Part shown: positions 1-50,509 of the stretch, one piece after another | How the letters are laid out: each line of letters begins with the position of its first letter | How positions within the stretch are numbered: the first letter of the stretch is position 1 | Assembly (NCBI GenBank): GCA_964525635.1 | Contig: CAZGJX010000015.1 | Location: forward strand, 1-50,509 | DNA length: 50,509 nt | Direction: 5' to 3' | Source: an uncultured archaeon | GTDB taxonomy: Archaea > Asgardarchaeota > Lokiarchaeia > Sigyniarchaeales > SOKP01 | The notes under the pieces: model-generated | Database searches by the model: none | What the model was told of the DNA's origin: nothing | The model's input: only the letters and a program-made list of their open reading frames with translations | Made by a program: the position numbers and the translations under genes

Positions 1-372
1 TTTAGTTAGAGTCAATTACATCTCATTATATAAAATAACTTTGAAAGTCAAGTAATACAAAAAAAAAAGCATAAATTTTCAACTAGTTGGTTTTAAGATT
101 TTTTTTCTAATTTACCTATAACATTAAATAATGATATAAAACACAAGTTAATGTTTTTCACTCAAATTTTTAATATTCAGGAAAGAATAATTAATGAATA
201 TCTCGAGAACATTAAAAAAAAAACTATAGAATTAAATATCTAACTATTAATAATAAAAAAATCTGCAATGTAAAAATAGTTAGAAGATAGTACCTCAAAA
301 GTTTTTATATAACTTTACTTATTTTGCATAATCAATCTATAAAAATCAAAAATATATACATATGAGAAAAAA

Positions 373-2232
373 GTGATTCATTTTATGAAAAAGAAAATGG
401 TAATTTTTAAAGCTATATTACTTAGCATTATTATATTTTCATCCTTTACAAGATTAATCTTGTTTGATATCGAGAGTTCAAATAAAGATTATTCCCTCCC
501 TCACACTGCTGACACACATCTTCTATGGAACTCTATGTTAGCATATGAACCAAATCAAGTGGCTGTTTCTGATAATGGAGATTACATTATATGCTGCATG
601 GAATGGTTTAATGGGATGGTCTCTTTATTTCATAGGGCAAATTCTACAGCATTATGGAATTATACTATGACTAACACAAGCCCAAGATCAGTCGATATTT
701 CTGCTGATGGTAAATATATTTTCGTAGGGTGCAATAATGGTACTGTATACCTTTTTAATAATACAAAATCAGAATTAAAAACCTTCGAATGGAGTTACTC
801 AATAGGAGAGCCAGTGGTTGATGTTGCTATTTCTGCTGATGGCAATTATGCTGTTGCAGGAACAGCAGGTAATGACATAATCTGTCTTTTTAATGTTACT
901 TGCCCCTCCGATCCTTTTATTTGGAGTAATCCAGATCCATCAGATAATGTATACACAGTTTCTATTTCTGCTGATGGAAGTTATATAGCTGCTGGAAGTG
1001 GTTCTAGCGTCTATTTATATGAAAGATCAAGTTCAACTCCACAATGGTCTGATTCAACAAATGCATTTAAAAATTGTGTAGAAATATCCGCTGATGGAAA
1101 TTATATTGCTGTTGGATGTACGGCGGGATATATATATTTTTATAATAATACAAGCGATATTCCAATGTGGGAGGATAATAGTCTATCAGGAGATATTTAT
1201 TCTTTAGATATTACTGATGATGGGAGTTATTTTGTTGTTGGGGGAATGAATGGTATATGCTGTCTATATAACCAGACGGGTCCTACACCGGAACATGAAT
1301 ATTTCATTTTTGGTTCTAATTATGTATATGGTGTATCTATCTCTAAAGATGGGAATTATGTTGCTGCTGGTTATCAATATATCCCCGATAGTGGATTAAA
1401 TTCTGTCTTCTTTTATAATAGAACGTCTTTCTTGCCAAATTGGAGTTATAAAACAGATAGTTCAATTTACTGTGTTGCTTTATCGGCAAATGGAAGTTAT
1501 TTAGCTGCAGGTGGAACATTTACTGAAACAAGTTTATATTATTTCACAACTTTATCTATGGTTCCTGATCCAATAAGTGAATACAATCTCACTTCAGGAT
1601 ATGCTGAAGTTGGAACTACTTTTATATATGAAATTATAGAATGGAATGAAACATTAGCAAATAGTCTTGGTGTAGACCTTTCTGCATATTTTCCTAATGC
1701 AGGTTTAGGTAAAAAACGATGTTATGAAATAACAAATGTTTTAAGTACATCAACATATTGGACAATAGTTTATAGAGCTTGGGATTGGACAATAAATGAG
1801 GATAATTTCCATAAAACCACTCCTTTCAATGGAATGAATTTTAATATTTATTTAGATCCAGCTGATTATGGTTCCAATATAATAAATATCCATGATGATT
1901 TGAGTATTATTCTAAAACCTGTAAATAATTATTTAGAAAATATTGATTGGGATGCTGATATTACTATATCGGGTAATAATTTTACATGGACACAAAGTGT
2001 ATATGCAAATATTATTGAAATGGTTGTTACTTATGATGAAGAGGGATTTCAAAGGAGTATAAGTTTACTTTTTAATCAGGAATATTTAATATCAATTGAA
2101 TATATAGGTCAAAGAGGATCGCCATCTAATGAATCTAAAATTCCTGGATATGATTTGTATATCTTAATCATAACAATAGGTTTAGCATCATGTTTAACAG
2201 CAATGAATTATAGAAAAAGAATAAAATTATAG
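373..2232 (+). CDS. Secreted WD40/beta-propeller surface protein with C-terminal Loki-CTERM-like anchor
   Basis: N-terminal hydrophobic signal; repeated 'V(D/A)ISADG(N/S)Y(I/V)(A/V)G' blades; C-terminal 'IPGYDLYILIITIGLASCLTAMNYRKRIKL' (IPGY + TM + basic tail). Start may be ATG 385. Confidence 0.8.
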   Translation: MIHFMKKKMVIFKAILLSIIIFSSFTRLILFDIESSNKDYSLPHTADTHLLWNSMLAYEPNQVAVSDNGDYIICCMEWFNGMVSLFHRANSTALWNYTMTNTSPRSVDISADGKYIFVGCNNGTVYLFNNTKSELKTFEWSYSIGEPVVDVAISADGNYAVAGTAGNDIICLFNVTCPSDPFIWSNPDPSDNVYTVSISADGSYIAAGSGSSVYLYERSSSTPQWSDSTNAFKNCVEISADGNYIAVGCTAGYIYFYNNTSDIPMWEDNSLSGDIYSLDITDDGSYFVVGGMNGICCLYNQTGPTPEHEYFIFGSNYVYGVSISKDGNYVAAGYQYIPDSGLNSVFFYNRTSFLPNWSYKTDSSIYCVALSANGSYLAAGGTFTETSLYYFTTLSMVPDPISEYNLTSGYAEVGTTFIYEIIEWNETLANSLGVDLSAYFPNAGLGKKRCYEITNVLSTSTYWTIVYRAWDWTINEDNFHKTTPFNGMNFNIYLDPADYGSNIINIHDDLSIILKPVNNYLENIDWDADITISGNNFTWTQSVYANIIEMVVTYDEEGFQRSISLLFNQEYLISIEYIGQRGSPSNESKIPGYDLYILIITIGLASCLTAMNYRKRIKL

Positions 2233-2325
2233 AAAATAATATTTAAATCCTCTTTTTTTTTAATTTTCATAACTTTTAAAGATTTATTGTAAAATAATAT
2301 TTGAATCAAGTAGATGATTTAGAAA

Positions 2326-2716
2326 TTGAAGAGTATTATTTTTTGGTTAAATATTATATTAAATTTGTTAGTAATAGGAGAGGCTCTAGCTTTATTAATT
2401 GGTATGAATTTTTCGGGACTAGAAGGTGAAAAATGGTTATTTAAAAAGAATATTCTTATTATTTTCCTTGATATCATATTTGGATTAATTATATTTATCT
2501 TTATTTTATCAAATAAAAAATATAATTATAGTGCTTTAATATCATTTTTACTCTTTCTAATTATTGTTACACATTTATATCGAGATTTTTGAATTATTAT
2601 TTAAAATCATAGATAAATTTTGTTTTAATACACCCCTAATTATATTCAATAATATCAAACTTATTTTGTCAATTAGTTGTTTTAGTTTAGGTTTCTTAAT
2701 TCAAAATAATATTTAA
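2326..2716 (+). pseudogene. Small multi-TM membrane protein with +1 frameshift in a T5 run (pseudogene or sequencing indel)
   Basis: ORF 2326-2592 ends 'HLYRDF*'. Removing one T at 2586-2590 continues 'ELLFKIIDKFCFNTPLIIFNNIKLILSISCFSLGFLIQNNI*' to 2716, adding another hydrophobic helix. Confidence 0.55.
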
Positions 2717-2829
2717 CCTCTAAAACATTATAGAATTAGGAAAAGATTAAACTTTTAAGAAATTAAGGATTTCTTAAAATAATTATATATTTGTTTAAAA
2801 TAATTATAATAGATGGTAGGTATATAAAT

Positions 2830-3462
2830 ATGGCTCATGCTAGACCTTGGCATTGTTATAAAAAGTGGACAAGAAGACCTTATCAACATAAACGTTCTGA
2901 AAATCATAGAAGAGAATATGCTCGCGGAGGTACACAAGCAAAAATTCAGAGATACTGGGGGGGTAATAAAATGATAGCTTGGGAAGATTGGGAAATAATG
3001 GTTGGTCTTAAAGTACAGGAACAAATTCAAATATCTGGGAATGCATTAGAAGCAATAAGAATAGCAGTTAATGGTGCGCTTGATAAAAAATTAGGTAGAC
3101 AACAGTATAGATTCCGTGTTAGACCAAAACCTTTTCAAAAATTTAGAGAGAATAGGATGTTGGCATTTGCAGGAGCAGATAGAGTTCAATCTGGAATGAG
3201 GAATTCTTTTGGTCGTTCTACAGGTGTATGTGCTCGAGTGAAAGCAGGACAAATTATTTTAGATGTCGGAGTGAATCTTAAAAATTTACCTTTAGTAAAA
3301 GATCGTTTAAGAGTAGCTTCAATGAAAATACCATGTAAGTGTCAAGTAGTTTTGTTAAAATATAAATCTCCTGAATTTTTAAAGAGATCTGGGCTTCCTC
3401 TTTATGATGATAATAACCGAAGAGAAATCTCATTGTACAACATAAAGTCCAATGAAGCTTAA
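2830..3462 (+). CDS. rpl10e: 50S ribosomal protein uL16 (L10e)
   Basis: 'ARPWHCY...RPY', 'ALEAIRIAVN', 'RENRMLAFAGADRVQSGMRNSFG' are L10e signatures; ATG 2830 preferred over TTG 2791. Confidence 0.95.
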   Translation: MAHARPWHCYKKWTRRPYQHKRSENHRREYARGGTQAKIQRYWGGNKMIAWEDWEIMVGLKVQEQIQISGNALEAIRIAVNGALDKKLGRQQYRFRVRPKPFQKFRENRMLAFAGADRVQSGMRNSFGRSTGVCARVKAGQIILDVGVNLKNLPLVKDRLRVASMKIPCKCQVVLLKYKSPEFLKRSGLPLYDDNNRREISLYNIKSNEA

Positions 3463-3544
3463 ATATAGTTATATTTTTAATATTTCTTTCTCAATTAATT
3501 AATCGTATATTATCAATAGGGATTAATTGAAATGAACTTTCTAT

Positions 3545-4300
3545 TCAGATTAATAATTGTTTTAATAGAACAAATTCAGCTTTTTGGGAAATAGATCGGA
3601 TAATAAAATCTCTGAATCTCTTAATAAATGTTTTTCCAGTATTCACCCAATGATCTGGTCTAAAAATTGCTTTTTTAAATAAATCAATTATTTTTTTGTT
3701 ATTATTGAATATGAAATTTCTCATATTTACTGCTTCCCATGGGTGGAAATATAATATAAGTGACTCATTCTTGAATGATTGACTCTTTAATAGGAGATTT
3801 CCCATCGGAAATCTAAAAAAAATATTATAGTTTGATGGATGGAATTCCTTAATTGGATAAGGATTATTTTGATAATATTCTAAATTATTATGTGATTGAA
3901 TTGAAGAATCATATTTAAATCCTAAATTGTTTAAAATTTTAAATAAAAATTTTGGAGGTTTTAGATAAGGAGCTCTAAATCCATCAATTTCTGAATTCTT
4001 ACAAAAATTCTCTAATATTTTTTTACTCTGATAAATTTTTTCTTGGCATCCCTTGAAATCTAATTGATTTAATCGTTCATGATTGAATCCATGACATGCG
4101 ATTTCATGATTTTTTAGCTCAATCATTCTTATATATTCTGGGAATCGCTGAACTATATTTGCTGTACAAAAAAAGGTACCCTTGATATTGAATTCGTCCA
4201 TAATCTTTAATATCTTTATCAATCCGAATCTGATTCCAAAATATGTATCTAACATATTAGGGATATCTCTTTCAATATCAAAAGTTAAAGCTATTTTCAT
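3545..4300 (-). CDS. Polysaccharide deacetylase (CE4/NodB-like)
   Basis: 'LTFDIE', 'HEIACHGFNH', 'GFRAPY', 'YDSS', 'LYFHPWE' motifs. Confidence 0.88.
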   Translation of the reverse strand: MKIALTFDIERDIPNMLDTYFGIRFGLIKILKIMDEFNIKGTFFCTANIVQRFPEYIRMIELKNHEIACHGFNHERLNQLDFKGCQEKIYQSKKILENFCKNSEIDGFRAPYLKPPKFLFKILNNLGFKYDSSIQSHNNLEYYQNNPYPIKEFHPSNYNIFFRFPMGNLLLKSQSFKNESLILYFHPWEAVNMRNFIFNNNKKIIDLFKKAIFRPDHWVNTGKTFIKRFRDFIIRSISQKAEFVLLKQLLI

Positions 4301-4544
4301 ATTACTAAAGGAATCTTTAGAATATAAAATAATTTACTTCCATTTTTATTAAATTTTATTAAATAACAATTTAAAAATATATATTGAAAATAAAAGAAAT
4401 TTAGATTCTATTAACTTGTATTTAAAGAACTTTCTTATCATGGTTTCTTTTGAAAAAATAATAAAAGATTAATATTAATATCTAAATATTATTAAATAAG
4501 ATATTATTTACAAGTATAAAACCTTATTATTTAGAGGAATAATC

Positions 4545-5117
4545 ATGTTTTGTCCAATTTGTGGTGAAGAATTAAAAGATCAATATCAAAAATTTTGTCA
4601 TAATTGTGGTAGTAATATTTCAATTACACCTTCTCAAACAATGCCAGATAATGTTGAAGAAAAACCAGTAATTGATTCTAAAACAATACAAGATAATAAA
4701 AATCTTTCAACTTCTCAACCAGGTTTTGTTGGAAAGGAAGGAAATGAAATACCTTATTCAAAGAAATGTTTAGCATTTTCAATAGCATCTCTTATTATTG
4801 TTGGATTTAGCATATTTCATTTAATGTTTATAGTTCTTTTCCATTTTATTAGTAATCATCCAACAGCAGATGCAACTTTTCTAGAAAATATACGATATGA
4901 ATATTTAGATCTATTAAATATAGCTCTTAATATTACAGGATTAATTTTTGGAATTGTAGCTAAAAATAAAAATAATGATGCAAAAACATTTGAACGAGAA
5001 AATACTGCACGGAAAGTTGGAGGTATTTTAGCAATACTTACAATTGTTGGAAATTTAATAGTGTTTATAATCTCACTTATATTTCTACCTTTATTCATTT
5101 TTAGTAGGTTATCTTAA
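4545..5117 (+). CDS. Zinc-ribbon membrane protein (N-terminal CxxC..CxxC, 3 TM); paralog 1 of 3
   Basis: 'MFCPICG...FCHNCG'; hydrophobic helices; 'SKKCLAFSI', 'KVGG' shared with 23198 and 23941. Confidence 0.8.
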   Translation: MFCPICGEELKDQYQKFCHNCGSNISITPSQTMPDNVEEKPVIDSKTIQDNKNLSTSQPGFVGKEGNEIPYSKKCLAFSIASLIIVGFSIFHLMFIVLFHFISNHPTADATFLENIRYEYLDLLNIALNITGLIFGIVAKNKNNDAKTFERENTARKVGGILAILTIVGNLIVFIISLIFLPLFIFSRLS

Positions 5118-5170
5118 AATCCATAATTTTTTTTTTTTAAAATTATTTAAAACATTAATTACTTATTTTT

Positions 5171-6676
5171 TTGGTATTTATTTTGAAAAACTATGATATT
5201 GTCTTTATTCATCCTCCTAGAGTTTTAAAACCTAGTAATGCAAAAAAGCCGAAAATTAATCGATGTGAATATATTTTCATCCCAATGGGGATTTTCGCTA
5301 TTGGCGATTTACTTGAAAAGGAGGGTTTTGGAGTAAAGATAGTAAATTATCCTTTAGAACAATATTTAAATCCCAATTGGAATTTGACTGATTTTTTAAA
5401 AACAATTCATTTCAAGATATGTGGAATAGATTTACATTGGGCTCATAATGCACATGGTGCTATTGAAGTTGCTAAAATCATAAAACAATTTAATCCAAAT
5501 ATAAAAGTGATTCTTGGAGGGTTTAGTGCTTCATATTATCATAATTCTATTTTAAAATATTATAAGGAGATTGATGCTATTATACGAGGAGAAGGAGAAA
5601 TTCCCATTTTAAATTACCTAAAGCAAATTAATAAAAATCAATCCTTAGAATCAGTACCAAATTTATCCTATAGAGATTCTTCTAACCTAATAAAAGTAAA
5701 TCCTATTTCATATACAGCTAAAACTCTAGATGATTTAAACTTTACAAATATATCACTATTAAATAATGGTAAGCAATATATTGAATATAGTAGAAAGATA
5801 ATGGGAATACCTTTTAATCTCTCTATTGGAAGAGGCTGTCCATTCAATTGTCCATTTTGTGGAGGTGGTCAGAGAGCTCAAATTAATAATACAGGGAGAA
5901 ATTGTGTAATTCTAAGATCTCCAAAAAAAGTAGTTGAAGATATTAATGTAATTCTGGATGATTATAAAATTCAGAGTATATTTTTTGGTCATGGTACTTA
6001 TCCCGCTAGTTTAAAATATTGGAAAGAGTTATTTGGTTTGATTCAAAAAGAAAATCTTGACCTTGGTGGGGATCTAGAGATCTGGAGATTACCTTTTCCA
6101 AAAGAAATGTGGAGAATTTTTTATAAAACTTTTACACGTAGATATTCATCAATCAGCATCTCTCCTCGTACAATTTCTGCAAAAGTTCAACAGAAAATAG
6201 CTGAAATCTCTGATCCAACCTTTAAATTTCCTAAAAATCAAATTAATGATTTGATAAAAAATGCTAATTTATTTAGAATGACATTAAGGATATGGTTGAC
6301 AATTGGATTCCCATTTCAAACTCATTTTGATTTATTGAAAGATTTCAAATTTTCATTAAAATGTCTGTATAAATATGGTAAGTCTACCTTAAAACCAATT
6401 ACAATAATGAGTGAACCATATTATATCTTTCCTGGATCGCCCGCTCATGAGTCTCCAGGAGAATTTGGACTGAAGTTAAAATATAATTCTTTTCCTGAAG
6501 TAGTTGAAGCATTCAAACGAACTAAAATGAAGTTTTTTTACAATGTAATCAATTATGATACAAATCATTTTTCTGATAATATTATTCGTACGACAAATAA
6601 ATTACTATTTTTAAGTACAGCTCCAATGTTTTTGACGACTGGTTCTAAAAATCCGAAACTAATGGAAAAGCGATAG
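5171..6676 (+). CDS. Cobalamin-dependent (class B) radical SAM protein
   Basis: B12-binding N-domain ('IPMGIFAI', 'VILGGFSAS', 'IRGEGE') and 'GRGCPFNCPFC'. Confidence 0.88.
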   Translation: MVFILKNYDIVFIHPPRVLKPSNAKKPKINRCEYIFIPMGIFAIGDLLEKEGFGVKIVNYPLEQYLNPNWNLTDFLKTIHFKICGIDLHWAHNAHGAIEVAKIIKQFNPNIKVILGGFSASYYHNSILKYYKEIDAIIRGEGEIPILNYLKQINKNQSLESVPNLSYRDSSNLIKVNPISYTAKTLDDLNFTNISLLNNGKQYIEYSRKIMGIPFNLSIGRGCPFNCPFCGGGQRAQINNTGRNCVILRSPKKVVEDINVILDDYKIQSIFFGHGTYPASLKYWKELFGLIQKENLDLGGDLEIWRLPFPKEMWRIFYKTFTRRYSSISISPRTISAKVQQKIAEISDPTFKFPKNQINDLIKNANLFRMTLRIWLTIGFPFQTHFDLLKDFKFSLKCLYKYGKSTLKPITIMSEPYYIFPGSPAHESPGEFGLKLKYNSFPEVVEAFKRTKMKFFYNVINYDTNHFSDNIIRTTNKLLFLSTAPMFLTTGSKNPKLMEKR

Positions 6677-6872
6677 TCAGAATTAGGTATATAATGATTA
6701 GATCTTAAATATTAATATTCTATTTCATACTCTCGTAATAAAAATCATTAAATTAATAATGTTATAATTAAAGCTATAGAAAAAATCCGTAAGAACAGAG
6801 TTTCACTTGAAATAGAGAGAAATATAGTGGATAGATTAATATAGAAGAATAAAATATAACTAAATAAGTCAA

Positions 6873-8282
6873 CTATCTAACTAACAAATCTTTTATCATA
6901 TCAGGAATTCTCCTTAAAAGACTAATATTAACCAAGCGTGTAAAATGAAATTTAAAACCATGCATTTTAAGAACTCTTTCAATACCCTGCCAAGGATTCT
7001 TTGAAAATAAGGTTTCTTTATACGCTTTAGATAAGTAATATTTTAACTCTTCTGATGATAGGTGTGGATACTTAATGACAGGATCTGACCAATTAAATTT
7101 GCTCCAATCTTTAGTGAATAATAAATTATCTTTTAAAACCTGCTCCATTACTTTTGTACCCGGAAATGGAGTTAATAAGGAAAAAGTGGGAAGATCGATA
7201 TCTAAAGATTTTGCAATTTTAATAGAAGACTCCAAATCCTCCTTTTTATCTTCAATATTAGCTCCTAAAATAATGTTACCCTGAACAAAATAACCTATAG
7301 CATGTAAGATTTTTAATGCTGATTGGATCTCAGCAAATTTAATTTGCTTATTTAATTTTTCTAATGTTCTATTAGAGAAACTTTCAAATCCCAAAAATAG
7401 ATGAATAAATCCTGCATCAGCCATTTTTTTAAATACTTCGGGATATTTTACAATCATATCAACACGAGCTTGTGTCATAAAATATTTATTAATTCTGTTT
7501 TTTATGATAGCATCACAAAATTCCATTACAAATTTCTTATTTACCATGAAATTATCATCAACTATAAAAATAAGACTAGCTCGATTTTTAATTTCTTTAG
7601 ACTTTAACTCTTTAATTATACTCTTGATTGTACGCTGTCGATATTTTTTTCTAAAGAAATGATGGATACAACAAAAATTACAAGAATATGGACAACCCCG
7701 ACTTGTTTCAATGCAATCGACTGGAAGAGCAAAATAATTATATTTTTTTTTTGCTATTTTTGATCTATAATAACGAGTTGGTATTAGAGTTTTTTTAAAA
7801 TCTATTAATTCACGGTCAAGATTATGGATAATTTTACCATTCTGTTTAAATGATAAACCAAGGATACCAATAGGATTATTTTTTTTAATTAATTCTCGAA
7901 ATGTTTTTTCACCTTCCCCTCTCACAATAAAATCGATTGAATGATATTCTAGTGTTTCATCAGGAACTAAAGTTGGATGCCATCCTCCAACAACAGTTTT
8001 AATATTATAACTTTTGACAATATCAGCGATTTTATAAACATTATATATCTGGGAACTAAATTTGCAACTAATTCCTACATAGTCAGGTTTAAAATCTTCG
8101 ATTATTTTTTTAAATTCTTTAGAGTTCCGTGCTTCTATCCGTTTATCGATTATTTTCACTACTGCTATATCATTTATATATGCGGCAATAGATTCTAATC
8201 CTAATGGAGGAGCAAGAATACTATATTGAGGTACAAATTTATTTACATTAGGACAGTCTGGCTCTACGAGTAAGACACGCAA
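6873..8282 (-). CDS. Cobalamin-dependent (class B) radical SAM protein, BchE/HpnP-like
   Basis: 'APPLGLESIAA', 'VVGGWHPT', 'RGEGE', 'ETSRGCPYSCNFC', 'VDDNF', 'LTPFPGT'. Confidence 0.9.
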   Translation of the reverse strand: MRVLLVEPDCPNVNKFVPQYSILAPPLGLESIAAYINDIAVVKIIDKRIEARNSKEFKKIIEDFKPDYVGISCKFSSQIYNVYKIADIVKSYNIKTVVGGWHPTLVPDETLEYHSIDFIVRGEGEKTFRELIKKNNPIGILGLSFKQNGKIIHNLDRELIDFKKTLIPTRYYRSKIAKKKYNYFALPVDCIETSRGCPYSCNFCCIHHFFRKKYRQRTIKSIIKELKSKEIKNRASLIFIVDDNFMVNKKFVMEFCDAIIKNRINKYFMTQARVDMIVKYPEVFKKMADAGFIHLFLGFESFSNRTLEKLNKQIKFAEIQSALKILHAIGYFVQGNIILGANIEDKKEDLESSIKIAKSLDIDLPTFSLLTPFPGTKVMEQVLKDNLLFTKDWSKFNWSDPVIKYPHLSSEELKYYLSKAYKETLFSKNPWQGIERVLKMHGFKFHFTRLVNISLLRRIPDMIKDLLVR

Positions 8283-8660
8283 ATTAAATTCATCTATTTT
8301 TATAAAATTATATTTTAAAAAAAAAAATTTAAGATAATATTCTTTTAAATATAATGAATTATCTTTTTTTTTTTTATTCTTTTTATGTATTGATTAATTT
8401 AATGTAAAAATTTTTTGGTTATTCATACAGATTTAAAAATTTTTAAACTTTATTTAATTTTATAATATTAGAAGTTATTGTAGTAAAGATAATTATACAA
8501 AGATTAGAAAAAATAATAGAAATGTAAGTAGAATTAAAAATGAACTTAGATTCAGAAAAATTCAAAAAATTCAAACATTCTTGGAAAATATAAGGTCTTT
8601 CTTAATTTTTGATCAGAATAATTAATATTAAAGAAAAAAAAAACCTATAAAAAAGGAAAA

Positions 8661-8666
8661 AGGTGA
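8661..8666 (+). promoter_or_regulatory. Shine-Dalgarno-like AGGTGA before ATT start
   Basis: aggtga-attaa-ATT; the same AAGGTGA motif precedes ATG 11128. Confidence 0.55.
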
Positions 8667-8671
8667 ATTAA

Positions 8672-10078
8672 ATTAATTTTCTTGTAGCAACAAATTGGGA
8701 TTTTAATCTCATAGAAGAGTTAGAAAAATATCCAGTAAATAATTTATATGGTGTCGCAGACTACTCTATTGTGGGTGGGGGGCGTCCTTCTTTTCTATTG
8801 CCAAAAATAACAGAAGAGAAAATACAAGAATATATAAGAGAAGTACATAAGAAAAAAATGAAATTTTCTTATTTATTAAATGCTCCTTGTATGAATAATA
8901 TGGAATATGACTCTCATTATCATAGAGTACTTATTGATTATATTCAATGGATTAGTGATATAAGGGCAGATGGTGTAATTGTAACCATTCCCTTTCTAAT
9001 ACAACTTATAAAAGAACAATTTCCTAATTTAAAAATCCGGGTATCTACAATAGCTCATGTTAACAGTGTAAATAGAGCAAAATTTTATGAAATGTTAGGA
9101 GCAGATGAGATAACTCCAGATGTAATGATTAATCGTGATTTTAAAACATTGGAAAGAATGCAAAAAACTGTTAAGTGCAAGATTGTTCTACTTCTCACTG
9201 ACGGATGTTTATATCAATGTCCTTTTAGATATTATCATTATAATATATTAGGACATGCATCCCAAGCACATCAACAATTTGAACGTAATTATATAGACAC
9301 TTGTATTTTAAATTGTAGTATTATTAAATTCTCTGATCCAGCAGAAGTACTTAAGGCACGATGGGTACGACCTGAGGATTTGGTTCACTATGAATCGATT
9401 GGAATAAATGACTTTAAAATAGCTGGACGTCGAATGTCAACTCCATGGATTGTTAGAGCTGTAAAGGCATTTTCCTCCCGAAAATATGAAGGCAATCTCA
9501 TTGATATAATACAAGGTTTTTCTATGTCGCATGGTGGTTTAGAACAAAAAGACCCCAACATTAAAATAAGTGAAACTCTTGGTAAAGAAGTAAAATCTAA
9601 ATTAATCATTGACAATACAAAATTAGATGGCTTTATAGATTTCTTTAAAAAGCAGAATTGTATAGCAATGTGTAATGATTGTAATTATTGTAATGAATGG
9701 GCAAAAAAAGCTGTTTATTTAGATAAAGAAGAATCTGCATCTTATGTAAAATCAATCAAGAATTATCTTGATGATATTATAACGAGTAGAGAATTTGGGC
9801 TTAATGTAGGGGAATCTGTAAAAAAAAGTAAAATTGGATTAAAATGGAATCTTAAAATTGAAGATATTTTTAACCAGCTAATAAAATTATCGCCTCCTCA
9901 ATTTCAAGGTATTGCAAAAGTGGCGATTTCATCATTAGCCGAAGAAAAAGCAAAAAAAAGAGGATCGCAAGAAGTTAATAATCAAGATATTTTAGAAGCA
10001 TTTATTGAAGGTACTCCTGGACCTTTTCAAGCCGAAATGAGGGAGGGTCTTAAAAAACATGGGCTTATAAAAGAGTAA
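8672..10078 (+). CDS. Peptidase U32-family Fe-S protein (UbiU/TrhP-like putative hydroxylase) with C-terminal DUF2621/PCP_red-like domain
   Basis: 'GGGRP', 'YLLNAPC', 'VSTIAHVNS', 'NRDF', 'GCLYQCPF', 'WVRPEDL', 'FKIAGRR', C-terminal CxxxCxxCxxC. Frame is open upstream of GTG 8771 to ATT 8672 ('INFLVATNWD', matching 'FRLSLACNW' of paralog 20932). Confidence 0.85.
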   Translation: MNFLVATNWDFNLIEELEKYPVNNLYGVADYSIVGGGRPSFLLPKITEEKIQEYIREVHKKKMKFSYLLNAPCMNNMEYDSHYHRVLIDYIQWISDIRADGVIVTIPFLIQLIKEQFPNLKIRVSTIAHVNSVNRAKFYEMLGADEITPDVMINRDFKTLERMQKTVKCKIVLLLTDGCLYQCPFRYYHYNILGHASQAHQQFERNYIDTCILNCSIIKFSDPAEVLKARWVRPEDLVHYESIGINDFKIAGRRMSTPWIVRAVKAFSSRKYEGNLIDIIQGFSMSHGGLEQKDPNIKISETLGKEVKSKLIIDNTKLDGFIDFFKKQNCIAMCNDCNYCNEWAKKAVYLDKEESASYVKSIKNYLDDIITSREFGLNVGESVKKSKIGLKWNLKIEDIFNQLIKLSPPQFQGIAKVAISSLAEEKAKKRGSQEVNNQDILEAFIEGTPGPFQAEMREGLKKHGLIKE

Positions 10079-10285
10079 CTAAAGCTATTTTTATGAATTA
10101 TTCGATAATAATTAAAAGATATCCCATTTTTACTTCAAAAAAAAAGGAAGATTTTTTAACCTTACAATAAATTTAATAATATCTTTATAAAGTAAAAAAT
10201 ATTAATCTTAGTTGCAATTTAAAATATTTATTAATACTTTTGAGAATTTATGAATTCAGAATAATTATTATTAAGAGTATTTAAA

Positions 10286-11017
10286 ATGAAACATAGGAGC
10301 AGACATGAAAAATTAAAGATATATACAATATTGGTTATTACTATTTTATATCTTCCATTTACATTATTTCCTATGTTTTTAAAGGATATTCCCTTTTTCT
10401 CTTCATTAGTTAATAATTATATTATTGCTGGTAGATCATTTTTTATTTCTGATTTACCCTGTATTAATATATTATGGTTTTTGCCAGAAGAATGTCGTAT
10501 CACTTATTTTAGTATAGGGCATCTAATTGATATCTTCATTATAATAAATATTGTTCCTTGTGTTGAAACTACTATTTATCATTATATTGTAAAAGTATGT
10601 AATGAAGAAGAAACTAAAGAATTAAGTTATATGGATATTTATGTTAACAAATCTAGAGAGAAATTTAATTTATTATATTTTAATTTAAATTATGAAATTG
10701 ATATAGAAAATGATCATTCATATGAATCTCATAATATATATATTAAAAATTATCAAAATAACAAGCTTAGACTAAAGGAGTCAAATAATGACTACAATTA
10801 TCAAAAAATAAATGAATATATTCATACCAAAAATCAAAAGAGATTATTTAATAAAATATTTAATTCCAAATTAAAAACTACTTTTAAATTGTTTAATAAT
10901 TCTTTTAATCACTCTTTTTCTAAAAATACTCTGGTATTCCAGAAGAAAAATTATAATCAATATCCCAAAATTAAAACTATTTCTTATAAATATTCTCAAT
11001 GGGAGGGAAAAACATGA
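10286..11017 (+). CDS. Hypothetical protein, N-terminal hydrophobic segments, Asn/Lys-rich C-terminus
   Basis: 243-codon open frame in extremely AT-rich DNA; no recognisable motif. Confidence 0.45.
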   Translation: MKHRSRHEKLKIYTILVITILYLPFTLFPMFLKDIPFFSSLVNNYIIAGRSFFISDLPCINILWFLPEECRITYFSIGHLIDIFIIINIVPCVETTIYHYIVKVCNEEETKELSYMDIYVNKSREKFNLLYFNLNYEIDIENDHSYESHNIYIKNYQNNKLRLKESNNDYNYQKINEYIHTKNQKRLFNKIFNSKLKTTFKLFNNSFNHSFSKNTLVFQKKNYNQYPKIKTISYKYSQWEGKT

Positions 11018-11127
11018 TAAAATTGTGTATATCTTATTTTTTAAGATTGAAATTACAACTGAAAAATAAAGGTAATATACTAACTAAAAATATAAAATTA
11101 AATTATAAAAAATTAAAGGTGAAATAA

Positions 11128-12525
11128 ATGGAATGGAAAGAAGAAATTGAAAATTTATATGAAATAATCACAGATCAGACTCCTGAAGCGTTCCGTTCAT
11201 CAGTCAAAACTATGCTTCGTGAAGCATCTGAAAAAACAGCACGTCTTAGGAATTCTGGATTTGTGAGTAGAGATGATTTACTATCTGCTCTATTTGAAAT
11301 AACTCCTGAAGCATTTCAACCTACAGTTGTTGAAGATTTAAAAAAGATTGGTATTGATACTAATCGGTATATTAAATTGTCAGAAATTAGAAAAAAATAT
11401 TCACGAACATGGGATGAAATTAGTGGAGCATTTTTACCTGGAGTATATCATTTTACCATATATCTAACTGATCGATGCAACCAAAATTGTCTTCATTGTG
11501 CTGCTGCGGTAATGGAGAAACGTCCTGAATTACCCCCGGAAACTTGGATTGAAATTATTGAGGATCTTGAACAAAGCTTACGAAAACGTGGTCGTCGAGG
11601 ATGTTATATATGGTTTGGAGGAGAACCTACTATTCGTAAAGATCTTAAAGATTTAATAAAATATTGCGGTGAAAAGGGCTATTATCAAGCACTTGCAACT
11701 AATGGAATTTTGTTTAATGAAGAACTGGCGAAATTATGTGCAGATGTTAAGATGAGCCATGTTTTTATAAGTTATGATAGTACGGATCCTAAACGGGCTG
11801 CAAAAATTAGAGGACATCCAAAAGCACAAGAAGCGGCAGAAAAAGCCATAAATTTGGCTTCAAAATATGGGCTTTTTATCATTGGTAATGTAACCGCACA
11901 AAAAGAGAACTTCGATGAATTAGAAACCTTACAAAAATATTTTGAATCTAAGGGCGTAATTCCCTTTTACAGACCCCTAATCAAACAACGTTCGGCGGAT
12001 TTAAATTGGGAAGAAATCGGCTTAACTATTGATGAATATCGACAATTCTATGATTTTAAATATAAAAACATTATAGAGACTATCAGAAAAGGAGAAGCAA
12101 CTTCTCTTAATAAATTCTATACATGGGATATGGTACCATTCATGGAGTGTCCTATAAATGATGAGGAAAGGACTGCGATTGAATGGGGTACAGGATGCCA
12201 AGCCTGCCGCTCAATTTCCGGGATTGATACCAATGGAGATGTATTCCCTTGCGATTATCCCTCTGAATTAATCTTAGGCAACATTCTTGAGCAAAGTTGG
12301 GATGAGATTATGGAAACCGAAATGTTCAAAGCTATTAGAGATAGAAAAATAAAAGGGAAATGTGCTACTTGTCATCACCTTGACATGTGTGGTGGTGGTT
12401 GTCGGGTGCATGCTGAGAATGAAACTGGTGATTTTTTAGCGGCTCTCCCGTTTTGTTGGCATCAGAATGATCATAAACATGAAAAAAAAATAACAGAAAA
12501 AAAAGTGATTGAATTACTTGAATAA
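11128..12525 (+). CDS. Radical SAM/SPASM protein (PqqE/AhbC-like) with N-terminal DUF2621/PCP_red-like domain
   Basis: 'CNQNCLHC', 'GGEP', 'ATNG'; SPASM 'CQACR..GDVFPC..CATCHHLDMCGGGCR..CW'. Confidence 0.9.
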   Translation: MEWKEEIENLYEIITDQTPEAFRSSVKTMLREASEKTARLRNSGFVSRDDLLSALFEITPEAFQPTVVEDLKKIGIDTNRYIKLSEIRKKYSRTWDEISGAFLPGVYHFTIYLTDRCNQNCLHCAAAVMEKRPELPPETWIEIIEDLEQSLRKRGRRGCYIWFGGEPTIRKDLKDLIKYCGEKGYYQALATNGILFNEELAKLCADVKMSHVFISYDSTDPKRAAKIRGHPKAQEAAEKAINLASKYGLFIIGNVTAQKENFDELETLQKYFESKGVIPFYRPLIKQRSADLNWEEIGLTIDEYRQFYDFKYKNIIETIRKGEATSLNKFYTWDMVPFMECPINDEERTAIEWGTGCQACRSISGIDTNGDVFPCDYPSELILGNILEQSWDEIMETEMFKAIRDRKIKGKCATCHHLDMCGGGCRVHAENETGDFLAALPFCWHQNDHKHEKKITEKKVIELLE

Positions 12526-12565
12526 TTGAGTAATTTAATTAAAATAGATTGAAGGTTTGATATAT

Positions 12566-13966
12566 ATGGAATGGGAAAAGAAAACTGAAGAATTATTTGC
12601 GAGAATTGTAGAGAAAATGCCAGAAGGATTTCGTCCTTCAGTAAAACCATTGATTATAGAAGCAGCTGAAAAAAGATGCGTTGAGCGAAACGAATCTTAT
12701 ATTAATGAATCAGATGTAATTACAGGAATTTTTGATATTATTCCTGAAGCATTTAAATCTATAATGGTTGAAGATTTAAAATCTCTGAGTATTGATGTTG
12801 AACGATATATTGAGCTTAAGGAAATCAGAGATCGACTTAAATTATCATGGGAAAAATTGGAAAAAGCATTTCATCCGGGTAATATTCATTTTGCGATGTA
12901 TATTACCGATAGATGTAATATGAAGTGTATACATTGTGCCGCAGATGATCAAATACCTCGACAGGAGTTATCAAAAGAGCAATGGTGCCAGATAATGGAT
13001 AATATAGAATCTGGACTTAGATCCCAGGGTAGACATGCATGTTTCATTTGGTTTGGGGGAGAACCAACTCTACGAGAAGATATTGGGGATTTAATGAGCC
13101 ATTGCAAAGAAAAAGGATATTATCATGCTATTATTACTAATGGCGTTGAATTTGATGATAAATTCGCTAAAATGTGCAAAGAAAATGATTTAAGTCACGT
13201 ATTTGTAAGTTTTGACAGTGCCAATCCTAAGAAAAATGATCAATTACGCGGATATCCAAATTCATTAGAATACACCAAAAAAGCTATAGATAGTTGTTTG
13301 AAATATGGATTATTTGTATGTGCTTCTATTACTATTATGAAACAGAATATTGATGAATTGGAAGAACTTAATAATTTATCGTTAAAATGGGGAGCTCAAC
13401 CTTTTTTTAGACCAGTTGTTAAACAAAATCGCGCTGCAGAATATTGGGATGAAATTGGTTTGAATAAAGAAGAATATAAGAGGTTATATGATTATAAATA
13501 TAAACATGCTATTCAAAAAATTAGGCAAGGTGAAGCAGGGATCCTACCGGCTTATGAAATATATGAGATGATGCCCTTTATGAATTGCTTAAGAAATGAT
13601 AAGGAAATAACAGCGCTTGAATGGGGTGTAGGATGTTTAGCATGCAGAACGATGATGGGCGTTGGTGTAGATGGAACGCTATTTCCTACGGGATATCCTA
13701 CAAAATTAACTCTTGGTCATGGATTAAAGGACAAATTTGAAGATATATTAAATTCACAACTCTATAAAGATATTCGTGACAGAAAAAAAATTAAAGGAAA
13801 ATGCGCATCTTGTCATCATCTGAAATATTGCGGAGGGGGGTGTCGCGTCACTGCAGAATTTATAACTGGAGATTTTTTTGGTTCATTTCCTTTTTGTTGG
13901 CATGAAAATGACCATGAACATGAAGTTGAGACTAATAAAAAGAAGGAAATTGAATTACTTGAATGA
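12566..13966 (+). CDS. Radical SAM/SPASM protein, tandem paralog of 11128, with N-terminal DUF2621/PCP_red-like domain
   Basis: 'CNMKCIHC', 'WFGGEPT', 'CASCHHLKYCGGGCR'; starts 'MEWEKK' like 'MEWKEE'. Confidence 0.9.
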   Translation: MEWEKKTEELFARIVEKMPEGFRPSVKPLIIEAAEKRCVERNESYINESDVITGIFDIIPEAFKSIMVEDLKSLSIDVERYIELKEIRDRLKLSWEKLEKAFHPGNIHFAMYITDRCNMKCIHCAADDQIPRQELSKEQWCQIMDNIESGLRSQGRHACFIWFGGEPTLREDIGDLMSHCKEKGYYHAIITNGVEFDDKFAKMCKENDLSHVFVSFDSANPKKNDQLRGYPNSLEYTKKAIDSCLKYGLFVCASITIMKQNIDELEELNNLSLKWGAQPFFRPVVKQNRAAEYWDEIGLNKEEYKRLYDYKYKHAIQKIRQGEAGILPAYEIYEMMPFMNCLRNDKEITALEWGVGCLACRTMMGVGVDGTLFPTGYPTKLTLGHGLKDKFEDILNSQLYKDIRDRKKIKGKCASCHHLKYCGGGCRVTAEFITGDFFGSFPFCWHENDHEHEVETNKKKEIELLE

Positions 13967-14000
13967 TAAAGGAGATTGCTAAAGCATAGGGATGATAATA

Positions 14001-15416
14001 ATGCGAGTATTAATAATATCTGGAAGTCGAGAGATAGTACATGTAATGGTTTCACCCATAGGTGAAGCTTATCTAGCATCATATCTTCAATCACAAGGAC
14101 ATGAAGTTTTATTATTAGATCTAACTCTAAGTAATAATTTTAGAAATGATATTATAAAAGCTATTGATAATTTCAATCCTGAAGTGATAGGTCTTTCTAT
14201 TCGTAATATAGATTCAACAACATACCCTGGAAATTTATTTTTTTATTTACCTTTTAAAAATATTTTTAATTATATAAAAGAAAATATAGAACCTGAAATA
14301 CCCCTAATCTTAGGTGGGGCTGGGTTTTCAATATTCTCAGAAGAAATACTTAGAGATTTAAATCATGATATTGGAATCGTTGGAGAAGGAGAATATGCTT
14401 TTAATGAATTATTAAAATATATTGAAAAAGATAAAGATCCTCGAAAAATAGATAGAGGTATATGTTTTATAGATAAAAAAGGGAGATATCATCAAAAACC
14501 AACATGGCATATTAATAATTTAGATGATTTACCAAATCCTACAAGAGAATTGATGGATAATAATAATTATCTAATTGATCCAATAGATAAGGAAGGTAAT
14601 TTTTGGGGGAATATTCAAACTAAGCGTGGTTGCTCGAAAAACTGCATTTATTGTAGTTATCGATATATTGAAGGCCCTAAAGTTCGATATCGATCCCCAG
14701 AAAAAATAGCTGAAGAACTAGATTTAATGGTAAATAATTTTGGAATCAAAAATGTTTTCATTGTAGATAGTCTGCTCAATTTAAATTATAATCACTTAAA
14801 AAATACTTGTCATGAAATTATTAACCATAAAATTGATTTTAATTGGGGAGCTAATTATGCTCCAAGTAGTCAATATTTAGATTTATTACCCCTTATGAAA
14901 GAAAGTGGTGCAACTCATCTAGCAACGGGTATGGAATCCTTATCTGAAGATATATTAAAAAATATGAATAAAGATAGAATACCTAATGAGTCAATTCTAA
15001 CTTCTGAAAAGTGTATTGATCTAGAAATTGAACAATTAATCCATATAATTGTTGGAGGTCCTGGAGAAACTTCTGAAACAGTTAGAGCTTCTTTCGATCG
15101 ATTAGAAACTATTAGAAATTATAGAGGAAATATATGGCAAGGAGATGGAGATGTAATTATTTTCTTGGGAATGAGAATATATCCTCATACGCCTCTTCAG
15201 AAAATTGCTGAGAAAGATAAGGTGATTTCTAAAGGACAAAATTTACTTAAACCAACATTTTACATTTCTCCACAAATTAAAGAAGTAGATCTTTTTAGTT
15301 TAGTAAGAGAATATTGTGAAGTAAATCCAAGATGGATGGCTCCAGGATTAGGCTTAAATAATCCAGATGGCTTTGACGAAATGAGTCAAATCCAGTTTGC
15401 TCTATATCAAAAATAA
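14001..15416 (+). CDS. Cobalamin-dependent radical SAM protein, TsrM-like / lipid-biosynthesis B12-rSAM type (putative C-methyltransferase)
   Basis: 'LLDLT', 'IGLSIRNID', 'LGGAGFSIF', 'IQTKRGCSKNCIYC', 'GGPGET', 'GMRIYPHTPL', 'PTFYISP'. Confidence 0.82.
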   Translation: MRVLIISGSREIVHVMVSPIGEAYLASYLQSQGHEVLLLDLTLSNNFRNDIIKAIDNFNPEVIGLSIRNIDSTTYPGNLFFYLPFKNIFNYIKENIEPEIPLILGGAGFSIFSEEILRDLNHDIGIVGEGEYAFNELLKYIEKDKDPRKIDRGICFIDKKGRYHQKPTWHINNLDDLPNPTRELMDNNNYLIDPIDKEGNFWGNIQTKRGCSKNCIYCSYRYIEGPKVRYRSPEKIAEELDLMVNNFGIKNVFIVDSLLNLNYNHLKNTCHEIINHKIDFNWGANYAPSSQYLDLLPLMKESGATHLATGMESLSEDILKNMNKDRIPNESILTSEKCIDLEIEQLIHIIVGGPGETSETVRASFDRLETIRNYRGNIWQGDGDVIIFLGMRIYPHTPLQKIAEKDKVISKGQNLLKPTFYISPQIKEVDLFSLVREYCEVNPRWMAPGLGLNNPDGFDEMSQIQFALYQK

Positions 15417-15471
15417 AAATAAAAAACAAAAAAAAAAAACATTAAAAAATAGTAAAAATGAGGGAATTTTT

Positions 15472-16974
15472 ATGAGTAAAAAAGCAAGAAGCGGATTACC
15501 ATTTGGTAAAGTTACTCCGTTAGAAATTATAGAGAAAATTGGAAAAGATGGATTATCTGGAGGAATTGAAGATGTCTGTCTCTTTCCTACATATAGTTGT
15601 AATCTTAATTGTTATATGTGTCATGTACAACATGTACGCGATAAGGATAACAATTATATATCAATGGATGATTGGAAGGCAGCTTTTAAAAATCTAAATG
15701 TATCTAAAATGTTTCACCTAGGGGGAGAACCTTTTGTAAGAGAAGATATGATGGATTTAATTGAATTTTTTGATTCCAAAGGGATTAATCAAATTCTTTC
15801 CACCAATGGTCAAAATATTACTGAGTCAACTGCTAAAAGGCTAGCTGCATTGAAGAATTTAGCTTGTATACAAGTATCTCTTAATGGTACAGAAGAAATT
15901 GATGGAAAAATAAGAGGATCTCCTCATTCATATAGAAGAACTGTAGAGGGTATAAAACTATTGAAAAAAGCTGGTATACAAACATGGATTCATGCCGTTA
16001 TTTTAAATGAAAATATCAATGATCTAGTAAATATAGTGAAACTTGGTACAGAATTAAAGGTGGATATGATTAATTATCTTTTTGGTCAGGTAATGTCTGA
16101 GCAAGATGCAGAAGAAACAAGAGCTTCTATTAAAAAGTGGACAGGTGAAGATGTAAATGTTGGAGGATATATAGGAGAAATAAATTATTCTGAAGAAGAA
16201 TTAGTGAATAGTATTAACGCTGTAAAAGAAGAAGCGAAGAAAACGGGAATTCAAGTAATGTTTTTCCCTAGAATTTTTGGAGAGCATCCAGAAATATATT
16301 GGCGAGGTACTTTACTTGAACAAGAGAGGCCTATTTGTCAAATGACATTAATGCCCCCCCTCACACCTATAATTGGTCCTGAAGGGGATGTTGTTGCGTG
16401 TTGTATTATTGATAAGAGTTTTGGCAATATTAAAGAAAAAAGTCTTGAAGAAATTTGGGATTCTGAGACCGTTCGTAATTTTAGGAAAGGATTGATTAAT
16501 GATAAATTAATGGCAGTATGTAAACGATGTCCAAGTGGAGATTTAATAAAGGTTGATGCAAAGAAAGATACATCCTTATCGAATAAAGAAGATTGGAACT
16601 CTTATTTATCATTATTAACTAAAGAACTTAATAATTTATCTGAGTTACAACCGATATTAGAAAAAGTTTCTCCTATTATATTTCAATATCAAATTACTGA
16701 TCAACCAAGTTTCAATTATTGGCATTACTTTAAAAAAGATGGTGTTAGTTTGGGTTTAGGTGAAATTGATGATGATGATGTCTCAAAATTAATCCATAAA
16801 ACTGATTTTGAGACATTAAAGAGTGTAAATGCTGGTATAAACAATCCAATCCAAGCTACGATGGAGGGAACTTATGAAGTTACTGGAGACATGACTAAAT
16901 TAATGGCTTGTGCTCCACTTATTCCAGTAACAGCAAAAGCTCATAATGTTGTAATTAAAGATTTTTTAAAATAA
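15472..16974 (+). CDS. Radical SAM/twitch-type protein fused to C-terminal SCP2 lipid-binding domain
   Basis: 'CNLNCYMC', 'LGGEP', 'STNG'; 'C...GDVVACC..GNIKEKSLEEIW...CKRC'; C-term 'DFETLKSVNAGINNPIQATMEGTYEVTGDMTKLM' (SCP2 pattern). Confidence 0.85.
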   Translation: MSKKARSGLPFGKVTPLEIIEKIGKDGLSGGIEDVCLFPTYSCNLNCYMCHVQHVRDKDNNYISMDDWKAAFKNLNVSKMFHLGGEPFVREDMMDLIEFFDSKGINQILSTNGQNITESTAKRLAALKNLACIQVSLNGTEEIDGKIRGSPHSYRRTVEGIKLLKKAGIQTWIHAVILNENINDLVNIVKLGTELKVDMINYLFGQVMSEQDAEETRASIKKWTGEDVNVGGYIGEINYSEEELVNSINAVKEEAKKTGIQVMFFPRIFGEHPEIYWRGTLLEQERPICQMTLMPPLTPIIGPEGDVVACCIIDKSFGNIKEKSLEEIWDSETVRNFRKGLINDKLMAVCKRCPSGDLIKVDAKKDTSLSNKEDWNSYLSLLTKELNNLSELQPILEKVSPIIFQYQITDQPSFNYWHYFKKDGVSLGLGEIDDDDVSKLIHKTDFETLKSVNAGINNPIQATMEGTYEVTGDMTKLMACAPLIPVTAKAHNVVIKDFLK

Positions 16975-17005
16975 AAAGGAGAAATAAAAAAAAGAGCTAT
17001 AAATT

Positions 17006-18514
17006 ATGAATGAAAAACAAGTTGGATGTGACGTATCTCTACGAGAAGCAATGCCCCTTGGAAAGGATATACCATTAAATGTAATAAAGCAAATAATTGA
17101 AGATGGTCTTTCTGGGGAATTTAGTGATGTATGCTTTTATGCAAGTTTCAACTGTAATTTAAATTGTTATATGTGCCTTATAAAACATATGAAAGGTCGA
17201 AAAATAACTCCCATGTCTATGGAGCAAATAAAGGAGGGATTTAAAGATGCTAAAGTCTTATTTCACCTTGGAGGAGAACCATGGGTTATGAGTAATATGA
17301 TGGAAATGATAGAATATTTCGATGCTAATGGTGTTAATCAAATAATGTCCACAAATGGCACTAAAATTACAAAAGAAATCGCTGAGAAATTAGCTGGATT
17401 AAAACATTTTGTTAATATACAAGTCTCATTGAACGCATCAAATGGAATAGATGGCAAAATTAGGGGATGGCCAAAATCTTTCGAAAAAACTGTTGAGGGT
17501 ATAAAGATTCTTGTTGATGCAGGCTTATCTACATGGATACATTGCACAATTGTAAATGAAAATATTAACGATTTAGCAAATGTAGTTAAACTTGGTGCAG
17601 AGCTAGGAGTTAAAGCAGTCAATTTCATCTTTGCACATATAGTTAGTGAGGAAGAAATTAAGGCTTCTAAAGAGCTAATGAAGAAATGGATTGGAGAAGA
17701 AGTTGAAATAGGTGGATATGTGGGAGAATTAACATATTCTGAAGAAGAATTGATAAACAGTATTAATGCAGCAAAAGAAGAAGGAAAAAAACATGGAATT
17801 ACTGTGATGTTCTTTTCAAAGTTATTTGGTGATAAGCCTGAAATATATTGGCGAGGAACGTTATTAAAGCAAGAACGACCGATTTGCCAATTAACTTTAA
17901 TGCCCCCAATGACACCTAATATTGGACCAGATGGTTCAGTATATAACTGCCCATATATAGTCAAAAGCTTTGGAAACATTACTGAAATGCCCCTTAAAGA
18001 GATTTGGGATTCTGATTCAATTCGTGCTTTTCGGAAAGGAATGATAAAGGACAAGTTATTACCTATATGTAGACGTTGCCCATGTAGTGATATGGTTGAT
18101 TTATCTTTATCCAAAGAACATGAATTAACAGATATAGTAAAATGGAAGATATATCTTGAAAGATTAACTAAAGAATTGAATAATATGTCTGAAGTTCCAC
18201 CAATTTTGAATAGCATTGAACCTACTATTTTCCAATATCACCTTAATGATCATCCAGAGTTGAATTTTTGGCATGCCTTTGATAAAAATGGTATTCGGAT
18301 AGGAATGGGTGAAAATACACAGGATAGTGACTTTATTAAGCTTATCCATAAAGCTGATTTTGAGATTGTGAGAAAGGTAAATTCTGGCGAACAGAATCCT
18401 GTCCAAGCAACTATGGCAGGACTTTATATAGTTGATGGAGATATGGCTAAATTAATGGCTTGTGCTCCAATTTTACCTTTGCAAGTAAAAGCTCATGAAA
18501 AAGTAATAAAATAA
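17006..18514 (+). CDS. Radical SAM/twitch-SCP2 fusion, tandem paralog of 15472
   Basis: 'CNLNCYMC'; near-identical 'PEIYWRGTLL.QERPICQ.TLMPP'; SCP2 'NPVQATMAGLYIVDGDMAKLM'. Confidence 0.85.
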   Translation: MNEKQVGCDVSLREAMPLGKDIPLNVIKQIIEDGLSGEFSDVCFYASFNCNLNCYMCLIKHMKGRKITPMSMEQIKEGFKDAKVLFHLGGEPWVMSNMMEMIEYFDANGVNQIMSTNGTKITKEIAEKLAGLKHFVNIQVSLNASNGIDGKIRGWPKSFEKTVEGIKILVDAGLSTWIHCTIVNENINDLANVVKLGAELGVKAVNFIFAHIVSEEEIKASKELMKKWIGEEVEIGGYVGELTYSEEELINSINAAKEEGKKHGITVMFFSKLFGDKPEIYWRGTLLKQERPICQLTLMPPMTPNIGPDGSVYNCPYIVKSFGNITEMPLKEIWDSDSIRAFRKGMIKDKLLPICRRCPCSDMVDLSLSKEHELTDIVKWKIYLERLTKELNNMSEVPPILNSIEPTIFQYHLNDHPELNFWHAFDKNGIRIGMGENTQDSDFIKLIHKADFEIVRKVNSGEQNPVQATMAGLYIVDGDMAKLMACAPILPLQVKAHEKVIK

Positions 18515-18571
18515 TTAATTAAATAATATAAAAAAGAGAAAATAAAATATAAGTTAAGAGAGAAAATCAAA

Positions 18572-19744
18572 ATGAAATGGAAATCTGAAATTAAACAACT
18601 TTTTGAGAATGTGGTCTCAAATATTCCTGAAATGGTAAGACCAGCTGTAAAACCTACACTTTTTGAAGCTGCAGAAAAAAAATGTATGGAGAGAAATGGA
18701 AAAGAAGTAGCTGAAGTAGATTTAGTAGTAGCGTTGTTTGAAGTGACACCACCAACTTTTCAACCAACTATGATTGAAGATCTAAAAAAAGTTGGGGTTG
18801 AATATGATAAATACCTAGCAAAAGTGGAATCTAATTTTAAGTGTAATACTGATCTTAATCAGATGATAAAGGATATATCAACGATTTGTGATGTTACTGG
18901 AGTAAAATGTGATAATGAAGCAATCTGGAAAGCTTTCAATGCTTATGAAAAATTTTTCAAAGGAGCTCCATTATCAATTAGAACGACGACTAAACCCGTT
19001 GAAAAAAGGGATGTAGCAGTAAGATATGTAGAATTTTTTGTACCTCATTATCCAGATCCTTATACAACAGCTATCAATGAAGGATTAATTAAGAAGGATG
19101 GACACGCTATCCATAAGATGATAATAGAGGTAATAAACACGTTTGACATAATGGGATATGGTGTAGATGTAGATGCGAGTAATGGATTATCAAAGATTTG
19201 GCCATTTATAGTACCTGGATCAATTGATCCAATCTATTCAATGAAGTCATACCCAAAAAGTATGAAAAAATATCAAGAATACTTTAATAAGCATGGACTA
19301 ACAGCTTTTAGTTTATTTGCATTTGATTTCCTTCATAATACAGTGAACATCTATTTCATGCTTAAAAAACCATCCAAATCTACTTATGAAAATTGTATTG
19401 CTCTTGTAGAGGATTTAGGATTTAAACCCGACTCCAAAGAGGTTATGGAAGCTTGTTGTGAAGCTGCCCATCTAAATTATACATTTAATTGGGATACAGA
19501 AAAAATCGAGCGTGTATGTTTTGGGATAACATGTCAAGATGCTAAAAAGATTCCAGTACATCTACATCCATTGATAGAAGAATTTGTTGAAAAAACACCA
19601 CTCCAAAGTGATTCAAATAAATTTATCTGGGGAGTAACCTTCTCCCAAAACGGTCGCTATTATAAGATTGAAAACGATTATAATGGAACAATGGTCGATT
19701 TCTTAGAAATGGGTTGTAAAGCGGGTCTTGATAAATTTAACTAA
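18572..19744 (+). CDS. Soluble ABBA aromatic prenyltransferase (NphB/CloQ, PTase_Orf2-like) with N-terminal DUF2621/PCP_red-like domain
   Basis: Co-linear with remembered NphB/CloQ motifs: 'DPYTTAINEGL', 'YGVDVDASNGLSKIWPF', 'FNKHGL', 'FDFLHNTVNIYF', 'LVEDLGF', 'YTFNWDTEKIERVCFG', 'WGVTFSQNGRYYKIENDY'. Confidence 0.87.
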   Translation: MKWKSEIKQLFENVVSNIPEMVRPAVKPTLFEAAEKKCMERNGKEVAEVDLVVALFEVTPPTFQPTMIEDLKKVGVEYDKYLAKVESNFKCNTDLNQMIKDISTICDVTGVKCDNEAIWKAFNAYEKFFKGAPLSIRTTTKPVEKRDVAVRYVEFFVPHYPDPYTTAINEGLIKKDGHAIHKMIIEVINTFDIMGYGVDVDASNGLSKIWPFIVPGSIDPIYSMKSYPKSMKKYQEYFNKHGLTAFSLFAFDFLHNTVNIYFMLKKPSKSTYENCIALVEDLGFKPDSKEVMEACCEAAHLNYTFNWDTEKIERVCFGITCQDAKKIPVHLHPLIEEFVEKTPLQSDSNKFIWGVTFSQNGRYYKIENDYNGTMVDFLEMGCKAGLDKFN

Positions 19745-19756
19745 TTTTTTTTTTTT
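19745..19756 (+). terminator. Oligo-T tract, possible archaeal terminator inside the cluster
   Basis: T run immediately after the TAA of the prenyltransferase. Confidence 0.35.
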
Positions 19757-19787
19757 AATTTTAAAAATAAATAAAGTGTATCTTAAA

Positions 19788-20939
19788 ATGCAGATAATAA
19801 TCGATGGAGACTATAATAAAGAATTAATTTCTCAAATTAAAAGGAAAGATTTACCAGTTTCACATATTATTGTTCATGTTCCTCAAAATCCAATTGGAAA
19901 TAGTTCAATTTTTCTGCCAGAAATCCTTCCTTCTCTAAAGGAATTTAGAGATTATACTAAGATTATTCAAGATAATGGAATAATTCCCATAGCAGGTATT
20001 GATTCAACATGTCAAGGAAATTTGGAAGCCCATGCTAAACAAAATAAAGCAATTAATATATTATTTGAAAACCTACATGAATTAGAATACTCTAATTACC
20101 TAATATCATCCCCAAATAATGCAGCATTTATAAATGCAAATTTTCCTGAAGATAAAATTTACTTATCTTATTCTCAATATATCACATCATTAAATCGTGC
20201 AAAAATTTTTTTTGAATTGGGAGTAGACAATATTATAATTCACCCTGACATAATTAGGAATTTTAATATATTAAAGAATTTCTTGAAATTAAAGCAAAAT
20301 CTAAATAATAATGAAAAAATTGATTATATTCTTCCATTAAATCTTGGGTGCAATTGGGGATGTATTCATTGGTATGAACATCATAATCTTCAAAGTCATC
20401 GAACAATAAAGTCATCTATTTTACCAAATCAAAATAATATTTCTGACATTGAGGATGAGTTTGATTATCCTATCCTTGATTGTTGGAGGAAGCGTCTTAA
20501 ACAACCTTCTGAAATTCTTAAAGCAGGATGGATATCCCCATTTAATATTCAATTATATCATGATTTGGGGTATGAAAAATTCGTACTTTTTACCAGTAGA
20601 TTTTCTACGGAGAAGATATTGAATATCATTAAATCATATATTGATAAATTACATATGGATGATTTTAAAGAATTTCTGAATATTCCTCAACCTTATGGGG
20701 ATTATTGGTCAGGAGAAGAAATTCATAATTCAATGATCTTTCTTGATCCAAATAATATCAGAGAATTTTGCGATAATTTCCCCTATAATACTCATTATCC
20801 ATTTGAGAAGCAAATTAATGAATATTGTAATAAATATATTGATAAATTTAATAATAAACACATTAAAGAACGAGAAGAAATCCTCAAAATAATAATGGAA
20901 AAGAAAGAAAAACTATATAAAGGTGTATTTAATGGCTGA
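19788..20939 (+). CDS. Divergent U32-family protein (possibly non-catalytic partner)
   Basis: Aligns with the other U32s ('ITSLNRAK', 'IRNF', 'LGCNWGC', 'EILKAGWISP') but lacks GxGRP and FKIxGRR; ATG 19788 preferred. Confidence 0.72.
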   Translation: MQIIIDGDYNKELISQIKRKDLPVSHIIVHVPQNPIGNSSIFLPEILPSLKEFRDYTKIIQDNGIIPIAGIDSTCQGNLEAHAKQNKAINILFENLHELEYSNYLISSPNNAAFINANFPEDKIYLSYSQYITSLNRAKIFFELGVDNIIIHPDIIRNFNILKNFLKLKQNLNNNEKIDYILPLNLGCNWGCIHWYEHHNLQSHRTIKSSILPNQNNISDIEDEFDYPILDCWRKRLKQPSEILKAGWISPFNIQLYHDLGYEKFVLFTSRFSTEKILNIIKSYIDKLHMDDFKEFLNIPQPYGDYWSGEEIHNSMIFLDPNNIREFCDNFPYNTHYPFEKQINEYCNKYIDKFNNKHIKEREEILKIIMEKKEKLYKGVFNG

Positions 20940-22992
20940 AAAATTTCGCTTATCATTAGCATGTAATTGGAAGATTGACTTATTGAATCTAATAGATCTG
21001 GATCAATCGTTAAAAGATAATATTCATGATTTATATGGTACTTATGATTCTAGTTTTACTGGATCAGGGAGACCCTTTTTTTTAATGGCAAAGAGAGAGA
21101 GATTAGAGGTAGAAACATACATAAATAAAGTTCATGATTTAGGATTGAAATTCACTTGGTTATGGAATGGTATGTGTCAAGGATATTACAAATTTAATTC
21201 TGAACATCAAACTAAAGCCCTAGAGGAATTAGATTGGTTAGGAGATTTAAGTGTAGAATATTTAACAATAACAGATCCTTACCTTGCCGAGTTTGCAAAA
21301 AATCATAAACCAAAATTAAAATTGAAAGTTTCAGTTATTTCTGAAGTAAATTCATTATCACGTGCTTTAGATTGGCAAGAGATTATTGGTGATGAAGGTG
21401 TTTTAACATTATCTATAATGATAAATCGTAATTTTCCTCTCTTAGAAGAGATTAGGAATAGTGTAAAATGTGATATTGAACTACTTACAAATGATTGTTG
21501 CCTGAATGATTGTCCTTTTAGATTTTTTCATTATACAGAATGCTCACACGCTAGCCAAACTCATGATATACTAGAAGGCTATTATAATGATTGGTCAACA
21601 ATTGCTTGTCAAAATCAAAAATGTTTCAATCCAGAACAGATAATTATGTCTAAATGGATTCAACCATCAGATCTGGATAAGTATATTAATATTGGAATAA
21701 ATTATTTTAAAATTTCAGGAAGGAGATATGGAACTGATTGGTTATATAAGGCATTAAAAGCATATAGTAAAAAATCATTTAATGGGAATCTCGGTGATAT
21801 TTTTAATGGGTATTCTTTTGTTTCAGATCCTTTAATACTAGCTGGAAATCAATTTTCTGAATTTTCTATTAAACAAGAAAAAATGGAAGTAGATGCTGAT
21901 AATCAAAGTATAATGTTAAGTGTTCCAGATTTTAATGCAGTGTTAAAAGGTGATGAATTAAATGATTTTATATCTAATATACCTTTCCAAGGAACTAAAT
22001 GTACTGAAATTTGTGGTATTAAATGTCACTACTGTAATGATTATGCAAAGAAAGCTTATTATGTTCCTCCTGATAAATTATCAGAGTCATATAGAAATTA
22101 TATGGCATTTCTTTATGATTATCTAAATTTAGGAGAAATGTTTCTTTCAAAAGAAGAAAGAACTCTTAAAATTCCAATTAGAGAGATAGAATCAGATACT
22201 TATTTTGGAATCGCTTGGTTATCTGAAGCAGAAACTTTTTTAGAGGAGGTTATGATTATAATTCCTGAATCAATGCAACTTGCCGCTAAAAAAGGTATTG
22301 GATTCACAGCAGAACGAACTGCAGAAAAACAAGGTTTAAACCATATTGATCTAAATTTACTTATCTCTATACTTATTCAATTAGTACCTCAACCTTTTAA
22401 ACATGATCTTCTCGATTTCTTGGTAGAAAAAGACATCGATTTATCACATTTTATCAATGAAGAAGATATAGAATACATGAAATCTTTACCATATGGTACT
22501 GATTTAATGGCTCAAAAAGCAAAACAAAAAAGATTAGTAGAGCCTAATTCAAATTTAAATATAAATAATTTAAATATACAAAAAAATAAGGAAGTGAAAT
22601 TAAATATGGATACAAAAGAAGAATGGGAGGCGTACCTTACACGCTTTATGAAAGCCTATAATGAATTACCAGATTTATCTTCATTATTAAAACCTATCTC
22701 CCCTTTGATATTTCAGTACAATCTTTCAGATAAACCTGAAATGAATTATTGGCAATTTGTTGAAGAGGATAAAATGAGATGGGGAATGGGAAATTATGAT
22801 GGAAATGATGCTCCCAAGATTATCCACAAAACTGACTTTGAGACATTGATAAAAGTTAATTCTGGTGAATCAGATCCAATTCAAGCTACTATGGCAGGTA
22901 ATTATACTGTTGAAGGAGATGTAACTAAACTTATGGCATGTGCTGCTTTACTCCCTCTTAACGCAAAAGCCCATAATAAGGCTATAGAATGA
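20932..22992 (+). CDS. U32-family Fe-S protein + DUF2621/PCP_red-like domain + SCP2 domain (triple fusion)
   Basis: 'GSGRP', 'CLNDCPF', 'FKISGRR', 'CTEICGIKCHYC'; middle 'AWLSEAETFLEE...IPESMQLAAKK...VPQPFKHDL'; C-term 'DPIQATMAGNYTVEGDVTKLM'. Overlaps the upstream stop. Confidence 0.85.
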   Translation: MAEKFRLSLACNWKIDLLNLIDLDQSLKDNIHDLYGTYDSSFTGSGRPFFLMAKRERLEVETYINKVHDLGLKFTWLWNGMCQGYYKFNSEHQTKALEELDWLGDLSVEYLTITDPYLAEFAKNHKPKLKLKVSVISEVNSLSRALDWQEIIGDEGVLTLSIMINRNFPLLEEIRNSVKCDIELLTNDCCLNDCPFRFFHYTECSHASQTHDILEGYYNDWSTIACQNQKCFNPEQIIMSKWIQPSDLDKYINIGINYFKISGRRYGTDWLYKALKAYSKKSFNGNLGDIFNGYSFVSDPLILAGNQFSEFSIKQEKMEVDADNQSIMLSVPDFNAVLKGDELNDFISNIPFQGTKCTEICGIKCHYCNDYAKKAYYVPPDKLSESYRNYMAFLYDYLNLGEMFLSKEERTLKIPIREIESDTYFGIAWLSEAETFLEEVMIIIPESMQLAAKKGIGFTAERTAEKQGLNHIDLNLLISILIQLVPQPFKHDLLDFLVEKDIDLSHFINEEDIEYMKSLPYGTDLMAQKAKQKRLVEPNSNLNINNLNIQKNKEVKLNMDTKEEWEAYLTRFMKAYNELPDLSSLLKPISPLIFQYNLSDKPEMNYWQFVEEDKMRWGMGNYDGNDAPKIIHKTDFETLIKVNSGESDPIQATMAGNYTVEGDVTKLMACAALLPLNAKAHNKAIE

Positions 22993-22995
22993 ATA

Positions 22996-23021
22996 TTTTT
23001 TCTTTTTTTTTTTTCTTTTTT
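22996..23021 (+). terminator. Long T-rich tract ending the biosynthetic operon
   Basis: tttttt-c-tttttttttttt-c-tttttt directly after TGA 22992. Confidence 0.55.
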
Positions 23022-23109
23022 AAAATTACCTCAATAAAATATTTGATTTTTTTTTCATGGTTATTAAATAAAATTACAGATTATTTATGAAGAAATTAAA
23101 TTTTGATAA

Positions 23110-23940
23110 AAAATGGTCTCTATAAGAATTATATAGAGTAAAAATCTTTTTTTATTAAATAAAAAAACTATAAATAAAAATAGTGAGGATAAAAAAAATG
23201 TTTTGTCCAAGTTGTGGTGAAGAGTTAAGAGAAGATAATCAAAGATTTTGCCACACTTGTGGAATTAATCTTCTTAGTAATATAGATGGCCCTCAACAAT
23301 ATACTAAAGTTATTCAAAAAACACCAAATTCAATTTCAAAATCAAATCTAAAAAATATTGAAATAATAAAAGGTCAACAAGGACACCATATTAAAATAGA
23401 ACGAATAGGACCATATTCAAAAAAGAGTTTAGCTTATTCAATTGTGTCTTTGGGATTAACTGCTTTGGCAATTGTTTTCATTTCGACAGGATTTGTTTAC
23501 AGTTTAATACGTAATAATATCCAATTACTTATCATACCAAGAACGATATTTGTAATTTCAATTAATATTGTAGGTTTGGTTTTTGGAATTCAATCTAAAA
23601 AGAATAGTTTAAAAGCAGGACGATTTGAAGAAATAAATGCTGTAGAGAAAGTAGGGAGTGTATTATGTATTTTTGGGATAGTAGCTAATATTATTGGTAT
23701 TATAATAGGTTTTTTAATATACCCTGCATCTATGATTATCTTGAATAATAATATACAATTTATTTATTAATTTTAATATTTTAAAAAATTCTTTTTTCTT
23801 ATTTTATCAATAAAATCTAGGTTTTTTGTAAGAATCTACTTTTTAATAATAAATGGTCTATATTAAAATTATATACACTATATCTTTATTTTTATTAAAA
23901 AAAAAAAAATAAATAAAATTAGTTAGGAGGAAAGAAATCT
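23110..23940 (+). repeat. Duplicated upstream regions of the two tandem zinc-ribbon genes (about 23110-23197 and 23851-23940)
   Basis: 'aaatggtctctataagaattatatagag...tttattaaa...taaataaaaatagtgagg' vs 'aaatggtctatattaaaattatatacac...tttattaaa...taaataaaattagttagg'. Confidence 0.65.
23198..23770 (+). CDS. Zinc-ribbon membrane protein, paralog 2
   Basis: 'MFCPSCGEEL..FCHTCG', 'YSKKSLAYSI', 'EKVGSV', 3 TM. Confidence 0.8.
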   Translation: MFCPSCGEELREDNQRFCHTCGINLLSNIDGPQQYTKVIQKTPNSISKSNLKNIEIIKGQQGHHIKIERIGPYSKKSLAYSIVSLGLTALAIVFISTGFVYSLIRNNIQLLIIPRTIFVISINIVGLVFGIQSKKNSLKAGRFEEINAVEKVGSVLCIFGIVANIIGIIIGFLIYPASMIILNNNIQFIY

Positions 23941-24513
23941 ATGTTTTGTCCAAGTTGTGGTTCAGAATTGAGAGAAGGTAATCAAAAATATTGTCATTGT
24001 TGTGGAACTAATCTTCTTAACGCTACTGAAGACACTCAATTATATACTAGAATTTCTCAAAAAACACCAAAAAAAATACCAAAATCTACAATAGAATACT
24101 CAACTGTTCCAGAAATTAACAAAAAACAAATTAAACCAAAAGGTGGGATAGGGGCCCATTCAAAAAGATGTTTAGCATTTGCAATTGTATCATTGGCTTG
24201 CGCTGGTGTTGCTTCTGTTTTAGGTACAAGTTTAAATTTTTTCTTTAATTGGTTTTTTGATGGTAATAGTAGGATTTTATTAATACCTCGATTTATACCA
24301 ATGACATCTATTTATATAGTTGGATTAATTTTTGGAATTTTGTCTAGAACGAATAGTTCTAAAGCAGGATTAAAAGAATCAAAAAATAATGTTGAGAAAG
24401 TTGGAAGTATACTTGGAATCTTAGGAATTATCTCTAATGCAATTGGGCTCGCTGGTGTATTGATATTTGCTTTATCCTTCATTGATTTTCCATCTATTCC
24501 ATACATCGATTAA
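23941..24513 (+). CDS. Zinc-ribbon membrane protein, paralog 3
   Basis: 'MFCPSCGSEL..YCHCCG', 'HSKRCLAFAI', 'EKVGSI'; SD AGGAGG upstream. Confidence 0.82.
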   Translation: MFCPSCGSELREGNQKYCHCCGTNLLNATEDTQLYTRISQKTPKKIPKSTIEYSTVPEINKKQIKPKGGIGAHSKRCLAFAIVSLACAGVASVLGTSLNFFFNWFFDGNSRILLIPRFIPMTSIYIVGLIFGILSRTNSSKAGLKESKNNVEKVGSILGILGIISNAIGLAGVLIFALSFIDFPSIPYID

Positions 24514-24588
24514 ATTAACTATATATGTTTAATTTTGTAAAATAGAGATTACATAATTTAATTTATACTTTATATTTATTCTTTCTAT

Positions 24589-25356
24589 TTATTTTATATT
24601 TTTTGCTAATTCATAATAAATCTCTTTTTTTGTTACATATTGATTAATACGTTTTAAACTTCGACGTGCTGTCAAATGTCTTCCACTTGTTAATACAGAT
24701 ATAAAATTTAGAGTTTTTATTTTTCCTTTTTTTAATTTTCTTGTCAAATAAATTATAGAATCAGAAAATACTTTATCGATACCTAAAGAATTTGGTGGTT
24801 GTTTAAATCCACCTGCTTTGAAAAAGATTTCTCTTCTAACAATAATATTACATCCCCAAAGTTCAGGATAACCATAAAGGGTTTTAAAAAAATACCACAT
24901 ATGCATTGAAATATTTTGAAAAAAATAGCTTGTTATTGTAAATTTCATTGTACCTAATTTAAAAGAGAGAGCTTTTCCATTGAAGTATTTAGCTCGAGCA
25001 CTACATGCAAAAAGATTATCATCTTTTTTAAATATTCTATAGATATTGTGTAAAAAATAAGGTTCTATTATTGTATCTGCATCTAAAAACAAAAGTATAA
25101 TCCCTGAAGTTTTTGGTACAACATAATTTATTTGATTTACCTTACCTTTTTTGGGTGAAATGTACACTTTAACATATTTTTGCGAAATATTGACTGTATT
25201 ATCAGAACTCTGTCCATCAACTACAATAATTTCATAAGGAATGCAACATCTTTGATTTTTTGCTGCCAATAAAGTTTCTTCTATATTAGATTCTTCATTA
25301 TAAGTTGGTATAATTATAGATATTATTGGCTTATATTTCTGATTTAAGGGTTCCAT
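24589..25356 (-). CDS. Glycosyltransferase family 2
   Basis: 'IIIPTYNEE', 'VVDGQSSDNT', 'FLDAD', 'GGF', 'TSGR'. Confidence 0.9.
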   Translation of the reverse strand: MEPLNQKYKPIISIIIPTYNEESNIEETLLAAKNQRCCIPYEIIVVDGQSSDNTVNISQKYVKVYISPKKGKVNQINYVVPKTSGIILLFLDADTIIEPYFLHNIYRIFKKDDNLFACSARAKYFNGKALSFKLGTMKFTITSYFFQNISMHMWYFFKTLYGYPELWGCNIIVRREIFFKAGGFKQPPNSLGIDKVFSDSIIYLTRKLKKGKIKTLNFISVLTSGRHLTARRSLKRINQYVTKKEIYYELAKNIK

Positions 25357-25450
25357 TTTATTTTTTTATATATTAAAAATTTGTTTGTTGGTATTAATTA
25401 TTTTTTAATTAAATGAATTTTTAATATTTATATAAGAATTAAAGTTAGTA

Positions 25451-26545
25451 ATGGTTAAAATGAAAAAAGGATTTGCAATTTCGTTAATTGTTTTAATTTT
25501 TAGTTCTATTTTTATGATTTTAATAATAGTAAGTCGAGTGTTTTTTTCAATTCAATGGATAGATACTATCTATGATTATATAGCTCCTTCATTATCTTTA
25601 TTTTTCTATGAATATGGTCAATATATTTATGGAGCTGTGTTAATTCTCTTTATGATTTTACTTCTTGTATATGTCTTTGGATATAATCTTGCTAAATTTA
25701 AACAACTAACAGGTTCAATAATATACCTTTTTAGTCTTTCAACGATGATATTAATAATATTCGTCATGACTAACTATGCATATTTTAGTATTTTATTTAA
25801 TCAAAAATTTAAATTGAATACAAGATTAATGTTTATTTTACTTTTGTTGCCTGTTAATTTTGCATTTAGTCTTATTTTATTTATAGTAAATCTGGATTTT
25901 TCGATATTTTTGAAAGATTTAATTAAAGCTAGAAAAGTATGGAAACATAATAGACCTAAATTTGACATAGATGTTAAAGATAAAATGACCTATATCAATA
26001 TAGAAACTGAAGAATTTGTATTTACACCTGTACCAATGTTAATTGTAGCAAAATATCTTCAAAGTAAAGGACATTCTATATCATGGTTTGTTAGAGGAGC
26101 ATTTAATCATTTACTATCTCTAATAATTTCATATTTGACTGGATGGCCTAGAGCAAGAAATAAATTATTTCGTTTTATGGGTATGAAAATTGGAAATAAT
26201 TGCCATATTTCTGAGAAGTCACATCCAGATCCTCTCCTGCCAGATTTAATTGAATTTGAAGATGGAAGCGGTTGCGGAATTGGTGTAAAATTGCTGACTC
26301 ATGATGTCATGAATTTAGATCATGCAAGTTTTGGTTTTGGTCCGATAAAAGTTAGCAAAAATGCCCGAATAGGGGCATATTCAGTTATAATGCCTGGAGT
26401 TACTATTGGTGAAGGATCTATAATTGGTGTAAATTCATTAGTAACAAATGATATTCCTCCATATTCTATAGCAGTTGGTACTCCCGCAAAAGTTATAAGA
26501 GAATTAACAGATTCTGAAAAGGAAAAAATAAATAAAGAATATTAG
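25451..26545 (+). CDS. Membrane-anchored hexapeptide-repeat (LbH) acyltransferase
   Basis: Four N-terminal hydrophobic helices; C-terminal 'GMKIGNNCHI', 'RIGAYSVIMPGVTIGEGSIIGVNSLVTNDIPPYSIAVGTPAKVIR'. Confidence 0.85.
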   Translation: MVKMKKGFAISLIVLIFSSIFMILIIVSRVFFSIQWIDTIYDYIAPSLSLFFYEYGQYIYGAVLILFMILLLVYVFGYNLAKFKQLTGSIIYLFSLSTMILIIFVMTNYAYFSILFNQKFKLNTRLMFILLLLPVNFAFSLILFIVNLDFSIFLKDLIKARKVWKHNRPKFDIDVKDKMTYINIETEEFVFTPVPMLIVAKYLQSKGHSISWFVRGAFNHLLSLIISYLTGWPRARNKLFRFMGMKIGNNCHISEKSHPDPLLPDLIEFEDGSGCGIGVKLLTHDVMNLDHASFGFGPIKVSKNARIGAYSVIMPGVTIGEGSIIGVNSLVTNDIPPYSIAVGTPAKVIRELTDSEKEKINKEY

Positions 26546-26757
26546 ATTTTAATTTAGATTCCTAATTGGATTATTAGAAGTATTATATAATTTCAATATT
26601 ATATATGTTTCAAATGATGATATTTCTCTTATTTTATACTTTTTTTTATTTGTTAAATTCTGTATATAAATATATATATTGACAATAATCTATATAGAGA
26701 ATCTATAAATATTGCAGTATATTCAGTTATATATGGGAATATATATTTAATAATTTT

Positions 26758-27138
26758 GTGATAAAAATGATAATGAAAATTAAACTTAATATTATCAATA
26801 GTAAATCAATTTTTCCAGAAATTAATACTGGAGAAATTCTGCCAGTTTATATAATTAGTATTGTGTTTTTCATAATTTTTATAAATTTAATATTAGCATA
26901 TTTTATAGCAATTAGAATTTTAAGTAGAAAAAAAGTGATAGAAATTCCAATAGTGGAAAAAGAAAGTTCTTTTAATCATACTAAGGATTCAATCAATAAA
27001 CATAATAAATTTATTTATTATTATTGTCAGTTTTGTGGAGGAAAATTAGAAAGGAGCGCTGAATATTGTTCAAAATGTAATTCAACTTTAAGAAGAGGGA
27101 ATATAAAAATATATAAAAAGTATTTTTTGATAAAATAG
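26758..27138 (+). CDS. Single-TM protein with C-terminal zinc ribbon
   Basis: TM then 'YCQFCG...YCSKC'. Confidence 0.65.
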   Translation: MIKMIMKIKLNIINSKSIFPEINTGEILPVYIISIVFFIIFINLILAYFIAIRILSRKKVIEIPIVEKESSFNHTKDSINKHNKFIYYYCQFCGGKLERSAEYCSKCNSTLRRGNIKIYKKYFLIK

Positions 27139-27152
27139 AGGTGTGTAAAAAA

Positions 27153-27926
27153 ATGGATTTGAGAAAAAGGATCTTTACAGATAAAATATTTTTAATATTT
27201 TTTATAGTATATTTAACAGCAAGTATAGTTGTTCTTACCTATTCCATGAACCATTATACAAATAATATGTCTAATAATGGTGTTACAACAACAGGTGTAT
27301 ATTATTTAGCCTATGAAGAATATGAAATAATAGGTGAGGATGTTGATAGTACTATAGAATATAAATTTCATTCAGATTATAAAACAACAGTCTTAATAAT
27401 ACCATATCAGGTTTATAAATATTATTTTATTGAACAATCATCTAATATCATATATGATATAAAAGCTGGGGATTTAAAAAGTTATATTGTATCGAATGAA
27501 TTAATCGAGGATCATAAAAAATTAAAAATTCCATATCCAGATTTTCAATGGTATGTTATGTTTACAAATTTGAATATAAATAATGATACAATAATGTCAC
27601 AATATAAAATTGAATTTGATATATCATCCATTGTAGATAATGCATTATTTGCCTTAACCGGAACTATAATTATAGGAGTAATTATATGTCTTGTTCTTAT
27701 ATTAGAAATATATGAGAAACGTAAAGAAATAAAGAAAAACCCAGCTTATTCCGATAATTTGTTAAAAAATAAAATTCATGAAAAGAAATGGAAATTAGAA
27801 ACTGATATAAATTATGAGAAAGAAATGAATTTGAAAAAAATTGATAAAAAATATTGTAATTTTTGTGGAGCTGAAATAGAATTTTCTATAACAAATTGCC
27901 CTACTTGTAATAATGATAAAAAATAA
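27153..27926 (+). CDS. Two-TM protein with extracellular domain and C-terminal zinc ribbon
   Basis: TM at both ends; 'YCNFCG...NCPTC'; SD GAGGTG before ATG 27153. Confidence 0.68.
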   Translation: MDLRKRIFTDKIFLIFFIVYLTASIVVLTYSMNHYTNNMSNNGVTTTGVYYLAYEEYEIIGEDVDSTIEYKFHSDYKTTVLIIPYQVYKYYFIEQSSNIIYDIKAGDLKSYIVSNELIEDHKKLKIPYPDFQWYVMFTNLNINNDTIMSQYKIEFDISSIVDNALFALTGTIIIGVIICLVLILEIYEKRKEIKKNPAYSDNLLKNKIHEKKWKLETDINYEKEMNLKKIDKKYCNFCGAEIEFSITNCPTCNNDKK

Positions 27927-28099
27927 AATATTAAATTTTTAAATATTATCAATTTCATTCTTTTTTTGACTGTTTTTTTACTGATTATCTATTTTTTTGG
28001 TTTAGTTTTACTCTATTTCTTAGTACTAAAACTATTTATTATAATCTATAATATAAAATAATATCAAAAAAAAATAATAAAATTAAAGAGGAAAAGTGA

Positions 28100-29338
28100 T
28101 TGACTGAAATCAAGACGAGATCTGAAATTCAATCTTCCTTAGAGAAAGATTATAAAGATATAGAATTCATAAGTTTGATGAAAAAAGTCATTAGTGAAAA
28201 TATCGAGAAAAATGATTTTTATAAAAATTTGGTTCAAAAATCTGATTTTAATGTGGATGATCTAAATAAAATTGATGATTTAGAATCAATCCCATATATA
28301 TCTACATCTTTCTATAAAGCTAGTGAAAATAAATATCGACAACTTTTAAAAATTCCAGAAAATGAAGTTCTACATTGGAATTGTTCATCAACTACCTCTG
28401 GAGATCCCTCACTTTGTGGTGTTAATCAGAATGATATGGACTTTCTTTGTGAAATGTCAAAGAAAATCTATTTAGATTTTATACCTAGAGATTGGGAAAG
28501 GGCAACAATTTACGTTTTTTCTCCAAGTGCAAAGATGTTAGATCGATTGTGTATGAGATATACAAAAAATCGACCAATACGAGCATATAGTGGAAATTAC
28601 TATAAAGTAACAGAAGAATTAGCAAAGGTCAAATATTTATTTGGATTTTCTCTTCCAAGAGCAATGAAAGCTATCATAAAGACACGTAGTATTGTTGGAG
28701 GATTCTACATTAAACAATCTTATTTTATTGAAAAGATGAATAGAAATTTAGAAAAACCTAAAGAGAAGAGGGATTACATAGCAATAGGAGGGAGTAACTT
28801 TCTAATACAAATATTCATGCAATTTATGAAACAACAGAATGTTAAATATGATTTAGGAGATGAATTTGATGTGGTAATAGGTGGGGGTGGTTGGGATGGA
28901 CATAAAGGACAGATGAAAACCCCTCCTCTAGACAAATCCGAATTTGTTTCAAATATAGAAGAATCTTTTGGAATTAATAAAAATAGAGTAATTGATATCT
29001 ATGGCTTTACAGAATGTCCTGTAGTTTTTGGTAGCCATTGGTCAGAAAAGTATCAAGATTTTCTCTTTCACTGTCCACATTATTCTAGAATCATAATAAG
29101 AGACATCAAGAAATTAGAACCTTTGAATAAAGAAGGAGATAGAGGTTTTCTAGAAGTGTTAACACCTTTCGGTACGAGTGCATCAATAAAACATGCAATA
29201 ATAGTTGATGATCATGTAGAATTGGTGTCTAAGAATAAATGTTCGGAGTGTGGATATGAAGGAAGTACTTTTAGGATTTTAGGTAGGAGCGAACAAAATG
29301 AGGGTCTTGGATGCTCTTCTCTTATATCGTGGATTTAA
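28100..29338 (+). CDS. LuxE-like acyl-protein synthetase
   Basis: 'IPYISTSFYK', 'SSTTSGDPS', 'GGGGW', 'DIYGFTE', 'RIIIRD', 'CSECG..FRILGR...GCSS'. Confidence 0.8.
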   Translation: MTEIKTRSEIQSSLEKDYKDIEFISLMKKVISENIEKNDFYKNLVQKSDFNVDDLNKIDDLESIPYISTSFYKASENKYRQLLKIPENEVLHWNCSSTTSGDPSLCGVNQNDMDFLCEMSKKIYLDFIPRDWERATIYVFSPSAKMLDRLCMRYTKNRPIRAYSGNYYKVTEELAKVKYLFGFSLPRAMKAIIKTRSIVGGFYIKQSYFIEKMNRNLEKPKEKRDYIAIGGSNFLIQIFMQFMKQQNVKYDLGDEFDVVIGGGGWDGHKGQMKTPPLDKSEFVSNIEESFGINKNRVIDIYGFTECPVVFGSHWSEKYQDFLFHCPHYSRIIIRDIKKLEPLNKEGDRGFLEVLTPFGTSASIKHAIIVDDHVELVSKNKCSECGYEGSTFRILGRSEQNEGLGCSSLISWI

Positions 29339-29378
29339 AAAAAAAAGAATTTTTATTTTAGACAGAAATTAATAATAT

Positions 29379-30236
29379 TTACTTTTTCTGTTTTATTTTT
29401 TTCCATAAATATCCATGTACGTCAAATAGAATTAATATTGCAATTATTAAGGTTATTATACAAAAAATAAGCAGATCAGTATCCGTTGGAACACGACCAA
29501 ATAATGCTTTTAAATCAATTAAAAAATTTTCCATCCATGGCCAAGTTCCTGGTAATTCATGTCCATTTAACATATAAAAGAGAAAATCTTCTAATGTACT
29601 AAATTGTATTAACGTACCTGATATATATATATTCCAACTTTGTCTCCTTGTTCCACCACCAAATTTCCAACCTAATGCAATAAAAAGATAAAAATGAGTG
29701 CAAAATATTCCCCAAAACATTAGATAGTAGAAAGAATTATCAGGATCAGGAATAGGTTGGCTCCATATATCACCGATTGCTAAACCAACTATAATTATTA
29801 AAGGGACTAATATTATCAAAAAAATGATTATCAAGATCATAAGCTTATTTTTAAGTATTTTAGGTTTCAGTGCAAAAGCTGGTATTAATCCATTTATTCC
29901 TAATAAAAGATAAATAAAGAAATTAGGTGGTCGGTTAAAGATAATGTAAGATATAATAGGAATAGCGCTCGCAAACCCATATAAAATAATAGCTATAATA
30001 AACCATCTCTTATCTGATTCTCTTATTTCTTGTATTTTATTACCTGCAAGATACATAAATAGAATTGGGAGTACTATTCCTAATATTAAAAGAAGGATCA
30101 GCCAAAAGTACAGAAAAATTGAACCTACATTTGAATTCTCTTGTGCCCAATCTACTTCTGTTGTAACAACCACAATGCCAATGAAAATTAATAAAATAAT
30201 TAAATTTATCAAAAATTTTTTGATTTTTTCTGACAT
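29379..30236 (-). CDS. Hypothetical polytopic membrane protein
   Basis: About 8 hydrophobic segments; 'LEDFLFY', 'WPWM'. Confidence 0.7.
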   Translation of the reverse strand: MSEKIKKFLINLIILLIFIGIVVVTTEVDWAQENSNVGSIFLYFWLILLLILGIVLPILFMYLAGNKIQEIRESDKRWFIIAIILYGFASAIPIISYIIFNRPPNFFIYLLLGINGLIPAFALKPKILKNKLMILIIIFLIILVPLIIIVGLAIGDIWSQPIPDPDNSFYYLMFWGIFCTHFYLFIALGWKFGGGTRRQSWNIYISGTLIQFSTLEDFLFYMLNGHELPGTWPWMENFLIDLKALFGRVPTDTDLLIFCIITLIIAILILFDVHGYLWKKIKQKK

Positions 30237-30471
30237 ATAAAATTACCTGAAAATTAAATATTTTATAGAAGAATTTTATTCTATCTTCTTTTTTTTTTTT
30301 TTTCTATTATACTTAAATTTTATCTCATAATATATAGATGTTATCACCTAAATATTATACAGTTTAATAATTTTTTTAAAATCATTATCTTGATACTATC
30401 CTTTTATTTAATTTATTCTATTATTTTAAATTATATAATTCGATTCAAAAATAAGAGTTAAATAAGAAATT

Positions 30472-30892
30472 TTAACAATAAAGCTTATAATCATTATATT
30501 CAAATACTATTTTATCTAATTCATTTATTTCCGTTATTACTGTTATCTCTCCATTTCTCCCATAAAAAAACCTTGTATTATATTTTTTAATCCATAATTC
30601 ATAATCATCTCTCATTCTGTCATTATACTCTTTAACCTCAAGATATTCACCATTCTTTCCTGAATTTATTAGATAGTTTAGGTCAACATTGTATTTTTCA
30701 GAATTTTTCAGAATCAATAAGTTAGATCCTGTTTCCCTTATCGCTAAAATGAAGGTTAGGATCTCTTTTTGCTAAAACCTTTTTATCATGTCTCGTGAAA
30801 TCCGTTTCAAATGTCTTTAAGTAATCAAGAATTTTAAAATCTTGCTTTAATTTCATATAATATATCTTTTCCATATCGTGTTTAACTTCCAT
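30472..30892 (-). pseudogene. Hypothetical MGE-type protein split by a frameshift in an A5 run
   Basis: ATG 30892 'MEVKHDMEK...FTRHDKKVLAK'. Removing one A (about 30766-30770) joins 'EILTFILAIRETGSNLLILKNSEKY...' (ORF 30472-30717). Confidence 0.5.
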
Positions 30893-30896
30893 TTTA

Positions 30897-31835
30897 TTAA
30901 TTACCTCTTGTATTTTTATTTAATTTTTCAACAAATTTTTCAATTTTAACAAATCTTTTCTCAAAGTCATCAAATTCAAAGTTGTCTTTAATTCTTGAAC
31001 TCCACGCATTAGAGTAAGCAAGATTATACTTATGATGAGCATTAAATTCTTTCATAAGTAAATAGCATGAAATCTCTGCTAAAATCTCATTCTTACTATA
31101 ACTTGAAGTATTTATCTGCCAGTTATCAAACATTATATCTAAGAAATCGGTTATATGATGTCCGATCTCATGAAATAAGGTGTGAGAGCTTCGTTCATAA
31201 ATCTCAATAGTCTTAGTCTTGGGATTGTATTTCCCTTTTTCATCTCCATTTCTAATATCTTTAAAATCTTCGATAATCTCAACCTCAAATTTATTATTGT
31301 CTATGAATTGCATGGCAGTATTGTAATTAATCTCTGTATTTTTCATTATCTTCTCCTCGATCATCTCTTCTTCCTTAAGGTACTTCTCATATGCACTTGT
31401 TTGGGAAATATCAAAGACATGACCAATTCGAAAAAAAGCGAGTTGCTGTTTTTCTTGCTCTTTTTCCTCACTTTCTCCGACCATTAGAACCTTTATTTTT
31501 TTGAAAATGGGAACTAATACCTTATACCCTTTTGAGCCTTTATTAACGGTGATTTTCTGCTTTTTCCAATTCGCAAAACTATTGCATATTCCAACAAAGT
31601 TTTTATCCTCTCGTTTTATTGATTGCATTAGAATTAACATTCGATTTCTAAAGGAGTAGCTATACATTTGGGAATATGATTACTCTAACTCAATAATTTC
31701 TGAAATTGTCTTAGATTCCAAGAACTTTTGATAGAGTTTAAATAACACCTCTTTTTCTTTTTCTTTTTTCTCAAGATAGGTCTTTTTTTGCTCTTCTGTA
31801 AACTTATCCCCATAAGATTTATTTTTTACAACCAT
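30897..31835 (-). pseudogene. ArdC-like antirestriction/ssDNA-binding protein with zincin HExxH domain, interrupted by in-frame TAA
   Basis: 'YSFRNRMLI..Q', 'SFANWKK...VNKGSKG..VLVP', 'VFDISQT', 'HEIGH', 'EILAE'. SD GGAGG + ATG 31835 is in frame with TAA at 31680-31682. Confidence 0.75.
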
Positions 31836-31899
31836 TTTTCTTATACCTCCTATATATTATTAATTTAAAGTGAATTGAAAAAAAATAAAAGAAAATTAA

Positions 31900-32889
31900 T
31901 CAATAAAAACGCTTTATTGCCTCATGTATTAATTCATTTGAATACTGTTTCTTAACCAAAAATTCAATGATATCTAGTTTTTGTAGGTGTCTTTCTTTCA
32001 ATGATTTAATGATCATTTTCATTCTATAGAGCTTAACTTCATTATTAAAATAATTGGGATTTTTCAGAAAGATCTTGATATTTTTCTCCATAAGATTACA
32101 GTATTTTTTTTCCTTATCATTTCCAACCGCTATTCTTCCTAAACGGAGAGCTTCTATTAAAGTAGTGCCAAAACCAGCAAAACAATCAAAAATAACATCT
32201 TTTCTATTAGAAAAATACTTGATGATATGATGGGGAATCTCAAAAGGAAACCTCGCAGGGTGAATATCTTGTAAATCAGGGGGGATTGGGGTAATATGCC
32301 AAATAGAACGTGAATAATTATAGAGAAATTCAGTCTTATTAAAATATTCATCTTTATTATAATCTGATCGTGCTAATTCTGTCGATTTTGAGAAAATTAA
32401 AATATACTCATGCGTCCAATTAGGCTTATAGTAAAAGCTAAATAGTTGATATAGGTATTTCTGTACCCGATGCTTTTTATCATTAAACTCAACAGTCTTA
32501 TCCCAAATTATTGTCTCTTGCCAAATGTAGATTTCTGATAAGAGATTAAAAAAATGAAAGGAGAGGGGAAAATGAATTTTATTTGAGGTTATATCTGAGA
32601 TTATAAGGATTATATATCTTGTACTTTTCAATAATCGTTTTAGTCGATAAAAGATCTCTTTCATTTCTTTAAGATATATTTCATATTCTACAATGGTTTT
32701 TTCTTGGGTGTTGAGATTATCATATATCTTAGCATCTTGAAGTGATGATCGTTTTGATCGTGAATGACTCTGGTAATCTCTAACATTGAAATAGGGGGGT
32801 GAGGTAAGGATGAGCTGAATTGAATTTGATTCCAGCTCTCTTAATGAATCCTCATCCCGTAAGTCCTGATTTAATATTAGATAGTTCAG
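31900..32889 (-). CDS. Site-specific DNA methyltransferase, beta class, probably N4-cytosine
   Basis: In-frame upstream extension has 'IQLILTSPPYFN' (motif IV); 'IIWDK', 'HEYIL', 'HPARFP', 'DCFAGFGTT' (motif I). Probable CTG start 32889 after SD GAGGGA. Confidence 0.82.
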   Translation of the reverse strand: MNYLILNQDLRDEDSLRELESNSIQLILTSPPYFNVRDYQSHSRSKRSSLQDAKIYDNLNTQEKTIVEYEIYLKEMKEIFYRLKRLLKSTRYIILIISDITSNKIHFPLSFHFFNLLSEIYIWQETIIWDKTVEFNDKKHRVQKYLYQLFSFYYKPNWTHEYILIFSKSTELARSDYNKDEYFNKTEFLYNYSRSIWHITPIPPDLQDIHPARFPFEIPHHIIKYFSNRKDVIFDCFAGFGTTLIEALRLGRIAVGNDKEKKYCNLMEKNIKIFLKNPNYFNNEVKLYRMKMIIKSLKERHLQKLDIIEFLVKKQYSNELIHEAIKRFY

Positions 32890-32933
32890 ATTTTATCCCT
32901 CTATTTTGTTTTTAAGTTTTAAATAATTATTAT

Positions 32934-33125
32934 TTATTGCTCTCTGTATTTATCCCTCTCATCTTCAATAAATTTATAACACTTACTTCCTGATTCAAGT
33001 GTCATTAACCAGAGATCCATTGTTGATTCTAATTCCCTTTTTAAAGCATTTTTAGAAGCTAACTTATCTTTACTACAAAATATTAGATCTTTTTCATCTA
33101 ATTCTACATGGAATATGAGCTTCAT
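32934..33125 (-). CDS. Small hypothetical protein
   Basis: SD GAGGGA + ATG; packed in a minus-strand run. Confidence 0.55.
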   Translation of the reverse strand: MKLIFHVELDEKDLIFCSKDKLASKNALKRELESTMDLWLMTLESGSKCYKFIEDERDKYREQ

Positions 33126-33138
33126 TTTTTAAATCCCT

Positions 33139-33315
33139 CTAAATTGTTAAGAAATATTTTGATACTAATTTTTCAAATTCTCGATAAAAATGGTCTTTCT
33201 CAACACCAAACGTATTGATTATATCTAAGATATCATGATATTTTTCATAAGATTGAATCCCATCTTCGAGTTTCTTAGCAAGTCTAATCTTTTGCTCTTT
33301 TATGTAATCATTCAT
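33139..33315 (-). CDS. Small hypothetical protein (58 aa), not in ORF track
   Basis: MNDYIKEQKIRLAKKLEDGIQSYEKYHDILDIINTFGVEKDHFYREFEKLVSKYFLTI; ATGA overlap with upstream stop, SD GAGGGA. Confidence 0.55.
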   Translation of the reverse strand: MNDYIKEQKIRLAKKLEDGIQSYEKYHDILDIINTFGVEKDHFYREFEKLVSKYFLTI

Positions 33316-33518
33316 TCTTCTACATCCCTCTCCTCTGTTATATATCCCAAAGCTCTTAGGGGATTTACTTTTTCACAATTTGGACAGTTATTATAATTAG
33401 GAACTAAAGCGTTGAAATTACAGTAGGGACATGAGATAAAAGCATCTACAAGTGCGTTTGCCATCATTTTCTCAATATCCTCTTGGGTGAGGCATTTCTT
33501 TTTTATATGATTATCCAT
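33312..33518 (-). CDS. Small zinc-finger protein
   Basis: 'CPYC...CPNC..NPL'. Confidence 0.6.
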   Translation of the reverse strand: MDNHIKKKCLTQEDIEKMMANALVDAFISCPYCNFNALVPNYNNCPNCEKVNPLRALGYITEERDVEE

Positions 33519-33913
33519 TATTATTTCACTCTTTTCATAGATTTATTTTTCTTCATTTTAATACTATATATTTATGATAAATCTATTTAAACTCATAGGA
33601 AAATAATGATGCTCTCATGAAAGGGTATTAGATTTACTTTACAATAAATAAAATAACTGTTCATCAATAATGACTAGATGATTTGAAGCTATCTTCTGTA
33701 AGAACTGAATCAAAAGGAAATTTATTCGATATAGGCACATTATTTTATAAAAAAGAAGCATTAATAGATTCCTTACGTATTTGAAGAAATTAATAAAGGG
33801 AATATAATAATTATAATAAAATAATTTATTTGGCTAATCCTAGTTATACCTATTCTTAACCTTATTATCCCTTCAAGAAATAATTATAATCAATATCTAT
33901 ATATAAACACTCT

Positions 33914-34231
33914 TTATCCTATAGGAATGAAAAGTGAATCAACTTCAATTATACGATGTAGTTGCAGGGAATCCTTTTCAAATGTATAGGTAATATCGCA
34001 TTTATTTATCTTTAAACTGTTTATACTTGCTTTATGAATGGTATGCTCGATATTTTTCCAATTTCCATGCTTTAACATAATATTTGAAATAGAAATCCAT
34101 GAATCATTGTTTGAATAAATTTGTTTTTTTCTCACTTTTCCTACTATTGTATATATTTCATTTGATTGAGAATCTCTGAAAGTAATTTCACATAAAACTT
34201 CTTTTGAATTCATACTGTATTTTATTATCAT
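33914..34231 (-). CDS. Hypothetical protein
   Basis: 105-aa ORF only. Confidence 0.4.
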   Translation of the reverse strand: MIIKYSMNSKEVLCEITFRDSQSNEIYTIVGKVRKKQIYSNNDSWISISNIMLKHGNWKNIEHTIHKASINSLKINKCDITYTFEKDSLQLHRIIEVDSLFIPIG

Positions 34232-34358
34232 TCTTATTTAAAGAAAAAAATAATTTATATCAAATAAAATCTCAAAATCGTCTGATTTTCAATTTAATTA
34301 TAATTTTCCTTTAAATACTTGTACTAATAATTCTTATTAAAAAAAATAGAAATTTATC

Positions 34359-34673
34359 ATGTCAGAAGAAGAAAAGAAATATTGCTATAGGGAAGATAAA
34401 ATAATGTATGGATCGATTGAAGATCGATTAAAATATAAAAGAGGAGATATAATTGATTATGGAAGAAATCAGGAAAGATCTCAACGATTTATAGAAAGAA
34501 TTAAAAATAAAGAAGAAGAATCACCAATCAAGATAGAATTCAAGCTCCTATTTCAGACTCATGAAAATATGGATATTTTTATTACTTCAAAAGAGTTTGA
34601 AAAAATATCTGGAAAACTTGCACTTAGTTCCAATAAATATAACGCAGAATTCAAAATAAATGAATTTTCTTAA
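34359..34673 (+). CDS. Hypothetical protein
   Basis: 104-aa ORF with plausible composition. Confidence 0.5.
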   Translation: MSEEEKKYCYREDKIMYGSIEDRLKYKRGDIIDYGRNQERSQRFIERIKNKEEESPIKIEFKLLFQTHENMDIFITSKEFEKISGKLALSSNKYNAEFKINEFS

Positions 34674-34804
34674 ATCCTTCTAAATATTTTTTTAAATTAA
34701 AAAAGAAGAGAAAATCAATATTAAATAAAAAATGCAACGAGAAACAAAGACTCTTTTTTCATTTTTATACATATAAAAAATAGTATATTAAACACTACAA
34801 AAGC

Positions 34805-35359
34805 GTGAGAAAAATATCTTATAGAAGAAGAATAGGGAAAAGAAAATTAAAAATTTCTTTTGAACATATATGCGCATTGGAAGAAATTGAATCGAGATTT
34901 AAAGAGGCAAAGATTCGATGGGTTGTTATCGGAAGTACAAGTTTAGCATTTCATGACATTGGGATTATCCCTGACGATATTGATATTTTAACTGATAAAG
35001 AAGGAGCTTTAAAAACAAATAAAATCCTGAAGAAATACATGGTAAAGAAAGTCAAATGGAGAAAAACCAACCAATATAAATCCTATTTTGGAGAATTCAA
35101 AATGCATTTACTAAAAGTTGAGATTATGGGAGAATTATCGATGAGAACAAAGGACGGATGGAAATCACTCATGCGTAGATTAGATGAACCTGTATATGAG
35201 TATATTGATGGGATACCAATTCCGATATCAAGACTCGAAGATCATTTGGAATTATGCCAAAATTCCATAGTCCAAAAAGACCAAGAGAGAGCTAAACTTA
35301 TTGAGGCTGAAATTAATAAAAGAATTGAAGAAGCCAATAGAGGTTGGGGGATAAATTAA
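34805..35359 (+). CDS. Pol-beta superfamily nucleotidyltransferase
   Basis: 'WVVIGSTSLAFH....PDDIDILT' (GS..DxD), 'KVEIMG'. Confidence 0.75.
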   Translation: MRKISYRRRIGKRKLKISFEHICALEEIESRFKEAKIRWVVIGSTSLAFHDIGIIPDDIDILTDKEGALKTNKILKKYMVKKVKWRKTNQYKSYFGEFKMHLLKVEIMGELSMRTKDGWKSLMRRLDEPVYEYIDGIPIPISRLEDHLELCQNSIVQKDQERAKLIEAEINKRIEEANRGWGIN

Positions 35360-35847
35360 TTTTTATATAGGATTAACTCAGAAATATATTATATTATCTT
35401 CTATTATATTGTTAAATAGTAATTAGAATTAGGTATTAAATTGATTATTTAATTATATGGTCAATCTTGCTTAATTTACGAATTTTGTCTTAAATTTGTA
35501 AGAATTAGATTATTATGTAATTTTTAAATGGATTTATCCGTAAGTTCTCAATTAAGATTTATTGGTTAATTTAATCTATAAAACTATTAAATTTTACACC
35601 ATTAAGATCCAGCTCAGTTTAATCAATGGAAGACTGATTCCCTCAATAATATTAAACCAATATTACAGAATAAGTGACCTAGATCATGATAGCATACGAT
35701 AGCTTTATATAGATTGTAATAATTATATAATATAATTAAAAAGAATTTTTTTTAATTATAAATTCTCCTTACCCATTATCCAAATGGGCAGAAGGAGATA
35801 AATATTATAAAAGAGTCTTATTGAAATTAAAAATCAAACATTATTTC

Positions 35848-38800
35848 TTAACCTCTTGCTTGTCTCTGCGCTTCAAAAATATGTTTGCATATTGCTCCTC
35901 GATATAAATGGTGTGGACAAGTGCATGACCATGCCCCTGTAGAATGGAGTGTAACCGTATATTTTTTATTGGGATCAGAATGGCTCTCGATAAACCATTG
36001 ATTTTGAGCACCTGTATTGGGAGCATGTACAGATATGACCAACTCCTGCTGGGAAGTAATGGTCTTTCGAGCTTTTTTGAGAAATTCAATGGGATTTCCA
36101 ATACCCTCCATATTCTTGATAATTTTTAAGGCAAAATGCTGATTGGTAGAAGGGTAATAATTAACTTGAACATTTCCATTCTTGAACTCTTTTACAATAG
36201 AACAGTTTGGAGGCATTCTTTCTGTGTTCTTTAAATAATTTATTACATTTCTTGCCAAAAGATCTTTTACGGTATTATTCGATATAATTTCAGTCCCTTG
36301 AGCAGTAATTTTATGATATCGAATGGATGGGAATCGATCATCTGGAATGATTGCTTTATGAATTAAAATATCATCCTTATTTACCAGATACCCCTCAATT
36401 ACGGGTATTTTCTCAACCAGTATAAACTCGGTGCATGAAAGATGAAGCCACCAACCTCCTTCCAAATCATCCTTAAGTGTATTGAGATCAATTTTAATTC
36501 TTTCATGGTTTAATTGAGCTTGTTCTGAATCTGAGGATATAGTAGAGTCTGCCTTCTGAGATTTTTCTCCCTTAACTTTTTCTACTTCTAATATTGCTAT
36601 ATTTTTCAAAAGAAATCCAGAATAGGAATCAAAGGTAACCTGACCAGATACTTTTATTTTTGTACCTTCCTGTAATTGATATAGATTATAAGCATTTTCA
36701 TTAAAATACACATGTAGAGTCTTTAATTTCTTCGCATTTTTCGATTTTATCTCTGAGGTGTCAATAACAACATTCTGTAATTGGTTAAGATAATATGTGA
36801 TAATCTTCCCCTTCCATGTATATTGTCGCTTTTCAAAAATAGAGAGGGTTGCACTGTGAACATAGACTAAGGTATTTAGATGCTCTACCAAGAAAGAGGT
36901 ATCGGAGTTTTTATTGATGAGCCGTTTTTCTCCTGATTCTGTTGTAATTATATCGATTAAGTTCAAACGTTCTTCAAAGTTCTTAGGGATAAGTGTCATT
37001 GTCCAATCTGAAAGTGAGAGATATCCTGACTTAAGGCAAAAAATAAATCCAACCCAGAAATGACTACAAAATCCCTGATTTGAACCGATTACACATTCGC
37101 AATACTTTCTTGGAAAGAGTATATTCTTCTCTATAACTGAGATTTTTGTGGTCGTTTCCCAATTTAGCCTACTAAAGGTGATTTTAATATCAAAATTGTC
37201 CTCTTTTTTTTGCTCAATTTCAATTGATTTGATATACTCGCTATCCTCATTATTGATCTTTTTAAATGCTCTTTCTACACCCTCAGTTATAATTTGGTAT
37301 TCAAGATTTGCGATAAGTAGTCTCTTTTGCTCATTAGATAACCTGTTGATCGTATATTCTAATAACCTTTGCCTGTTATAACGTGAATATCCTGAGATTT
37401 TATACTCTCTACAGATTTCCTTGATATTTTCCATATTTAGGGATTGGAATAAACACTGAAGATAGGAACCATCATTCATAGTTCTTCTGGTGTCTAAATC
37501 TAAAATTACCAAGTGTTTTAATTTGTCCTTCTGACTTAATTCAAATATTCCGTTTCCATACAGATGTAATTCTTCTAAGTTTTTCAGTCTCTCAATGCCT
37601 TTAATATCTTCTAGCTGGTTATGGTTAAGATTTAAAATTTTTAGATTTATTAATTTTTCAATTCCAACTATATTTTTTAAATTATTGTGGCTAAGGTCAA
37701 GCATTCTAAGATCCTTTAACGTAAGTAGTCCCTTAATATCTTCAATCTTCTCTATTCCAAGATTTCTCAACACAAGATCATTGCTATATACTTCTATTTT
37801 TTTATTTTTTACAATAACATGCTCTAATTCCCCTTTATCAACTTTTCTGCTGTATTCTACAAATTTTTGGGGGGAGAGTGCATTATCATAGCGATCAACT
37901 CCTCCAAGATGGCTAATTAACTCCTGTGGAATGTTATTTCCTCTGAGGCGAAGTTTCTCCAAATGTGTGAGATTACCAATTCCAGCGATTTTTGTAAGGT
38001 TGTTTCCCCTAATATCAAGCGTCTTTAAAGAAGTTAACCTTTCTAATCCCTTTACTTGTGTTAGGTCTGTTATTCTTTTTCTCGATAAATTTAAACCTAA
38101 GTTAGAATCTACATGATATTCTTTTCCATTATAACTAACAATAAACTCCCGTAAATGACAGCTTGGATCATTTAAAAGCTCCGTTTTCTCATCTTCTGTA
38201 AGGAGATCAATATATTTTGCCCTCATTAAGTTGCATAAAGAATTAACAGAAGCGGTTCTTATCGCAGTTATAAGCCTATTGCTTACGATATCTTGTGAAA
38301 GCGCTCTAATTTTTTTCAGGAAATTTGCGATTTTATTTCGTATGTTATAATCTTTTCCTGCCAAAAGAGTAAAACAAACCTCAACTAAGGCTGAATCGGG
38401 AAGAGAGATGATCTGCTCTAAATCTTTTTCAGAGTAGTAGGTGCGATATCTACTATGAAGAATGTTTGGAAGCGTACTGGTTGTTGGATTTGTGAAAATT
38501 TCGATAATTTTTTCCCTAATAAGCTCCTCTTTTCTGTGAAATCCATGTTGAGCTAAATTCCTAATAATTGCCTCTGCTCTATTAAAATTCTCGTTAAACA
38601 GCTTATTATAATCGATTTTCTTGAAAAATTGCTGTTTTTCTGAATCTGTTAGAGATGATAAATACCTATTTCTCATGATCTGTTCGAGATTAAAAATATT
38701 CAAAAGTTCAGAAGAGGTTAAAAGCACCTGCTTGAATAAGCTTTTTGCTTCTGAAATTCCCTCCCTTTCAAATAATTGAAGAACTATAAGCTTGGTATAG

Positions 38801-40689
38801 GCATCATATTTTTCATGATTCTCCATGTAATAGCTATTGAAAAATTGGTTAATTTCCTGTTTGCTAAGATAGGTGAAATATCTATTTCTCATATAGGAGA
38901 TTACTGTTCTAATATTTGCTGTTTTCAGATATAATATCAATAATTTCGATAATTTTGTCTTTGCATCTTCTATTCCAAAGGATACAAAGTGTTTAAGGAG
39001 GTTAATTTGGGATTCTGATATTTTTTTCTCATCAAATTCAATTCCCCCATAAATTTCAAAAATCTCATCTTTCTTAAAATAGGTAAAATCTCCTCTTGAA
39101 ATCGATTTTAAGAGGTCAGAAATATTTTTTTGCTTAATTTGATCTTTGACAAGCTCATGATATAATACATTTGCCCCTTCAATACCCTGCTTTGCAAAGG
39201 TATTGGTAATGGAAAGTTTAAGATCTTCAAGTGTTGCGCCTCTTATCTTTTCTGATATCGAATCAAAAATGGATTGTAAGTCTTCTTTAGAAAAATATGG
39301 AATATAAATGTTGGATAAATACCTACTCATCTGATAAATCGAGCTATCTACAATTTTCTCCTTAAGATATATCCTTAACTTTGCTTTTGCTTTTTTACTT
39401 CCTAATTTGGTAAATTCGGTAAGATTCTGAAGGTCCAGAGTGGGAAAATCGTCGAAAATGTCATCAATTTCCTGCCCAGATAAATATTGTAAATATTTTT
39501 GAGCTCTCAGGTAACTAATTACCGTGTGGTGTCCGCTTGACAGACGCTTTACAACTTCATACTTAAATACCTGTTTAGCTTTTGGATCTCCAACCTCAGT
39601 CAACCGCTTAAGGAGGGGAAAGGCGAGATTTCTGTGTAAAATACGGGTATCATATTCATTCTCAACCCATGCCTGTAAATTTGAGCAATGTCCCCAGAAC
39701 TCAACTTCAGGGGAGATCGGTCTGAACACTCCCTCATGACCTTCCATTGATCTATCAAGACGTTCCGCAGCCTCATCGATGGAATCAATTTGCCTATACT
39801 CTCGAATTCTGCTCTTGGGTATGTTCAATAAAAGGTATTTGCATTGGTTAAAAAGTCGATTGTTTACATAGATATTGGTTCTGTTTCCAACCAACTTTAG
39901 AGTTATATATTTATTAATCCGAAATGTTCCCTCTAATTCTTTTCTTAAATGCTCGAAAAAACATCCGCTGTTTTGAATGATATATACAGTATCATTGTAA
40001 AGCTCTTGATCTTCTCCTTTCAATGCTCCTGTAAGGAGATTTTCAATCATGAGTAGAGTTGGATTGGTCTCAGAATCATTTTCTTCATAATAGGATTTGG
40101 AAATAACTTGCTCTAAATCGCTGAAATAAGTGAGAAAATTGATAAATGCTTTTTTTGGAAGAGATTTTGCTATGAATTTCACCAGAATATCAAATGTATA
40201 GGCAGAAGTGCTAAGAATCTGCTGTTCTATTTCCGATAAATCGTCTTCTAATTGTGAATCTAGTGTAGTGTTATTAAATTTATGAAGTATGGAAAGAATT
40301 TCTTCTACCTGCAAATAATTCATTAAACTATTGAGAATCGAGATGAGCTCTTCAATTGACGTAAATTCGATTTGATAATCCTCTTCTCTAAGGAATTGTT
40401 CTAAAAGGGTGCTCTCAACACCTCCACTTTCCTCTATGAGCTTCAATTCATTTATTTTTAGATTTCCATCAACGTCTATAATATTTTCTTTTAACTGAAG
40501 CTTTAATTCTTCTATTTGTGTTAAGTCTTGAGATGTAAATTCCTCATTCTGCTCTGATGAGGGAATGGGCTGTGTCTTATCTTCCTGTTCTTTCTTAGAT
40601 GGGATGTTACTTTTGTGAAATTGTGAATTTAGATGACTTGGTGAGCTTGGATTTTTGAGCTTTTTTCCACATATAGGGCATTCAGGCAA
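35848..40689 (-). CDS. Large multidomain protein: C2H2-like Zn finger, FWGHCSN domain, helical repeats, LRRs, two SWIM-like Zn fingers
   Basis: 'CPICGKKL...HLNSQFH'; 'FWGHCSNLQAW'; LxxLxLxxNxL repeats; 'CECVIGSNQGFCSH'; 'CTCPHHLYRGAICKH'. Confidence 0.82.
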   Translation of the reverse strand: MPECPICGKKLKNPSSPSHLNSQFHKSNIPSKKEQEDKTQPIPSSEQNEEFTSQDLTQIEELKLQLKENIIDVDGNLKINELKLIEESGGVESTLLEQFLREEDYQIEFTSIEELISILNSLMNYLQVEEILSILHKFNNTTLDSQLEDDLSEIEQQILSTSAYTFDILVKFIAKSLPKKAFINFLTYFSDLEQVISKSYYEENDSETNPTLLMIENLLTGALKGEDQELYNDTVYIIQNSGCFFEHLRKELEGTFRINKYITLKLVGNRTNIYVNNRLFNQCKYLLLNIPKSRIREYRQIDSIDEAAERLDRSMEGHEGVFRPISPEVEFWGHCSNLQAWVENEYDTRILHRNLAFPLLKRLTEVGDPKAKQVFKYEVVKRLSSGHHTVISYLRAQKYLQYLSGQEIDDIFDDFPTLDLQNLTEFTKLGSKKAKAKLRIYLKEKIVDSSIYQMSRYLSNIYIPYFSKEDLQSIFDSISEKIRGATLEDLKLSITNTFAKQGIEGANVLYHELVKDQIKQKNISDLLKSISRGDFTYFKKDEIFEIYGGIEFDEKKISESQINLLKHFVSFGIEDAKTKLSKLLILYLKTANIRTVISYMRNRYFTYLSKQEINQFFNSYYMENHEKYDAYTKLIVLQLFEREGISEAKSLFKQVLLTSSELLNIFNLEQIMRNRYLSSLTDSEKQQFFKKIDYNKLFNENFNRAEAIIRNLAQHGFHRKEELIREKIIEIFTNPTTSTLPNILHSRYRTYYSEKDLEQIISLPDSALVEVCFTLLAGKDYNIRNKIANFLKKIRALSQDIVSNRLITAIRTASVNSLCNLMRAKYIDLLTEDEKTELLNDPSCHLREFIVSYNGKEYHVDSNLGLNLSRKRITDLTQVKGLERLTSLKTLDIRGNNLTKIAGIGNLTHLEKLRLRGNNIPQELISHLGGVDRYDNALSPQKFVEYSRKVDKGELEHVIVKNKKIEVYSNDLVLRNLGIEKIEDIKGLLTLKDLRMLDLSHNNLKNIVGIEKLINLKILNLNHNQLEDIKGIERLKNLEELHLYGNGIFELSQKDKLKHLVILDLDTRRTMNDGSYLQCLFQSLNMENIKEICREYKISGYSRYNRQRLLEYTINRLSNEQKRLLIANLEYQIITEGVERAFKKINNEDSEYIKSIEIEQKKEDNFDIKITFSRLNWETTTKISVIEKNILFPRKYCECVIGSNQGFCSHFWVGFIFCLKSGYLSLSDWTMTLIPKNFEERLNLIDIITTESGEKRLINKNSDTSFLVEHLNTLVYVHSATLSIFEKRQYTWKGKIITYYLNQLQNVVIDTSEIKSKNAKKLKTLHVYFNENAYNLYQLQEGTKIKVSGQVTFDSYSGFLLKNIAILEVEKVKGEKSQKADSTISSDSEQAQLNHERIKIDLNTLKDDLEGGWWLHLSCTEFILVEKIPVIEGYLVNKDDILIHKAIIPDDRFPSIRYHKITAQGTEIISNNTVKDLLARNVINYLKNTERMPPNCSIVKEFKNGNVQVNYYPSTNQHFALKIIKNMEGIGNPIEFLKKARKTITSQQELVISVHAPNTGAQNQWFIESHSDPNKKYTVTLHSTGAWSCTCPHHLYRGAICKHIFEAQRQARG

Positions 40690-40841
40690 TTATTACCATC
40701 CCCTTGGATTAAACATAAGGTTTTTTTTTATTTTTCTTTTTTTTTGTCTTTATTTATTAATATTGGTCTAATCTTTTTTTTATTGTGTTGATGGAATCTT
40801 TCATATATATGTTATAGGTCTTCAGCAATTTTTTAATCCAA

Positions 40842-41390
40842 TTATTTCTTTTTTCTCCATAAAAACTTATGAGAATTGATTGTTAAAGTCTTATTTTGCT
40901 CATTCTGACCATTTCCATCAAAATCTTTGCATAACTCAACCATATTAATTGTATTATACCCACACTTATCTAAGAAATGGATTACATTATCATTCTGCGG
41001 ATGAATCCATAAATATAGAGTCTTCTGACCAGAACTTTTTACTATCTCCTCTGCTTTTCTCACCATGGCTTTCCCAATACCTTTTCTTCTGAATTCAGGT
41101 CGAACATACATTAATTCTAACCAAGATACCTCATCCTCATTCTTAATTACCATAAATCCTATAATTCCTTCCTCTTGCTCTAACTCTGGTAATTTAGCAA
41201 CCCAAATGTGAAATCGCTTATCGGTAAAATATTGCTCCAGCTCGGAGGTTGCCGAAGAAATATCTAACTTCTGATCTATATTAAAAAGACTTCCAAAATA
41301 TACTCTTAGTTCAGCAAGTAAAATAACTACAACCTGCTTTCTAAGGGTGTTAAATTTCTCTATTTTTACGTGTAATTTGCTCACCTCCAA
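40842..41390 (-). CDS. GNAT-family acetyltransferase
   Basis: 'MYVRPEFRRKGIGKAM', 'N..VIHFLDKCGY'; start uncertain. Confidence 0.85.
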   Translation of the reverse strand: MEVSKLHVKIEKFNTLRKQVVVILLAELRVYFGSLFNIDQKLDISSATSELEQYFTDKRFHIWVAKLPELEQEEGIIGFMVIKNEDEVSWLELMYVRPEFRRKGIGKAMVRKAEEIVKSSGQKTLYLWIHPQNDNVIHFLDKCGYNTINMVELCKDFDGNGQNEQNKTLTINSHKFLWRKKK

Positions 41391-42177
41391 TCTCTTCTAA
41401 ATCGAAACACATCTCAACCGCAAGCCAAAAATACCTCTCAAGGGTGTCTATTGAGAAATGCTCACCTTTTATCCATTGATCACCATCGAAAAAATCACTC
41501 CCAAGCAAAAAATAGCCAAGGTTCACCTGCCTGAATTTAGCAGCGGAAACTAAGGCTGAGGCTTCCATCTCGACTGCGATTGCCCCTTCAGACTTGTGCG
41601 AATTTACCCTTGCAATAGTCTCTCGATAAAATGCATCGGTTGTCCATGTCTTACCCTCTGAGAACTTAATTCTATTAACTTTAAGGTGGTTCTTAACAAT
41701 TGCCTGAACGTCTTTATTTAGCTCTACTTCCCGACTGGGTGCTATATAATGATATGACGTTCCCTCGTCCCGAATCGCTGAGCTTGGAACAATAACTTCA
41801 CGCTCTGGATTCTTCCAAAAGAGGCATCCAGATGAGCCAAATACAATAAAGTCTCTGCATCCCATTGCAATCGCATATTCTAGATTCCCAACTGCCCAAG
41901 GTGAAGTAAATCCAGGAGTCATCACAGCAAATTTTTTGTTGTAATATTTTCCCTCATATATAATATTGGGATCAGTTACCTTTGATTTCTGCTGTGAAAT
42001 TGCCTTTAAAATTTCAATTCCCTCAAGATATCGGATTAAATCTAAGAAGTAGGGAATAATACAGAATTTGGGAGGCTTTGCATATTCTATGAAAAAGTTG
42101 GGGGATATCATACCAGTATTTGTCGGATCAAATTCTAATATTGGGTACTCTTTCTTTTCAAGTCTTTCATCAAACAT
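41350..42177 (-). CDS. Nucleoside phosphorylase (PNP/UDP family)
   Basis: 'GSSG', 'AIRDEGTSYHY', 'TWTTDAFYRET', 'AVEMEASA'; ATG 42177 preferred. Confidence 0.9.
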   Translation of the reverse strand: MFDERLEKKEYPILEFDPTNTGMISPNFFIEYAKPPKFCIIPYFLDLIRYLEGIEILKAISQQKSKVTDPNIIYEGKYYNKKFAVMTPGFTSPWAVGNLEYAIAMGCRDFIVFGSSGCLFWKNPEREVIVPSSAIRDEGTSYHYIAPSREVELNKDVQAIVKNHLKVNRIKFSEGKTWTTDAFYRETIARVNSHKSEGAIAVEMEASALVSAAKFRQVNLGYFLLGSDFFDGDQWIKGEHFSIDTLERYFWLAVEMCFDLEEIGGEQITRKNREI

Positions 42178-42487
42178 AATCAAAGATGAGTATAGATTAA
42201 TACTTATAAAGAAAAAATTAAAACCAAAAAAATCACATAAGTCTTTTCTCTTTAAATAAATAGAACAATAATTATTATTAAAAAGCATTATTTTACTGAT
42301 TTTATGTAATGGGATTCGAATCACCCTTAAAAAAGAATTAAACATCTTGGGAATTCAAGAAGTAGATGAAAGGTGAAATTAAAAATTAAGAAATTATGCT
42401 GAATCTCGATTTTTCTTTTAAATAAAATAAAGAGTATATAACAATATATTAACAAAATATTATAAAATAAAAATTAATAAAGACAAA

Positions 42488-43543
42488 ATGAAGACATATA
42501 AATCTATACTCTTAATCATAATAATTTCATTAATTCCTTTTTTATTAACAGGGCTATTTCCATTAACTATTTATAATCAAATGAAAGTAGATGAGACCTC
42601 ATATGGAACGACGAGCTCTTTTATAATACCAGCAAACTATTGGAAGATCTATTTAAAAAAAGGAGAAGACTATACTATTCAAGTATGGGACCCTGATATA
42701 ACGGACTATGTTGTTAGAATAGGTAATTCACCTTATATGATCACTGGTAAAAAAATTGATGGTGATGGCTCTGGAGTATATAAAGAAATTATGGTCTTTC
42801 AACCATCTCGAACGGGAGATCATTATATTCAAGTAATAAATAAAGATAACACATATGGTTCATTTGAAATAACCATTAGATTAGGAGTTGTTGGTACGCA
42901 CATAGGACAACCTGAAGATTTCTTTGGTGTTGGCTGTCTATTAGTCTTAATATCACCTAGTCTAATATTTTTTTTAATCGGAATTTCTGTATTTTTAATG
43001 AAAAGAAAAAGGAAAAAAAAGGAAAGCTCGTATCAGAAGACAGAGCTCAATGGGAATGTTCATAAGAAAGAGGATAAGGTGGAACCAACTATTAAAGAAC
43101 GAAATGAAGTTCAAGAATCCCAAGAACCTCAAATAGACTCAGAAGACTTTACAGGTAAAAAGAAAATAAAATGGGAAAATGCATTATATACAAAGAAATC
43201 TGTAATATTTGCTTATCTTACAATTATTTTTCCATTTATAGCTATAATCCTTTATTACTTAAGTTGGGACCAATCTCGACTAAGCGTTAATTGGGAAGAT
43301 GGAGAATGGAATTACCAAATATTTCCTATTTCATTACTCAGTGCAATAGTTTGCCATATAATGATCCTAGTGTCAGCATATCTATCACAAGAATTTTACA
43401 ATTTAGCAGTTCAATTTAAAGAACCACCATATAAATATGATAAATTAATAATTGAAATTGAAAGAATAGCAGTTATTGGTGCGGGTATTACTCTTTTAAT
43501 AGTCTTATTTCTAAGCTGGCAATTTCAAGGATTTATAAACTAA
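42488..43543 (+). CDS. Membrane protein with extracellular beta-sandwich (PPC-like) domain
   Basis: Signal/TM, 'LKKGEDYTIQV...TGDHYIQV', further TM helices. Confidence 0.65.
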   Translation: MKTYKSILLIIIISLIPFLLTGLFPLTIYNQMKVDETSYGTTSSFIIPANYWKIYLKKGEDYTIQVWDPDITDYVVRIGNSPYMITGKKIDGDGSGVYKEIMVFQPSRTGDHYIQVINKDNTYGSFEITIRLGVVGTHIGQPEDFFGVGCLLVLISPSLIFFLIGISVFLMKRKRKKKESSYQKTELNGNVHKKEDKVEPTIKERNEVQESQEPQIDSEDFTGKKKIKWENALYTKKSVIFAYLTIIFPFIAIILYYLSWDQSRLSVNWEDGEWNYQIFPISLLSAIVCHIMILVSAYLSQEFYNLAVQFKEPPYKYDKLIIEIERIAVIGAGITLLIVLFLSWQFQGFIN

Positions 43544-43633
43544 AATATTTTTTGTATTAAAAATTTTTTTTTCTTTAAATAAAACAGTTTTTTATTCTCA
43601 ATAAATAAAATTTCAATCAATACTTTACCTAAA

Positions 43634-44845
43634 ATGTCTGAAAAGGATTTAGAGACTCTTATTTTCAAAATCGCACTTGATAATGCCCTAAATTATGGAG
43701 GAAAGACAAGGGAAAAAAATATACTTTCAAAATTAATGGGATTATTGCATGAAAAAGAAAAATCAATCCATGAGTATATTAAAATTATTAAAAAAGTAGT
43801 TGAGAAAGTCAATTCAATGGGATTAGAAAAACAAAAGGAATTATTAAATTCTATCTTAAAGACTCCTATCGATATTCTTATAAAAGAGAAGGAAACTAAG
43901 GATGGCTGGTCATATCCACTTCCTCCATTGGAGGATATTGATAACGAAATTGTGGTGACTCGATTTCCACCTGAACCAAATGGATATCTACATCTTGGAC
44001 ATGCGAAAGCTGCCATTATTGATTATAGTTATGCACAATTTTATAATGGTAAATTTATTCTAAGGTTTGATGATACAAATCCTTTGAATGAGAAAATTGA
44101 ATTTTATGAAATCCAGAAAAAAGATTTAAAATGGCTGGGTATTAAGTGGGATGAGGAATATCGAACATCAGACAATTTATTAAATCATTACAAATATGCG
44201 ATCCAATTAATCTCAGAAGATCATGCATATATATGTGATTGCCCTCACGCAAATATAAAAAAGAACCGATATGAAGGAAAAGAATGCCAATGTCGAAATA
44301 ATTCTGTAAGTACAAATTTAAGAAAATGGGATGATATGCAAAATTCTACTCCACAATCTATGATATTGAGATTTAAAGGAGACATGAACTCACAGAATTC
44401 TGCTTATAAAGATCCAACACTATTTAGAATATTAGATGTGGAAAATAATCCACATCCAATTCATAAAAATAGATTCTCTGTGTGGCCTACTTATGATATG
44501 TATGCTTGCATAGAAGATAGTACAAGTGGAGTGACTCATCCATTCAGAACTAAGGAATATGAACTAAGGGATAGGATCTATTTTTCAATTCTAAAATCAT
44601 TAAAATTAAGGATTCCAAAACTATCATCCTTTTCAAGATTGAATATGAAGGGTGCGCCAACTTCAAAAAGGAAAATAAAAGATTTAATAGAGAGAAATAT
44701 TGTTAAGGGATGGGATGACCCAAGACTATTTACATTAATAGCATTGAGACGACGTGGAATAAAACCTGATGCTATAAAGAAATTTATTTATAATATTGGT
44801 TGCTCTACTACTGAATCACTTTTTAAAATTGAACTTTTATCGTAA
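43634..44845 (+). CDS. gltX: Glutamyl-tRNA synthetase, archaeal type, C-terminally truncated (catalytic domain only)
   Basis: 'VVTRFPPEPNGYLHLGHAK', 'LRFDDTNP', 'WPTYD', 'GVTH..RTKE', 'TSKRK', 'GWDDPRL.TL..LRRRGI'; stop at 403 aa. Confidence 0.85.
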   Translation: MSEKDLETLIFKIALDNALNYGGKTREKNILSKLMGLLHEKEKSIHEYIKIIKKVVEKVNSMGLEKQKELLNSILKTPIDILIKEKETKDGWSYPLPPLEDIDNEIVVTRFPPEPNGYLHLGHAKAAIIDYSYAQFYNGKFILRFDDTNPLNEKIEFYEIQKKDLKWLGIKWDEEYRTSDNLLNHYKYAIQLISEDHAYICDCPHANIKKNRYEGKECQCRNNSVSTNLRKWDDMQNSTPQSMILRFKGDMNSQNSAYKDPTLFRILDVENNPHPIHKNRFSVWPTYDMYACIEDSTSGVTHPFRTKEYELRDRIYFSILKSLKLRIPKLSSFSRLNMKGAPTSKRKIKDLIERNIVKGWDDPRLFTLIALRRRGIKPDAIKKFIYNIGCSTTESLFKIELLS

Positions 44846-45341
44846 TATTTTGCCATCTACTTCAAGACAAAAATTTATTGATTTATTTGGAGAGAGAGGT
44901 ACATCATTAACATTCAAAATTGAAAAAGAGGGAAGCGAAATTAAAAATAAAGATGAATTTAATAGGTTCATCGCAAGTATAGCTTTCTATATGGTAGCGT
45001 TCAATTCTATTGTGTTAATCAGAGAAGGCAATAGACAAAGTAGACTTAATTACAATTACGGCTTGTTTGCTTCTCAAAATCAGTTGTTTGGTAATGAATA
45101 CATTACTGGTTTGGGATCTCATACTTTTTCTCGTAGATTTGCTCTTAGTCCAACGGGTGAAGACATCTATAATACTTGGAAAGATATATGGAATAGACAA
45201 GATAATAAAAAAAATGGAAAGATAGTGTGGAATTACGAAGATTGCTGGCCAATACATTTATTTAAAGATGAGCGGATATTAATTGACAAGTTTATTGAAA
45301 AGTTTAATTTAGGAGGAAGTGGTATCGATAAGCTAATTTAG
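44796..45341 (+). CDS. Hypothetical protein, probably a 3' fragment of an unrelated gene
   Basis: Coding-like open frame from about 44841; no clear start; no resemblance to a GluRS C-terminus. Confidence 0.4.
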   Translation: MVALLLNHFLKLNFYRNILPSTSRQKFIDLFGERGTSLTFKIEKEGSEIKNKDEFNRFIASIAFYMVAFNSIVLIREGNRQSRLNYNYGLFASQNQLFGNEYITGLGSHTFSRRFALSPTGEDIYNTWKDIWNRQDNKKNGKIVWNYEDCWPIHLFKDERILIDKFIEKFNLGGSGIDKLI

Positions 45342-47038
45342 GTTCTCTGGTTTAATATCAATTGAAAGGTATTCATGAGAATAAAATAAACTTAATGACT
45401 CTGGATATTTTATAAATAAATTTCCTTTAAGATGTAAAGTTCTAAGATTTTTTAATTTATAAAAACCTTTTGGTAAATCCTTTAATTTATTATTATAAAT
45501 AGATAATGCATCCAATGAAGTAAGATCACATATTGACTCTGGAAGACTTTCTATTTGATTTTCTCCTAATTGTAAATACTTTAGTTTTGTCAGAAGATTT
45601 ATCGAATTTGGGATAGATTTAAGGTTGTTCTCCCTTAAATAGAGAATTTTTAATTTGGAAAGAATTAATAACTCAGTTGGAAATATATCAAGTTTATTTC
45701 GATATAACCATAATTCTGTTAAATTTTTTAGAGAGCTAATCTCCTTAGGGATTTTCCTTAATTGATTATTATTCAAATTTAAAGATTCTAAGGATGTAAG
45801 TTTTAATAATGTCATAGGAAAATCTTTAATCCCAGACTCTCCAAATTAATTTTCATGATTTTGCCATCCTTAATCGTAATCTTAAATAATAATTCTTCAA
45901 GCGGAAATGAAAGCTCTCGTGAAAGATTTATTAATTTATTTAATTCATCTTTGTCTAACTTGAGTTTTTTCATCTTTATCAGTACTTCTGGTACCCCTTT
46001 AAATTCATTTTCTGATATATTTAAATCATTTAGATTTTTTAGTCTTATAAAGCAATCTGGTAATTTTTTTAATCTATTTCCAGAAAGGGATAGTTCTCGT
46101 AATTTAATAATTTCACAGATCGATTCAGGAATCTTTTTAATCCTATTGCCAGCTAAGCTTAATTCTTCTAAATTCCTTAATTTGTCAATTTGTCTTGGAA
46201 GATATCGAAGTCTATTAGAACTTAATAATAATTTCGTTAAAGATTCCAATAGACAAATCGATGATGGAATATAATAGATTTCATTACTTTCCAATTCTAA
46301 TATTTTAAGCTTTTTTAGTTTAAATATCCTTAATGGAACTTTCCTAATCCAATTACTCCTTAGATTAAGCACCTCCAAAAATTTAAATTTCAACACCGAT
46401 TTCGGAAATTCCTCTAATTCAGACCTAGATAAGTCAAGCTCAACCACCCTTTTATTCTCTATTTCCGTCGATGCTATTACACTCTCCAAGGAAAAAGATA
46501 TCTCCTCCGATAGCTCGATTAAGACATTAATATCATCCATATCAATGGTCATGGTTAACCACTCGTCAAAAGGGATTAACTTCAAATATCCCTCCCTATA
46601 CAAGAACTCTCTTGTCGAAGGGGTACCGCTCTTATATCGCCTTTTGACCTCTTCTGTTAAGACCTCCTTCGCTAACGGTTCTCCTACCTCCATGAGTCTC
46701 CTCAATAAGGGAAAGGAAAGATTACTATGAAGTAAATTTGGGTTATAATCGTGCTCAACCCATGCCTGTAAGTTCGAGCAATGCCCCCAAAATTCGACCT
46801 CAGGAGGAATTTCTATCTCTTTTGTCTCTTCGTGCTCCTGAGACTTGTCTAAAAGCTCGGTTGCCTCGTCGATCGATTCAATATGTGCGAATCTGTGCAA
46901 ATCGTCAACGGGAATAGATAAGAGAAGGTATTTACAATGCCTAAATGGGCTACCCCCTACAAAAATTATGATCTCATTGTCATACAGGCGAATTTCTATA
47001 TACTCATTCACACGAAAGATTTGCTTGAGCATTTCCAT
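45333..47038 (-). pseudogene. FWGHCSN-domain + leucine-rich-repeat protein, frameshifted (ORFs 45812-47038 and 45333-45815)
   Basis: Adding one A at 45825-45827 gives 'LESLGLKDFPMTLLKLTSLESLNL', restoring LRR periodicity. Confidence 0.75.
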
Positions 47039-47564
47039 CCCTAAATTAATATGATCTATGATAATATATATCCAATAGTATTTAAACTCAATCTATTATA
47101 AATCGAAAAAAGTATAAATATTAAATTTTTTGATTTTTAAAGAATATTTTTAATGAAAATTTGTTGCCCAGTCCGCTAAAAGGCTAAGAAAATCTACCAG
47201 ACTTGCTTAACCGCTGTCTTTGCCAACCTCCCAGCAAATATTTTAATAGCTAATTCCTTATCGATTTTACAATACAGATTCAGAAAAATATTATTGAAAA
47301 GACAGCTATTATGAAATGATTTGCCGAATTATTGAAATTTTGGATGCGTCCTGAGGTTATAGAGACCGTAGGGAAGGATTTAGGAGTCGAGACTTATGCT
47401 GAAAACAATAGAATCATCGAAATCCTAGTTATTCCATTATATGTCAGTTTCCTTGTTTTCAAGACGAGTAATGGCATGGAATTACCTTTTAACAAGAAAA
47501 AGAGGTGGCTTAGGCGAGTTAACGGATTGAGAAAAGTGAATAAGACTCTTAAATTACTTGGATA

Positions 47565-48545
47565 TTACTTGATTTTTCTCGATGAATCGCCATCTTTTAA
47601 TGCTAAAATTAAAGAATGAATTACTATACTGAAAAGTATACTAAGTTTATATAATTTGCTAATAATGTCGACTTTTTTTATAAATCGATAATTTATATAG
47701 ATATTAGAACATATTAAAAGAGTTAAAATTGAGTAGTATAATATTGAATTGAAAAAAAATATATTACAAAATAATAAGCTAAATATTAAAATAAAAGGAA
47801 AAATCATAAATTGAACATAATACCAAATTGAATTTCTGCTGAATAGAGGTTCTGGTTGAAAATATTGACTCATCTTGTGAATATATGCAATTTTGGAATA
47901 TGATTTTCCATATTGCATATATTTTTTAATATTTTGAATGGTATTTCTTTTATTATAATGATAAACAGTTCCTCTTGGTATATAAATTAATTTAAAACCT
48001 TTTTTTAACAATCTCCATGAAAATTCTACATCTTCAATTCTATAATTTAGGAAACCACCTGTTTCTTTCCATAAATCTTTCTTAAATATCATATTACTCG
48101 TGTTAAGAAAATTAACTGGAGATTCTTTTTTTATAATTTTTTGAGTATCTAAATTTAATGGATATAATTTCATTTCTTTTTTATCCGAATATATAACTTT
48201 TCCACCAACCATGTCATATTTTTTTAAAAATGGAACTAGATCCCTTAACCAATTCCTTGAAACGATGCAATCGGAATCCGTTAGGGCAATTATATTATTT
48301 TTAGCATTTTTTATACCTATATTTCTAGCTGTTGCTGATCCAACAGATTTTTCAAGTAATATTGCCTTAATCTTATAATTATTTAATATTTTTTTTGTAT
48401 TATCGGTTGAACAATCATCTACAATTACAATTTCATAATTTGAATAATTTAATTTTAATAAATTCTCTATTAAATTTGATAGAATAAAACCTCTATTTTT
48501 TATTGGGATAACTATTGATATTGGATCAAGACTCAAAATAATCAA
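47565..48545 (-). CDS. Glycosyltransferase family 2 with C-terminal TM helices
   Basis: 'IVIPIKN', 'VDDCSTD', 'ARNIG', 'TDSD', 'GGF', 'EDVEFSWR'. Confidence 0.88.
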   Translation of the reverse strand: MIILSLDPISIVIPIKNRGFILSNLIENLLKLNYSNYEIVIVDDCSTDNTKKILNNYKIKAILLEKSVGSATARNIGIKNAKNNIIALTDSDCIVSRNWLRDLVPFLKKYDMVGGKVIYSDKKEMKLYPLNLDTQKIIKKESPVNFLNTSNMIFKKDLWKETGGFLNYRIEDVEFSWRLLKKGFKLIYIPRGTVYHYNKRNTIQNIKKYMQYGKSYSKIAYIHKMSQYFQPEPLFSRNSIWYYVQFMIFPFILIFSLLFCNIFFFNSILYYSILTLLICSNIYINYRFIKKVDIISKLYKLSILFSIVIHSLILALKDGDSSRKIK

Positions 48546-48623
48546 TTTTTTTAATACTCAAATTCAATATTATATTGAATATTGTATATATTTTAATCTT
48601 CTCTAGCGGAACTCAAATAAATT

Positions 48624-49655
48624 ATGAAAAGTAATAAACCTAAAATATTGGGAAGTTTAGGGATGAGTTATTTAAAGAGAATTTTAAAATTATCAAATGG
48701 ACCTGTATTTGTTAGTTTATTTTTCACTCGAAAATGTAATTATAATTGCTCTTATTGCAATTCTAATAAAAATCAAAATAAAGTAGATTTATCATTAGAT
48801 CAGTGGAAAAACATAATAAATCAAATATATTACGAGGGTTGTCGATTCATTACTATATATGGAGGTGAACCAACCCTTCGATCAGATTTAGGAGAATTAA
48901 TAAAATATTGTATAGATTTGAATATTTTTACTCATGTAGTTACAAATGGTTCATTGCTAAACAATGACATGCTTGATGAACTAGTTTCATGTGGATATTT
49001 TACTCTTGGTATAAGTATTGATACTCTTTCAGACTGGCAAATAAGTCCTAAAAAATATCGACCAGAATTGATTAAAATACTTCAAAATAAAAAACACACC
49101 CACCCTCATAATATAGATTATAGTATACATATCGTAACAACTAATGAGAATATAAATGAACTCGTACCATTAATAATAAAGATTAATAATAATTTAGAAT
49201 GCAAATTCTCAATAGATCCTGTACATTCATCAAGATTATCTGATGAATCATATAAATACCGCGGTTTTTGTCCAGATCTATTGTTAAAAAAAGAAGATAT
49301 GCATAAATTGAGAAAAACTATTCAGAATTTAAAAAGACATGGTATTCAAATTTGGTCACCAAATATTTATTATCATTACATGAATAAATGGTATGAGAAA
49401 AGATACCATTGGGATTGTGATGCTGGTGATCTATATTATGCTATTGATAGTGATGGAACTATAATGTTATGTGAAGATGTTAGTACAAATATTCAATTTG
49501 AAGATTTCATCAATATGCCCTACAAAAAGAGAATTAGACTAATAAGAAAATTTAAATTTAAATATTGTGATTGTTTTAAACCATGTTATTGGAATCCAAC
49601 CAATTTTATTAAACATCCTATTAAAAATTTTATTTATCAGTTTAGATTCAGTTAA
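48624..49655 (+). CDS. Radical SAM protein with twitch-like C-terminal Cys domain
   Basis: 'CNYNCSYC', 'GGEPT', 'VTNG', 'CDAG...DGTIMLC', 'CDCFKPC'. Confidence 0.87.
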   Translation: MKSNKPKILGSLGMSYLKRILKLSNGPVFVSLFFTRKCNYNCSYCNSNKNQNKVDLSLDQWKNIINQIYYEGCRFITIYGGEPTLRSDLGELIKYCIDLNIFTHVVTNGSLLNNDMLDELVSCGYFTLGISIDTLSDWQISPKKYRPELIKILQNKKHTHPHNIDYSIHIVTTNENINELVPLIIKINNNLECKFSIDPVHSSRLSDESYKYRGFCPDLLLKKEDMHKLRKTIQNLKRHGIQIWSPNIYYHYMNKWYEKRYHWDCDAGDLYYAIDSDGTIMLCEDVSTNIQFEDFINMPYKKRIRLIRKFKFKYCDCFKPCYWNPTNFIKHPIKNFIYQFRFS

Positions 49656-49678
49656 ATTTTAAATCATTTTACTAAACC

Positions 49679-50461
49679 ATGCCATTTATAACTGTAAACA
49701 ATTTAAAAATTCATTATATTGATAATAATAAAAAAGATATACCTCTTTTATTTATACATGGATGGTTAGGGAATTTAAAAGAATGGATTTATCAATATTG
49801 TTTTTTTAATTCAAAACGACATATTATAATAGTAGATTTACCTGGATTTGGAGAATCCGATAAACCAAAAATAAAATATTCAACTGATTTTTTTACAAAG
49901 CAAATAACTGATTTTCTCAGAAAACTTGGATATAATGAAGTAATTCTAGTAGGACATTCCTTAGGTGGTATGATCGCTTTAAATATAACCATTCAAAACT
50001 TGAATTTAGTAAAGAAATTAATCTTAATTAGTACAAGTTCAACTTTTTCTCAAACAATTAAATTAAAGTTTTTATTATTTTGGTTGAATTTATTGTTTAG
50101 ATTCTTTTATAAATCATTATTAAGAAATATCATAAATCAAATAATTCCAAATGAAAAAAAAAAAAGAGAATATAATAAGCTTCATAAATATGCATTAAAA
50201 TTACCTAAATCAGTAGTTCGAACGACTTTTAAATATATGACATTAAATCATCATTTAAATATATATTTACATAAAATCTATCAACCAACTCTTATTATTC
50301 ATGGGAATAAGGATAAGATAATTACTAAATCGATGATTGAGAATTTGAGTAATTTACTTCAAAACTCAAGAACATATTTTATCAAGAATAGTTCACATAG
50401 GGTCATGATTGAAAATTACACACAAGTAAATAAAATAATAGATATTTTTGTTAATACTTGA
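49679..50461 (+). CDS. Alpha/beta hydrolase
   Basis: 'FIHGW', 'DLPGFGES', 'GHSLGG', 'IHGNKD', 'SHRV'. Confidence 0.9.
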   Translation: MPFITVNNLKIHYIDNNKKDIPLLFIHGWLGNLKEWIYQYCFFNSKRHIIIVDLPGFGESDKPKIKYSTDFFTKQITDFLRKLGYNEVILVGHSLGGMIALNITIQNLNLVKKLILISTSSTFSQTIKLKFLLFWLNLLFRFFYKSLLRNIINQIIPNEKKKREYNKLHKYALKLPKSVVRTTFKYMTLNHHLNIYLHKIYQPTLIIHGNKDKIITKSMIENLSNLLQNSRTYFIKNSSHRVMIENYTQVNKIIDIFVNT

Positions 50462-50509
50462 CTTTCAAAGTTATTTTATATAATGAGATGTAATTGACTC
50501 TAACTAAAG

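Follow-up and report, generated by a model that had tools for sequence, protein, structure and literature searches.

Introduction

ABBA prenyltransferases have been characterized from bacterial and fungal secondary metabolism. BzaD, like TsrM, methylates an aromatic carbon, and peptides are frequent substrates of SPASM enzymes and TsrM-like methylases. In the O2-independent ubiquinone system, UbiU, UbiV, and UbiT accompany UbiA, UbiE, and UbiG (PMC10990095, PMC10470549). Of the twelve U32 subfamilies, most await characterization, and prephenate-dependent hydroxylation has been predicted in further pathways (PMC10990095). An earlier note on contig CAZGJX010000015.1 (assembly GCA_964525635.1) had proposed that a run of archaeal genes repeats ubiquinone logic with different parts, yielding a new membrane electron carrier or secondary metabolite. 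In this study, we analyzed the full 50,509-nt stretch (the window). It holds an operon that is conserved and, in the literature searched, undescribed. We consider it rather probable that this operon encodes an O2-independent multi-enzyme route to a membrane compound with an indole or phenol as its aromatic part, which would be prenylated, methylated, and hydroxylated; substrate and product are putative.

Results

Gene content of the operon

The features are given below. D denotes a DUF2621-like domain of ~85 aa that is fused to five operon enzymes and was not mentioned in the earlier note.

5171..6676, plus strand: B12a, cobalamin-binding radical SAM protein, TIGR04190/Ta0216-like below cut-off, upstream of the span in the earlier note
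6873..8282, minus strand: B12b, class B radical SAM protein, BchE/HpnR/HpnJ-like, optional neighbor
8672..10078, plus strand: U32a, PF01136 TIM-barrel Fe-S protein of an uncharacterized subfamily, C-terminal D domain (aa 389-466)
10286..11017, plus strand: conserved membrane protein (the "orphan"), homologues in 19/33 loci and on contig C76
11128..12525, plus strand: rS1, N-terminal D domain and radical SAM/SPASM
12557..13966 (probable start 12566), plus strand: rS2, rS1 paralogue (49%), D domain and radical SAM (rSAM)/SPASM
13992..15416, plus strand: B12c, cobalamin-dependent rSAM, likely aromatic C-methyltransferase
15397..16974 (probable start 15472), plus strand: rS3, radical SAM, truncated auxiliary-cluster domain, and C-terminal SCP2
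17006..18514, plus strand: rS4, rS3 paralogue (55%), rSAM and SCP2
18572..19744, plus strand: ABBA, NphB/CloQ-family aromatic prenyltransferase, N-terminal D domain (aa 1-85)
19728..20939 (probable start 19788), plus strand: U32b, divergent U32 paralogue
20923/20932..22992, plus strand: U32c-D-SCP2 fusion, U32c assigned by Pfam
22996..23022, plus strand: T tract, candidate archaeal-type terminator

ORF and domain calls bore out the gene order and strand described earlier (ten co-directional ORFs, 8672-22992), and the T tract said to end the run is present at ~22996-23022. The count of eight predicted Fe-S enzymes, ten with 5171 and 6873, also stood, with CxxxCxxC in all five rSAMs and U32 cysteines invariant across homologues, and the Asgard-type host was supported as Promethearchaeota/Lokiarchaeia. 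The ORF at 10286 lies where it had been placed and is not an orphan. Its product has hydrophobic segments and an N-terminal part of ~105 aa under selection (codon-position variability 0.31/0.18/0.41) followed by a variable C-terminal half in which this variability is flat; no Pfam match and no usable Atlas match were found for it.

The first two intergenic gaps are 207 and 110 nt, and the remainder range from -8 to 57 nt. U32a is the last gene in most relatives' loci; hence, the order in the window is rearranged, and the operon may comprise more than one transcript. The U32a start is ATT, located 6 nt past an AGGTGA site and immediately after an in-frame TAA, and ATT or ATA stands at this position in several relatives too. 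A promoter scan gave 75 sites versus 96 expected. Antisense ORFs, such as 17338-18216, were rejected as shadows of coding frames.

Distribution, synteny, and fusions

The operon occurs in about a quarter of the genomes of one Lokiarchaeia family. Its gene set is kept together in ~30 Promethearchaeota loci and is seen again in other lineages; the core (D-rS1, D-rS2, ABBA, SCP2, and U32-D) extends across several genera and no fewer than two additional families and is also found in Thermoplasmata bin983 (L074) and on the contigs of loci L040 and L041. The host itself carries a second, paralogous copy on contig C76, on which the earlier note was silent. Within the family, U32a co-occurs with ABBA more than by chance (23/25 ABBA-positive versus 5/85 ABBA-negative genomes, kin not being independent). 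Five family genomes have U32a without a detected ABBA, including G018 and G239, which are 98-100% complete and keep SCP2; thus, prenylation by ABBA is not always the entry step.

Several fusions link the enzymes, namely a 999-aa D-rS2-D-ABBA-SCP2 protein (L040), ABBA-D-rS2 (L041), SCP2-D-ABBA, and D-ABBA-SCP2, and in those that contain SCP2 its proposed association with the prenyltransferase is seen. The L040 module is followed directly by a full archaeal shikimate operon, with chorismate mutase last. SCP2 is a stand-alone gene of ~130 aa where U32b/c are absent, and the SCP2 domain of the U32c fusion has invariant H72, K73, C110, and H121.

The prenyltransferase

ABBA matched PF11468 (E 5.5e-55, 187 bits against a cut-off of 22), and its best PDB sequence match was AmbP1 (E 1.6e-37). 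The predicted model (pLDDT 90) has the ten barrel strands of the antiparallel PT-barrel expected of 18572 and matched AmbP3/FamD1 in Foldseek with a TM of 0.86-0.93 (AmbP3, 0.93) and an rmsd of ~2.1. The diphosphate-site motifs IRT, RY, KIW, NxY, ERxCF, and YxKxExDY line up with AmbP1 and do not vary among 12 homologues, the invariant residues being R137, R151, K208, N259, Y261, R314, K365, and Y370. By both sequence and fold, ABBA is closest to indole prenyltransferases. Sequence and model together suggest a putative C-prenylating enzyme with a presumed acceptor and chain length.

The radical SAM enzymes

No cluster rSAM attains a curated family cut-off. The models nearest to rS1 were AhbD, NirJ, AhbC, MftC, and PqqE, all far below cut-off; rS1 has the full CxxxCxxC and auxiliary-cluster cysteines and is 71-92% identical in relatives. 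rS2 is without the FPC auxiliary cysteine in the 30 aligned homologues. rS3 and rS4 have four conserved auxiliary cysteines only, in a truncated Twitch-like domain; they are optional and, beyond the window, occur in 3/33 loci (rS3 in the Thermoplasmata locus L074, rS4 in L055 and L057).

B12c, present in 21/33 loci, scored 271 bits with TIGR04072 (cut-off 360) and 207 bits with BzaD (cut-off 450), and its best PDB match was TsrM (E 3e-16). The aromatic C-methylases TsrM and BzaD are its nearest characterized kin, in line with the C-methylation envisaged earlier for class B rSAMs. In L041, a HemN-like rSAM and a UbiE-like methyltransferase stand in place of B12c, a gene set consistent with interchangeable methylation. 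B12b is present in 4/33 loci. B12a is the most constant neighbor of the module, usually lying directly upstream, and its homologues (36-42%) adjoin U32-D genes in the distant loci L040 and L042. This link of B12a to the module is not mentioned in the earlier note.

The surrounding envelope/lipid island

Neighborhood comparison placed the module within an island, likewise new to this analysis.

3545..30236, no strand assigned: envelope/lipid island around the module
3545-4300: polysaccharide deacetylase
4545, 23183, and 23941: zinc-ribbon membrane proteins
24589-25356: GT2
25451-26545: hexapeptide acetyltransferase
28100-29338: LuxE-like protein
29379-30236: membrane protein

In the host, the part of the island with the CDP-alcohol phosphotransferase, GT2, LuxE2, and three B12-rSAM genes lies on contig C62. 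Such neighbors raise another explanation, in which the CDP-alcohol phosphotransferase, GT2, LuxE-like, and B12-rSAM genes would make an isoprenoid lipid of the membrane (archaeol/GDGT or glycolipid) and the module would tailor this lipid or its head group. Any aromatic would then be a substituent on the lipid, a view that partly overlaps with our best reading. The module is often inserted in the phosphotransferase island, it is nested within the family among genomes carrying the phosphotransferase (23/25 ABBA-positive, 26/28 U32a-positive) and B12a (24/25 ABBA-positive), module versions without ABBA retain SCP2 and U32a, and the top model of B12c (TIGR04072) is a lipid-associated family. However, nesting can arise from physical linkage and kinship without functional dependence, the island also occurs without the module (L079-L081, L083), and four module-bearing genomes outside the family have no close orthologue of the phosphotransferase. 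Moreover, fusion proteins join ABBA to rS2 and SCP2, and a shikimate operon lies beside it. We regard lipid tailoring as an unlikely account of the module.

Host aromatic metabolism and the electron-carrier question

The host has chorismate synthase and chorismate mutase/prephenate dehydratase (PheA), so prephenate is available as a candidate donor. It also encodes shikimate enzymes, of which shikimate kinase was not detected by the query used, and its trp operon is complete. A search of the host for prephenate dehydrogenase gave none; hence, the CloQ-type acceptor 4-hydroxyphenylpyruvate would need scavenged tyrosine. A PDH_N match on C9 was rejected as TyrA, being sub-threshold and without a match to E. 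coli TyrA.

That the product is an analogue of quinones or methanophenazine, serving respiration as a new electron carrier in the membrane, appears quite unlikely. The cluster logic does parallel UbiA, UbiU/V, UbiT, and the methylases, and known quinone routes are missing from the host, in which no MqnA, no MenD/C/F, and no men, mqn, or ubi route were found. Its UbiA-family matches comprise one sub-threshold protein and two enzymes assigned from sequence and gene context, a DGGGP synthase and a DPPR-type enzyme. UbiD was rejected as a quinone gene; it adjoins aconitase-X subunits, an arrangement known from the archaeal mevalonate pathway. MenB/MenE/MenF-like matches were rejected as generic crotonase, CoA ligase, and TrpE.

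Against a carrier, no NarI/HdrE, NrfD, NuoH, or Sdh cytochrome b was found in the 100%-complete host, in a search that covered five membrane families, with ETF:QO and VKOR/DsbB outside the set. Among 110 family genomes, NuoH occurred in four, none of them ABBA-positive (0/25 carriers), NarI/HdrE in 0/110, and hydrogenase cytochrome b as marginal matches only. The module is also patchy within genera (10/36, 4/36) and absent from the host's three congeners (0/3). Because the tested quinone-reactive membrane subunits were not found, the electron-carrier branch of the earlier proposal is not supported, and in such hosts a compound of the membrane or envelope is the likelier product.

The D domain

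Within a single operon, the D domain is found on members of three enzyme families unrelated to one another, and the host's ten D domains all lie within two clusters (the window and C76); B12a, B12c, and U32b are without it. It scored 16-23 bits with DUF2621 (PF11084), below the Pfam cut-off of 27.7, and a PDB sequence search with the D profile gave nothing significant. It is all-helical, and its fold matched DUF2621/PCP_red with a TM of 0.81-0.87 and an rmsd of 1.5-2.0 over ~84 aa between predicted models. In polyketide and terpene clusters unrelated to this one, D is likewise attached to several enzymes, including a HemN-type rSAM and a SPASM enzyme adjoining U32-D. We propose that the shared domain gathers the enzymes on one complex or one shared ligand.

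One domain common to unrelated tailoring enzymes is also what RREs provide, and with the peptide-acting habit of SPASM enzymes and TsrM-like methylases it recalls a RiPP-like system, in which D would recognize a leader peptide and the enzymes would prenylate, methylate, cross-link, and hydroxylate aromatic residues, possibly of membrane protein 10286. This is very improbable: the predicted fold of D is not that of an RRE, PKS and terpene clusters contain D as well, small ORFs showed no recurrence (ORFs <60 aa, window only), ABBA is of the NphB/CloQ type and far from peptide prenyltransferases such as LimF, and SCP2 indicates a lipid.

The U32 proteins

U32a has Cx3C...Cx3C and a C-terminal Cx3Cx2Cx2C, invariant across homologues, and its predicted model (pLDDT 91) has the U32 structure 5d88 as best fold match (Z 22.7). 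U32b has no Pfam match and was assigned to U32 by similarity to U32a (E 1e-19) and tree position; it always immediately precedes U32c, and the pair may form a heterodimer like UbiU/UbiV or TrhP1/TrhP2. The cluster U32s split from TrhP, RlhA, UbiU, and UbiV with support 100/100 in a tree with four characterized references only, a long UbiV branch, and unsettled bootstrap, from which B. subtilis TrhP1/TrhP2 were left out. They have Cx3C spacing, without the Cx6C of the TrhP/RlhA motif E-x7-C-x6-C, and matched UbiU/UbiV at E 6e-5 or worse.

Lying outside the TrhP/RlhA clades, they form a separate subfamily found in small-molecule clusters: a Bacillus wiedmannii cluster that also encodes ADC mutase, PabAB, ATP-grasp ligases, and AroF, type II PKS clusters of Roseburia and a Lachnospiraceae-cluster protein, an ACP/adenylation cluster, and a squalene-hopene-cyclase cluster. 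That they are RNA hydroxylases, or proteases beside unrelated enzymes, is exceedingly unlikely: TrhP is the sole NCBIfam match of U32a (31 bits against a cut-off of 534), but the host has two other RlhA-like U32s (E 1e-47 to 1e-52 to RlhA), and the tree split, the spacing, and the fusions to D and SCP2 speak against it. U32a is a putative prephenate-dependent hydroxylase.

Discussion

The best reading is an accessory pathway to a meroterpenoid-type, lipid-soluble product. ABBA would C-prenylate an acceptor derived from shikimate, with an indole/tryptophan derivative or a phenol as the likeliest candidates, and the hydrophobic intermediate would be held by the SCP2 domain, which the fusions link to the prenyltransferase. 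Judging from their motifs, the rS1/rS2 SPASM pair, with the optional rS3/rS4, may remove or remodel the side chain, for example through oxidative decarboxylation of the AhbD/MftC type or through C-C ring closure. B12c, perhaps with B12a, would C-methylate the ring, as kinship with TsrM/BzaD suggests, and U32a and U32b/c may hydroxylate it with prephenate as oxygen donor, following the UbiU/V precedent (PMC10990095). The D domain would group these enzymes on one complex or shared ligand, to which membrane protein 10286 may be an anchor. The product probably functions in the membrane or envelope and not as a respiratory-chain pool quinone; it could be a structural lipid, an antioxidant or radical trap, a lipid or glycan substituent, or a signal or defense metabolite. 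Of the sequence prenylate, hydroxylate, methylate, and hold the lipid that had been put forward, the gene set, PT-barrel, SCP2 link, and methylase kinship stand, and the electron-carrier product is not supported. None of the three findings named earlier as refuting the proposal was obtained: the genes are conserved together, 18572 has a PT-barrel, and the U32s fall apart from the RNA-hydroxylase clades.

A bolder, tentative proposal is that the DUF2621-like domain serves generally as an assembly tag, joining this U32 subfamily and rSAMs (here with ABBA and SCP2) into O2-independent tailoring complexes across anaerobes, in clusters for archaeal meroterpenoids, gut-bacterial type II polyketides, and terpenoids, and that the Lokiarchaeia complex makes a new class of prenylated indole/phenol membrane compound. 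If so, that compound could serve as a sediment biomarker.

In the literature searched, with most subscription journals outside it, no paper was found on the operon, on an ABBA prenyltransferase in Asgard archaea, on TIGR04190, TIGR04072, or PF11468, or on U32 proteins in natural-product clusters, nor any mention of DUF2621, for which the cluster gives a testable role. A specialized-metabolite or aromatic-lipid pathway would, if true, lie in close relatives of eukaryotes, and since no quinone-using enzymes were found, the search shifts from bioenergetics to membrane chemistry. The cluster and its bacterial relatives are expressible test cases, with small-molecule substrates, for the U32 hydroxylation prediction (PMC10990095), and the 999-aa fusion is a ready single-protein reagent.

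Compared with known systems, ABBA shares the PF11468 PT-barrel and diphosphate motifs with the hapalindole/ambiguine indole prenyltransferases AmbP1, AmbP3, and FamD1 and with EpzP, NphB, and CloQ. It differs from them in identity (26-30%), archaeal host, and extra D domain, and its relatives are fused to rSAM and SCP2. Its partners are Fe-S radical enzymes, whereas those of AmbP/NphB/CloQ-type systems are O2-dependent oxygenases or halogenases. rS1/rS2 form a paralogous SPASM pair, like AhbC/AhbD, NirJ1/J2, MftC, and PqqE (best models E 1e-35 to 1e-39), but reach ~130 bits against cut-offs of 265-650, carry an N-terminal D domain and no RRE, and in rS2 miss one auxiliary cysteine. The nearest characterized or modeled relatives of B12c are TsrM (a tryptophan C2-methyltransferase), BzaD, and TIGR04072 lipid-cluster B12-rSAMs, all with scores below curated cut-offs. 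The D domain matches the helical DUF2621 (PF11084) and PCP_red (PF08369) domains by shape, below the Pfam cut-off. Relative to the O2-independent ubiquinone system, UbiA is replaced by a soluble ABBA and UbiE/UbiG by B12-rSAM, an extra SPASM pair and the D domain are present, and no quinone-using chain was found. The cluster's U32s form a clade apart from UbiU/UbiV and are not their orthologues, and its SCP2 has no detectable relation to UbiT (profile probability 0.9%); therefore, the ubiquinone parallel drawn earlier holds as functional analogy only. Within that analogy, both systems have U32 Fe-S proteins, including a tandem pair, with SCP2, and they share the logic of prenylation, methylation, and anaerobic hydroxylation, with a prephenate source present.

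Operon content and gene starts

The cluster represents a real, conserved pathway that is built from known enzyme families and is undescribed within the searched literature. It is best read as an O2-independent, multi-enzyme route that probably leads to a prenylated, methylated and hydroxylated aromatic (indole or phenol) membrane compound. As the earlier note stated, ten ORFs lie in order on the plus strand of the window, with a T tract after the final stop codon.

8672, +: U32 (Pfam), U32a
10286, +: orphan membrane protein, orf
11128 and 12557, +: radical SAM + SPASM (Pfam), rS1 and rS2
13992, +: B12-binding + radical SAM (Pfam), B12c
15397 and 17006, +: radical SAM + SPASM, weakly SCP2 (Pfam), rS3 and rS4
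18572, +: PTase_Orf2 (Pfam), ABBA prenyltransferase
19728, +: U32 (similarity to 8672), U32b
20923, +: U32 and SCP2 (Pfam), U32c-D-SCP2

Two other features of the window were recorded.

373-2232, +: WD40 beta-propeller protein, adjoining rpL10e
35848-40689, -: 1613-aa ORF

In the homologue alignment, CxxxCxxC was kept in all five rSAMs and the U32 cysteines were invariant. The U32a frame opens with ATT, 6 nt after AGGTGA and preceded by an in-frame stop (8660-8674); gene callers shorten the protein (435 aa vs 468). We take the ATT as a non-canonical start and not as damage, because relatives have ATG, GTG, ATT or ATA at this position, several likewise after a stop. An apparent ATT/ATA start after AGGTGA and a stop was seen in the window and in six loci from several genera (L047, L048, L052, L061, L062, and L071), and may reflect conserved non-canonical initiation or regulation.

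Distribution and conserved core

A stable core was found in 33 loci: the B12-rSAM B12a (5171 in the window), orf, D-rS1, D-rS2, (B12c), and D-ABBA, then SCP2 or U32b + U32c-D-SCP2, then U32a-D, where D is a ~85-aa domain. rS3/rS4-SCP2 were optional. Outside Asgard, the core occurred in Thermoplasmata bin983, with a U32a-type gene ~60 kb away, and in two contigs of 46-48% GC. A D-rS1 orthologue (53%) was also noted in a Polyangiaceae MAG, a 70% GC bacterium (L078:9989-11455), with no other core genes within 10 kb.

Named homologues were mostly labelled Promethearchaeota/Lokiarchaeota. When 300 genomes from the phylum were searched, PF11468 turned up in 17 of the 68 that belong to the host's family and, elsewhere in the class, in one further family. 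Among 110 family genomes, ABBA was found in 25, U32a in 28 and both in 23, with patchy presence within genera. The module was not found in the host's three congeners, nor matched in three single-contig sister-family genomes (G044, G050, and G055). These three resemble the cultured strains in size, so the cluster may be missing from the cultures now available.

The host has a second, paralogous copy (contig C76, 11543-20946) in the order orf, D-rS1, D-ABBA, U32b, U32c-D-SCP2, D-rS2, D-ABBA. It has two ABBA genes (51-55% identical) but neither a B12-rSAM nor U32a. Genome G017 carries a similar copy.

ABBA prenyltransferase, D domain and SCP2

The PT-barrel expected for 18572 was recovered in the predicted model of PRENYLTRANSFERASE (pLDDT 90), which has ten barrel strands; its best matches are AmbP3, FamD1, and AmbP1 (TM 0.86-0.93, depending on the target), followed by EpzP, NphB, and CloQ. 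Motifs aligned to the basic and aromatic barrel residues of AmbP1 were invariant. Fusions found in Lokiarchaeia (SCP2-D-ABBA and D-ABBA-SCP2), in L041 (ABBA-D-rS2), and in L040 (D-rS2-D-ABBA-SCP2, a single 999-aa protein) tie ABBA to the rest of the module.

D is helical, with the pattern W...P..FR...AE...R...D...P..F...L...G, and the DUF2621 and DUF2621/PCP_red clusters match it in predicted fold. It is fused to U32a, rS1, rS2, ABBA, and U32c, and all ten copies of the host genome fall in the window and C76 clusters. Its placement varies among the compared loci (either terminus, tandem, or stand-alone), and unrelated clusters carry it on a HemN-type rSAM and on a SPASM enzyme beside U32-D. 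Because the D-bearing ABBA has no Fe-S cluster, D more probably serves in docking or in binding a shared ligand than in loading clusters or supplying electrons. The SCP2 domain (22612-22992) shows unusually high conservation (mean column identity 70%), and its invariant His, Lys, and Cys110 would be compatible with a covalent or metal-assisted carrier.

Surroundings and alternative readings

The module usually lies directly downstream of B12a, often within an island encoding a polysaccharide deacetylase, two LuxE-like proteins, two GT2s, an acetyltransferase, UDP-galactopyranose mutase, zinc-ribbon membrane proteins, and a CDP-alcohol phosphotransferase. In family genomes, B12a and the phosphotransferase co-occur (41/45), and nearly all module carriers have both. 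This setting, together with ABBA-less versions bearing SCP2 and U32a-D (G018 and G239), would suit a module for lipid tailoring. The island is also found without the module, and module-bearing genomes outside the family have no close phosphotransferase orthologue. Within the family, then, the link is genuine without being obligatory, and it leaves lipid tailoring as a live, though unlikely, alternative.

The phosphotransferase itself was found in 48 of 110 family genomes, co-occurring tightly with B12a. A candidate undescribed polar-lipid pathway lies on another host contig.

C62:11287-19722: CDP-alcohol phosphotransferase, membrane GT2, LuxE-like, three B12-rSAMs

The earlier note also suggested a new membrane electron carrier, and the host, a 100% complete genome, does lack known quinone routes: MqnA and MenD/C/F are absent, its UbiA-family proteins are mostly explained as lipid/glycan enzymes, leaving one sub-threshold protein, and its UbiD has a mevalonate context. 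However, the quinone-reactive NarI/HdrE, NrfD, NuoH, and Sdh cytochrome b are likewise absent from the host. Of the 110 family genomes, four have NuoH (0/25 carriers) and none has NarI/HdrE; for hydrogenase cytochrome b, the matches were only marginal. A pool quinone would have no recognised user. The suggestion was not borne out, and a respiratory role is improbable. A RiPP-like system is more doubtful still.

U32 proteins

In a fold search, the predicted model of U32a proved to be a U32 barrel (5d88, Z 22.7). No match of the three cluster U32s to E. coli TrhP, RlhA, UbiU, or UbiV was better than E 7e-8. By contrast, two further U32s of the host, both canonical, matched RlhA at 1e-47 and 1e-52 and are likely rRNA/tRNA hydroxylases.

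C2:40503-41768: RlhA-like U32
C69:15005-16276: RlhA-like U32

In a tree with few references and rough bootstrap, the cluster subfamily split from all six at 100/100. The U32s thus fall outside the TrhP/RlhA clades, as the prenylated-aromatic proposal needed, and RNA modification is hardly credible for them.

The subfamily has 524 representatives at E < 1e-30. Six sampled contexts outside the module were biosynthetic; of the remainder, one lay amid B12-rSAM and DUF genes and one adjoined a Pel-type polysaccharide locus.

L102:13655-24300 (Bacillus wiedmannii plasmid CP024685.1): MFS, U32, aminodeoxychorismate mutase, two ATP-grasp ligases, PabAB, GNAT, AroF
L103 (Roseburia faecis) and L104, gut anaerobes: type II PKS clusters with U32-D, two to three HemN-type rSAMs, B12-rSAM
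L106:5290-16729: two U32-D, B12-rSAM, SPASM pair (one with D), methylthioadenosine-salvage-like genes, squalene-hopene-cyclase-like gene, polyprenyl synthase
ACP/adenylation cluster
Methyltransferase/B12-rSAM cluster

L103 and L104 are candidates for O2-independent tailoring of aromatic polyketides. Judged by gene content, L106 is a putative terpenoid cluster of the same design as the Lokiarchaeia module. The culturable aerobe carrying L102 offers an easy test case for the subfamily.

Substrate and comparison with known systems

The nearest solved relatives of ABBA (26-30% identity) and B12c both act on indoles, and among the models for B12c BzaD ranks second. A full trp operon and PheA are present in the host, in which TyrA was not detected. 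On these grounds, and at such distant homology, an indole acceptor may be no less likely than a CloQ-type phenol.

U32 subfamilies are mostly uncharacterised, and prephenate is the oxygen donor in UbiU/V-dependent hydroxylation (PMC10990095). By gene content, the host makes chorismate and encodes chorismate mutase/prephenate dehydratase. The L040 module (two U32-D, B12a-like, rS1, the 999-aa fusion, and B12c) is followed directly by ten archaeal shikimate-pathway genes, the last of which encode chorismate synthase and chorismate mutase. This one locus gives the best hint to both ring source and oxygen donor.

The ubiquinone-like logic first proposed holds in that the module works like the UbiU/V/T system, but it is not a member, its U32s forming a separate clade. 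It likewise works like ABBA-based meroterpenoid clusters without being one of them.

Follow-up and report, generated by a model that had tools for sequence, protein, structure and literature searches.

A helical module carried by enzymes of three unrelated families in an Asgard archaeal operon is a candidate recruitment tag

RRE domains serve peptide pathways as small, non-catalytic units that occur free or fused, at either end, to unrelated enzymes of the pathway, and the PqqD-like RRE folds as a winged helix-turn-helix with a three-stranded beta-sheet. In the UbiT-UbiU-UbiV system, an SCP2 carrier works with U32 hydroxylases in an oxygen-independent setting (PMC6747719). The Ubi metabolon embodies the idea of several soluble enzymes gathered around a lipid carrier, and the products of the operon described here would be assembled likewise; prenylation is carried out by UbiA in the Ubi system, whereas here it would fall to a soluble ABBA enzyme. 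To our knowledge, the Ubi proteins bear no DUF2621-like tag. Asgard archaea, from which the operon comes, are the closest prokaryotic relatives of eukaryotes, and our searches of the literature on Asgard prenyltransferases, U32 and radical SAM enzymes and on archaeal UbiU, UbiT and SCP2 returned nothing on this cluster. With the RRE systems the operon shares the logic, but its probable substrate is a lipid-like small molecule instead of a peptide.

The window is the whole stretch of DNA that was analysed, 50,509 nucleotides in length. Within it, an operon encodes five copies of a helical module of 80-85 residues, here called the tag, on enzymes of three unrelated families. Its genes and tag copies are as follows.

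5171-6676, forward strand: upstream B12-rSAM gene, which heads the operon in 16 related loci
8672-10078, forward strand: U32a gene (U32 family, Fe-S hydroxylase type; Pfam Peptidase_U32), bearing copy 1
9839-10075, forward strand: tag copy 1, C-terminus of the U32a protein (profile E 7.9e-31; DUF2621 positions 56-127, E 3e-4)
10286-11017, forward strand: small conserved membrane protein hyp243, untagged
11128-12525, forward strand: rSAM/SPASM enzyme 1 (nearest profiles AhbD/NirJ, far under their cut-offs)
11128-11397, forward strand: tag copy 2, N-terminus of rSAM/SPASM protein 1 (profile match; the copy modelled with AlphaFold2)
12557-13966, forward strand: rSAM/SPASM enzyme 2 (profile search)
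12566-12835, forward strand: tag copy 3, N-terminus of rSAM/SPASM protein 2 (DUF2621 E 3.7e-6)
13992-15416, forward strand: B12-binding radical SAM enzyme, untagged (profile search)
15397-16974, forward strand: rSAM/SPASM-SCP2 fusion, with SCP2 but without tag (profile search)
17006-18514, forward strand: second rSAM/SPASM-SCP2 fusion, without tag (profile search)
18572-19744, forward strand: tagged ABBA aromatic prenyltransferase (PTase_Orf2 E 5.5e-55)
18572-18841, forward strand: tag copy 4, N-terminus of the ABBA (Orf2-type) aromatic prenyltransferase (profile match)
19728-20939, forward strand: divergent third U32-like protein, untagged (phmmer link to U32 cores)
20923-22992, forward strand: U32-tag-SCP2 triple fusion (SCP2 part 22606-22989)
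22210-22473, forward strand: tag copy 5, between the U32 core and the SCP2 domain (E 4.3e-8 with a profile free of its own class)

Judging from the open frame and the N-termini of orthologues, U32a probably starts at ATT 8672 and not at GTG 8771, and the true start of rSAM/SPASM protein 2 is probably the ATG at 12566. Orthologues of SCP2 that stand free in other genomes share their starting residues with the SCP2 part of the triple fusion. The third U32-like protein has a paralogue, on contig C76, that matches Peptidase_U32, and the 3' end of its gene overlaps the start of the next. The prenyltransferase finds structural matches in AmbP3, FamD1, AmbP1, NphB, EpzP and CloQ (Z 31-38). NCBIfam contains no equivalog for the operon's enzymes, and hyp243 retrieved no match from Pfam, NCBIfam or a language-model atlas. 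The sequencing runs that contain the stretch are salt-marsh DNA metagenomes only, with no RNA run among those listed.

All five copies lie where the original prediction had placed them, each recovered by a profile match, and the alignment agrees with the consensus it had proposed, with W3, P19, K27, E35, P60, F63 and L71 invariant. Pairwise BLASTP comparisons, for which the database consisted of the five sequences only, gave identities of 21-48% and E values of 1.8e-29 to 4.7e-7. For a stricter search, a profile was built on three classes taken from 27 other genomes (rSAM, prenyltransferase and U32a), leaving out the U32-SCP2 class, and run against all 9,902 open frames of at least 60 aa in the genome. 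It recovered the U32-SCP2 copy, which belongs to the most divergent class, at E 4.3e-8 and its paralogue at 1.3e-11, and no further match appeared among these frames up to E 10. The genome holds ten copies, five in this operon and five in a second, paralogous cluster on C76, and the genome-wide profile search confines the module to these two clusters.

The AlphaFold2 model of isolated copy 2 (pLDDT 87) consists of five helices, and the predicted secondary structure of the module comprises these and a two-residue beta-bridge only, and its second half resembles the first as a diverged repeat would (hhalign probability 84%). When the five domains were isolated, all matched positions 56-138 of the 139 in Pfam DUF2621 (PF11084) with E 3.7e-6 to 1.3e-3, at 19.2-27.4 bits; over all searches the copies in the window scored 16-27.4 bits, short of the gathering threshold of 27.7 bits. 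Free-standing bacterial DUF2621 clusters share the fold (TM 0.84-0.90, rmsd 1.5-1.6 A over 84-86 residues, with predicted models on both sides) and were nearest in a language-model search (scores 0.94-0.95); unlike those free-standing proteins, the copies described here are parts of enzymes, with four or five of them in each operon. The DUF2621/PCP_red-like helical nature that had been proposed is supported by DUF2621 matches that are sub-threshold but consistent, together with the fold match to the DUF2621 models.

PCP_red forms the C-terminus of BchB/ChlB and of BchZ; the substrate of BchB and BchZ is a hydrophobic tetrapyrrole. PCP_red appears to have the fold, and has a W...P..R...E..A motif, in common with the first ~60 residues of the module, but covers only this first half. 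Against the Pfam profile (PF08369) only the U32-SCP2 copy matched, at 13.4 bits and E 0.08, where the cut-off is 32.5 bits; some members of the broader family match it directly (P0033, E 2.2e-6; P0110, E 3.4e-4). Superposition on a predicted model of a BchZ cluster gave TM 0.64 and rmsd 1.4 A over residues 1-63, and the Z scores against the NMR structures of PCP_red (6.2 for 2L09 and 5.4 for 2KRU, over 57-60 residues) lie in a range that unrelated helical bundles also reach. The module belongs to the DUF2621/PCP_red superfamily, though below the Pfam thresholds. Our literature searches found no paper mentioning DUF2621 and, in work on PCP_red including DPOR, no stated role for the domain.

The best structural matches were the BchI lid (1g8p, Z 8.1 over 71 residues) and the lids of MCM and ORC (Z 7-7.7), and weak profile matches to the Lon lid and an archaeal histone covered the A..A..R...V...D...A stretch (the central helix-strand-helix motif). 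Such scores are common among small helical bundles, and the operon offers no ATPase context. The histone matches from a Foldseek search of the PDB were set aside, as that search returned nothing at E <=0.001 and these matches had rmsd values of 6-8 A. Sequence searches of the PDB with 5-row and 133-row profiles gave no match below E 0.04. AAA+ lids and histone folds, the objects of these weak matches, are contact modules, a point in favour of the recruitment reading given below.

The module is a discrete, non-catalytic addition to each enzyme, since in the tagged prenyltransferase solved ABBA structures cover residues 91-387 only, and in the rSAM proteins the match to the AhbD/NirJ profiles starts near residue 113. 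In the model of the full-length prenyltransferase (pTM 0.77, mean pLDDT 90) the linker at residues 81-90 has a pLDDT of 61, which hints, weakly and indirectly, that the tag does not pack confidently against the barrel; the linkers to the enzymes are probably short and flexible.

Queries with a single protein retrieved related loci, and the operon is kept in 27 of them from Promethearchaeota (Asgard), with a conserved set of a B12-rSAM, the small membrane protein, two tagged rSAM/SPASM enzymes, the tagged ABBA prenyltransferase, SCP2 and tagged U32 enzymes. Tag-bearing Asgard genomes mostly have 4-5 copies each (range 1-10). In the tree the copies separate into clades according to their host enzyme (support 0.98-1.0), the U32a class being monophyletic, and identity is 56-71% within a class and 19-40% between classes. 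Because the same fusions recur and the copies group by host enzyme, the fusions are old and under selection, and conservation of the tag is roughly on a par with that of the catalytic parts. A strongly conserved signature marks each class, and across the broad family only W3, P19 and P60 are near-invariant.

A survey of what else carries the module found free-standing and multiply fused forms. It is rare, with 251 clusters among 1.84 billion representative proteins, and its commonest bacterial form is a free protein of 85-95 aa. Further fusion partners include SCP2 carriers, NuoE-like ferredoxins, a methyltransferase, HpaB, a PNPOx-like protein and VOC proteins. SCP2-tag and SCP2-tag-tag proteins occur without any enzyme (P0040, P0090), a U32-tag-SCP2-tag-tag protein (P0151) combines three copies, and a 39-member cluster has the order tag-tag-NuoE-like 2Fe-2S ferredoxin; tandem pairs have several independent origins. 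The tag of the prenyltransferase is N- or C-terminal depending on lineage (P0011, P0018), and in a cluster of 321 U32 proteins, mostly from bacteria, the module likewise forms the C-terminus (TM 0.89). Three bacterial clusters (of HpaB/Amidohydro_2/methyltransferase/HemN type and of type II PKS) contain a single copy within the 10-20 kb retrieved around it, and some bacterial U32-tag genes are solitary among unrelated genes.

We believe that the module is best read as a tethered protein-recruitment adaptor, to which we give slightly less than an even chance. An autonomous helical adaptor of ~80 residues would be joined to enzymes acting on one hydrophobic intermediate, namely the two rSAM/SPASM enzymes, the soluble prenyltransferase and the U32 hydroxylase-type enzymes. 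The tag would bring these together, or to a common putative partner, and in other lineages it would likewise recruit the SCP2 lipid carrier and the ferredoxin, such that intermediates of an oxygen-independent prenylated-aromatic pathway could be passed on without escape. The domain itself, its separateness from the catalytic parts, its conservation and the variety of its fusions are observed; protein binding by the tag, its partner and the chemistry of the pathway are what we infer here. The fusion to SCP2 carriers and ferredoxins is more easily reconciled with a recruitment tag than with a substrate pocket; a lipid or electron carrier has no obvious need of an extra substrate pocket, but would need recruiting. 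In addition, the combination of few family-wide residues with class signatures suggests an interaction module and not a common ligand pocket.

The docking tag of the original prediction, which would build a metabolon, survives in part. The module is discrete, conserved and also present on non-catalytic helpers, but several findings speak against obligatory tag-to-tag docking: two or more tagged proteins do not accompany the tag wherever it occurs, and one protein has three copies of its own. The single-copy bacterial clusters and the solitary U32-tag genes therefore indicate that tag-to-tag docking is not the general mechanism. Charge complementarity between tag classes was considered and discarded, all four Asgard classes being acidic (mean net charge -2 to -6). 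A complex prediction of SCP2 with the tag, run without controls, scored 0.00 and weighs neither way.

A serious rival to recruitment is that the tag binds substrate, whether a hydrophobic aromatic or prenyl intermediate or a lipid-loaded SCP2, and serves each enzyme as a mobile lid or as a chaperone for handing the ligand over, with the free-standing copies as small carriers. Every informative context involves hydrophobic-aromatic chemistry (ABBA prenyltransferase, U32, HpaB, Amidohydro_2, methyltransferase, HemN-type rSAM, P450, type II PKS, VOC), the tag and SCP2 have been fused repeatedly and in many orders, and the predominant free form of 85-95 aa must act by itself, which runs counter to a purely tethered adaptor. 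The presence of PCP_red on the tetrapyrrole enzymes BchB and BchZ fits substrate handling equally. Rhodobacter BchB touches protochlorophyllide in trans via a helix at residues 398-420 (PMC12022308), which may lend further support if this helix lies within the PCP_red domain. Against these points, no pocket-like set of residues is conserved across classes, the domain is small (~80 aa) and acidic, and the fusions to ferredoxin and SCP2 are hard to account for; on balance we regard substrate handling as a reading with rather better than one chance in four.

It is unlikely, in our view, that the module is a structural, solubility or homo-oligomerisation element of each single enzyme, which arose in a U32 subfamily and was then copied with no role in pathway assembly. 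The large bacterial U32 cluster with the same C-terminal domain, the solitary position of a member of this type among unrelated genes and the strong class-specific signatures would all suit such an origin. It is hard to see, however, how four or five enzymes of one operon, as well as carriers and ferredoxins, would gain the same element, and in this genome the module occurs in two clusters only.

We consider it improbable that the tag recognises a peptide handle in the manner of an RRE, for example the C-terminal tail of hyp243 as anchor or precursor. The rSAM/SPASM and B12-rSAM enzymes are typical peptide maturases, and hyp243 is present in the operon at 21 of 28 related loci (27 Asgard loci and the second cluster), several of the others being short contig fragments. 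The likeness to RREs that had been suggested holds as an analogy of logic but not as a fold, the module being predicted to be all-helical and to lack the PqqD-type architecture; moreover, the only precursor candidate is this tail, which is otherwise variable and ends in a ~25-residue motif with a Q-x-E-G terminus in 12 of 22 orthologues, and lacks it in 10, including that of the genome's second cluster. As a universal docking or precursor peptide the motif was rejected, its profile having regained only its 12 training sequences, and the SCP2 fusions and Orf2-type prenyltransferase point to a small lipid-like substrate. Least probable, by a small step, is that the tag places soluble enzymes at a membrane holding a lipophilic substrate: the SCP2 domains and prenyltransferase make such a substrate probable and the operon encodes a membrane protein, but the domains are acidic with no basic amphipathic helix, free-standing copies would be purposeless, and SCP2 carriers suggest soluble lipid handling.

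Finally, recruitment by the module bears on a wider proposal. It is conceivable, although we hold it with considerable doubt, that the DUF2621/PCP_red-like domain represents a new class of pathway-wide recruitment tag that assembles a soluble, oxygen-independent Asgard metabolon, and, as part of the same joint reading and with the same doubt, that radical SAM, U32 and prenyltransferase enzymes around an SCP2 carrier build an undescribed prenylated aromatic (quinone-like) lipid. We know of no quinone-like or prenylated aromatic lipid described in Asgard archaea. As the module is small and, in its model, folds by itself, binding tests should be straightforward. If the proposal is true, the tag would be to small-molecule pathways what the RRE is to peptide pathways, and would provide DUF2621 and the PCP_red tail of BchB and BchZ with a function and a first functional hypothesis. 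It could also reveal how enzymes in solution work jointly on a substrate that is greasy, and it would offer a genomic handle by which the components of an undescribed anaerobic Asgard pathway could be found.

Five enzymes of a ten-gene operon in the window carry one helical module of 80-85 residues, hereafter the tag. The operon, which has two more B12-rSAM genes immediately upstream, and a second cluster in the same genome are laid out as follows:

8672-22992, +: operon of ten genes
gene 1, +: U32 protein (U32a), tagged
gene 2, +: hyp243, small protein with no assigned family
genes 3 and 4, +: two rSAM/SPASM enzymes, tagged
gene 5, +: B12-rSAM
genes 6 and 7, +: two rSAM/SPASM-SCP2 fusions
gene 8, +: Orf2-type aromatic prenyltransferase, tagged
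gene 9, +: divergent U32-like protein
gene 10, +: U32-SCP2 fusion, tagged between its parts
contig C76, locus L011:6544-15944, -: second cluster, paralogous to the operon

The U32a frame stays open for 33 codons 5' of its first ATG/GTG/TTG (8672-8771), and these codons match orthologue N-termini (I-N-F-L-V-A-T-N-W vs M-R-I-S-L-A-C-N-W); the start is likely the ATT at 8672, with GGTGA before it.

That the same module sits on all five enzymes, as the original prediction held, is borne out by alignment: the five stretches align without difficulty at 21-48% pairwise identity. Because the E-values of these pairwise comparisons are relative to a five-sequence database, we made an independent check with a profile of the rSAM, prenyltransferase and U32a classes from other genomes only, searched against the 9,902 open frames of at least 60 aa in this genome; it recovered the divergent U32-SCP2 copy (E 4.3e-8) and, up to E 10, nothing outside the two tag clusters. 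Pfam DUF2621 is matched by every isolated copy in the same 56-137 stretch of its 139 positions, with E from 3.7e-6 to 1.3e-3 and none of the five reaching the gathering score. The tag is an add-on to its host enzyme: solved ABBA prenyltransferases (AmbP3, FamD1, AmbP1, NphB, EpzP, CloQ; Z 31-38) cover only residues 91-387 of the tagged-enzyme model, aligning there from their own first residues, and the nearest rSAM profiles, AhbD and NirJ (far below cut-offs), begin at about residue 113 of the tagged rSAM. Modelled at full length, the prenyltransferase has a pLDDT of 61 in its linker (residues 81-90) and a pTM of 0.77 against a mean pLDDT of 90, from which we cautiously regard this tag as a tethered rather than packed domain.

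The isolated tag is predicted (pLDDT 87) to be a bundle of five helices in which a two-residue bridge joins residues 2-3 to 45-46, and it superposes on free-standing bacterial proteins annotated DUF2621 at TM 0.84-0.90. Its residues 1-63 superpose on the PCP_red domain of a BchZ cluster (TM 0.64, rmsd 1.4 A) and on the NMR structures 2L09 (Z 6.2) and 2KRU (Z 5.4), and among solved structures AAA+ lid domains rank first (BchI Z 8.1, MCM, ORC), all scores of a size common among small helical bundles; a 133-row profile weakly matches the Lon lid and a histone fold at the A..A..R...V...D...A stretch. In our reading these lid, histone and PCP_red matches show a likeness to the helix-strand-helix motif and do not prove homology. 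Compared with each other, the halves of the tag resemble a diverged helix-P-x-x-F-helix repeat (hhalign probability 84%, E 7.7e-6). Judged from sequence, the tag in every copy, that at 11128-11397 included, seems to consist of two such units of ~40 residues produced by internal duplication, only the first of which is spanned by the Pfam PCP_red model. Our literature search found nothing on DUF2621, on PCP_red function or on this operon.

The genome (4.45 Mb, 245 contigs, the window being C15) holds ten tag copies. The window, at about 24-35% GC, encodes L10e and a WD40 protein, with a Rag/Gtr-type GTPase and Hsp90 on another contig; the near relatives of its genes are exclusively from Promethearchaeota (Asgard) MAGs, and its DNA is present in salt-marsh metagenomes. 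The L10e frame (ribosomal protein L16/L10e, 2791-3462, +; 223 aa) matches its family from residue 36, and placing the start at the first TTG may overextend the gene. The C76 cluster consists of a tag-prenyltransferase, tag-rSAM/SPASM, U32-tag-SCP2, U32-like protein, second tag-prenyltransferase, second tag-rSAM/SPASM and hyp243 paralogue, with no B12-rSAM and no U32a within the sequence of the locus.

Relatives of the operon occur at 27 Promethearchaeota loci, and those with enough sequence share a B12-rSAM, hyp243, two tag-rSAMs, usually a second B12-rSAM, and the tag-prenyltransferase, followed by either a free 130-aa SCP2 or a U32-like protein plus U32-tag-SCP2, and then U32a-tag. Free SCP2 proteins have their first residues where the SCP2 part of the window's triple fusion begins, so that fusion is a U32-tag joined to the carrier. 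Tag copies cluster by host enzyme, with the prenyltransferase, U32a and U32-SCP2 classes each monophyletic (support 0.98-1.0), and identity is 56-71% within and 19-40% between classes, which argues that the fusions are ancient and under selection, with no homogenisation within genomes. Distribution is patchy (26 of 301 genomes in the phylum sample; leaving this genome out, 22/68 in the same family and 0/3 in the same genus), with mostly 4-5 copies (range 1-10) per tag-bearing genome. The untagged hyp243 (10286-11017, +; 243 aa) is a real gene, found in the operon at 21 of the 28 related loci scanned; it has no family match, its N-terminal ~120 residues are hydrophobic and conserved (SG.S.F.P, G.L.D), and its variable tail closes, in 12 of 22 orthologues, with a common ~25-residue motif whose final Q-x-E-G lies 0-3 residues from the stop. 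An anchor and a peptide handle are both possible roles for hyp243.

The cluster has zinc-ribbon proteins on both sides, three paralogues that share the start MFCP.CG.EL (4545-5117, 23183-23770, 23941-24513, +). Relatives of the third, of a GT2 glycosyltransferase (24589-25356, -) and of the LuxE-like protein each accompany the operon at 6-7 further Asgard loci, those of a hexapeptide transferase (25451-26545) at three, and those of the first zinc-ribbon protein at none; given this recurrence, the functional unit may be larger than the operon. Further along are an ArdC-N-like protein beside a DNA N6/N4 methyltransferase (30897-32664, -), possibly a mobile-element remnant, and a 1,613-aa leucine-rich-repeat protein (35848-40689, -).

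What else carries the tag was surveyed by a profile search of 1.84 billion representative proteins, which gave only 251 clusters at E <=0.001. Among the best 150 of these, the majority stand alone as proteins of 85-100 aa, with Atlas clusters from bacteria (Omnitrophota, Bacteroidota, Acidobacteriota, Bacillota) as their nearest, and most longer proteins repeat the operon families U32, rSAM/SPASM, prenyltransferase and SCP2. The architectures include:

tandem tags with a NuoE-like 2Fe-2S ferredoxin (39-member cluster)
HpaB-tag
tag-methyltransferase
tag-PNPOx-like
LuxC-tag-rSAM/SPASM (P0052, 949 aa; LuxC is an acyl-CoA reductase)
U32-tag-SCP2(x3)-tag
SCP2-tag and SCP2-tag-tag, with no enzyme attached
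prenyltransferase with a C-terminal tag
U32-tag-SCP2-tag-tag
VOC/glyoxalase fusion with a tag
U32-tag (321-member cluster, mostly bacterial)

A LuxE-type acyl-protein synthetase is encoded 5 kb downstream of the window cluster (28100-29338, +) and, with the LuxC fusion elsewhere, is a hint that one branch of the pathway involves fatty-acyl groups or aldehydes. Outside Asgard, two high-GC clusters combine HpaB, Amidohydro_2, a methyltransferase and two HemN-type rSAMs, one adding a cupin, a P450 and an FAD-dependent hydroxylase, the other two cupins and a TENA/haem-oxygenase-like protein. Within the surrounding 10-20 kb each carries a single tag, as a free protein in one case and joined to the methyltransferase in the other. 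Over a region of that size a single free copy also occurs in a type II PKS operon that includes a B12-rSAM, and one U32-tag gene has unrelated polysaccharide genes as neighbours. The metagenomic contig that encodes protein P0083, archaeal in type, bears a variant cluster (U32, B12-rSAM, rSAM/SPASM, a 999-aa rSAM/SPASM-prenyltransferase fusion, B12-rSAM, U32a-tag) that directly adjoins a shikimate pathway operon of archaeal type, which continues past chorismate synthase as far as chorismate mutase. This position agrees with an aromatic substrate derived from chorismate and with U32 chemistry that depends on prephenate. UbiU/V and TrhP are U32 proteins linked to prephenate, and by analogy the U32 enzymes of the tag cluster may share that link. 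The recurring theme of these contexts is the tailoring of hydrophobic aromatic compounds.

Found on catalysts, a lipid carrier and an electron carrier, at either end, single or in tandem, the tag bears the signature of an adaptor, and our tentative preference, held at a little short of even confidence, is that it would serve in protein recruitment. We favour this since it is not obvious why carriers and ferredoxins should need a further substrate pocket, and since only the fold-defining W3, P19 and P60 are common family-wide, each class keeping its own surface. Docking of tag to tag fails as a general rule, which is contradicted by the single-copy clusters, solitary U32-tag genes and abundant free-standing forms. 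The same observations keep well alive direct binding of a substrate or intermediate, which we consider unlikely but by no means negligible. A structural role particular to each enzyme is improbable, RRE-like peptide recognition more improbable still, and membrane targeting, disfavoured by the acidic charge of the tag domains, the least credible. Shared recognition and docking domains are a known kind, as in the RRE and the docking domains of PKSs; if recruitment is what the tag does and it is a shared docking domain, it would be a new fold in that use, in a small-molecule lipid pathway.

Follow-up and report, generated by a model that had tools for sequence, protein, structure and literature searches.

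Two adjacent genes in the stretch of Asgard archaeal DNA analysed here (the window, 50,509 nucleotides in all) raise the question of why a radical SAM enzyme would carry an SCP2 domain, a fold associated with lipid binding, at its own C terminus. When the substrate of a radical SAM enzyme is greasy, it needs to be extracted from the membrane, and a built-in SCP2 domain would be a new solution to this problem. We consider it moderately probable that both proteins are radical SAM oxidoreductases of the twitch type, each with a carrier domain of its own that keeps a hydrophobic, prenylated intermediate away from the membrane in the manner of UbiJ and UbiT.

Gene A (positions 15472-16974, + strand; 500 aa) and gene B (17006-18514, + strand; 502 aa) lie side by side, and their products are 56% identical. 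For gene A, an ATG at 15472 is preferred as the start over a TTG at 15397 because the N-termini of homologs begin MSKKARSGLPFGK; the sequence GAGGG is found 8 nt upstream of this ATG. Both proteins have the same domain order, in which a core with the motif CNLNCYMC is followed by four extra invariant cysteines, a variable linker and a C-terminal region of about 125 aa. The original prediction described tandem radical SAM-SCP2 fusions with CNLNCYMC and a twitch-like set of cysteines. Pfam (Radical_SAM, SPASM and SCP2 matches), an alignment of 30 sequences and a model of full-length A (pLDDT 88.6) agree on this point, and the architecture of radical SAM, twitch and SCP2 domains is confirmed for A and B. 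No paper describing such a fusion was found in the literature searched, which included searches for sterol carrier proteins in archaea, and the combination is undescribed within that literature.

The CNLNCYMC motifs lie at 15598-15621 (+) in A (aa 43-50, with C43, C47 and C50) and at 17153-17176 (+) in B (aa 50-57, with C50, C54 and C57), and they conform to the CX3CX2C pattern for the SAM-binding [4Fe-4S] cluster. The three cysteines are invariant in 30 of 30 aligned homologs, GGEP and STNG motifs are present, and the Pfam Radical_SAM model (PF04055) scores 71.4 bits for A and 68 bits for B, with a cut-off of 29.5. Moreover, the full-length model has a radical SAM fold that Foldseek matches with probability 1.00 to SkfB, SuiB, anSME and MoaA. 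From these motifs and this fold, both proteins are predicted to have an intact radical SAM catalytic apparatus. Among the NCBIfam families, AhbC, AhbD and NirJ match the core best, at 84-96 bits versus cut-offs of 500-650, and the alignment is confined to the N-terminal core (about residues 40-213). Membership in AhbC, AhbD, NirJ, MftC or PqqE was rejected, since every NCBIfam score was under its cut-off. A search of the ESM Atlas returned generic radical SAM/SPASM clusters only. The nearest folds to the core are those of SkfB, SuiB, anSME, BlsE and DesII. The radical SAM relatives nearest in structure are mostly peptide maturases, an observation that runs counter to our main reading.

If A and B were themselves maturases of peptides (RiPPs), the SCP2 domain would stand in place of the usual peptide-recognition element, and SkfB, SuiB, CteB and anSME as the nearest solved structures would be in keeping with such a role. 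Nevertheless, this explanation is very improbable. Pfam found no RRE or PqqD-like domain, and a non-exhaustive search for short ORFs gave no plausible conserved candidate in the only sizeable intergenic gap of the cluster (8283-8770). The genes instead belong to a tightly packed cluster of small-molecule-type enzymes, among them a prenyltransferase of the PTase_Orf2 type, which acts on small aromatics. The cysteine pattern also predicts one auxiliary cluster, not two.

That pattern resides in a twitch-like domain at 16327-16551 (+) in A and 17876-18100 (+) in B. Beyond the SAM cluster, the sole invariant cysteines in the 30-sequence alignment are C289, C310, C350 and C353 in A numbering, which correspond to C294, C315, C355 and C358 in B. 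A fifth cysteine is specific to each clade: C311 is fixed in clade A only, and C360 of B is fixed in clade B only, where it gives CxxCxC. Because only four cysteines outside the SAM cluster are invariant, the pattern is that of a twitch domain and not the seven-cysteine pattern of SPASM. The Pfam SPASM match is partial (54 bits for A and 47 bits for B, from profile position 9/10 to 67), and both domains lack the CX2CX5CX3C motif of full SPASM domains. C310, C350 and C353 of A align with C187, C232 and C235 of BtrN. The NCBIfam twitch model NF033640 yields 62.5 and 66.4 bits and does not reach its cut-off of 170, but it describes an N-terminal-twitch subfamily, so these scores say little about domain type. 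Judged by its cysteines, each protein is predicted to hold one BtrN-like auxiliary cluster on four cysteine ligands.

The SCP2 domain of A (16594-16971, +; approximately aa 375-500) follows a linker of variable sequence and low model confidence (aa 361-374), and that of B, placed by alignment, occupies 18128-18511 (+). Pfam scores for SCP2 (PF02036) are near or below the gathering score of 21.3: hmmscan gives 18.9 bits for A and 17.3 bits for B, both under it, and a six-frame scan gives 22.2 for A, which is above, and 20.9 for B, which is below. Despite these scores, the assignment is settled by three further results. The top PDB matches of a 14-sequence profile are all SCP2 proteins, the domain is modeled with confidence (pLDDT 92.6, pTM 0.85), and Foldseek matches this model to more than 40 SCP2 chains with probability 1.00, with some 40 top-ranked PDB matches that are without exception SCP2 domains and TM scores of up to 0.73. 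The best solved match is UbiJ-SCP2 (E 2.6e-6), and the SCP2-like domain of MFE-2 is also matched. The possibility that the C-terminal domain would not model as SCP2, which had been named as one outcome that would overturn the original prediction, is therefore not what was found. The homologous SCP2 domain on a nearby U32 protein scores 28-30 bits, and precomputed annotation assigns PF02036 to several members of the family.

The domain is conserved as strongly as the catalytic core, whereas the linker is not; mean pairwise identities are 0.58, 0.59 and 0.25, respectively. The motifs IHK(T/A)DFE and KLMACA, which had been proposed to be common to the three SCP2 copies of the window, are indeed present in all three. 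The cysteine of KLMACA had been singled out as conserved and perhaps functional. Of 27 family members, 26 have this residue, which is thus nearly but not fully invariant. A catalytic role is unsupported, since one member (P0016) and a free SCP2 of divergent sequence have another residue in its place. When 1.84 billion representatives were searched with a profile, this SCP2 subtype was found only in proteins of the pathway, in which it appears as radical SAM-SCP2, U32-D-SCP2, SCP2-ABBA prenyltransferase and SCP2-D fusions and as a free protein. Forms of the radical SAM protein that lack SCP2 are known in both clades (P0039-P0041, L028), and a carrier in cis is thus not strictly needed, which weighs against our main reading.

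The genes around A and B point to what the carrier might hold. A four-gene core consists of an ABBA prenyltransferase, two SPASM enzymes and the SCP2 fusion, and Asgard clusters add to it genes for U32 (UbiU/V-like) proteins and B12 radical SAM proteins. In the window, the prenyltransferase (18572-19744, +) is a soluble aromatic ABBA enzyme (PTase_Orf2, 187 bits) with an N-terminal D module, a small helical module that is also present on other enzymes of the cluster. It is the probable source of a prenylated substrate. The two SPASM enzymes, D-module radical SAM/SPASM paralogs (11128-13966, +) that are AhbD/NirJ-like by Pfam and NCBIfam, are core partners of radical SAM-SCP2 and recur in the core clusters of G302 and G301; in G301 the pathway genes are split across two contigs. 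A gene for a U32-D protein (8771-10078, +) is, by Pfam and synteny, accessory to the cluster in its Asgard form, and a U32-D-SCP2 triple fusion (20923-22992, +; Pfam U32, and SCP2 at 28 bits) bears the third SCP2 copy, which the SCP2 alignment places in the same subtype. In the minimal clusters of the G302 and G301 loci, the core genes were not accompanied by any visible U32 gene. The cluster contains no gene for a Ubi methyltransferase, a decarboxylase or a UbiA-type enzyme. The earlier suggestion that the substrate is hydrophobic, probably prenylated and handled away from the membrane is in keeping with this context, given the adjoining ABBA prenyltransferase and the SCP2-prenyltransferase fusion of relatives.

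Alternatively, the SCP2 fold could serve in docking, assembly or dimerisation, for instance as a partner of the D module, and bind no lipid; in that case the substrate could be a cofactor, such as a tetrapyrrole-like molecule, or a soluble aromatic. D, SCP2 or both are present on most cluster enzymes (neither occurs on the three B12 radical SAM proteins or on a degenerate U32 protein), proteins made up of SCP2 and D only exist, and the SCP2 domain has an unusually large number of invariant polar residues, namely two His in addition to Q, T and N. The neighboring enzymes also resemble AhbD, NirJ, BchE and BzaD, which tailor tetrapyrroles or cofactors, no less than they resemble enzymes of lipids. 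However, in every case the score for the named family falls far short of its cut-off. Furthermore, the fold of the domain is matched best by UbiJ, SCP2 and the SCP2-like domain of MFE-2, all of which do bind lipids, and the SCP2-prenyltransferase fusion is most simply understood as a means of product capture. A domain that serves only for docking therefore seems unlikely to us.

The distribution of the family bears on a further alternative, in which A and B act on isoprenoid chains, either those of ordinary membrane lipids or free polyprenyls, with a tail chemistry comparable to that of the tetraether synthase Tes/GDGT-MAS or the ring synthases. In this case it would be the SCP2 domain that draws the lipid out of the membrane, and the aromatic prenyltransferase would have a minor part. 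SCP2 domains bind many lipids (PMC6747719), and GDGT-MAS is matched by the radical SAM core both in sequence and in fold. In addition, the B12-binding radical SAM gene immediately upstream of A (13992-15416, +; Pfam, NCBIfam and synteny), which Asgard clusters keep in the order B12 radical SAM, then radical SAM-SCP2, is nearest to the lipid-biosynthesis B12 radical SAM family TIGR04072, at 270.8 bits versus a cut-off of 360. The GDGT-MAS match is nevertheless weak (E 4e-6) and covers the generic core only. Moreover, the radical SAM-SCP2 family, which amounts to about 41 clusters at 90% identity, was not found in a sample of 300 other Asgard genomes, all of them makers of membrane lipids and three of them of the same genus. 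It is instead found with the rare ABBA prenyltransferase and the D-module radical SAM-SPASM genes at all checked loci and genomes (the window, L008, L010, L018, L019, L022-L025 and L009) with the exception of the SCP2-less form on L028, whose neighbors, an FAD oxidoreductase and an IS66 fragment, offered no clue. We thus judge a role in ordinary membrane lipids to be improbable. PTase_Orf2 was found in 0 of 14 control genomes. A primary respiratory quinone pathway was likewise down-weighted, as the family was not found in the 300 Asgard genomes and the ABBA prenyltransferase was not found in five close kin. In the preferred reading, this rare gene cluster probably tailors a prenylated compound without oxygen.

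The two paralogs differ in their occurrence. B is the core copy, represented in every cluster, and the B type is the sole copy in L008, L010 and L020-L027. Gene A belongs to a well-supported clade (100/99) that is absent from most clusters, and it is an old but optional paralog. Two genomes (G303 and G304) have a single full-length copy genome-wide, which is of the B type, and B must therefore work without A. An A-B heterodimer had been put forward to explain the tandem arrangement, but an obligate one is unlikely and was rejected on the basis of these B-only genomes. It is possible that A and B act at two sites, with A providing an additional step.

If A and B are carrier-bearing oxidoreductases, as we prefer to think, then the neighboring soluble ABBA prenyltransferase would make a hydrophobic prenylated intermediate, and a flexible linker would join each radical SAM enzyme to its own SCP2 lipid-binding domain. 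This domain would hold the isoprenoid part of the intermediate while the radical SAM site acts in the cytosol and not in the membrane. The most likely chemistry would begin with hydrogen abstraction and lead to a net two-electron oxidation in which the auxiliary cluster is the electron sink, and candidate outcomes are dehydrogenation, oxidative cyclisation or the formation of a C-C bond. B would be the core enzyme of the pathway, and A would add or alter a single step in the smaller share of clusters that have it. We infer lipid binding and the prenylated substrate from the fold and the gene context, and the reaction type solely by analogy with BtrN-type twitch enzymes. A broader and more doubtful proposal is that the SCP2 domains are non-covalent carriers, a lipid counterpart of ACP or PCP, that pass one prenylated intermediate along within a soluble assembly built on D modules. 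The radical SAM-SCP2 enzymes might then join its isoprenoid tail to its aromatic head by radical cyclisation or C-C coupling, giving a new oxygen-independent class of meroterpenoid or quinone-like lipids in Asgard archaea. The Asgard archaea in which the core probably makes a prenylated metabolite are strict anaerobes, and little is known so far of the secondary metabolism and the quinones of this group. Its four genes are few enough for reconstitution, and the SCP2 domain offers a handle for discovering the substrate through its bound ligand.

Among known systems, the catalytic part is closest to the BtrN-type twitch enzymes, a group that more broadly includes MoaA, SkfB, BlsE and DesII. BtrN carries out a two-electron oxidation, and its fully cysteine-ligated auxiliary cluster is the proposed electron acceptor (PMC9012708). 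A and B share with such enzymes the CX3CX2C cluster and a partial TIM barrel, and with BtrN a shortened SPASM domain in which four cysteines are predicted to bind the only auxiliary cluster, for which the spacing is C-x20-C-x39-CxxC in A and B and C-x17-C-x44-CxxC in BtrN in a residue-for-residue alignment. However, the kinship to BtrN is remote (E 1e-7, across the twitch part only), and A and B have 40 extra N-terminal residues, the clade-specific fifth cysteine and a fused SCP2 domain that is absent from all of those enzymes. AhbC, AhbD and NirJ of alternative heme and heme d1 synthesis, the best NCBIfam matches of the core, have full SPASM domains and no SCP2, unlike the twitch-like, SCP2-bearing A and B. 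A C-terminal SCP2 domain on an enzyme for hydrophobic substrates is known from SCPx (thiolase-SCP2), MFE-2 and the alkylsulfatases SdsA1 and Pisa1, which are also fold matches here, but the partners in those fusions are thiolase, dehydrogenase/hydratase or metallo-beta-lactamase folds, and none is a radical SAM enzyme. For the carrier itself, the nearest parallel is the ubiquinone system, in which the SCP2 domain of UbiJ binds ubiquinone intermediates, UbiT is proposed to do likewise, and a ubiT-ubiU fusion is known (PMC6747719). The likeness extends from the SCP2 fold, for which UbiJ-SCP2 is the top structural match, to the nearby U32 iron-sulfur proteins and the oxygen-free setting, which recall the U32 hydroxylases UbiU and UbiV, and to the proposed soluble assembly on a prenylated intermediate. 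In contrast to the free UbiJ and UbiT, with which their SCP2 domains share only some 14-18% identity, A and B have the carrier fused to a radical SAM enzyme. Their cluster, moreover, is without UbiA, UbiD/X, UbiE and UbiG, relies on a prenyltransferase of the soluble ABBA type, and has the distribution of a rare accessory cluster and not that of a respiratory quinone pathway. By this analogy the SCP2 domains of A and B would work like UbiJ and UbiT without being members of either group, and the idea of a soluble lipid metabolon would be extended past ubiquinone and past bacteria.

Gene A (15472-16974, + strand) encodes a protein of 500 amino acids from an ATG start that is kept in its homologs and preceded by GAGGG, and gene B (17006-18514, + strand) encodes one of 502 amino acids. 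Both of these predicted neighbors are real genes, and their products are 56% identical. The CNLNCYMC motif is found in A and B alike, and both proteins match Radical_SAM in Pfam, along with a partial SPASM match. A 292-amino-acid antisense ORF within gene B (17338-18216, - strand) most likely stays open by chance in AT-rich coding DNA. The window has a G+C content of ~28% and lies on contig 15 of a 4.45-Mb genome whose completeness is reported as 100%, and its proteins have named relatives in Promethearchaeota and Thorarchaeota.

In an alignment of 30 family members, the only invariant cysteines beyond the three of the SAM cluster are C289, C310, C350 and C353. The family profile matches the twitch region of BtrN (E 1.2e-7), and direct alignment pairs C310, C350 and C353 with BtrN residues C187, C232 and C235. 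Because of these four invariant residues and the match to BtrN, the original prediction of a short twitch-like Cys set was correct. In BtrN, four Cys residues ligate the auxiliary cluster, which is proposed to accept the electron in a two-electron oxidation (PMC9012708). By sequence and fold, the radical SAM part groups with the SPASM/twitch enzymes SkfB, SuiB, anSME, BlsE, DesII, MoaA and PqqE, although all of these are distant from A and B. No NCBIfam model comes near its own cut-off for this part, the best being AhbC with 96 bits versus 650. Judged from such sequence comparisons, homology cannot provide a reading of the reaction that A and B would carry out. Peptide maturation, as one alternative, strikes us as very improbable.

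The predicted C-terminal SCP2 domain is borne out by profile search, domain model and Foldseek. Scores for this region are just under the SCP2 cut-off of 21.3 with hmmscan (18.9 for A, 17.3 for B) and lie around it in a six-frame scan (22.2 and 20.9), and in a PDB search with a 14-sequence domain profile the leading matches are all SCP2 proteins (E 0.0065, full length). The domain model (pLDDT 92.6, pTM 0.85) has its best Foldseek matches to the SCP2 domain of UbiJ (E 2.6e-6, TM up to 0.73), followed by more than 40 other SCP2 domains, among them some with bound ligand and the SCP2-like domains found in alkylsulfatases. A low-confidence linker (residues 361-368) precedes the domain in the full-length model (pLDDT 88.6). 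Mean pairwise identity across the family is 0.58 for the SCP2 domain, 0.59 for the catalytic core and 0.25 for the linker. Since the SCP2 domain is conserved like the core and the linker is not, this domain is under selection. The motifs IHK(T/A)DFE and KLMACA are indeed common to all three SCP2 copies of the window. The SCP2 cysteine proposed to be conserved and possibly functional is present in 26 of 27 members, but is replaced in one family protein (P0016) and in a divergent free SCP2.

A maximum-likelihood tree separates an A clade from a B clade with support of 100/99. Each clade has members from different lineages, and in each some proteins stop just past the twitch domain. The window, the related loci L018 and L019, and the MAG G301 have both A and B, whereas B occurs alone in L008, L010 and L020-L027. 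No second full-length copy exists anywhere in the genomes of L008 and L010, and no A-only locus was seen among the loci compared. The mixed lineages of the clades, the B-only loci and genomes, and the lack of an A-only locus thus show that the duplication is old, that B is the core copy and that A is optional. These findings speak against the suggested A-B heterodimer being an obligate one, and in favor of A adding or altering a step. A fifth cysteine is fixed in each clade at a different position, namely C311 in 10/10 A-clade members (C310-C311, window 16399-16404) and C355 (A numbering) in 17/17 B-clade members (CRRCPC, window 18068-18085), and the residue after CYMC is His in the A clade and Leu in the B clade. 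One 363-amino-acid member that ends after the twitch domain and lacks SCP2 (L028:3994-5085) lies apart from all cluster genes, beside an IS66 transposase fragment and a FAD_binding_2 oxidoreductase.

A word-indexed search found 41 family clusters at 90% identity, in metagenomes and in MAGs labelled Promethearchaeota, Thorarchaeota and Thermoplasmata, and a library clustered at 50% identity holds the family as one representative. Pattern scans of 185,579 genomes gave four positive species genomes besides the window's own. Searches of 300 further genomes from this phylum, among them 3 from the genus and 68 from the taxonomic family of the window's genome, found no member of the protein family, and the neighboring prenyltransferase was likewise not found in five close kin. 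The rSAM-SCP2 cluster is a rare accessory cluster rather than a housekeeping pathway. There is no additional rSAM-SCP2 copy in the window's own genome, which carries on contig 76 (L004, 12803-16078) a second partial cluster with a paralogous U32-D-SCP2 gene adjoining a paralogous D-module radical SAM/SPASM gene.

When the SCP2 profile was searched against 1.84 billion representatives, only ~13 matches had E < 1e-20. These comprise the rSAM-SCP2 family, U32-D-SCP2, an SCP2-ABBA prenyltransferase, proteins with SCP2 and D only, and free SCP2. The domain stands at the N-terminus of the ABBA prenyltransferase in P0082 and L010 (L010:11518-13128), and metagenome proteins P0077 and P0080 (326 and 278 aa) consist of SCP2 and the D module only. 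A free B-subtype SCP2 gene, 72-77% identical to the domain of B, lies directly downstream of B in five loci (L008:11518-11916, L025:11512-11910, L020:11536-11880, L026:2541-2812 and L019:7737-8075). The window has no free SCP2 after gene B and the prenyltransferase follows at once, and L024 has a U32-subtype free copy after U32-D. In the weaker matches SCP2 is joined, as is common, to dehydrogenases, aldolases and flavodoxin-like proteins, and those checked include no other radical SAM protein. The D module might be a docking partner of SCP2. If the SCP2 fold were itself a docking domain, with a soluble substrate or a cofactor as the target, this would fit the D/SCP2 pattern and the AhbD-, BchE- and BzaD-like neighbors, and we regard this explanation as unlikely. 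A pathway-specific carrier that stands alone in some cases and in others is joined to one of at least three different catalysts is what one would expect if SCP2 holds the common intermediate.

Related loci were annotated by BLAST with the window's proteins as reference. The Asgard-type cluster runs from a B12 radical SAM gene through a small membrane protein, two D-module radical SAM/SPASM genes, a second B12 radical SAM, the rSAM-SCP2 gene(s), the D-ABBA prenyltransferase and a degenerate U32 gene to U32-D-SCP2 and U32-D. In G302, a complete chromosome with the label Thermoplasmata, the set consists only of a radical SAM/SPASM gene, an ABBA prenyltransferase, a single rSAM-SCP2 and another SPASM gene of the D-rSAM/SPASM type. 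G301, which is labelled 'uncultured bacterium' and has 50% G+C and a TonB-domain protein nearby, has both A and B on one contig together with a D-rSAM/SPASM gene, and its second D-rSAM/SPASM gene lies with the prenyltransferase on another. Comparing these two gene sets with the Asgard-type cluster reveals a conserved core of prenyltransferase, two AhbD-like SPASM enzymes and the rSAM-SCP2 enzyme, to which Asgard clusters add the U32 and B12 enzymes. PTase_Orf2 has no match in 14 control genomes, and the constant co-occurrence of the prenyltransferase therefore carries weight.

Several other genes accompany these clusters. The B12 radical SAM protein upstream of A (13992-15416), a type found directly before the rSAM-SCP2 gene in nearly all Asgard clusters, is nearest to TIGR04072 (270.8 bits versus a cut-off of 360), the 'lipid biosynthesis B12-binding/radical SAM protein' of ladderane-type clusters, with BzaD as the second-best match. 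A 243-amino-acid protein (10286-11017) with a hydrophobic N-terminal half, an Asn/Lys-rich tail and no Pfam match keeps its position in Asgard clusters with identities of just 31-43%. Flanking the window's cluster are three paralogous membrane proteins with a zinc ribbon (4545-5117, 23183-23770 and 23941-24513), and a homolog lies at the cluster end in L024. In G301 (contig 24, L082:6301-8609), ECF transporter parts that may import a precursor, namely a CbiQ-type T component and a fused double ABC ATPase, lie immediately upstream of the paired D-rSAM/SPASM and prenyltransferase genes.

The results above demonstrate the architecture, the folds, the Cys sets, the synteny and the spread of the family. 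For ligand binding, substrate and reaction type, we infer the following scheme. The soluble prenyltransferase would produce a hydrophobic prenylated aromatic, whose tail would be taken up by the SCP2 domain. The tethered radical SAM domain would then abstract a hydrogen atom and a second electron would pass to the auxiliary cluster, resulting in dehydrogenation, cyclization or C-C bond formation. That SCP2 acts as a carrier for a prenylated substrate is, in our judgment, somewhat probable, and any particular reaction is less certain. Chemistry on the tails of membrane lipids is a doubtful alternative. Neither a radical SAM-SCP2 fusion nor this gene cluster is the subject of any paper that a literature search turned up. 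A twitch radical SAM enzyme and an SCP2 carrier are each of a kind already known, and it is their combination that is described here. UbiJ holds ubiquinone intermediates for soluble enzymes, and the same role has been proposed for UbiT (PMC6747719). The role suggested for SCP2 in A and B would mirror this arrangement, and a natural ubiT-ubiU fusion (PMC6747719) provides a precedent.

Follow-up and report, generated by a model that had tools for sequence, protein, structure and literature searches.

A module-bearing ABBA prenyltransferase in an Asgard archaeal operon that probably builds a prenylated lipid-like compound without oxygen

Introduction

Prenyl transfer to rings or glycerol is usually solved in archaea by enzymes of the UbiA superfamily (UbiA, MenA, archaeal DGGGP synthase), and to our knowledge the soluble ABBA prenyltransferases have been characterised solely from bacterial and fungal secondary metabolism. 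Here, we ask what a gene of the latter kind does in an Asgard archaeon, a member of the archaeal lineage closest to eukaryotes, and what it might help to make there. The gene (18572..19744, + strand) lies on a contig stretch of 50,509 nucleotides, which we call the window, and literature searches on aromatic or ABBA prenyltransferases in Asgard or other archaea, and on its protein family PF11468, returned nothing relevant. The original prediction, made from the sequence alone, had placed the gene in an archaeon, and this is confirmed: full-length homologues (52-78% identity) occur in metagenome-assembled genomes (MAGs) of Promethearchaeota and of Hermod-, Hod-, Thor- and Odinarchaeota, the window also encodes ribosomal protein L10e as well as WD40 and LRR proteins, and the GC content shows no break at the prenyltransferase gene. 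The host is an Asgard archaeon (Promethearchaeota).

Results and discussion

Family assignment and predicted fold

The open reading frame starts with ATG and codes for 390 amino acids, and its orthologues align from M1 to the end. In Pfam, residues 94-378 match PF11468 (PTase_Orf2) with an E-value of 5.5e-55 and a score of 187 bits versus a cut-off of 22, covering profile positions 2-283 of 287; judged by sequence comparison, this match is far beyond chance. PF11468 is a small, mostly bacterial family (252 representatives at E <= 0.001), and NCBIfam holds no family for the protein. The PT-barrel motifs that had been quoted for it were all recovered in the stated order, i.e., DPY (162-164), GVDVD..GLSKIW (197-210), VNIYF (258-262), TFNWDT/KIERVCF (304-317) and YYK (363-365), together with SIRTTTK (135-141) and AVRYVE (149-154).

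An AlphaFold2 model (mean pLDDT 93, pTM 0.87), which is a prediction and not a solved structure, places ten beta-strands alternating with helices in the catalytic domain (residues 93-385; 18848..19726, +). Foldseek placed AmbP3 (5y7c_A) first, at E 2.9e-28 and with a TM by target of 0.92 and an rmsd of 2.2 A over 290 columns; AmbP1, FamD1, EpzP, NphB and CloQ came next, and TM by target was 0.78-0.92 for AmbP3, AmbP1, EpzP, NphB and CloQ. The comparison with NphB, CloQ and EpzP that had been suggested as a check gave a predicted ten-stranded barrel that matched all three. Profile match, ten-strand model and Foldseek matches together show that the product of the gene is an intact, soluble prenyltransferase with an ABBA/PT-barrel and belongs to the Orf2/NphB/CloQ family, as had been proposed. 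The overall chemistry predicted here is that of the UbiA superfamily, but the fold is unrelated: UbiA enzymes are integral membrane proteins with Mg-dependent Asp-rich motifs, whereas the Asgard sequence contains neither the (N/D)DxxD motif of UbiA and trans-prenyl enzymes nor a hydrophobic membrane segment (the top 19-residue Kyte-Doolittle mean is 1.12).

Predicted active site and nearest relatives

Identity to any characterised enzyme is 19-29%, and the closest of these are the cyanobacterial hapalindole/ambiguine prenyltransferases AmbP1, AmbP3 and FamD1 (PDB 5yk9, 5y4g, 5ynt), which give the best matches in both sequence (E 1.6e-37 to 2.4e-34; 25-29% identity) and fold (TM by target 0.89-0.92, rmsd about 2.2 A). 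They share with the Asgard protein the diphosphate-binding residues and a tryptophan (AmbP1 W119). More specifically, R137, R151, K208, W210 and N259 align with AmbP1 R46, R60, K117, W119 and N168, while Y261, R314, Y363 and K365 align with AmbP1 Y170, R223, Y276 and K278. Across 25 orthologues, eight of these positions (R137, R151, K208, W210, N259, Y261, R314 and K365) do not vary, and that of Y363 is occupied by Y, F or W. The three cyanobacterial enzymes differ in that they lack the N-terminal module described below and act on indole isonitriles in an aerobic cyanobacterium. In addition, AmbP1 Y227 corresponds to G318, and in the alignment neither of the two AmbP1 Mg sites is conserved: N41/E63/D65 become A132/E154/F156, and D172/T173/E209 become M263/L264/H300.

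The Streptomyces dihydrophenazine-1-carboxylate prenyltransferases EpzP and PpzP (PDB 4ee6-4ee8; E 1.3e-29, TM 0.84-0.87) are further relatives, although they are only 23-24% identical, are about 300 amino acids long without the module, use DMAPP as the donor and belong to actinobacterial secondary metabolism. Two arginines 13 residues apart are a published mark of Mg-independent ABBA enzymes; the pair binds the alpha-phosphate, and its counterparts in NphB are Ser51 and Ser64 (PMC3871700). R137, part of SIRTTTK, and R151, part of AVRYVE, correspond in the alignments to the arginine pairs of both EpzP and AmbP1, at a spacing of 14 residues, i.e., with one residue inserted relative to EpzP (codons 18980-18982 to 19022-19024; signature 18980..19024, +). 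The earlier hint of a Mg-independent diphosphate site is thus borne out at the sequence level, where the residues show a complete predicted diphosphate-binding site of the two-arginine type, and support an assignment to the Mg-independent ABBA subgroup (CloQ, EpzP, DzmP type). NphB/Orf2 from Streptomyces sp. CL190 (PDB 1zb6), the founder of PF11468, has the same ten-stranded barrel (E 1.1e-22, TM 0.80) but differs in being Mg-dependent, with serines at the R137/R151 positions, 19-21% identity and no module. CloQ and NovQ, the 4-hydroxyphenylpyruvate dimethylallyltransferases (PDB 2xlq), share the fold and are Mg-independent. Since no solved relative is more distant than CloQ (E 1e-10), describing the protein as CloQ-like is correct at the family level only; its nearest relatives are AmbP1/AmbP3/FamD1 and EpzP.

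The presence of three prenyltransferase paralogues in this one genome could be taken to mean that the protein is a non-catalytic scaffold or a substrate-binding paralogue. Against this, all diphosphate-binding residues are kept across the 25 orthologues and the paralogues, with only the Y/F/W exchange at Y363, and we consider such a role exceedingly improbable. A real and, by prediction, catalytically competent prenyltransferase is very likely.

An N-terminal module shared with neighbouring enzymes

The solved relatives are 304-335 amino acids each and align only from query residue 93-126 on, with 13 of 13 solved sequences starting at residue 93 or later. The single-domain architecture (about 300 amino acids) of characterised ABBA enzymes is therefore not shared by the Asgard protein, whose extra N-terminal domain, foreseen at about 85 residues, turned out to span some 88 and to be absent from every solved member. 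In the AlphaFold2 model this module (residues 1-88; 18572..18835, +) forms five helices (5-16, 23-40, 48-58, 61-73 and 78-84). In sequence it distantly resembles DUF2621 (PF11084), which matched 18 of 19 aligned modules, all below the Pfam cut-off (best E 4.4e-6; 21 bits versus a cut-off of 27.7 for the module of this protein), while PCP_red (PF08369) matched 4 of the 19. Shape matches in the ESM Atlas reached TM 0.77-0.92, including DUF2621 proteins at TM 0.81-0.87 and rmsd 1.0-1.6 A. Among solved structures, none in the PDB matched the module on its own in Foldseek at E <= 0.001, and a wide VIA-align search returned AAA+ lids, cyclins and histone folds, with the BchI lid (Z 8.3) and asr4154 (Z 5.9) lying within the helical-bundle background. 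Look-alikes from a language model (score 0.79) are a lead only, and the literature on DUF2621 and PCP_red yielded nothing relevant.

A profile HMM built from the prenyltransferase modules identified exactly 10 open reading frames in the 4.45 Mb genome (E 1e-39 to 6e-9): the three prenyltransferase paralogues, four radical SAM/SPASM enzymes and three U32 proteins. All of them fall into two clusters, one in the window and a second one on contig C76. In a word-limited search of 5.8 billion proteins, close relatives of the module were fused only to PF11468, radical SAM/SPASM and U32 domains, and in an unrooted tree a sub-clade of PF11468 carries the module at either the N- or the C-terminus. The fusion of module and barrel is not specific to archaea, as it also occurs in Acetivibrio clariflavus, where it adjoins a NUDIX gene, and in MAGs of Deltaproteobacteria, one of which has tandem module prenyltransferases as the only two module genes in its genome. 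Both of these lack radical SAM, U32 or SCP2 neighbours, and the module can therefore not be merely a tag for the archaeal operon. Most likely, it brings enzymes of different folds together, either directly or at a partner that they share. This gives DUF2621, a domain of unknown function, a testable role in enzyme assembly or substrate hand-over.

Gene neighbourhood

The cluster opens with a conserved gene that most related loci also have and that codes for a B12-binding radical SAM protein (5171..6676, +; Pfam), and another one, on the opposite strand, is found only in some clusters (6873..8282, -; Pfam and synteny). These are followed by a U32-family protein (8672..10078, +, with a listed GTG start at 8771; Peptidase_U32 E 2.3e-12) that carries a C-terminal module (ORF residues 390-464, E 4e-16), and by a small hydrophobic protein of no known family (10286..11017, +), which is conserved in most loci and 35% identical (E 1e-16) to its positional counterpart in the related locus L008. 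Two enzymes that combine the module with radical SAM/SPASM domains come next (11128..12525, +, module E 1e-24; 12557..13966, +, module E 4e-28; both assigned with Pfam), and then a further B12-binding radical SAM protein (13992..15416, +), which in NCBIfam comes nearest to TIGR04072, a lipid-biosynthesis type, but stays below the cut-off of that family (271 versus 360 bits). Two paralogous radical SAM/SPASM proteins with C-terminal SCP2 domains, recognised by Pfam and SCP2 alignment, precede the prenyltransferase (15397..16974, +; 17006..18514, +). Directly downstream, a gene whose start overlaps the prenyltransferase stop encodes a divergent U32-like protein (19728..20939, +); it has no Pfam match itself, and was assigned through its paralogue on C76 (464 bits), which matches Peptidase_U32 with an E-value of 7e-5. 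The last gene (20923..22992, +) encodes a triple fusion of U32, module (E 1e-8, ORF residues 439-521) and SCP2, with the U32 and SCP2 parts matched in Pfam. In other genomes, the prenyltransferase gene is followed by one for a free SCP2 protein, and the SCP2 part of the fusion shares 69-80% identity with these proteins. SCP2 neighbours had been anticipated and were verified by Pfam and alignment; the SCP2 domains are highly conserved and come either as part of a fusion or as free proteins encoded immediately downstream of the prenyltransferase gene. A complex prediction of the full-length prenyltransferase with an SCP2 domain, run without controls, scored 0.00 and speaks neither for nor against binding. 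Literature searches for Asgard archaea with radical SAM and SCP2 returned nothing relevant.

The order B12-radical SAM, membrane protein, two module-radical SAM/SPASM enzymes, B12-radical SAM, prenyltransferase and U32/SCP2 is kept, with variations, in about 25 of 33 related archaeal loci with enough flanking sequence. These 33 loci include a rearranged mini-cluster and a Thermoplasmata genome, and in every one of them the prenyltransferase adjoins at least one cluster gene. This synteny bears on whether the prenyltransferase might be a horizontally acquired secondary-metabolite enzyme that works alone, unrelated to its neighbours, as could be imagined from the small and mostly bacterial family, the patchy distribution in Asgard archaea and the bacterial module-barrel fusions that do occur alone. 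Such independence is very unlikely in view of the conserved synteny, the specific module common to the prenyltransferase and its neighbours, the overlap between its stop and the next start, and the lack of any compositional anomaly at the gene. We hold with good confidence that the prenyltransferase is functionally part of the operon.

Proposed pathway and alternative products

The finding of an ABBA enzyme, Fe-S enzymes and lipid carriers in one operon points to an anaerobic chemistry, not known so far, that acts on a prenylated compound. In the reaction we propose, an isoprenyl diphosphate would be held by R137, R151, K208, N259, Y261, R314, Y363 and K365 and then ionised, and the carbocation, enclosed by the barrel, would pass to an acceptor that is rich in electrons and probably aromatic. 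GGPP or GFPP, put forward earlier as a long donor, would be a candidate for the diphosphate. Prenyl transfer would yield a lipophilic intermediate that could be carried by the SCP2 domains, hydroxylated by the U32 pair, C-methylated by the B12-radical SAM enzymes and cross-linked or otherwise tailored by the SPASM enzymes, with all tailoring steps running without O2. In other words, the prenyltransferase most likely adds a prenyl group to an aromatic acceptor, as part of a pathway that needs no O2 and ends in a lipophilic product, and the operon as a whole probably builds a prenylated lipid-like compound without oxygen. The complete scheme of prenyl transfer, SCP2 carriage, anaerobic tailoring and module-based gathering is somewhat favoured over its failing in one part or another, while we give about even chances to the product being a prenylated aromatic (quinone-like or meroterpenoid) lipid.

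The hydroxylation step is modelled on Escherichia coli, where UbiU-UbiV, [4Fe-4S] proteins of the U32 family, hydroxylate a prenylated quinone precursor without O2, and where UbiT is an SCP2 protein (PMC6747719). Similarly, the operon has a U32 pair and SCP2 domains beside an aromatic prenyltransferase. The two systems differ in that the Ubi pathway uses the membrane enzyme UbiA and the operon a soluble barrel, and in that the five to seven radical SAM enzymes of the operon have no counterpart in the Ubi pathway. The U32 proteins of the operon are also very divergent, with partial Pfam matches only and no NCBIfam match; they are cysteine-rich (groups at 136/146/150/178/182 and 297-307, and at 183-234 and 360-371), but the published CX6CX15CX3/4C Fe-S pattern was not found in the cluster U32 proteins. 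Considering this divergence, the partial matches and the missing pattern, their putative hydroxylase role is drawn by analogy only. As regards precursor supply, the genome, which was scored 100% complete, contains a chorismate synthase gene, and no MqnA/MqnD-type (futalosine) menaquinone genes were found in it. A UbiD-family gene is present as well, which is uninformative in archaea.

Radical SAM/SPASM and B12-radical SAM enzymes are also typical of peptide (RiPP) pathways, and those of the cluster score against many RiPP maturase families in NCBIfam. The operon could accordingly be read as a RiPP-like maturation system, in which Tyr, Trp or another precursor residue is prenylated, the module serves as leader-peptide recognition domain and a U32 protein as leader protease. 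A single recognition domain repeated on several tailoring enzymes would suit this pattern, and ABBA-fold enzymes are known to prenylate cyanobactin peptides. Of these, LimF appeared as a distant Foldseek match; however, the cyanobactin enzymes reach only E 1e-6 and TM 0.4-0.5, and the barrel falls among enzymes that act on small molecules (E 1e-19 to 1e-28). RiPP recognition elements are winged-helix domains with a three-stranded sheet that bind the leader peptide, whereas only helices are predicted for the module, and no match of the PqqD/RRE type came up for it in the fold searches, an absence that does not by itself exclude the family. Moreover, no conserved small open reading frame was detected in six intergenic gaps across 33 loci, although short peptides are hard to detect, and a peptide substrate would leave unexplained why each cluster has three to four SCP2 lipid-carrier domains. 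Taken together, we regard a peptide product as quite unlikely.

Somewhat less remote, though still unlikely, is an acceptor other than a classical phenolic or quinone precursor, with the barrel adding a prenyl group to the head group of an isoprenoid membrane lipid or to the ring of a cofactor (a tetrapyrrole or other heterocycle) that the cluster tailors. The best NCBIfam matches of the SPASM enzymes are the tetrapyrrole-modifying AhbD/NirJ/AhbC, with weaker ones to the tetraether lipid synthase Tes, and the B12-radical SAM protein is nearest to a lipid-biosynthesis family; all these matches, however, lie far below the cut-offs and largely reflect generic radical SAM similarity. The module is distantly similar to PCP_red, which occurs in subunit B of protochlorophyllide reductase. 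Next to one related cluster lies a gene for a CDP-alcohol phosphatidyltransferase, but this gene is not conserved, and the characterised PF11468 enzymes act on aromatic rings.

Significance and distribution

What the locus offers is an intact ABBA enzyme whose neighbours in a conserved Asgard operon include up to ten predicted Fe-S enzymes as well as lipid-carrier domains. Being a small, soluble protein with no predicted need for a metal, the enzyme can be assayed directly, and it could also serve as a biocatalyst. In its widest form, our proposal is that some Asgard archaea and a few other anaerobes make, with no O2 at any step, a prenylated aromatic redox lipid or a meroterpenoid that has so far gone undescribed. 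In this pathway a soluble ABBA barrel would replace the usual membrane enzyme of the UbiA type, SCP2 would shuttle the intermediate and the DUF2621-like module would assemble a metabolon of prenyltransferase, radical SAM and U32 enzymes; this full picture is speculative, and we would sooner expect it to need revision than to hold throughout. Among the sampled genomes, the cluster is present in 19 of 301 from the phylum, in 17 of 68 from the family of the window and in 0 of 3 from its genus, a patchy distribution that marks it as an accessory trait rather than a core one.

The ABBA prenyltransferase and its host

The ORF at 18572-19744 (+) has an ATG start and a 390-residue product, in which each of the PT-barrel motifs quoted in the original prediction was found at its position. 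PTase_Orf2 (PF11468, Pfam) covers residues 94-378, nearly the whole profile (E = 5.5e-55), and an AlphaFold2 model, for which 50 homologues were used as input, shows ten strands alternating with helices (mean pLDDT 93, pTM 0.87). In Foldseek searches of the PDB, the top matches of this model are all ABBA prenyltransferases, with AmbP3 giving an E-value of 2.9e-28, a TM by target of 0.92 and an rmsd of 2.2 Å; AmbP1, FamD1 and EpzP follow with TM 0.84-0.91 and NphB and CloQ with TM ~0.8, and DMATS and cyanobactin enzymes reach E ~1e-6 only. Neither an (N/D)DxxD motif nor a hydrophobic segment was found when the sequence was scanned. Together, these results confirm the predicted ABBA identity far beyond chance.

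The archaeal origin was borne out as well: full-length homologues (52-78% identical) come from MAGs named Promethearchaeota (an archaeal phylum), Hermod-, Hod-, Thor- and Odinarchaeota, genes for L10e, WD40 and leucine-rich-repeat (LRR) proteins lie elsewhere in the window, and GC content stays level through the gene. A bacterial or chimeric contig is excluded by the occurrence of the same neighbourhood in 33 independent archaeal loci. Of the 301 genomes that represent the phylum in a GTDB-based sample, 19 contain PF11468 (17/68 in the window's family, 0/3 in its genus and one in another family); the cluster is accessory and patchy. The NCBI pipeline already labels Asgard homologues 'aromatic prenyltransferase', and our literature search returned no publication linking ABBA prenyltransferases to Asgard archaea or describing the Asgard prenyltransferase operon or module. 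The fold and chemistry are known; what is new is the combination of domains, the lineage of the host and the pathway setting.

Active site

Residue correspondences were drawn from alignments to AmbP1, AmbP3, EpzP and an NphB variant, and from the residue lists of PMC6632223. R137, R151, K208, W210, N259, Y261, R314, Y363 and K365 align with AmbP1 R46, R60, K117, W119, N168, Y170, R223, Y276 and K278, respectively, and G318 aligns with Y227. Apart from Y363, the mapped active-site residues are invariant among 25 Asgard orthologues and paralogues, a conservation that contradicts the reading of this protein as a pseudoenzyme. Mg-independent ABBA enzymes are marked by two arginines, at DzmP positions 51 and 64, where NphB has serines (PMC3871700). 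By sequence comparison R137 and R151 correspond to this pair, and the Asgard enzyme has kept neither of the two special AmbP1 Mg sites; the Mg-independent diphosphate site hinted at originally is therefore supported at the sequence level.

A portable helical module

The N-terminal appendage had been described as absent from characterised members, and indeed none of the 13 distinct solved relatives (304-335 residues) aligns to anything before query residue 93. Residues 1-88 are predicted to form five helices. An HMM made from prenyltransferase N-termini only matched exactly ten ORFs of the 4.45 Mb genome (E 1e-39 to 6e-9), all within the window cluster or a second cluster on contig C76: three prenyltransferase paralogues (the window gene and two on C76, 50-56% mutually identical), four radical SAM (rSAM)/SPASM proteins with the module N-terminal, one U32 protein with it C-terminal, and two U32-module-SCP2 fusions with it internal. 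The aligned modules are clearly homologous, with W3, P19 and P60 invariant. Assignment to DUF2621/PCP_red is weak but consistent, DUF2621 matching 18/19 modules and PCP_red 4/19, with every score under the curated Pfam cut-off. Searches of solved structures with the module gave nothing above helical-bundle background; in the ESM Atlas its shape matches free DUF2621 proteins, Bacillota U32-plus-DUF2621 proteins and a glyoxalase-DUF2621 family (TM 0.77-0.92). Among ESM Atlas clusters, the module's fold is predicted in two families, one of 321 U32 proteins (~479 aa, mainly from Bacillota) and one of 121 glyoxalase/VOC proteins from Pseudomonadota. DUF2621-type modules therefore have more kinds of partner than sequence searches among close relatives reveal.

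In one prenyltransferase sub-clade (P0114, P0117-P0119) the module is C-terminal instead of N-terminal; one such gene (locus L044, 10001-11209) still adjoins a U32 pair and an rSAM/SPASM gene. Enzymes with the module group together in a 127-barrel tree (8 state changes, versus 29.5 with shuffled labels). Bacterial module-barrel fusions occur in Acetivibrio clariflavus (WP_014254177) and in Deltaproteobacteria MAGs; the bacterial fusion loci examined have no rSAM, U32 or SCP2 neighbours, and in one 8.2 Mb bacterial genome the module is confined to two tandem prenyltransferases. From the C-terminal variants, the tree clustering and these bacterial fusions outside the Fe-S cluster context, we conclude that the module is a portable unit in its own right, closely tied to the prenyltransferase/rSAM/U32 enzyme set. 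It may serve for docking, either to another copy of itself or to a common partner, or it may bind a hydrophobic ligand or a membrane. The A. clariflavus fusion (L042, CP003065, 10001-11716) adjoins a NUDIX hydrolase and lies near AhpC/AhpF, and in a Deltaproteobacteria MAG (L043, 10001-12512) a tandem prenyltransferase pair is followed by two small unknown ORFs.

Gene neighbourhood

After classifying the ORFs of 33 related loci by best match, we found a recurring order, visible with variations in ~25 of them, those with enough flank: B12-rSAM, small membrane protein, two module-rSAM/SPASM genes, B12-rSAM, (in some loci) rSAM/SPASM-SCP2, prenyltransferase, then either a divergent U32 plus U32-module-SCP2 or a free 128-aa SCP2 protein, and finally U32-module. 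A mini-cluster (module-rSAM/SPASM, prenyltransferase, divergent U32, U32-module-SCP2, module-rSAM/SPASM) recurs on C76 and at L033, L041 and L040/L044, and a Thermoplasmata genome (L039) combines the prenyltransferase with rSAM-SCP2 and two module-rSAMs. This synteny, and the module common to the neighbours, contradict an unrelated, horizontally acquired stand-alone enzyme. A RiPP-type peptide pathway would be consistent with the radical SAM enzymes and with the recurrence of the module; the SCP2 domains, the helical module fold and the lack of a precursor ORF do not fit it, no small ORF in the intergenic gaps being conserved among the related loci.

The SCP2 domain, free or fused, is highly conserved (70% mean column identity). 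The SCP2 part of the window's U32-module-SCP2 fusion (22606-22992) opens with MDTKEEWEAYL, as do the free 128-aa SCP2 proteins, which in other genomes lie directly 3' of the prenyltransferase gene; this common start points to fusion or fission of the SCP2 gene between lineages.

The second, rearranged cluster (C76, locus L004, 11543-20100) adjoins Hsp90 and catalase genes and comprises module-rSAM/SPASM (18691-20124, minus strand), prenyltransferase (17499-18674), U32-like (16254-17405), U32-module-SCP2 (14255-16261), module-rSAM/SPASM (12715-14115) and prenyltransferase (11543-12718). The TTG start listed for the first of these, 19947, is too far downstream: the module occupies residues 10-92 of the frame opening at 20124, placing the real start near 20100.

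Proposed pathway

The barrel is intact, its diphosphate site is complete and invariant, and the gene is firmly linked, in its genomic setting, to genes for Fe-S enzymes and SCP2 lipid carriers. By analogy with established ABBA chemistry, the enzyme would ionise an isoprenyl diphosphate and electrophilically alkylate an electron-rich ring inside the barrel; alternatively, the acceptor could be a non-aromatic lipid or cofactor. A prenylated aromatic ring could be hydroxylated without O2 by the U32 pair and SCP2, for which UbiU/UbiV/UbiT provide a precedent (PMC6747719), C-methylated by the B12-rSAMs, and given further bonds by the SPASM enzymes. Against this analogy, the cluster's U32 proteins are divergent, and the canonical cysteine pattern was not found in them. 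Chorismate synthase is present in the genome and MqnA/D were not found there, a combination that fits, without demonstrating, a non-canonical aromatic lipid pathway.

Other genes in the window

Three proteins of ~190 aa, each with a zinc ribbon at its N-terminus (4545-5117, 23183-23770 and 23941-24513), lie on both sides of the cluster; in two further genomes that were inspected (L006, L008) they are not conserved beside it. Two ORFs without a family match precede a LuxE-type acyl-protein synthetase (28100-29338) at 26758-29338. GC skew reverses at 30897-34673, where the minus strand carries genes for an N6/N4 DNA methylase and an ArdC-N-like protein together with several small orphan ORFs; this segment is possibly an insertion, either mobile or linked to defence. 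The segment 43634-45341 encodes the catalytic domain of a class I Glu/Gln-tRNA synthetase (403 aa) and, after it, a 181-aa ORF that overlaps it in a different frame and has no family match; the two may represent a frameshift or split gene. Eukaryote-like repeat proteins (LRR, WD40) are typical of Asgard genomes, and the window carries a WD40 protein (373-2232), a 1613-aa LRR protein (35848-40689) and two further LRR proteins (45333-47038).

Follow-up and report, generated by a model that had tools for sequence, protein, structure and literature searches.

We found that a gene at positions 20932 to 22992 (+ strand) of the 50,509-nucleotide stretch of DNA analyzed here (the window) encodes a 686-aa protein, U32a, in which a U32 domain, a shared helical module, and an SCP2 lipid-carrier domain are fused. 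This gene is part of a previously undescribed gene cluster in a Loki-type Asgard archaeon, and a literature search did not find a paper describing the cluster. We propose, with even confidence in the scheme as a whole, that U32a is an optional tailoring subunit of an undescribed anaerobic prenylated-aromatic-lipid pathway, in which U32a and an adjacent U32 paralog (U32x) would perform a hydroxylation and the U32a gene would have dual products. For most U32 subfamilies no function has been established, and as of 2024 no U32 subfamily had been shown to have direct activity in vitro (PMC10990095). For U32a, the class of substrate is indicated by the neighboring genes, and the substrate itself could be produced with a soluble prenyltransferase; prephenate-dependent hydroxylation can therefore be tested in vitro.

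Architecture of the U32a fusion and its putative internal start

Inspection of open reading frames revealed a single open frame on the + strand, from 20923 to 22992. The start of U32a is the ATG at 20932, which is also the start in orthologs; it has an AAGGTG site upstream and gives an 8-nt overlap with the stop of the preceding gene. A promoter scan with a model of bacterial promoters, applied here to an archaeal host, found no signal above chance. In Pfam searches, PF01136 (U32) scored 29.2 bits against a gathering cutoff of 22.4, PF02036 (SCP2) scored 28.0 bits against a cutoff of 21.3 at residues 580 to 674, and DUF2621 scored 16.3 bits at residues 428 to 507, under its cutoff of 27.7. The best Foldseek match of an AF2 model (pLDDT 76.5) was the U32 protein Mk0906 (5d88), also the leading match by sequence (E 5e-6), and the model matched the UbiJ-SCP2 structures 6h6p and 6h6o with a probability of 1.0 (Atlas, 0.93 for the SCP2 domain). 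Thus, by Pfam score and TIM-barrel fold, U32a belongs to the peptidase U32 superfamily, and its SCP2 domain is genuine by both score and fold.

The SCP2 domain is retained in 58 of 60 orthologs, with identities of 50 to 72%. The U32-module-SCP2 layout is seen in 55 of the 60, while two have two SCP2 domains, one has an additional module, and two lack SCP2; the last two (605 and 433 aa) both lie on short contigs and were probably truncated. Orthologs that bear names are from Promethearchaeota. The triple fusion claimed in a preliminary description of this DNA is therefore real, and the retention of the fusion in 58 of 60 orthologs excludes an assembly artefact as its origin. The accompanying claim that U32a is the only protein with both modules holds within the window but not genome-wide, as the same genome has, on contig C76, another cluster with a paralog of 51% identity and the same layout.

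The SCP2 domain (128 aa, 22606 to 22992, + strand) is ~70 to 80% identical to stand-alone SCP2 proteins of related clusters. On the same strand, an internal Shine-Dalgarno-like site, GGAAGTGA (22590 to 22597), precedes an ATG at 22606 (site and ATG, 22590 to 22608), where stand-alone SCP2 genes begin. This site scores 7/8, compared to 0.34% of 21,783 internal start codons; of 25 fused genes, 13 retain it, and all 13 encode Val as GTG (background, 9%). Since the ribosome site and ATG fall exactly at the stand-alone SCP2 start position, they suggest that the U32a gene yields two products, the fusion and a free SCP2. Counting against the proposed scheme where it includes the internal start, locus L062 has lost this start, yet no other SCP2 source is visible; locus L070 has retained it although another source exists; and the losses amount to only 4 to 5 events.

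An eight-cysteine U32 clade and its predicted metal sites

The preliminary description likened U32a to UbiU/V fused to UbiT. UbiU and UbiV are U32 proteins that bind [4Fe-4S] and require prephenate (PMC6747719, PMC10990095), with the Cys motifs CX6CX16CX38C and CXnCX12CX3C, respectively (PMC6747719). Neither motif is matched by U32a (CX107CX3CX31C). The UbiU and UbiV models NF047963 and NF047965 gave no match to the U32a domain at E ≤ 10 (E. coli controls, 560 and 363), and the UbiT model NF047962 gave none to its SCP2 domain (control, 154; hhalign probability, 0.9%). The TrhP model NF011996 gave ~30 to 31 bits for U32b, a second cluster protein described below, against a cutoff of 534, and no match for U32a; DUF3656, by which RlhA is recognized, was absent from the Pfam results. 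A U32 tree including UbiU, UbiV, TrhP, and RlhA, as the preliminary description had proposed, was built with one E. coli sequence per family and has UbiV on a long branch. It separates an 8-Cys clade containing U32a from the canonical U32s at 100/100 and rejects the grouping of U32a with UbiU/UbiV (p-AU 4.2e-5). The resemblance to UbiU/V/UbiT is thus an analogy only. The genome also contains, at other sites, two canonical U32 genes that group with RlhA/TrhP/UbiU and could handle RNA hydroxylation.

The U32 TIM barrel (~residues 1 to 300; 20932 to 21831, + strand) contains invariant C82, C190, C194, C226, H200, H206, and D220. Its four Cys are invariant in an alignment of U32a, U32b, and U32x and conserved in 131 to 148 of 148 clade representatives, and C190 and C194 align with C169 and C176 of UbiU, two of its Fe-S ligands. 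These residues could bind a [4Fe-4S] cluster, and on this basis we infer Fe-S binding by U32a, with an atypical spacing (C-x107-C-x3-C-x31-C) unlike that of all hydroxylating U32s. A tail motif at 22000 to 22035 (+ strand), C357-x3-C361-x3-C365-x2-C368 (CTEICGIKCHYC, residues 357 to 368), is found in 59 of 60 orthologs. All four of its Cys are invariant across 37 orthologs, which supports the earlier suggestion of a second metal cluster; this site would probably hold either Fe-S or Zn. As also noted earlier, U32b carries this motif (CIAMCNDCNYC), but the motif is not peculiar to these two proteins: it occurs in 137 of the 148 representatives and is a trait of the clade.

The 8-Cys clade, with 720 representatives at E ≤ 1e-30, spans Asgard archaea, anaerobic biosynthetic clusters, and T4-like phages, and may correspond to PepU32#6, in which the Cys are poorly conserved. 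We know of no member with a measured activity, and the papers searched reported none. Because members include PKS/ACP-cluster and phage nucleotide-modification proteins, the earlier claim of a lipid rather than an RNA substrate for the clade has to be restricted to U32a, where the SCP2 fusion, the prenyltransferase neighbor, and the two canonical U32 genes elsewhere support it.

Being distant from all hydroxylating U32s and having a predicted extra metal site, the clade might instead carry out other Fe-S redox chemistry on the SCP2-bound intermediate (reduction, dehydration, or electron supply to radical-SAM enzymes). In phage RB69, gp50, a member of the clade, is annotated as a putative "sugar or heterocycle reductase" and is not required for hydroxylating cytosine, a reaction catalyzed by a flavin enzyme (PMC13326640). 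We consider non-hydroxylase chemistry unlikely, given that all characterized U32 subfamilies are linked to O2-independent hydroxylation (PMC10990095) and that some clusters are adjacent to shikimate genes; a second redox site would suit a two-electron oxidation too, and RlhA has essential extra C-terminal cysteines (PMC5727448). Separately, the phage U32 protein is ruled out as the maker of 5-hydroxycytosine, which is produced by a thymidylate-synthase homolog with flavin and O2 (PMC13326640).

The gene cluster, its candidate substrate, and the place of U32a

All cluster genes described here lie on the + strand. U32x (19788 to 20939), a likely partner subunit whose gene overlaps the U32a start, is a divergent U32 paralog; it keeps the four barrel Cys, but the FKIxGRR motif is absent and little of the tail is present. 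Upstream of it are a fusion of the shared module with an ABBA aromatic prenyltransferase related to AmbP1, NphB, and CloQ (18572 to 19744; PF11468, E 5.5e-55), two radical SAM/SPASM-SCP2 fusions that are optional in related clusters (15472 to 16974 and 17006 to 18514), a B12-radical SAM protein (13992 to 15416) whose best models are TIGR04072 (271 bits; cutoff, 360) and BzaD (207 bits; cutoff, 450), two shared-module radical SAM/SPASM enzymes (11128 to 13966), and U32b (8672 to 10078), which joins a U32 domain, the tail motif, and the shared module, is ~33% identical to U32a, and has an apparent ATT start. In a GTDB scan with the prenyltransferase alignment as the query, the most widely kept core consisted of the prenyltransferase and the two shared-module radical SAM/SPASM enzymes; this core is present in bacteria too, and U32b is present in nearly all clusters. 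A prenyltransferase neighbor is present in nearly every intact locus.

From this conserved combination of an ABBA prenyltransferase and radical-SAM enzymes, the substrate of U32a is likely hydrophobic and probably a prenylated aromatic. The genome encodes chorismate synthase and chorismate mutase. At locus L051, a homologous cluster adjoins an entire shikimate-to-chorismate-mutase operon, and up to 6 Loki loci lie beside a homolog of the first aldolase of that operon. In the scheme that we propose, of which hydroxylation, prephenate use, and substrate identity are what we infer, the prenyltransferase would prenylate a shikimate-derived ring, SCP2 would bind the resulting lipophilic intermediate and keep it cytosolic, radical-SAM enzymes would decarboxylate or methylate it, and U32b would attach one hydroxyl without O2. 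U32a with the adjacent U32x, where present, would attach a further hydroxyl through Fe-S chemistry, probably with prephenate as the oxygen donor, as for UbiU/V. The fused SCP2 would offer the substrate to U32a, and the internal start would supply free SCP2 to other enzymes. A quinone-like product, if that is what is made, would give a redox lipid to an Asgard archaeon whose genome yielded no MqnA and whose three UbiA-family genes resemble other enzymes. A bolder version, which we hold only tentatively and think unlikely, is that Lokiarchaeia make such a lipid by an entirely soluble, O2-free line in which U32a-derived free SCP2 passes a noncovalently held intermediate between enzymes that use the shared module to recognize it, and a two-cluster U32 heterodimer hydroxylates it.

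The same hydroxylase chemistry might be directed not at a free aromatic but at a glycolipid or ether lipid of the archaeal membrane (archaeol/GDGT in hydroxylated or methylated form), since SCP2 binds many lipids, the B12-radical SAM protein is closest to TIGR04072 ("lipid biosynthesis"), and many B12-radical SAM and glycosyltransferase genes surround the cluster. However, the aromatic prenyltransferase is the most constant neighbor, bacteria, in which such ether lipids are absent, have the core as well, and the proposed U32 mechanism begins with aromatic-ring oxidation (PMC10990095), which together make an ether lipid substrate rather improbable.

The U32a and U32x pair is present in 6 of 25 cluster-bearing genomes. 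When 24 genomes were tested for U32x orthologs (E < 1e-130), the positive ones were precisely the other 5 genomes that have U32a, and at locus L129 the pair has relocated jointly to another site, among three glycosyltransferases, a setting that would also suit a glycolipid substrate. Since U32a is always accompanied by upstream U32x, the two likely form a heterodimer; as a gene-level observation bearing on a UbiU/UbiV-type heterodimer, the genes overlap and their co-occurrence is perfect.

We also asked whether U32a is a pathway hub, as the preliminary description suggested, with the triple fusion physically joining module-tagged and SCP2-tagged enzymes into one complex. U32a is the sole protein of the window with both modules, the shared module recurs on three unrelated folds, and fusions joining module and SCP2 originated repeatedly (P0061, P0062, and L083). 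However, 19 of the 25 cluster-bearing genomes lack U32a, and the 14 of these that were inspected have a stand-alone SCP2. All intact clusters inspected contain SCP2, whether free-standing or joined to U32a, to the prenyltransferase, or to a radical SAM protein, in line with the scheme proposed above. Elsewhere the prenyltransferase itself bears both modules, and this genome has a second copy of the fusion. The two radical SAM-SCP2 genes to be bridged are themselves rare, and some clusters with U32-module proteins (L052, L055, and L126) showed no SCP2 in the vicinity. U32a is thus an optional add-on, and a bridging role for it is quite doubtful. A complex prediction for the shared module and SCP2 gave a score of 0.00, which is uninformative in either direction.

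The shared module of U32a (~85 aa; 22207 to 22461, + strand) is helical and DUF2621/PCP_red-like, is found on several unrelated enzymes, and has a putative docking role. For the module, scores were 21.5 for DUF2621 and 13.6 for PCP_red (gathering scores, 27.7 and 32.5), and 17 of 18 module copies match DUF2621 weakly (Atlas TM, 0.84 to 0.91 to DUF2621 clusters). Foldseek gave no match at E ≤ 0.001, and a fold search gave only middling helical matches (best, the BchI lid at Z 8.2; PCP_red 2l09 at Z 6.0 and 2kru at Z 5.3), so no function can be deduced. By analogy with PCP_red of BchB and with AhbD/NirJ-like radical SAMs, the cluster might modify tetrapyrroles or peptides, with the module recognizing the substrate; this is very improbable, as the best radical SAM models (AhbD and NirJ2, ~130 bits) score far under the cutoff of 500, porphobilinogen deaminase was not found in this 100%-complete genome, and no conserved short precursor was seen among ORFs of ≥50 to 70 aa.

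Comparison with known systems

The nearest structure to U32a is Mk0906 (5d88), and its nearest annotated sequence relatives are the Mosigvirus/RB69 gp50-type U32 proteins; the phage protein matches the clade profile at 203 bits, over the tail motif as well. Unlike U32a, both lack the module and SCP2, and the phage gene sits in an arabinosyl-hydroxycytosine cluster. TrhP and RlhA share the U32 barrel, and TrhP is the top-scoring named model; the tail of U32a is comparable to the essential extra C-terminal Cys of RlhA (PMC5727448), but the TrhP cutoff is far off and DUF3656 is missing. Like DUF2621/PCP_red domains (2l09 and 2kru), the shared module is a small bundle of helices with characteristic W and P residues, but it falls under both Pfam cutoffs and is repeated on several enzymes of one operon.

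The neighboring prenyltransferase is a clear member of the ABBA family (E 1.6e-37 to AmbP1). Known ABBA enzymes (AmbP1/AmbP3, NphB, and CloQ) take short prenyl donors, which speaks against the proposed scheme, and to our knowledge their natural-product clusters use O2-dependent tailoring and lack U32, SCP2, and the shared module.

A U32-SCP2 fusion alone is unsurprising, since modules are shuffled freely and a UbiT-UbiU fusion with a second U32 gene adjacent has already been reported in Zymomonas mobilis (PMC6747719, PMC10990095). The UbiT-UbiU-UbiV module has in common with the cluster described here two adjacent U32 genes and an SCP2 carrier, downstream of aromatic prenylation. In contrast, the U32 proteins here form a separate clade with a 4-Cys tail, the SCP2 domain is not recognized as UbiT, a soluble ABBA prenyltransferase takes the place of UbiA, and the system carries an extra shared module and is optional, patchy, and archaeal.

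The fusion gene and its partner

U32a, a fusion of a U32 domain, a shared module of about 85 amino acids, and an SCP2 domain, is encoded on the forward strand at 20932 to 22992. The open frame spans 20923 to 22992, and the ATG at 20932, which follows AAGGTG, overlaps the stop of the preceding gene by 8 nt, and agrees with ortholog starts, gives a protein of 686 amino acids. Pfam scores were above cut-off for U32 (29.2 bits) and SCP2 (28.0 bits) and below it for DUF2621 (16.3 bits). The AF2 model predicts a barrel, a helical bundle, a low-confidence linker (residues 536 to 556), and an SCP2 fold; Foldseek matched it best to Mk0906 (5d88) and also to UbiJ-SCP2. For the shared module, modeling predicts a confident helical-bundle fold that is probably related to DUF2621/PCP_red. 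We found 60 homologs at 50 to 72% identity, those named bearing Promethearchaeota or allied Asgard labels; the architecture is exact in 55 and extended in 3, and 59 contain the four-cysteine tail motif (U32a residues 357 to 368). Because the architecture recurs at this level of identity, the fusion is old and real; the preliminary description had considered an assembly artefact or orthologs lacking lipid-related neighbors, and we found neither. Orthologs P0002, P0009, and P0049 (L129:8526-11129) have a doubled SCP2 or an additional module after SCP2.

U32x (19788 to 20939, forward strand), a Pfam-silent, divergent U32 paralog, has orthologs in exactly the genomes having U32a and lies immediately 5' of it in nearly every locus, the exceptions being one extra copy whose start coincides with the edge of a contig and one duplicate that comes after another U32a. 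At one locus (L129) the pair sits away from the cluster, among three glycosyltransferases. U32x retains C82/C190/C194/C226, H200, H206, and D220, but FKIxGRR is absent and just one of the four tail cysteines remains. We infer that U32a and U32x form a heterodimer.

Within U32a, the ATG at 22606 falls where stand-alone SCP2 genes begin. Upstream of it is GGAAGTGA, which matches GGAGGTGA at 7 of 8 positions, a score reached by 74 of the 21,783 internal start codons of this genome. Of 25 fused genes, 13 retain a start codon preceded by a site of this kind; all 13 encode the valine within it as GTG (9% in the genome background), and these genes use TTG for leucine at the start position (background, 10%). 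The signal is gone in one clade where SCP2 is encoded separately, in a gene accompanied by an SCP2-bearing prenyltransferase, in duplicates whose sister copy retains it, in the paralogs of the second cluster, and in a single truncated locus. One fused gene retains it although a separate SCP2 exists. This pattern of retention and loss fits selection for a free carrier but falls short of proof, since the losses represent only four or five independent events. An SCP2 family search of this genome gave no stand-alone SCP2 resembling this one, only two distant SCP2s.

A distinct clade of U32 proteins

The preliminary description likened U32a to UbiU/V fused to UbiT, a kinship that does not hold: no NCBIfam model for UbiU, UbiV, UbiT, or TrhP was approached, and with one sequence per canonical family, the U32 tree rejected grouping with UbiU/V (p-AU 4.2e-5) and, with 100/100 support, placed the clade apart from all four E. 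coli proteins and from the two canonical U32s of this genome. The profile of this clade, which has four barrel and four tail cysteines (8-Cys clade), scored a phage protein at 203 bits, TrhP at 49, RlhA at 30, UbiU at 10, and UbiV at -2. U32a C190/C194 align to UbiU C169/C176. The tail motif, noted earlier in U32a and the U32-module protein U32b, occurs in 137 of 148 clade representatives and is therefore a clade trait; it is a putative second metal site, which may bind either Fe-S or Zn.

The clade has 720 representatives at E≤1e-30. Neighbors include ACP and AMP ligases, type II PKS, B12-radical SAM (rSAM) genes, and methylthioadenosine-salvage-like genes, and member gp50 is encoded within the arabinosyl-hydroxycytosine cluster found in 222 phage records; clade substrates are probably varied small molecules. 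Full-length 8-Cys U32s occur in nucleotide-modification clusters at L115:4992-6161 (phage Bas47) and L109-L114, the carriers being 222 records of T4-like, Mosigvirus-type phages together with further metagenome contigs that look phage-like. Since the known hydroxylase in those phage clusters needs O2, the phage U32 could be a candidate anaerobic back-up for 5-hydroxy-dCMP.

The gene cluster and its spread

The cluster runs from U32b (8672 to 10078, forward strand) through a membrane ORF, two module-rSAM/SPASM genes, a B12-rSAM, two rSAM-SCP2 genes, and a module-ABBA prenyltransferase (E = 1.6e-37 to AmbP1) to U32x and U32a. This order is kept across about 30 Asgard loci, and our literature searches found no paper on the cluster. 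Its distribution is patchy: 22 of the family's 68 genomes and 0 of 3 in the same genus have it, with at most one weak match outside the class among 300 sampled genomes. Accompanied by one or two of the rSAM/SPASM genes, the prenyltransferase is present as well in Thermoplasmata, Aminicenantes, Clostridia, and additional bacteria. A second cluster in this genome (L050:5544-14944, contig C76) contains two prenyltransferases, two module-rSAMs, U32x, and a U32a copy (51% identity) without the internal start. In related clusters, methyltransferases are added and U32-module genes number as many as three.

The conserved U32b N-terminus lacks ATG/GTG/TTG; its apparent start at 8672 to 8674 is ATT behind AAGGTGA, which may reflect a sequencing error or a noncanonical start codon. 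The orphan ORF at 10286 to 11017, upstream of the first rSAM and retained in most clusters, has a conserved hydrophobic N-terminal region of about 110 amino acids (LGxLIDI motif) followed by a tail of low complexity that diverges strongly, and is a possible membrane anchor or leader. Repeated zinc-ribbon membrane proteins (4545 to 5117, 23183 to 23770, 23941 to 24513) flank this cluster and many related loci. Two more B12-rSAM genes (5171 to 6676, 6873 to 8282), one TIGR04190-like (249 bits versus 500), accompany it, and a polysaccharide deacetylase (3545 to 4300) and a GT2 (24589 to 25356) are close by.

Predicted chemistry and comparison with known systems

In our preferred reading, which we hold to be about evenly balanced between right and wrong, U32a/U32x is an optional Fe-S hydroxylase that would add one extra hydroxyl to a prenylated aromatic held by SCP2, with prephenate as the putative donor (PMC10990095), while the U32a gene would also supply free SCP2. 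Chorismate synthase and chorismate mutase are present in this genome, a full shikimate-to-chorismate-mutase operon adjoins one related cluster (L051), and a homolog of that operon's aldolase lies beside up to six Loki loci. Redox chemistry other than hydroxylation is unlikely but deserves consideration, and an ether-lipid substrate is somewhat less probable still. MqnA was not found in this genome, and the context of its three UbiA-family genes suggests ether-lipid or glycosylation roles; together these leave room for a novel quinone, without demonstrating one. A dispensable secondary metabolite matches the patchy distribution equally well.

The proposal that U32a is a hub bridging module-tagged and SCP2-tagged enzymes is improbable. 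Full-length U32a occurs in 6 of 25 cluster-bearing genomes (this one, G109, G132, G183, G270, and G279); in 14 inspected genomes without it, a stand-alone SCP2 (about 130 amino acids, about 70 to 80% identical to the U32a C-terminal domain) fills the slot. Elsewhere SCP2 is fused to either end of the prenyltransferase, fused to an rSAM-prenyltransferase chain, or doubled; SCP2 is constant across clusters and its fusion partner varies. Because the cluster persists without any protein carrying both modules, an obligatory hub is unlikely. The better Rosetta-stone protein is a 999-amino-acid module-rSAM/SPASM-module-prenyltransferase-SCP2 fusion (L051:5307-8306), next to the complete shikimate/chorismate mutase operon. 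Stand-alone SCP2 genes with in-frame linker or module fragments upstream and a lone 75-amino-acid module (L037:7720-8262, L043:13898-14377, L040:13605-13832) appear to be what deletions have left of longer fusions. At L055:6511-11557 and L126:2454-9722, U32-module proteins lie either directly 3' of ACP and AMP ligases or inside a type II PKS-like cluster, and the annotated genes there include no SCP2; the module might be a general recognizer of carrier proteins. A tetrapyrrole- or peptide-modifying system is very improbable, HemC not having been found in this genome.

Hub and UbiU/V-UbiT kinship thus fail, and the pathway and the uncharacterized 8-Cys clade merit work. The U32a motif differs from the UbiU and UbiV cysteine motifs, and a UbiT-UbiU fusion is reported in Zymomonas (PMC6747719). 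The essential C-terminal cysteines of RlhA are a loose precedent for the clade's tail. The true parallel to UbiU-UbiV would be the putative U32a/U32x heterodimer, and the system appears to copy the working logic of UbiTUV with unrelated parts.
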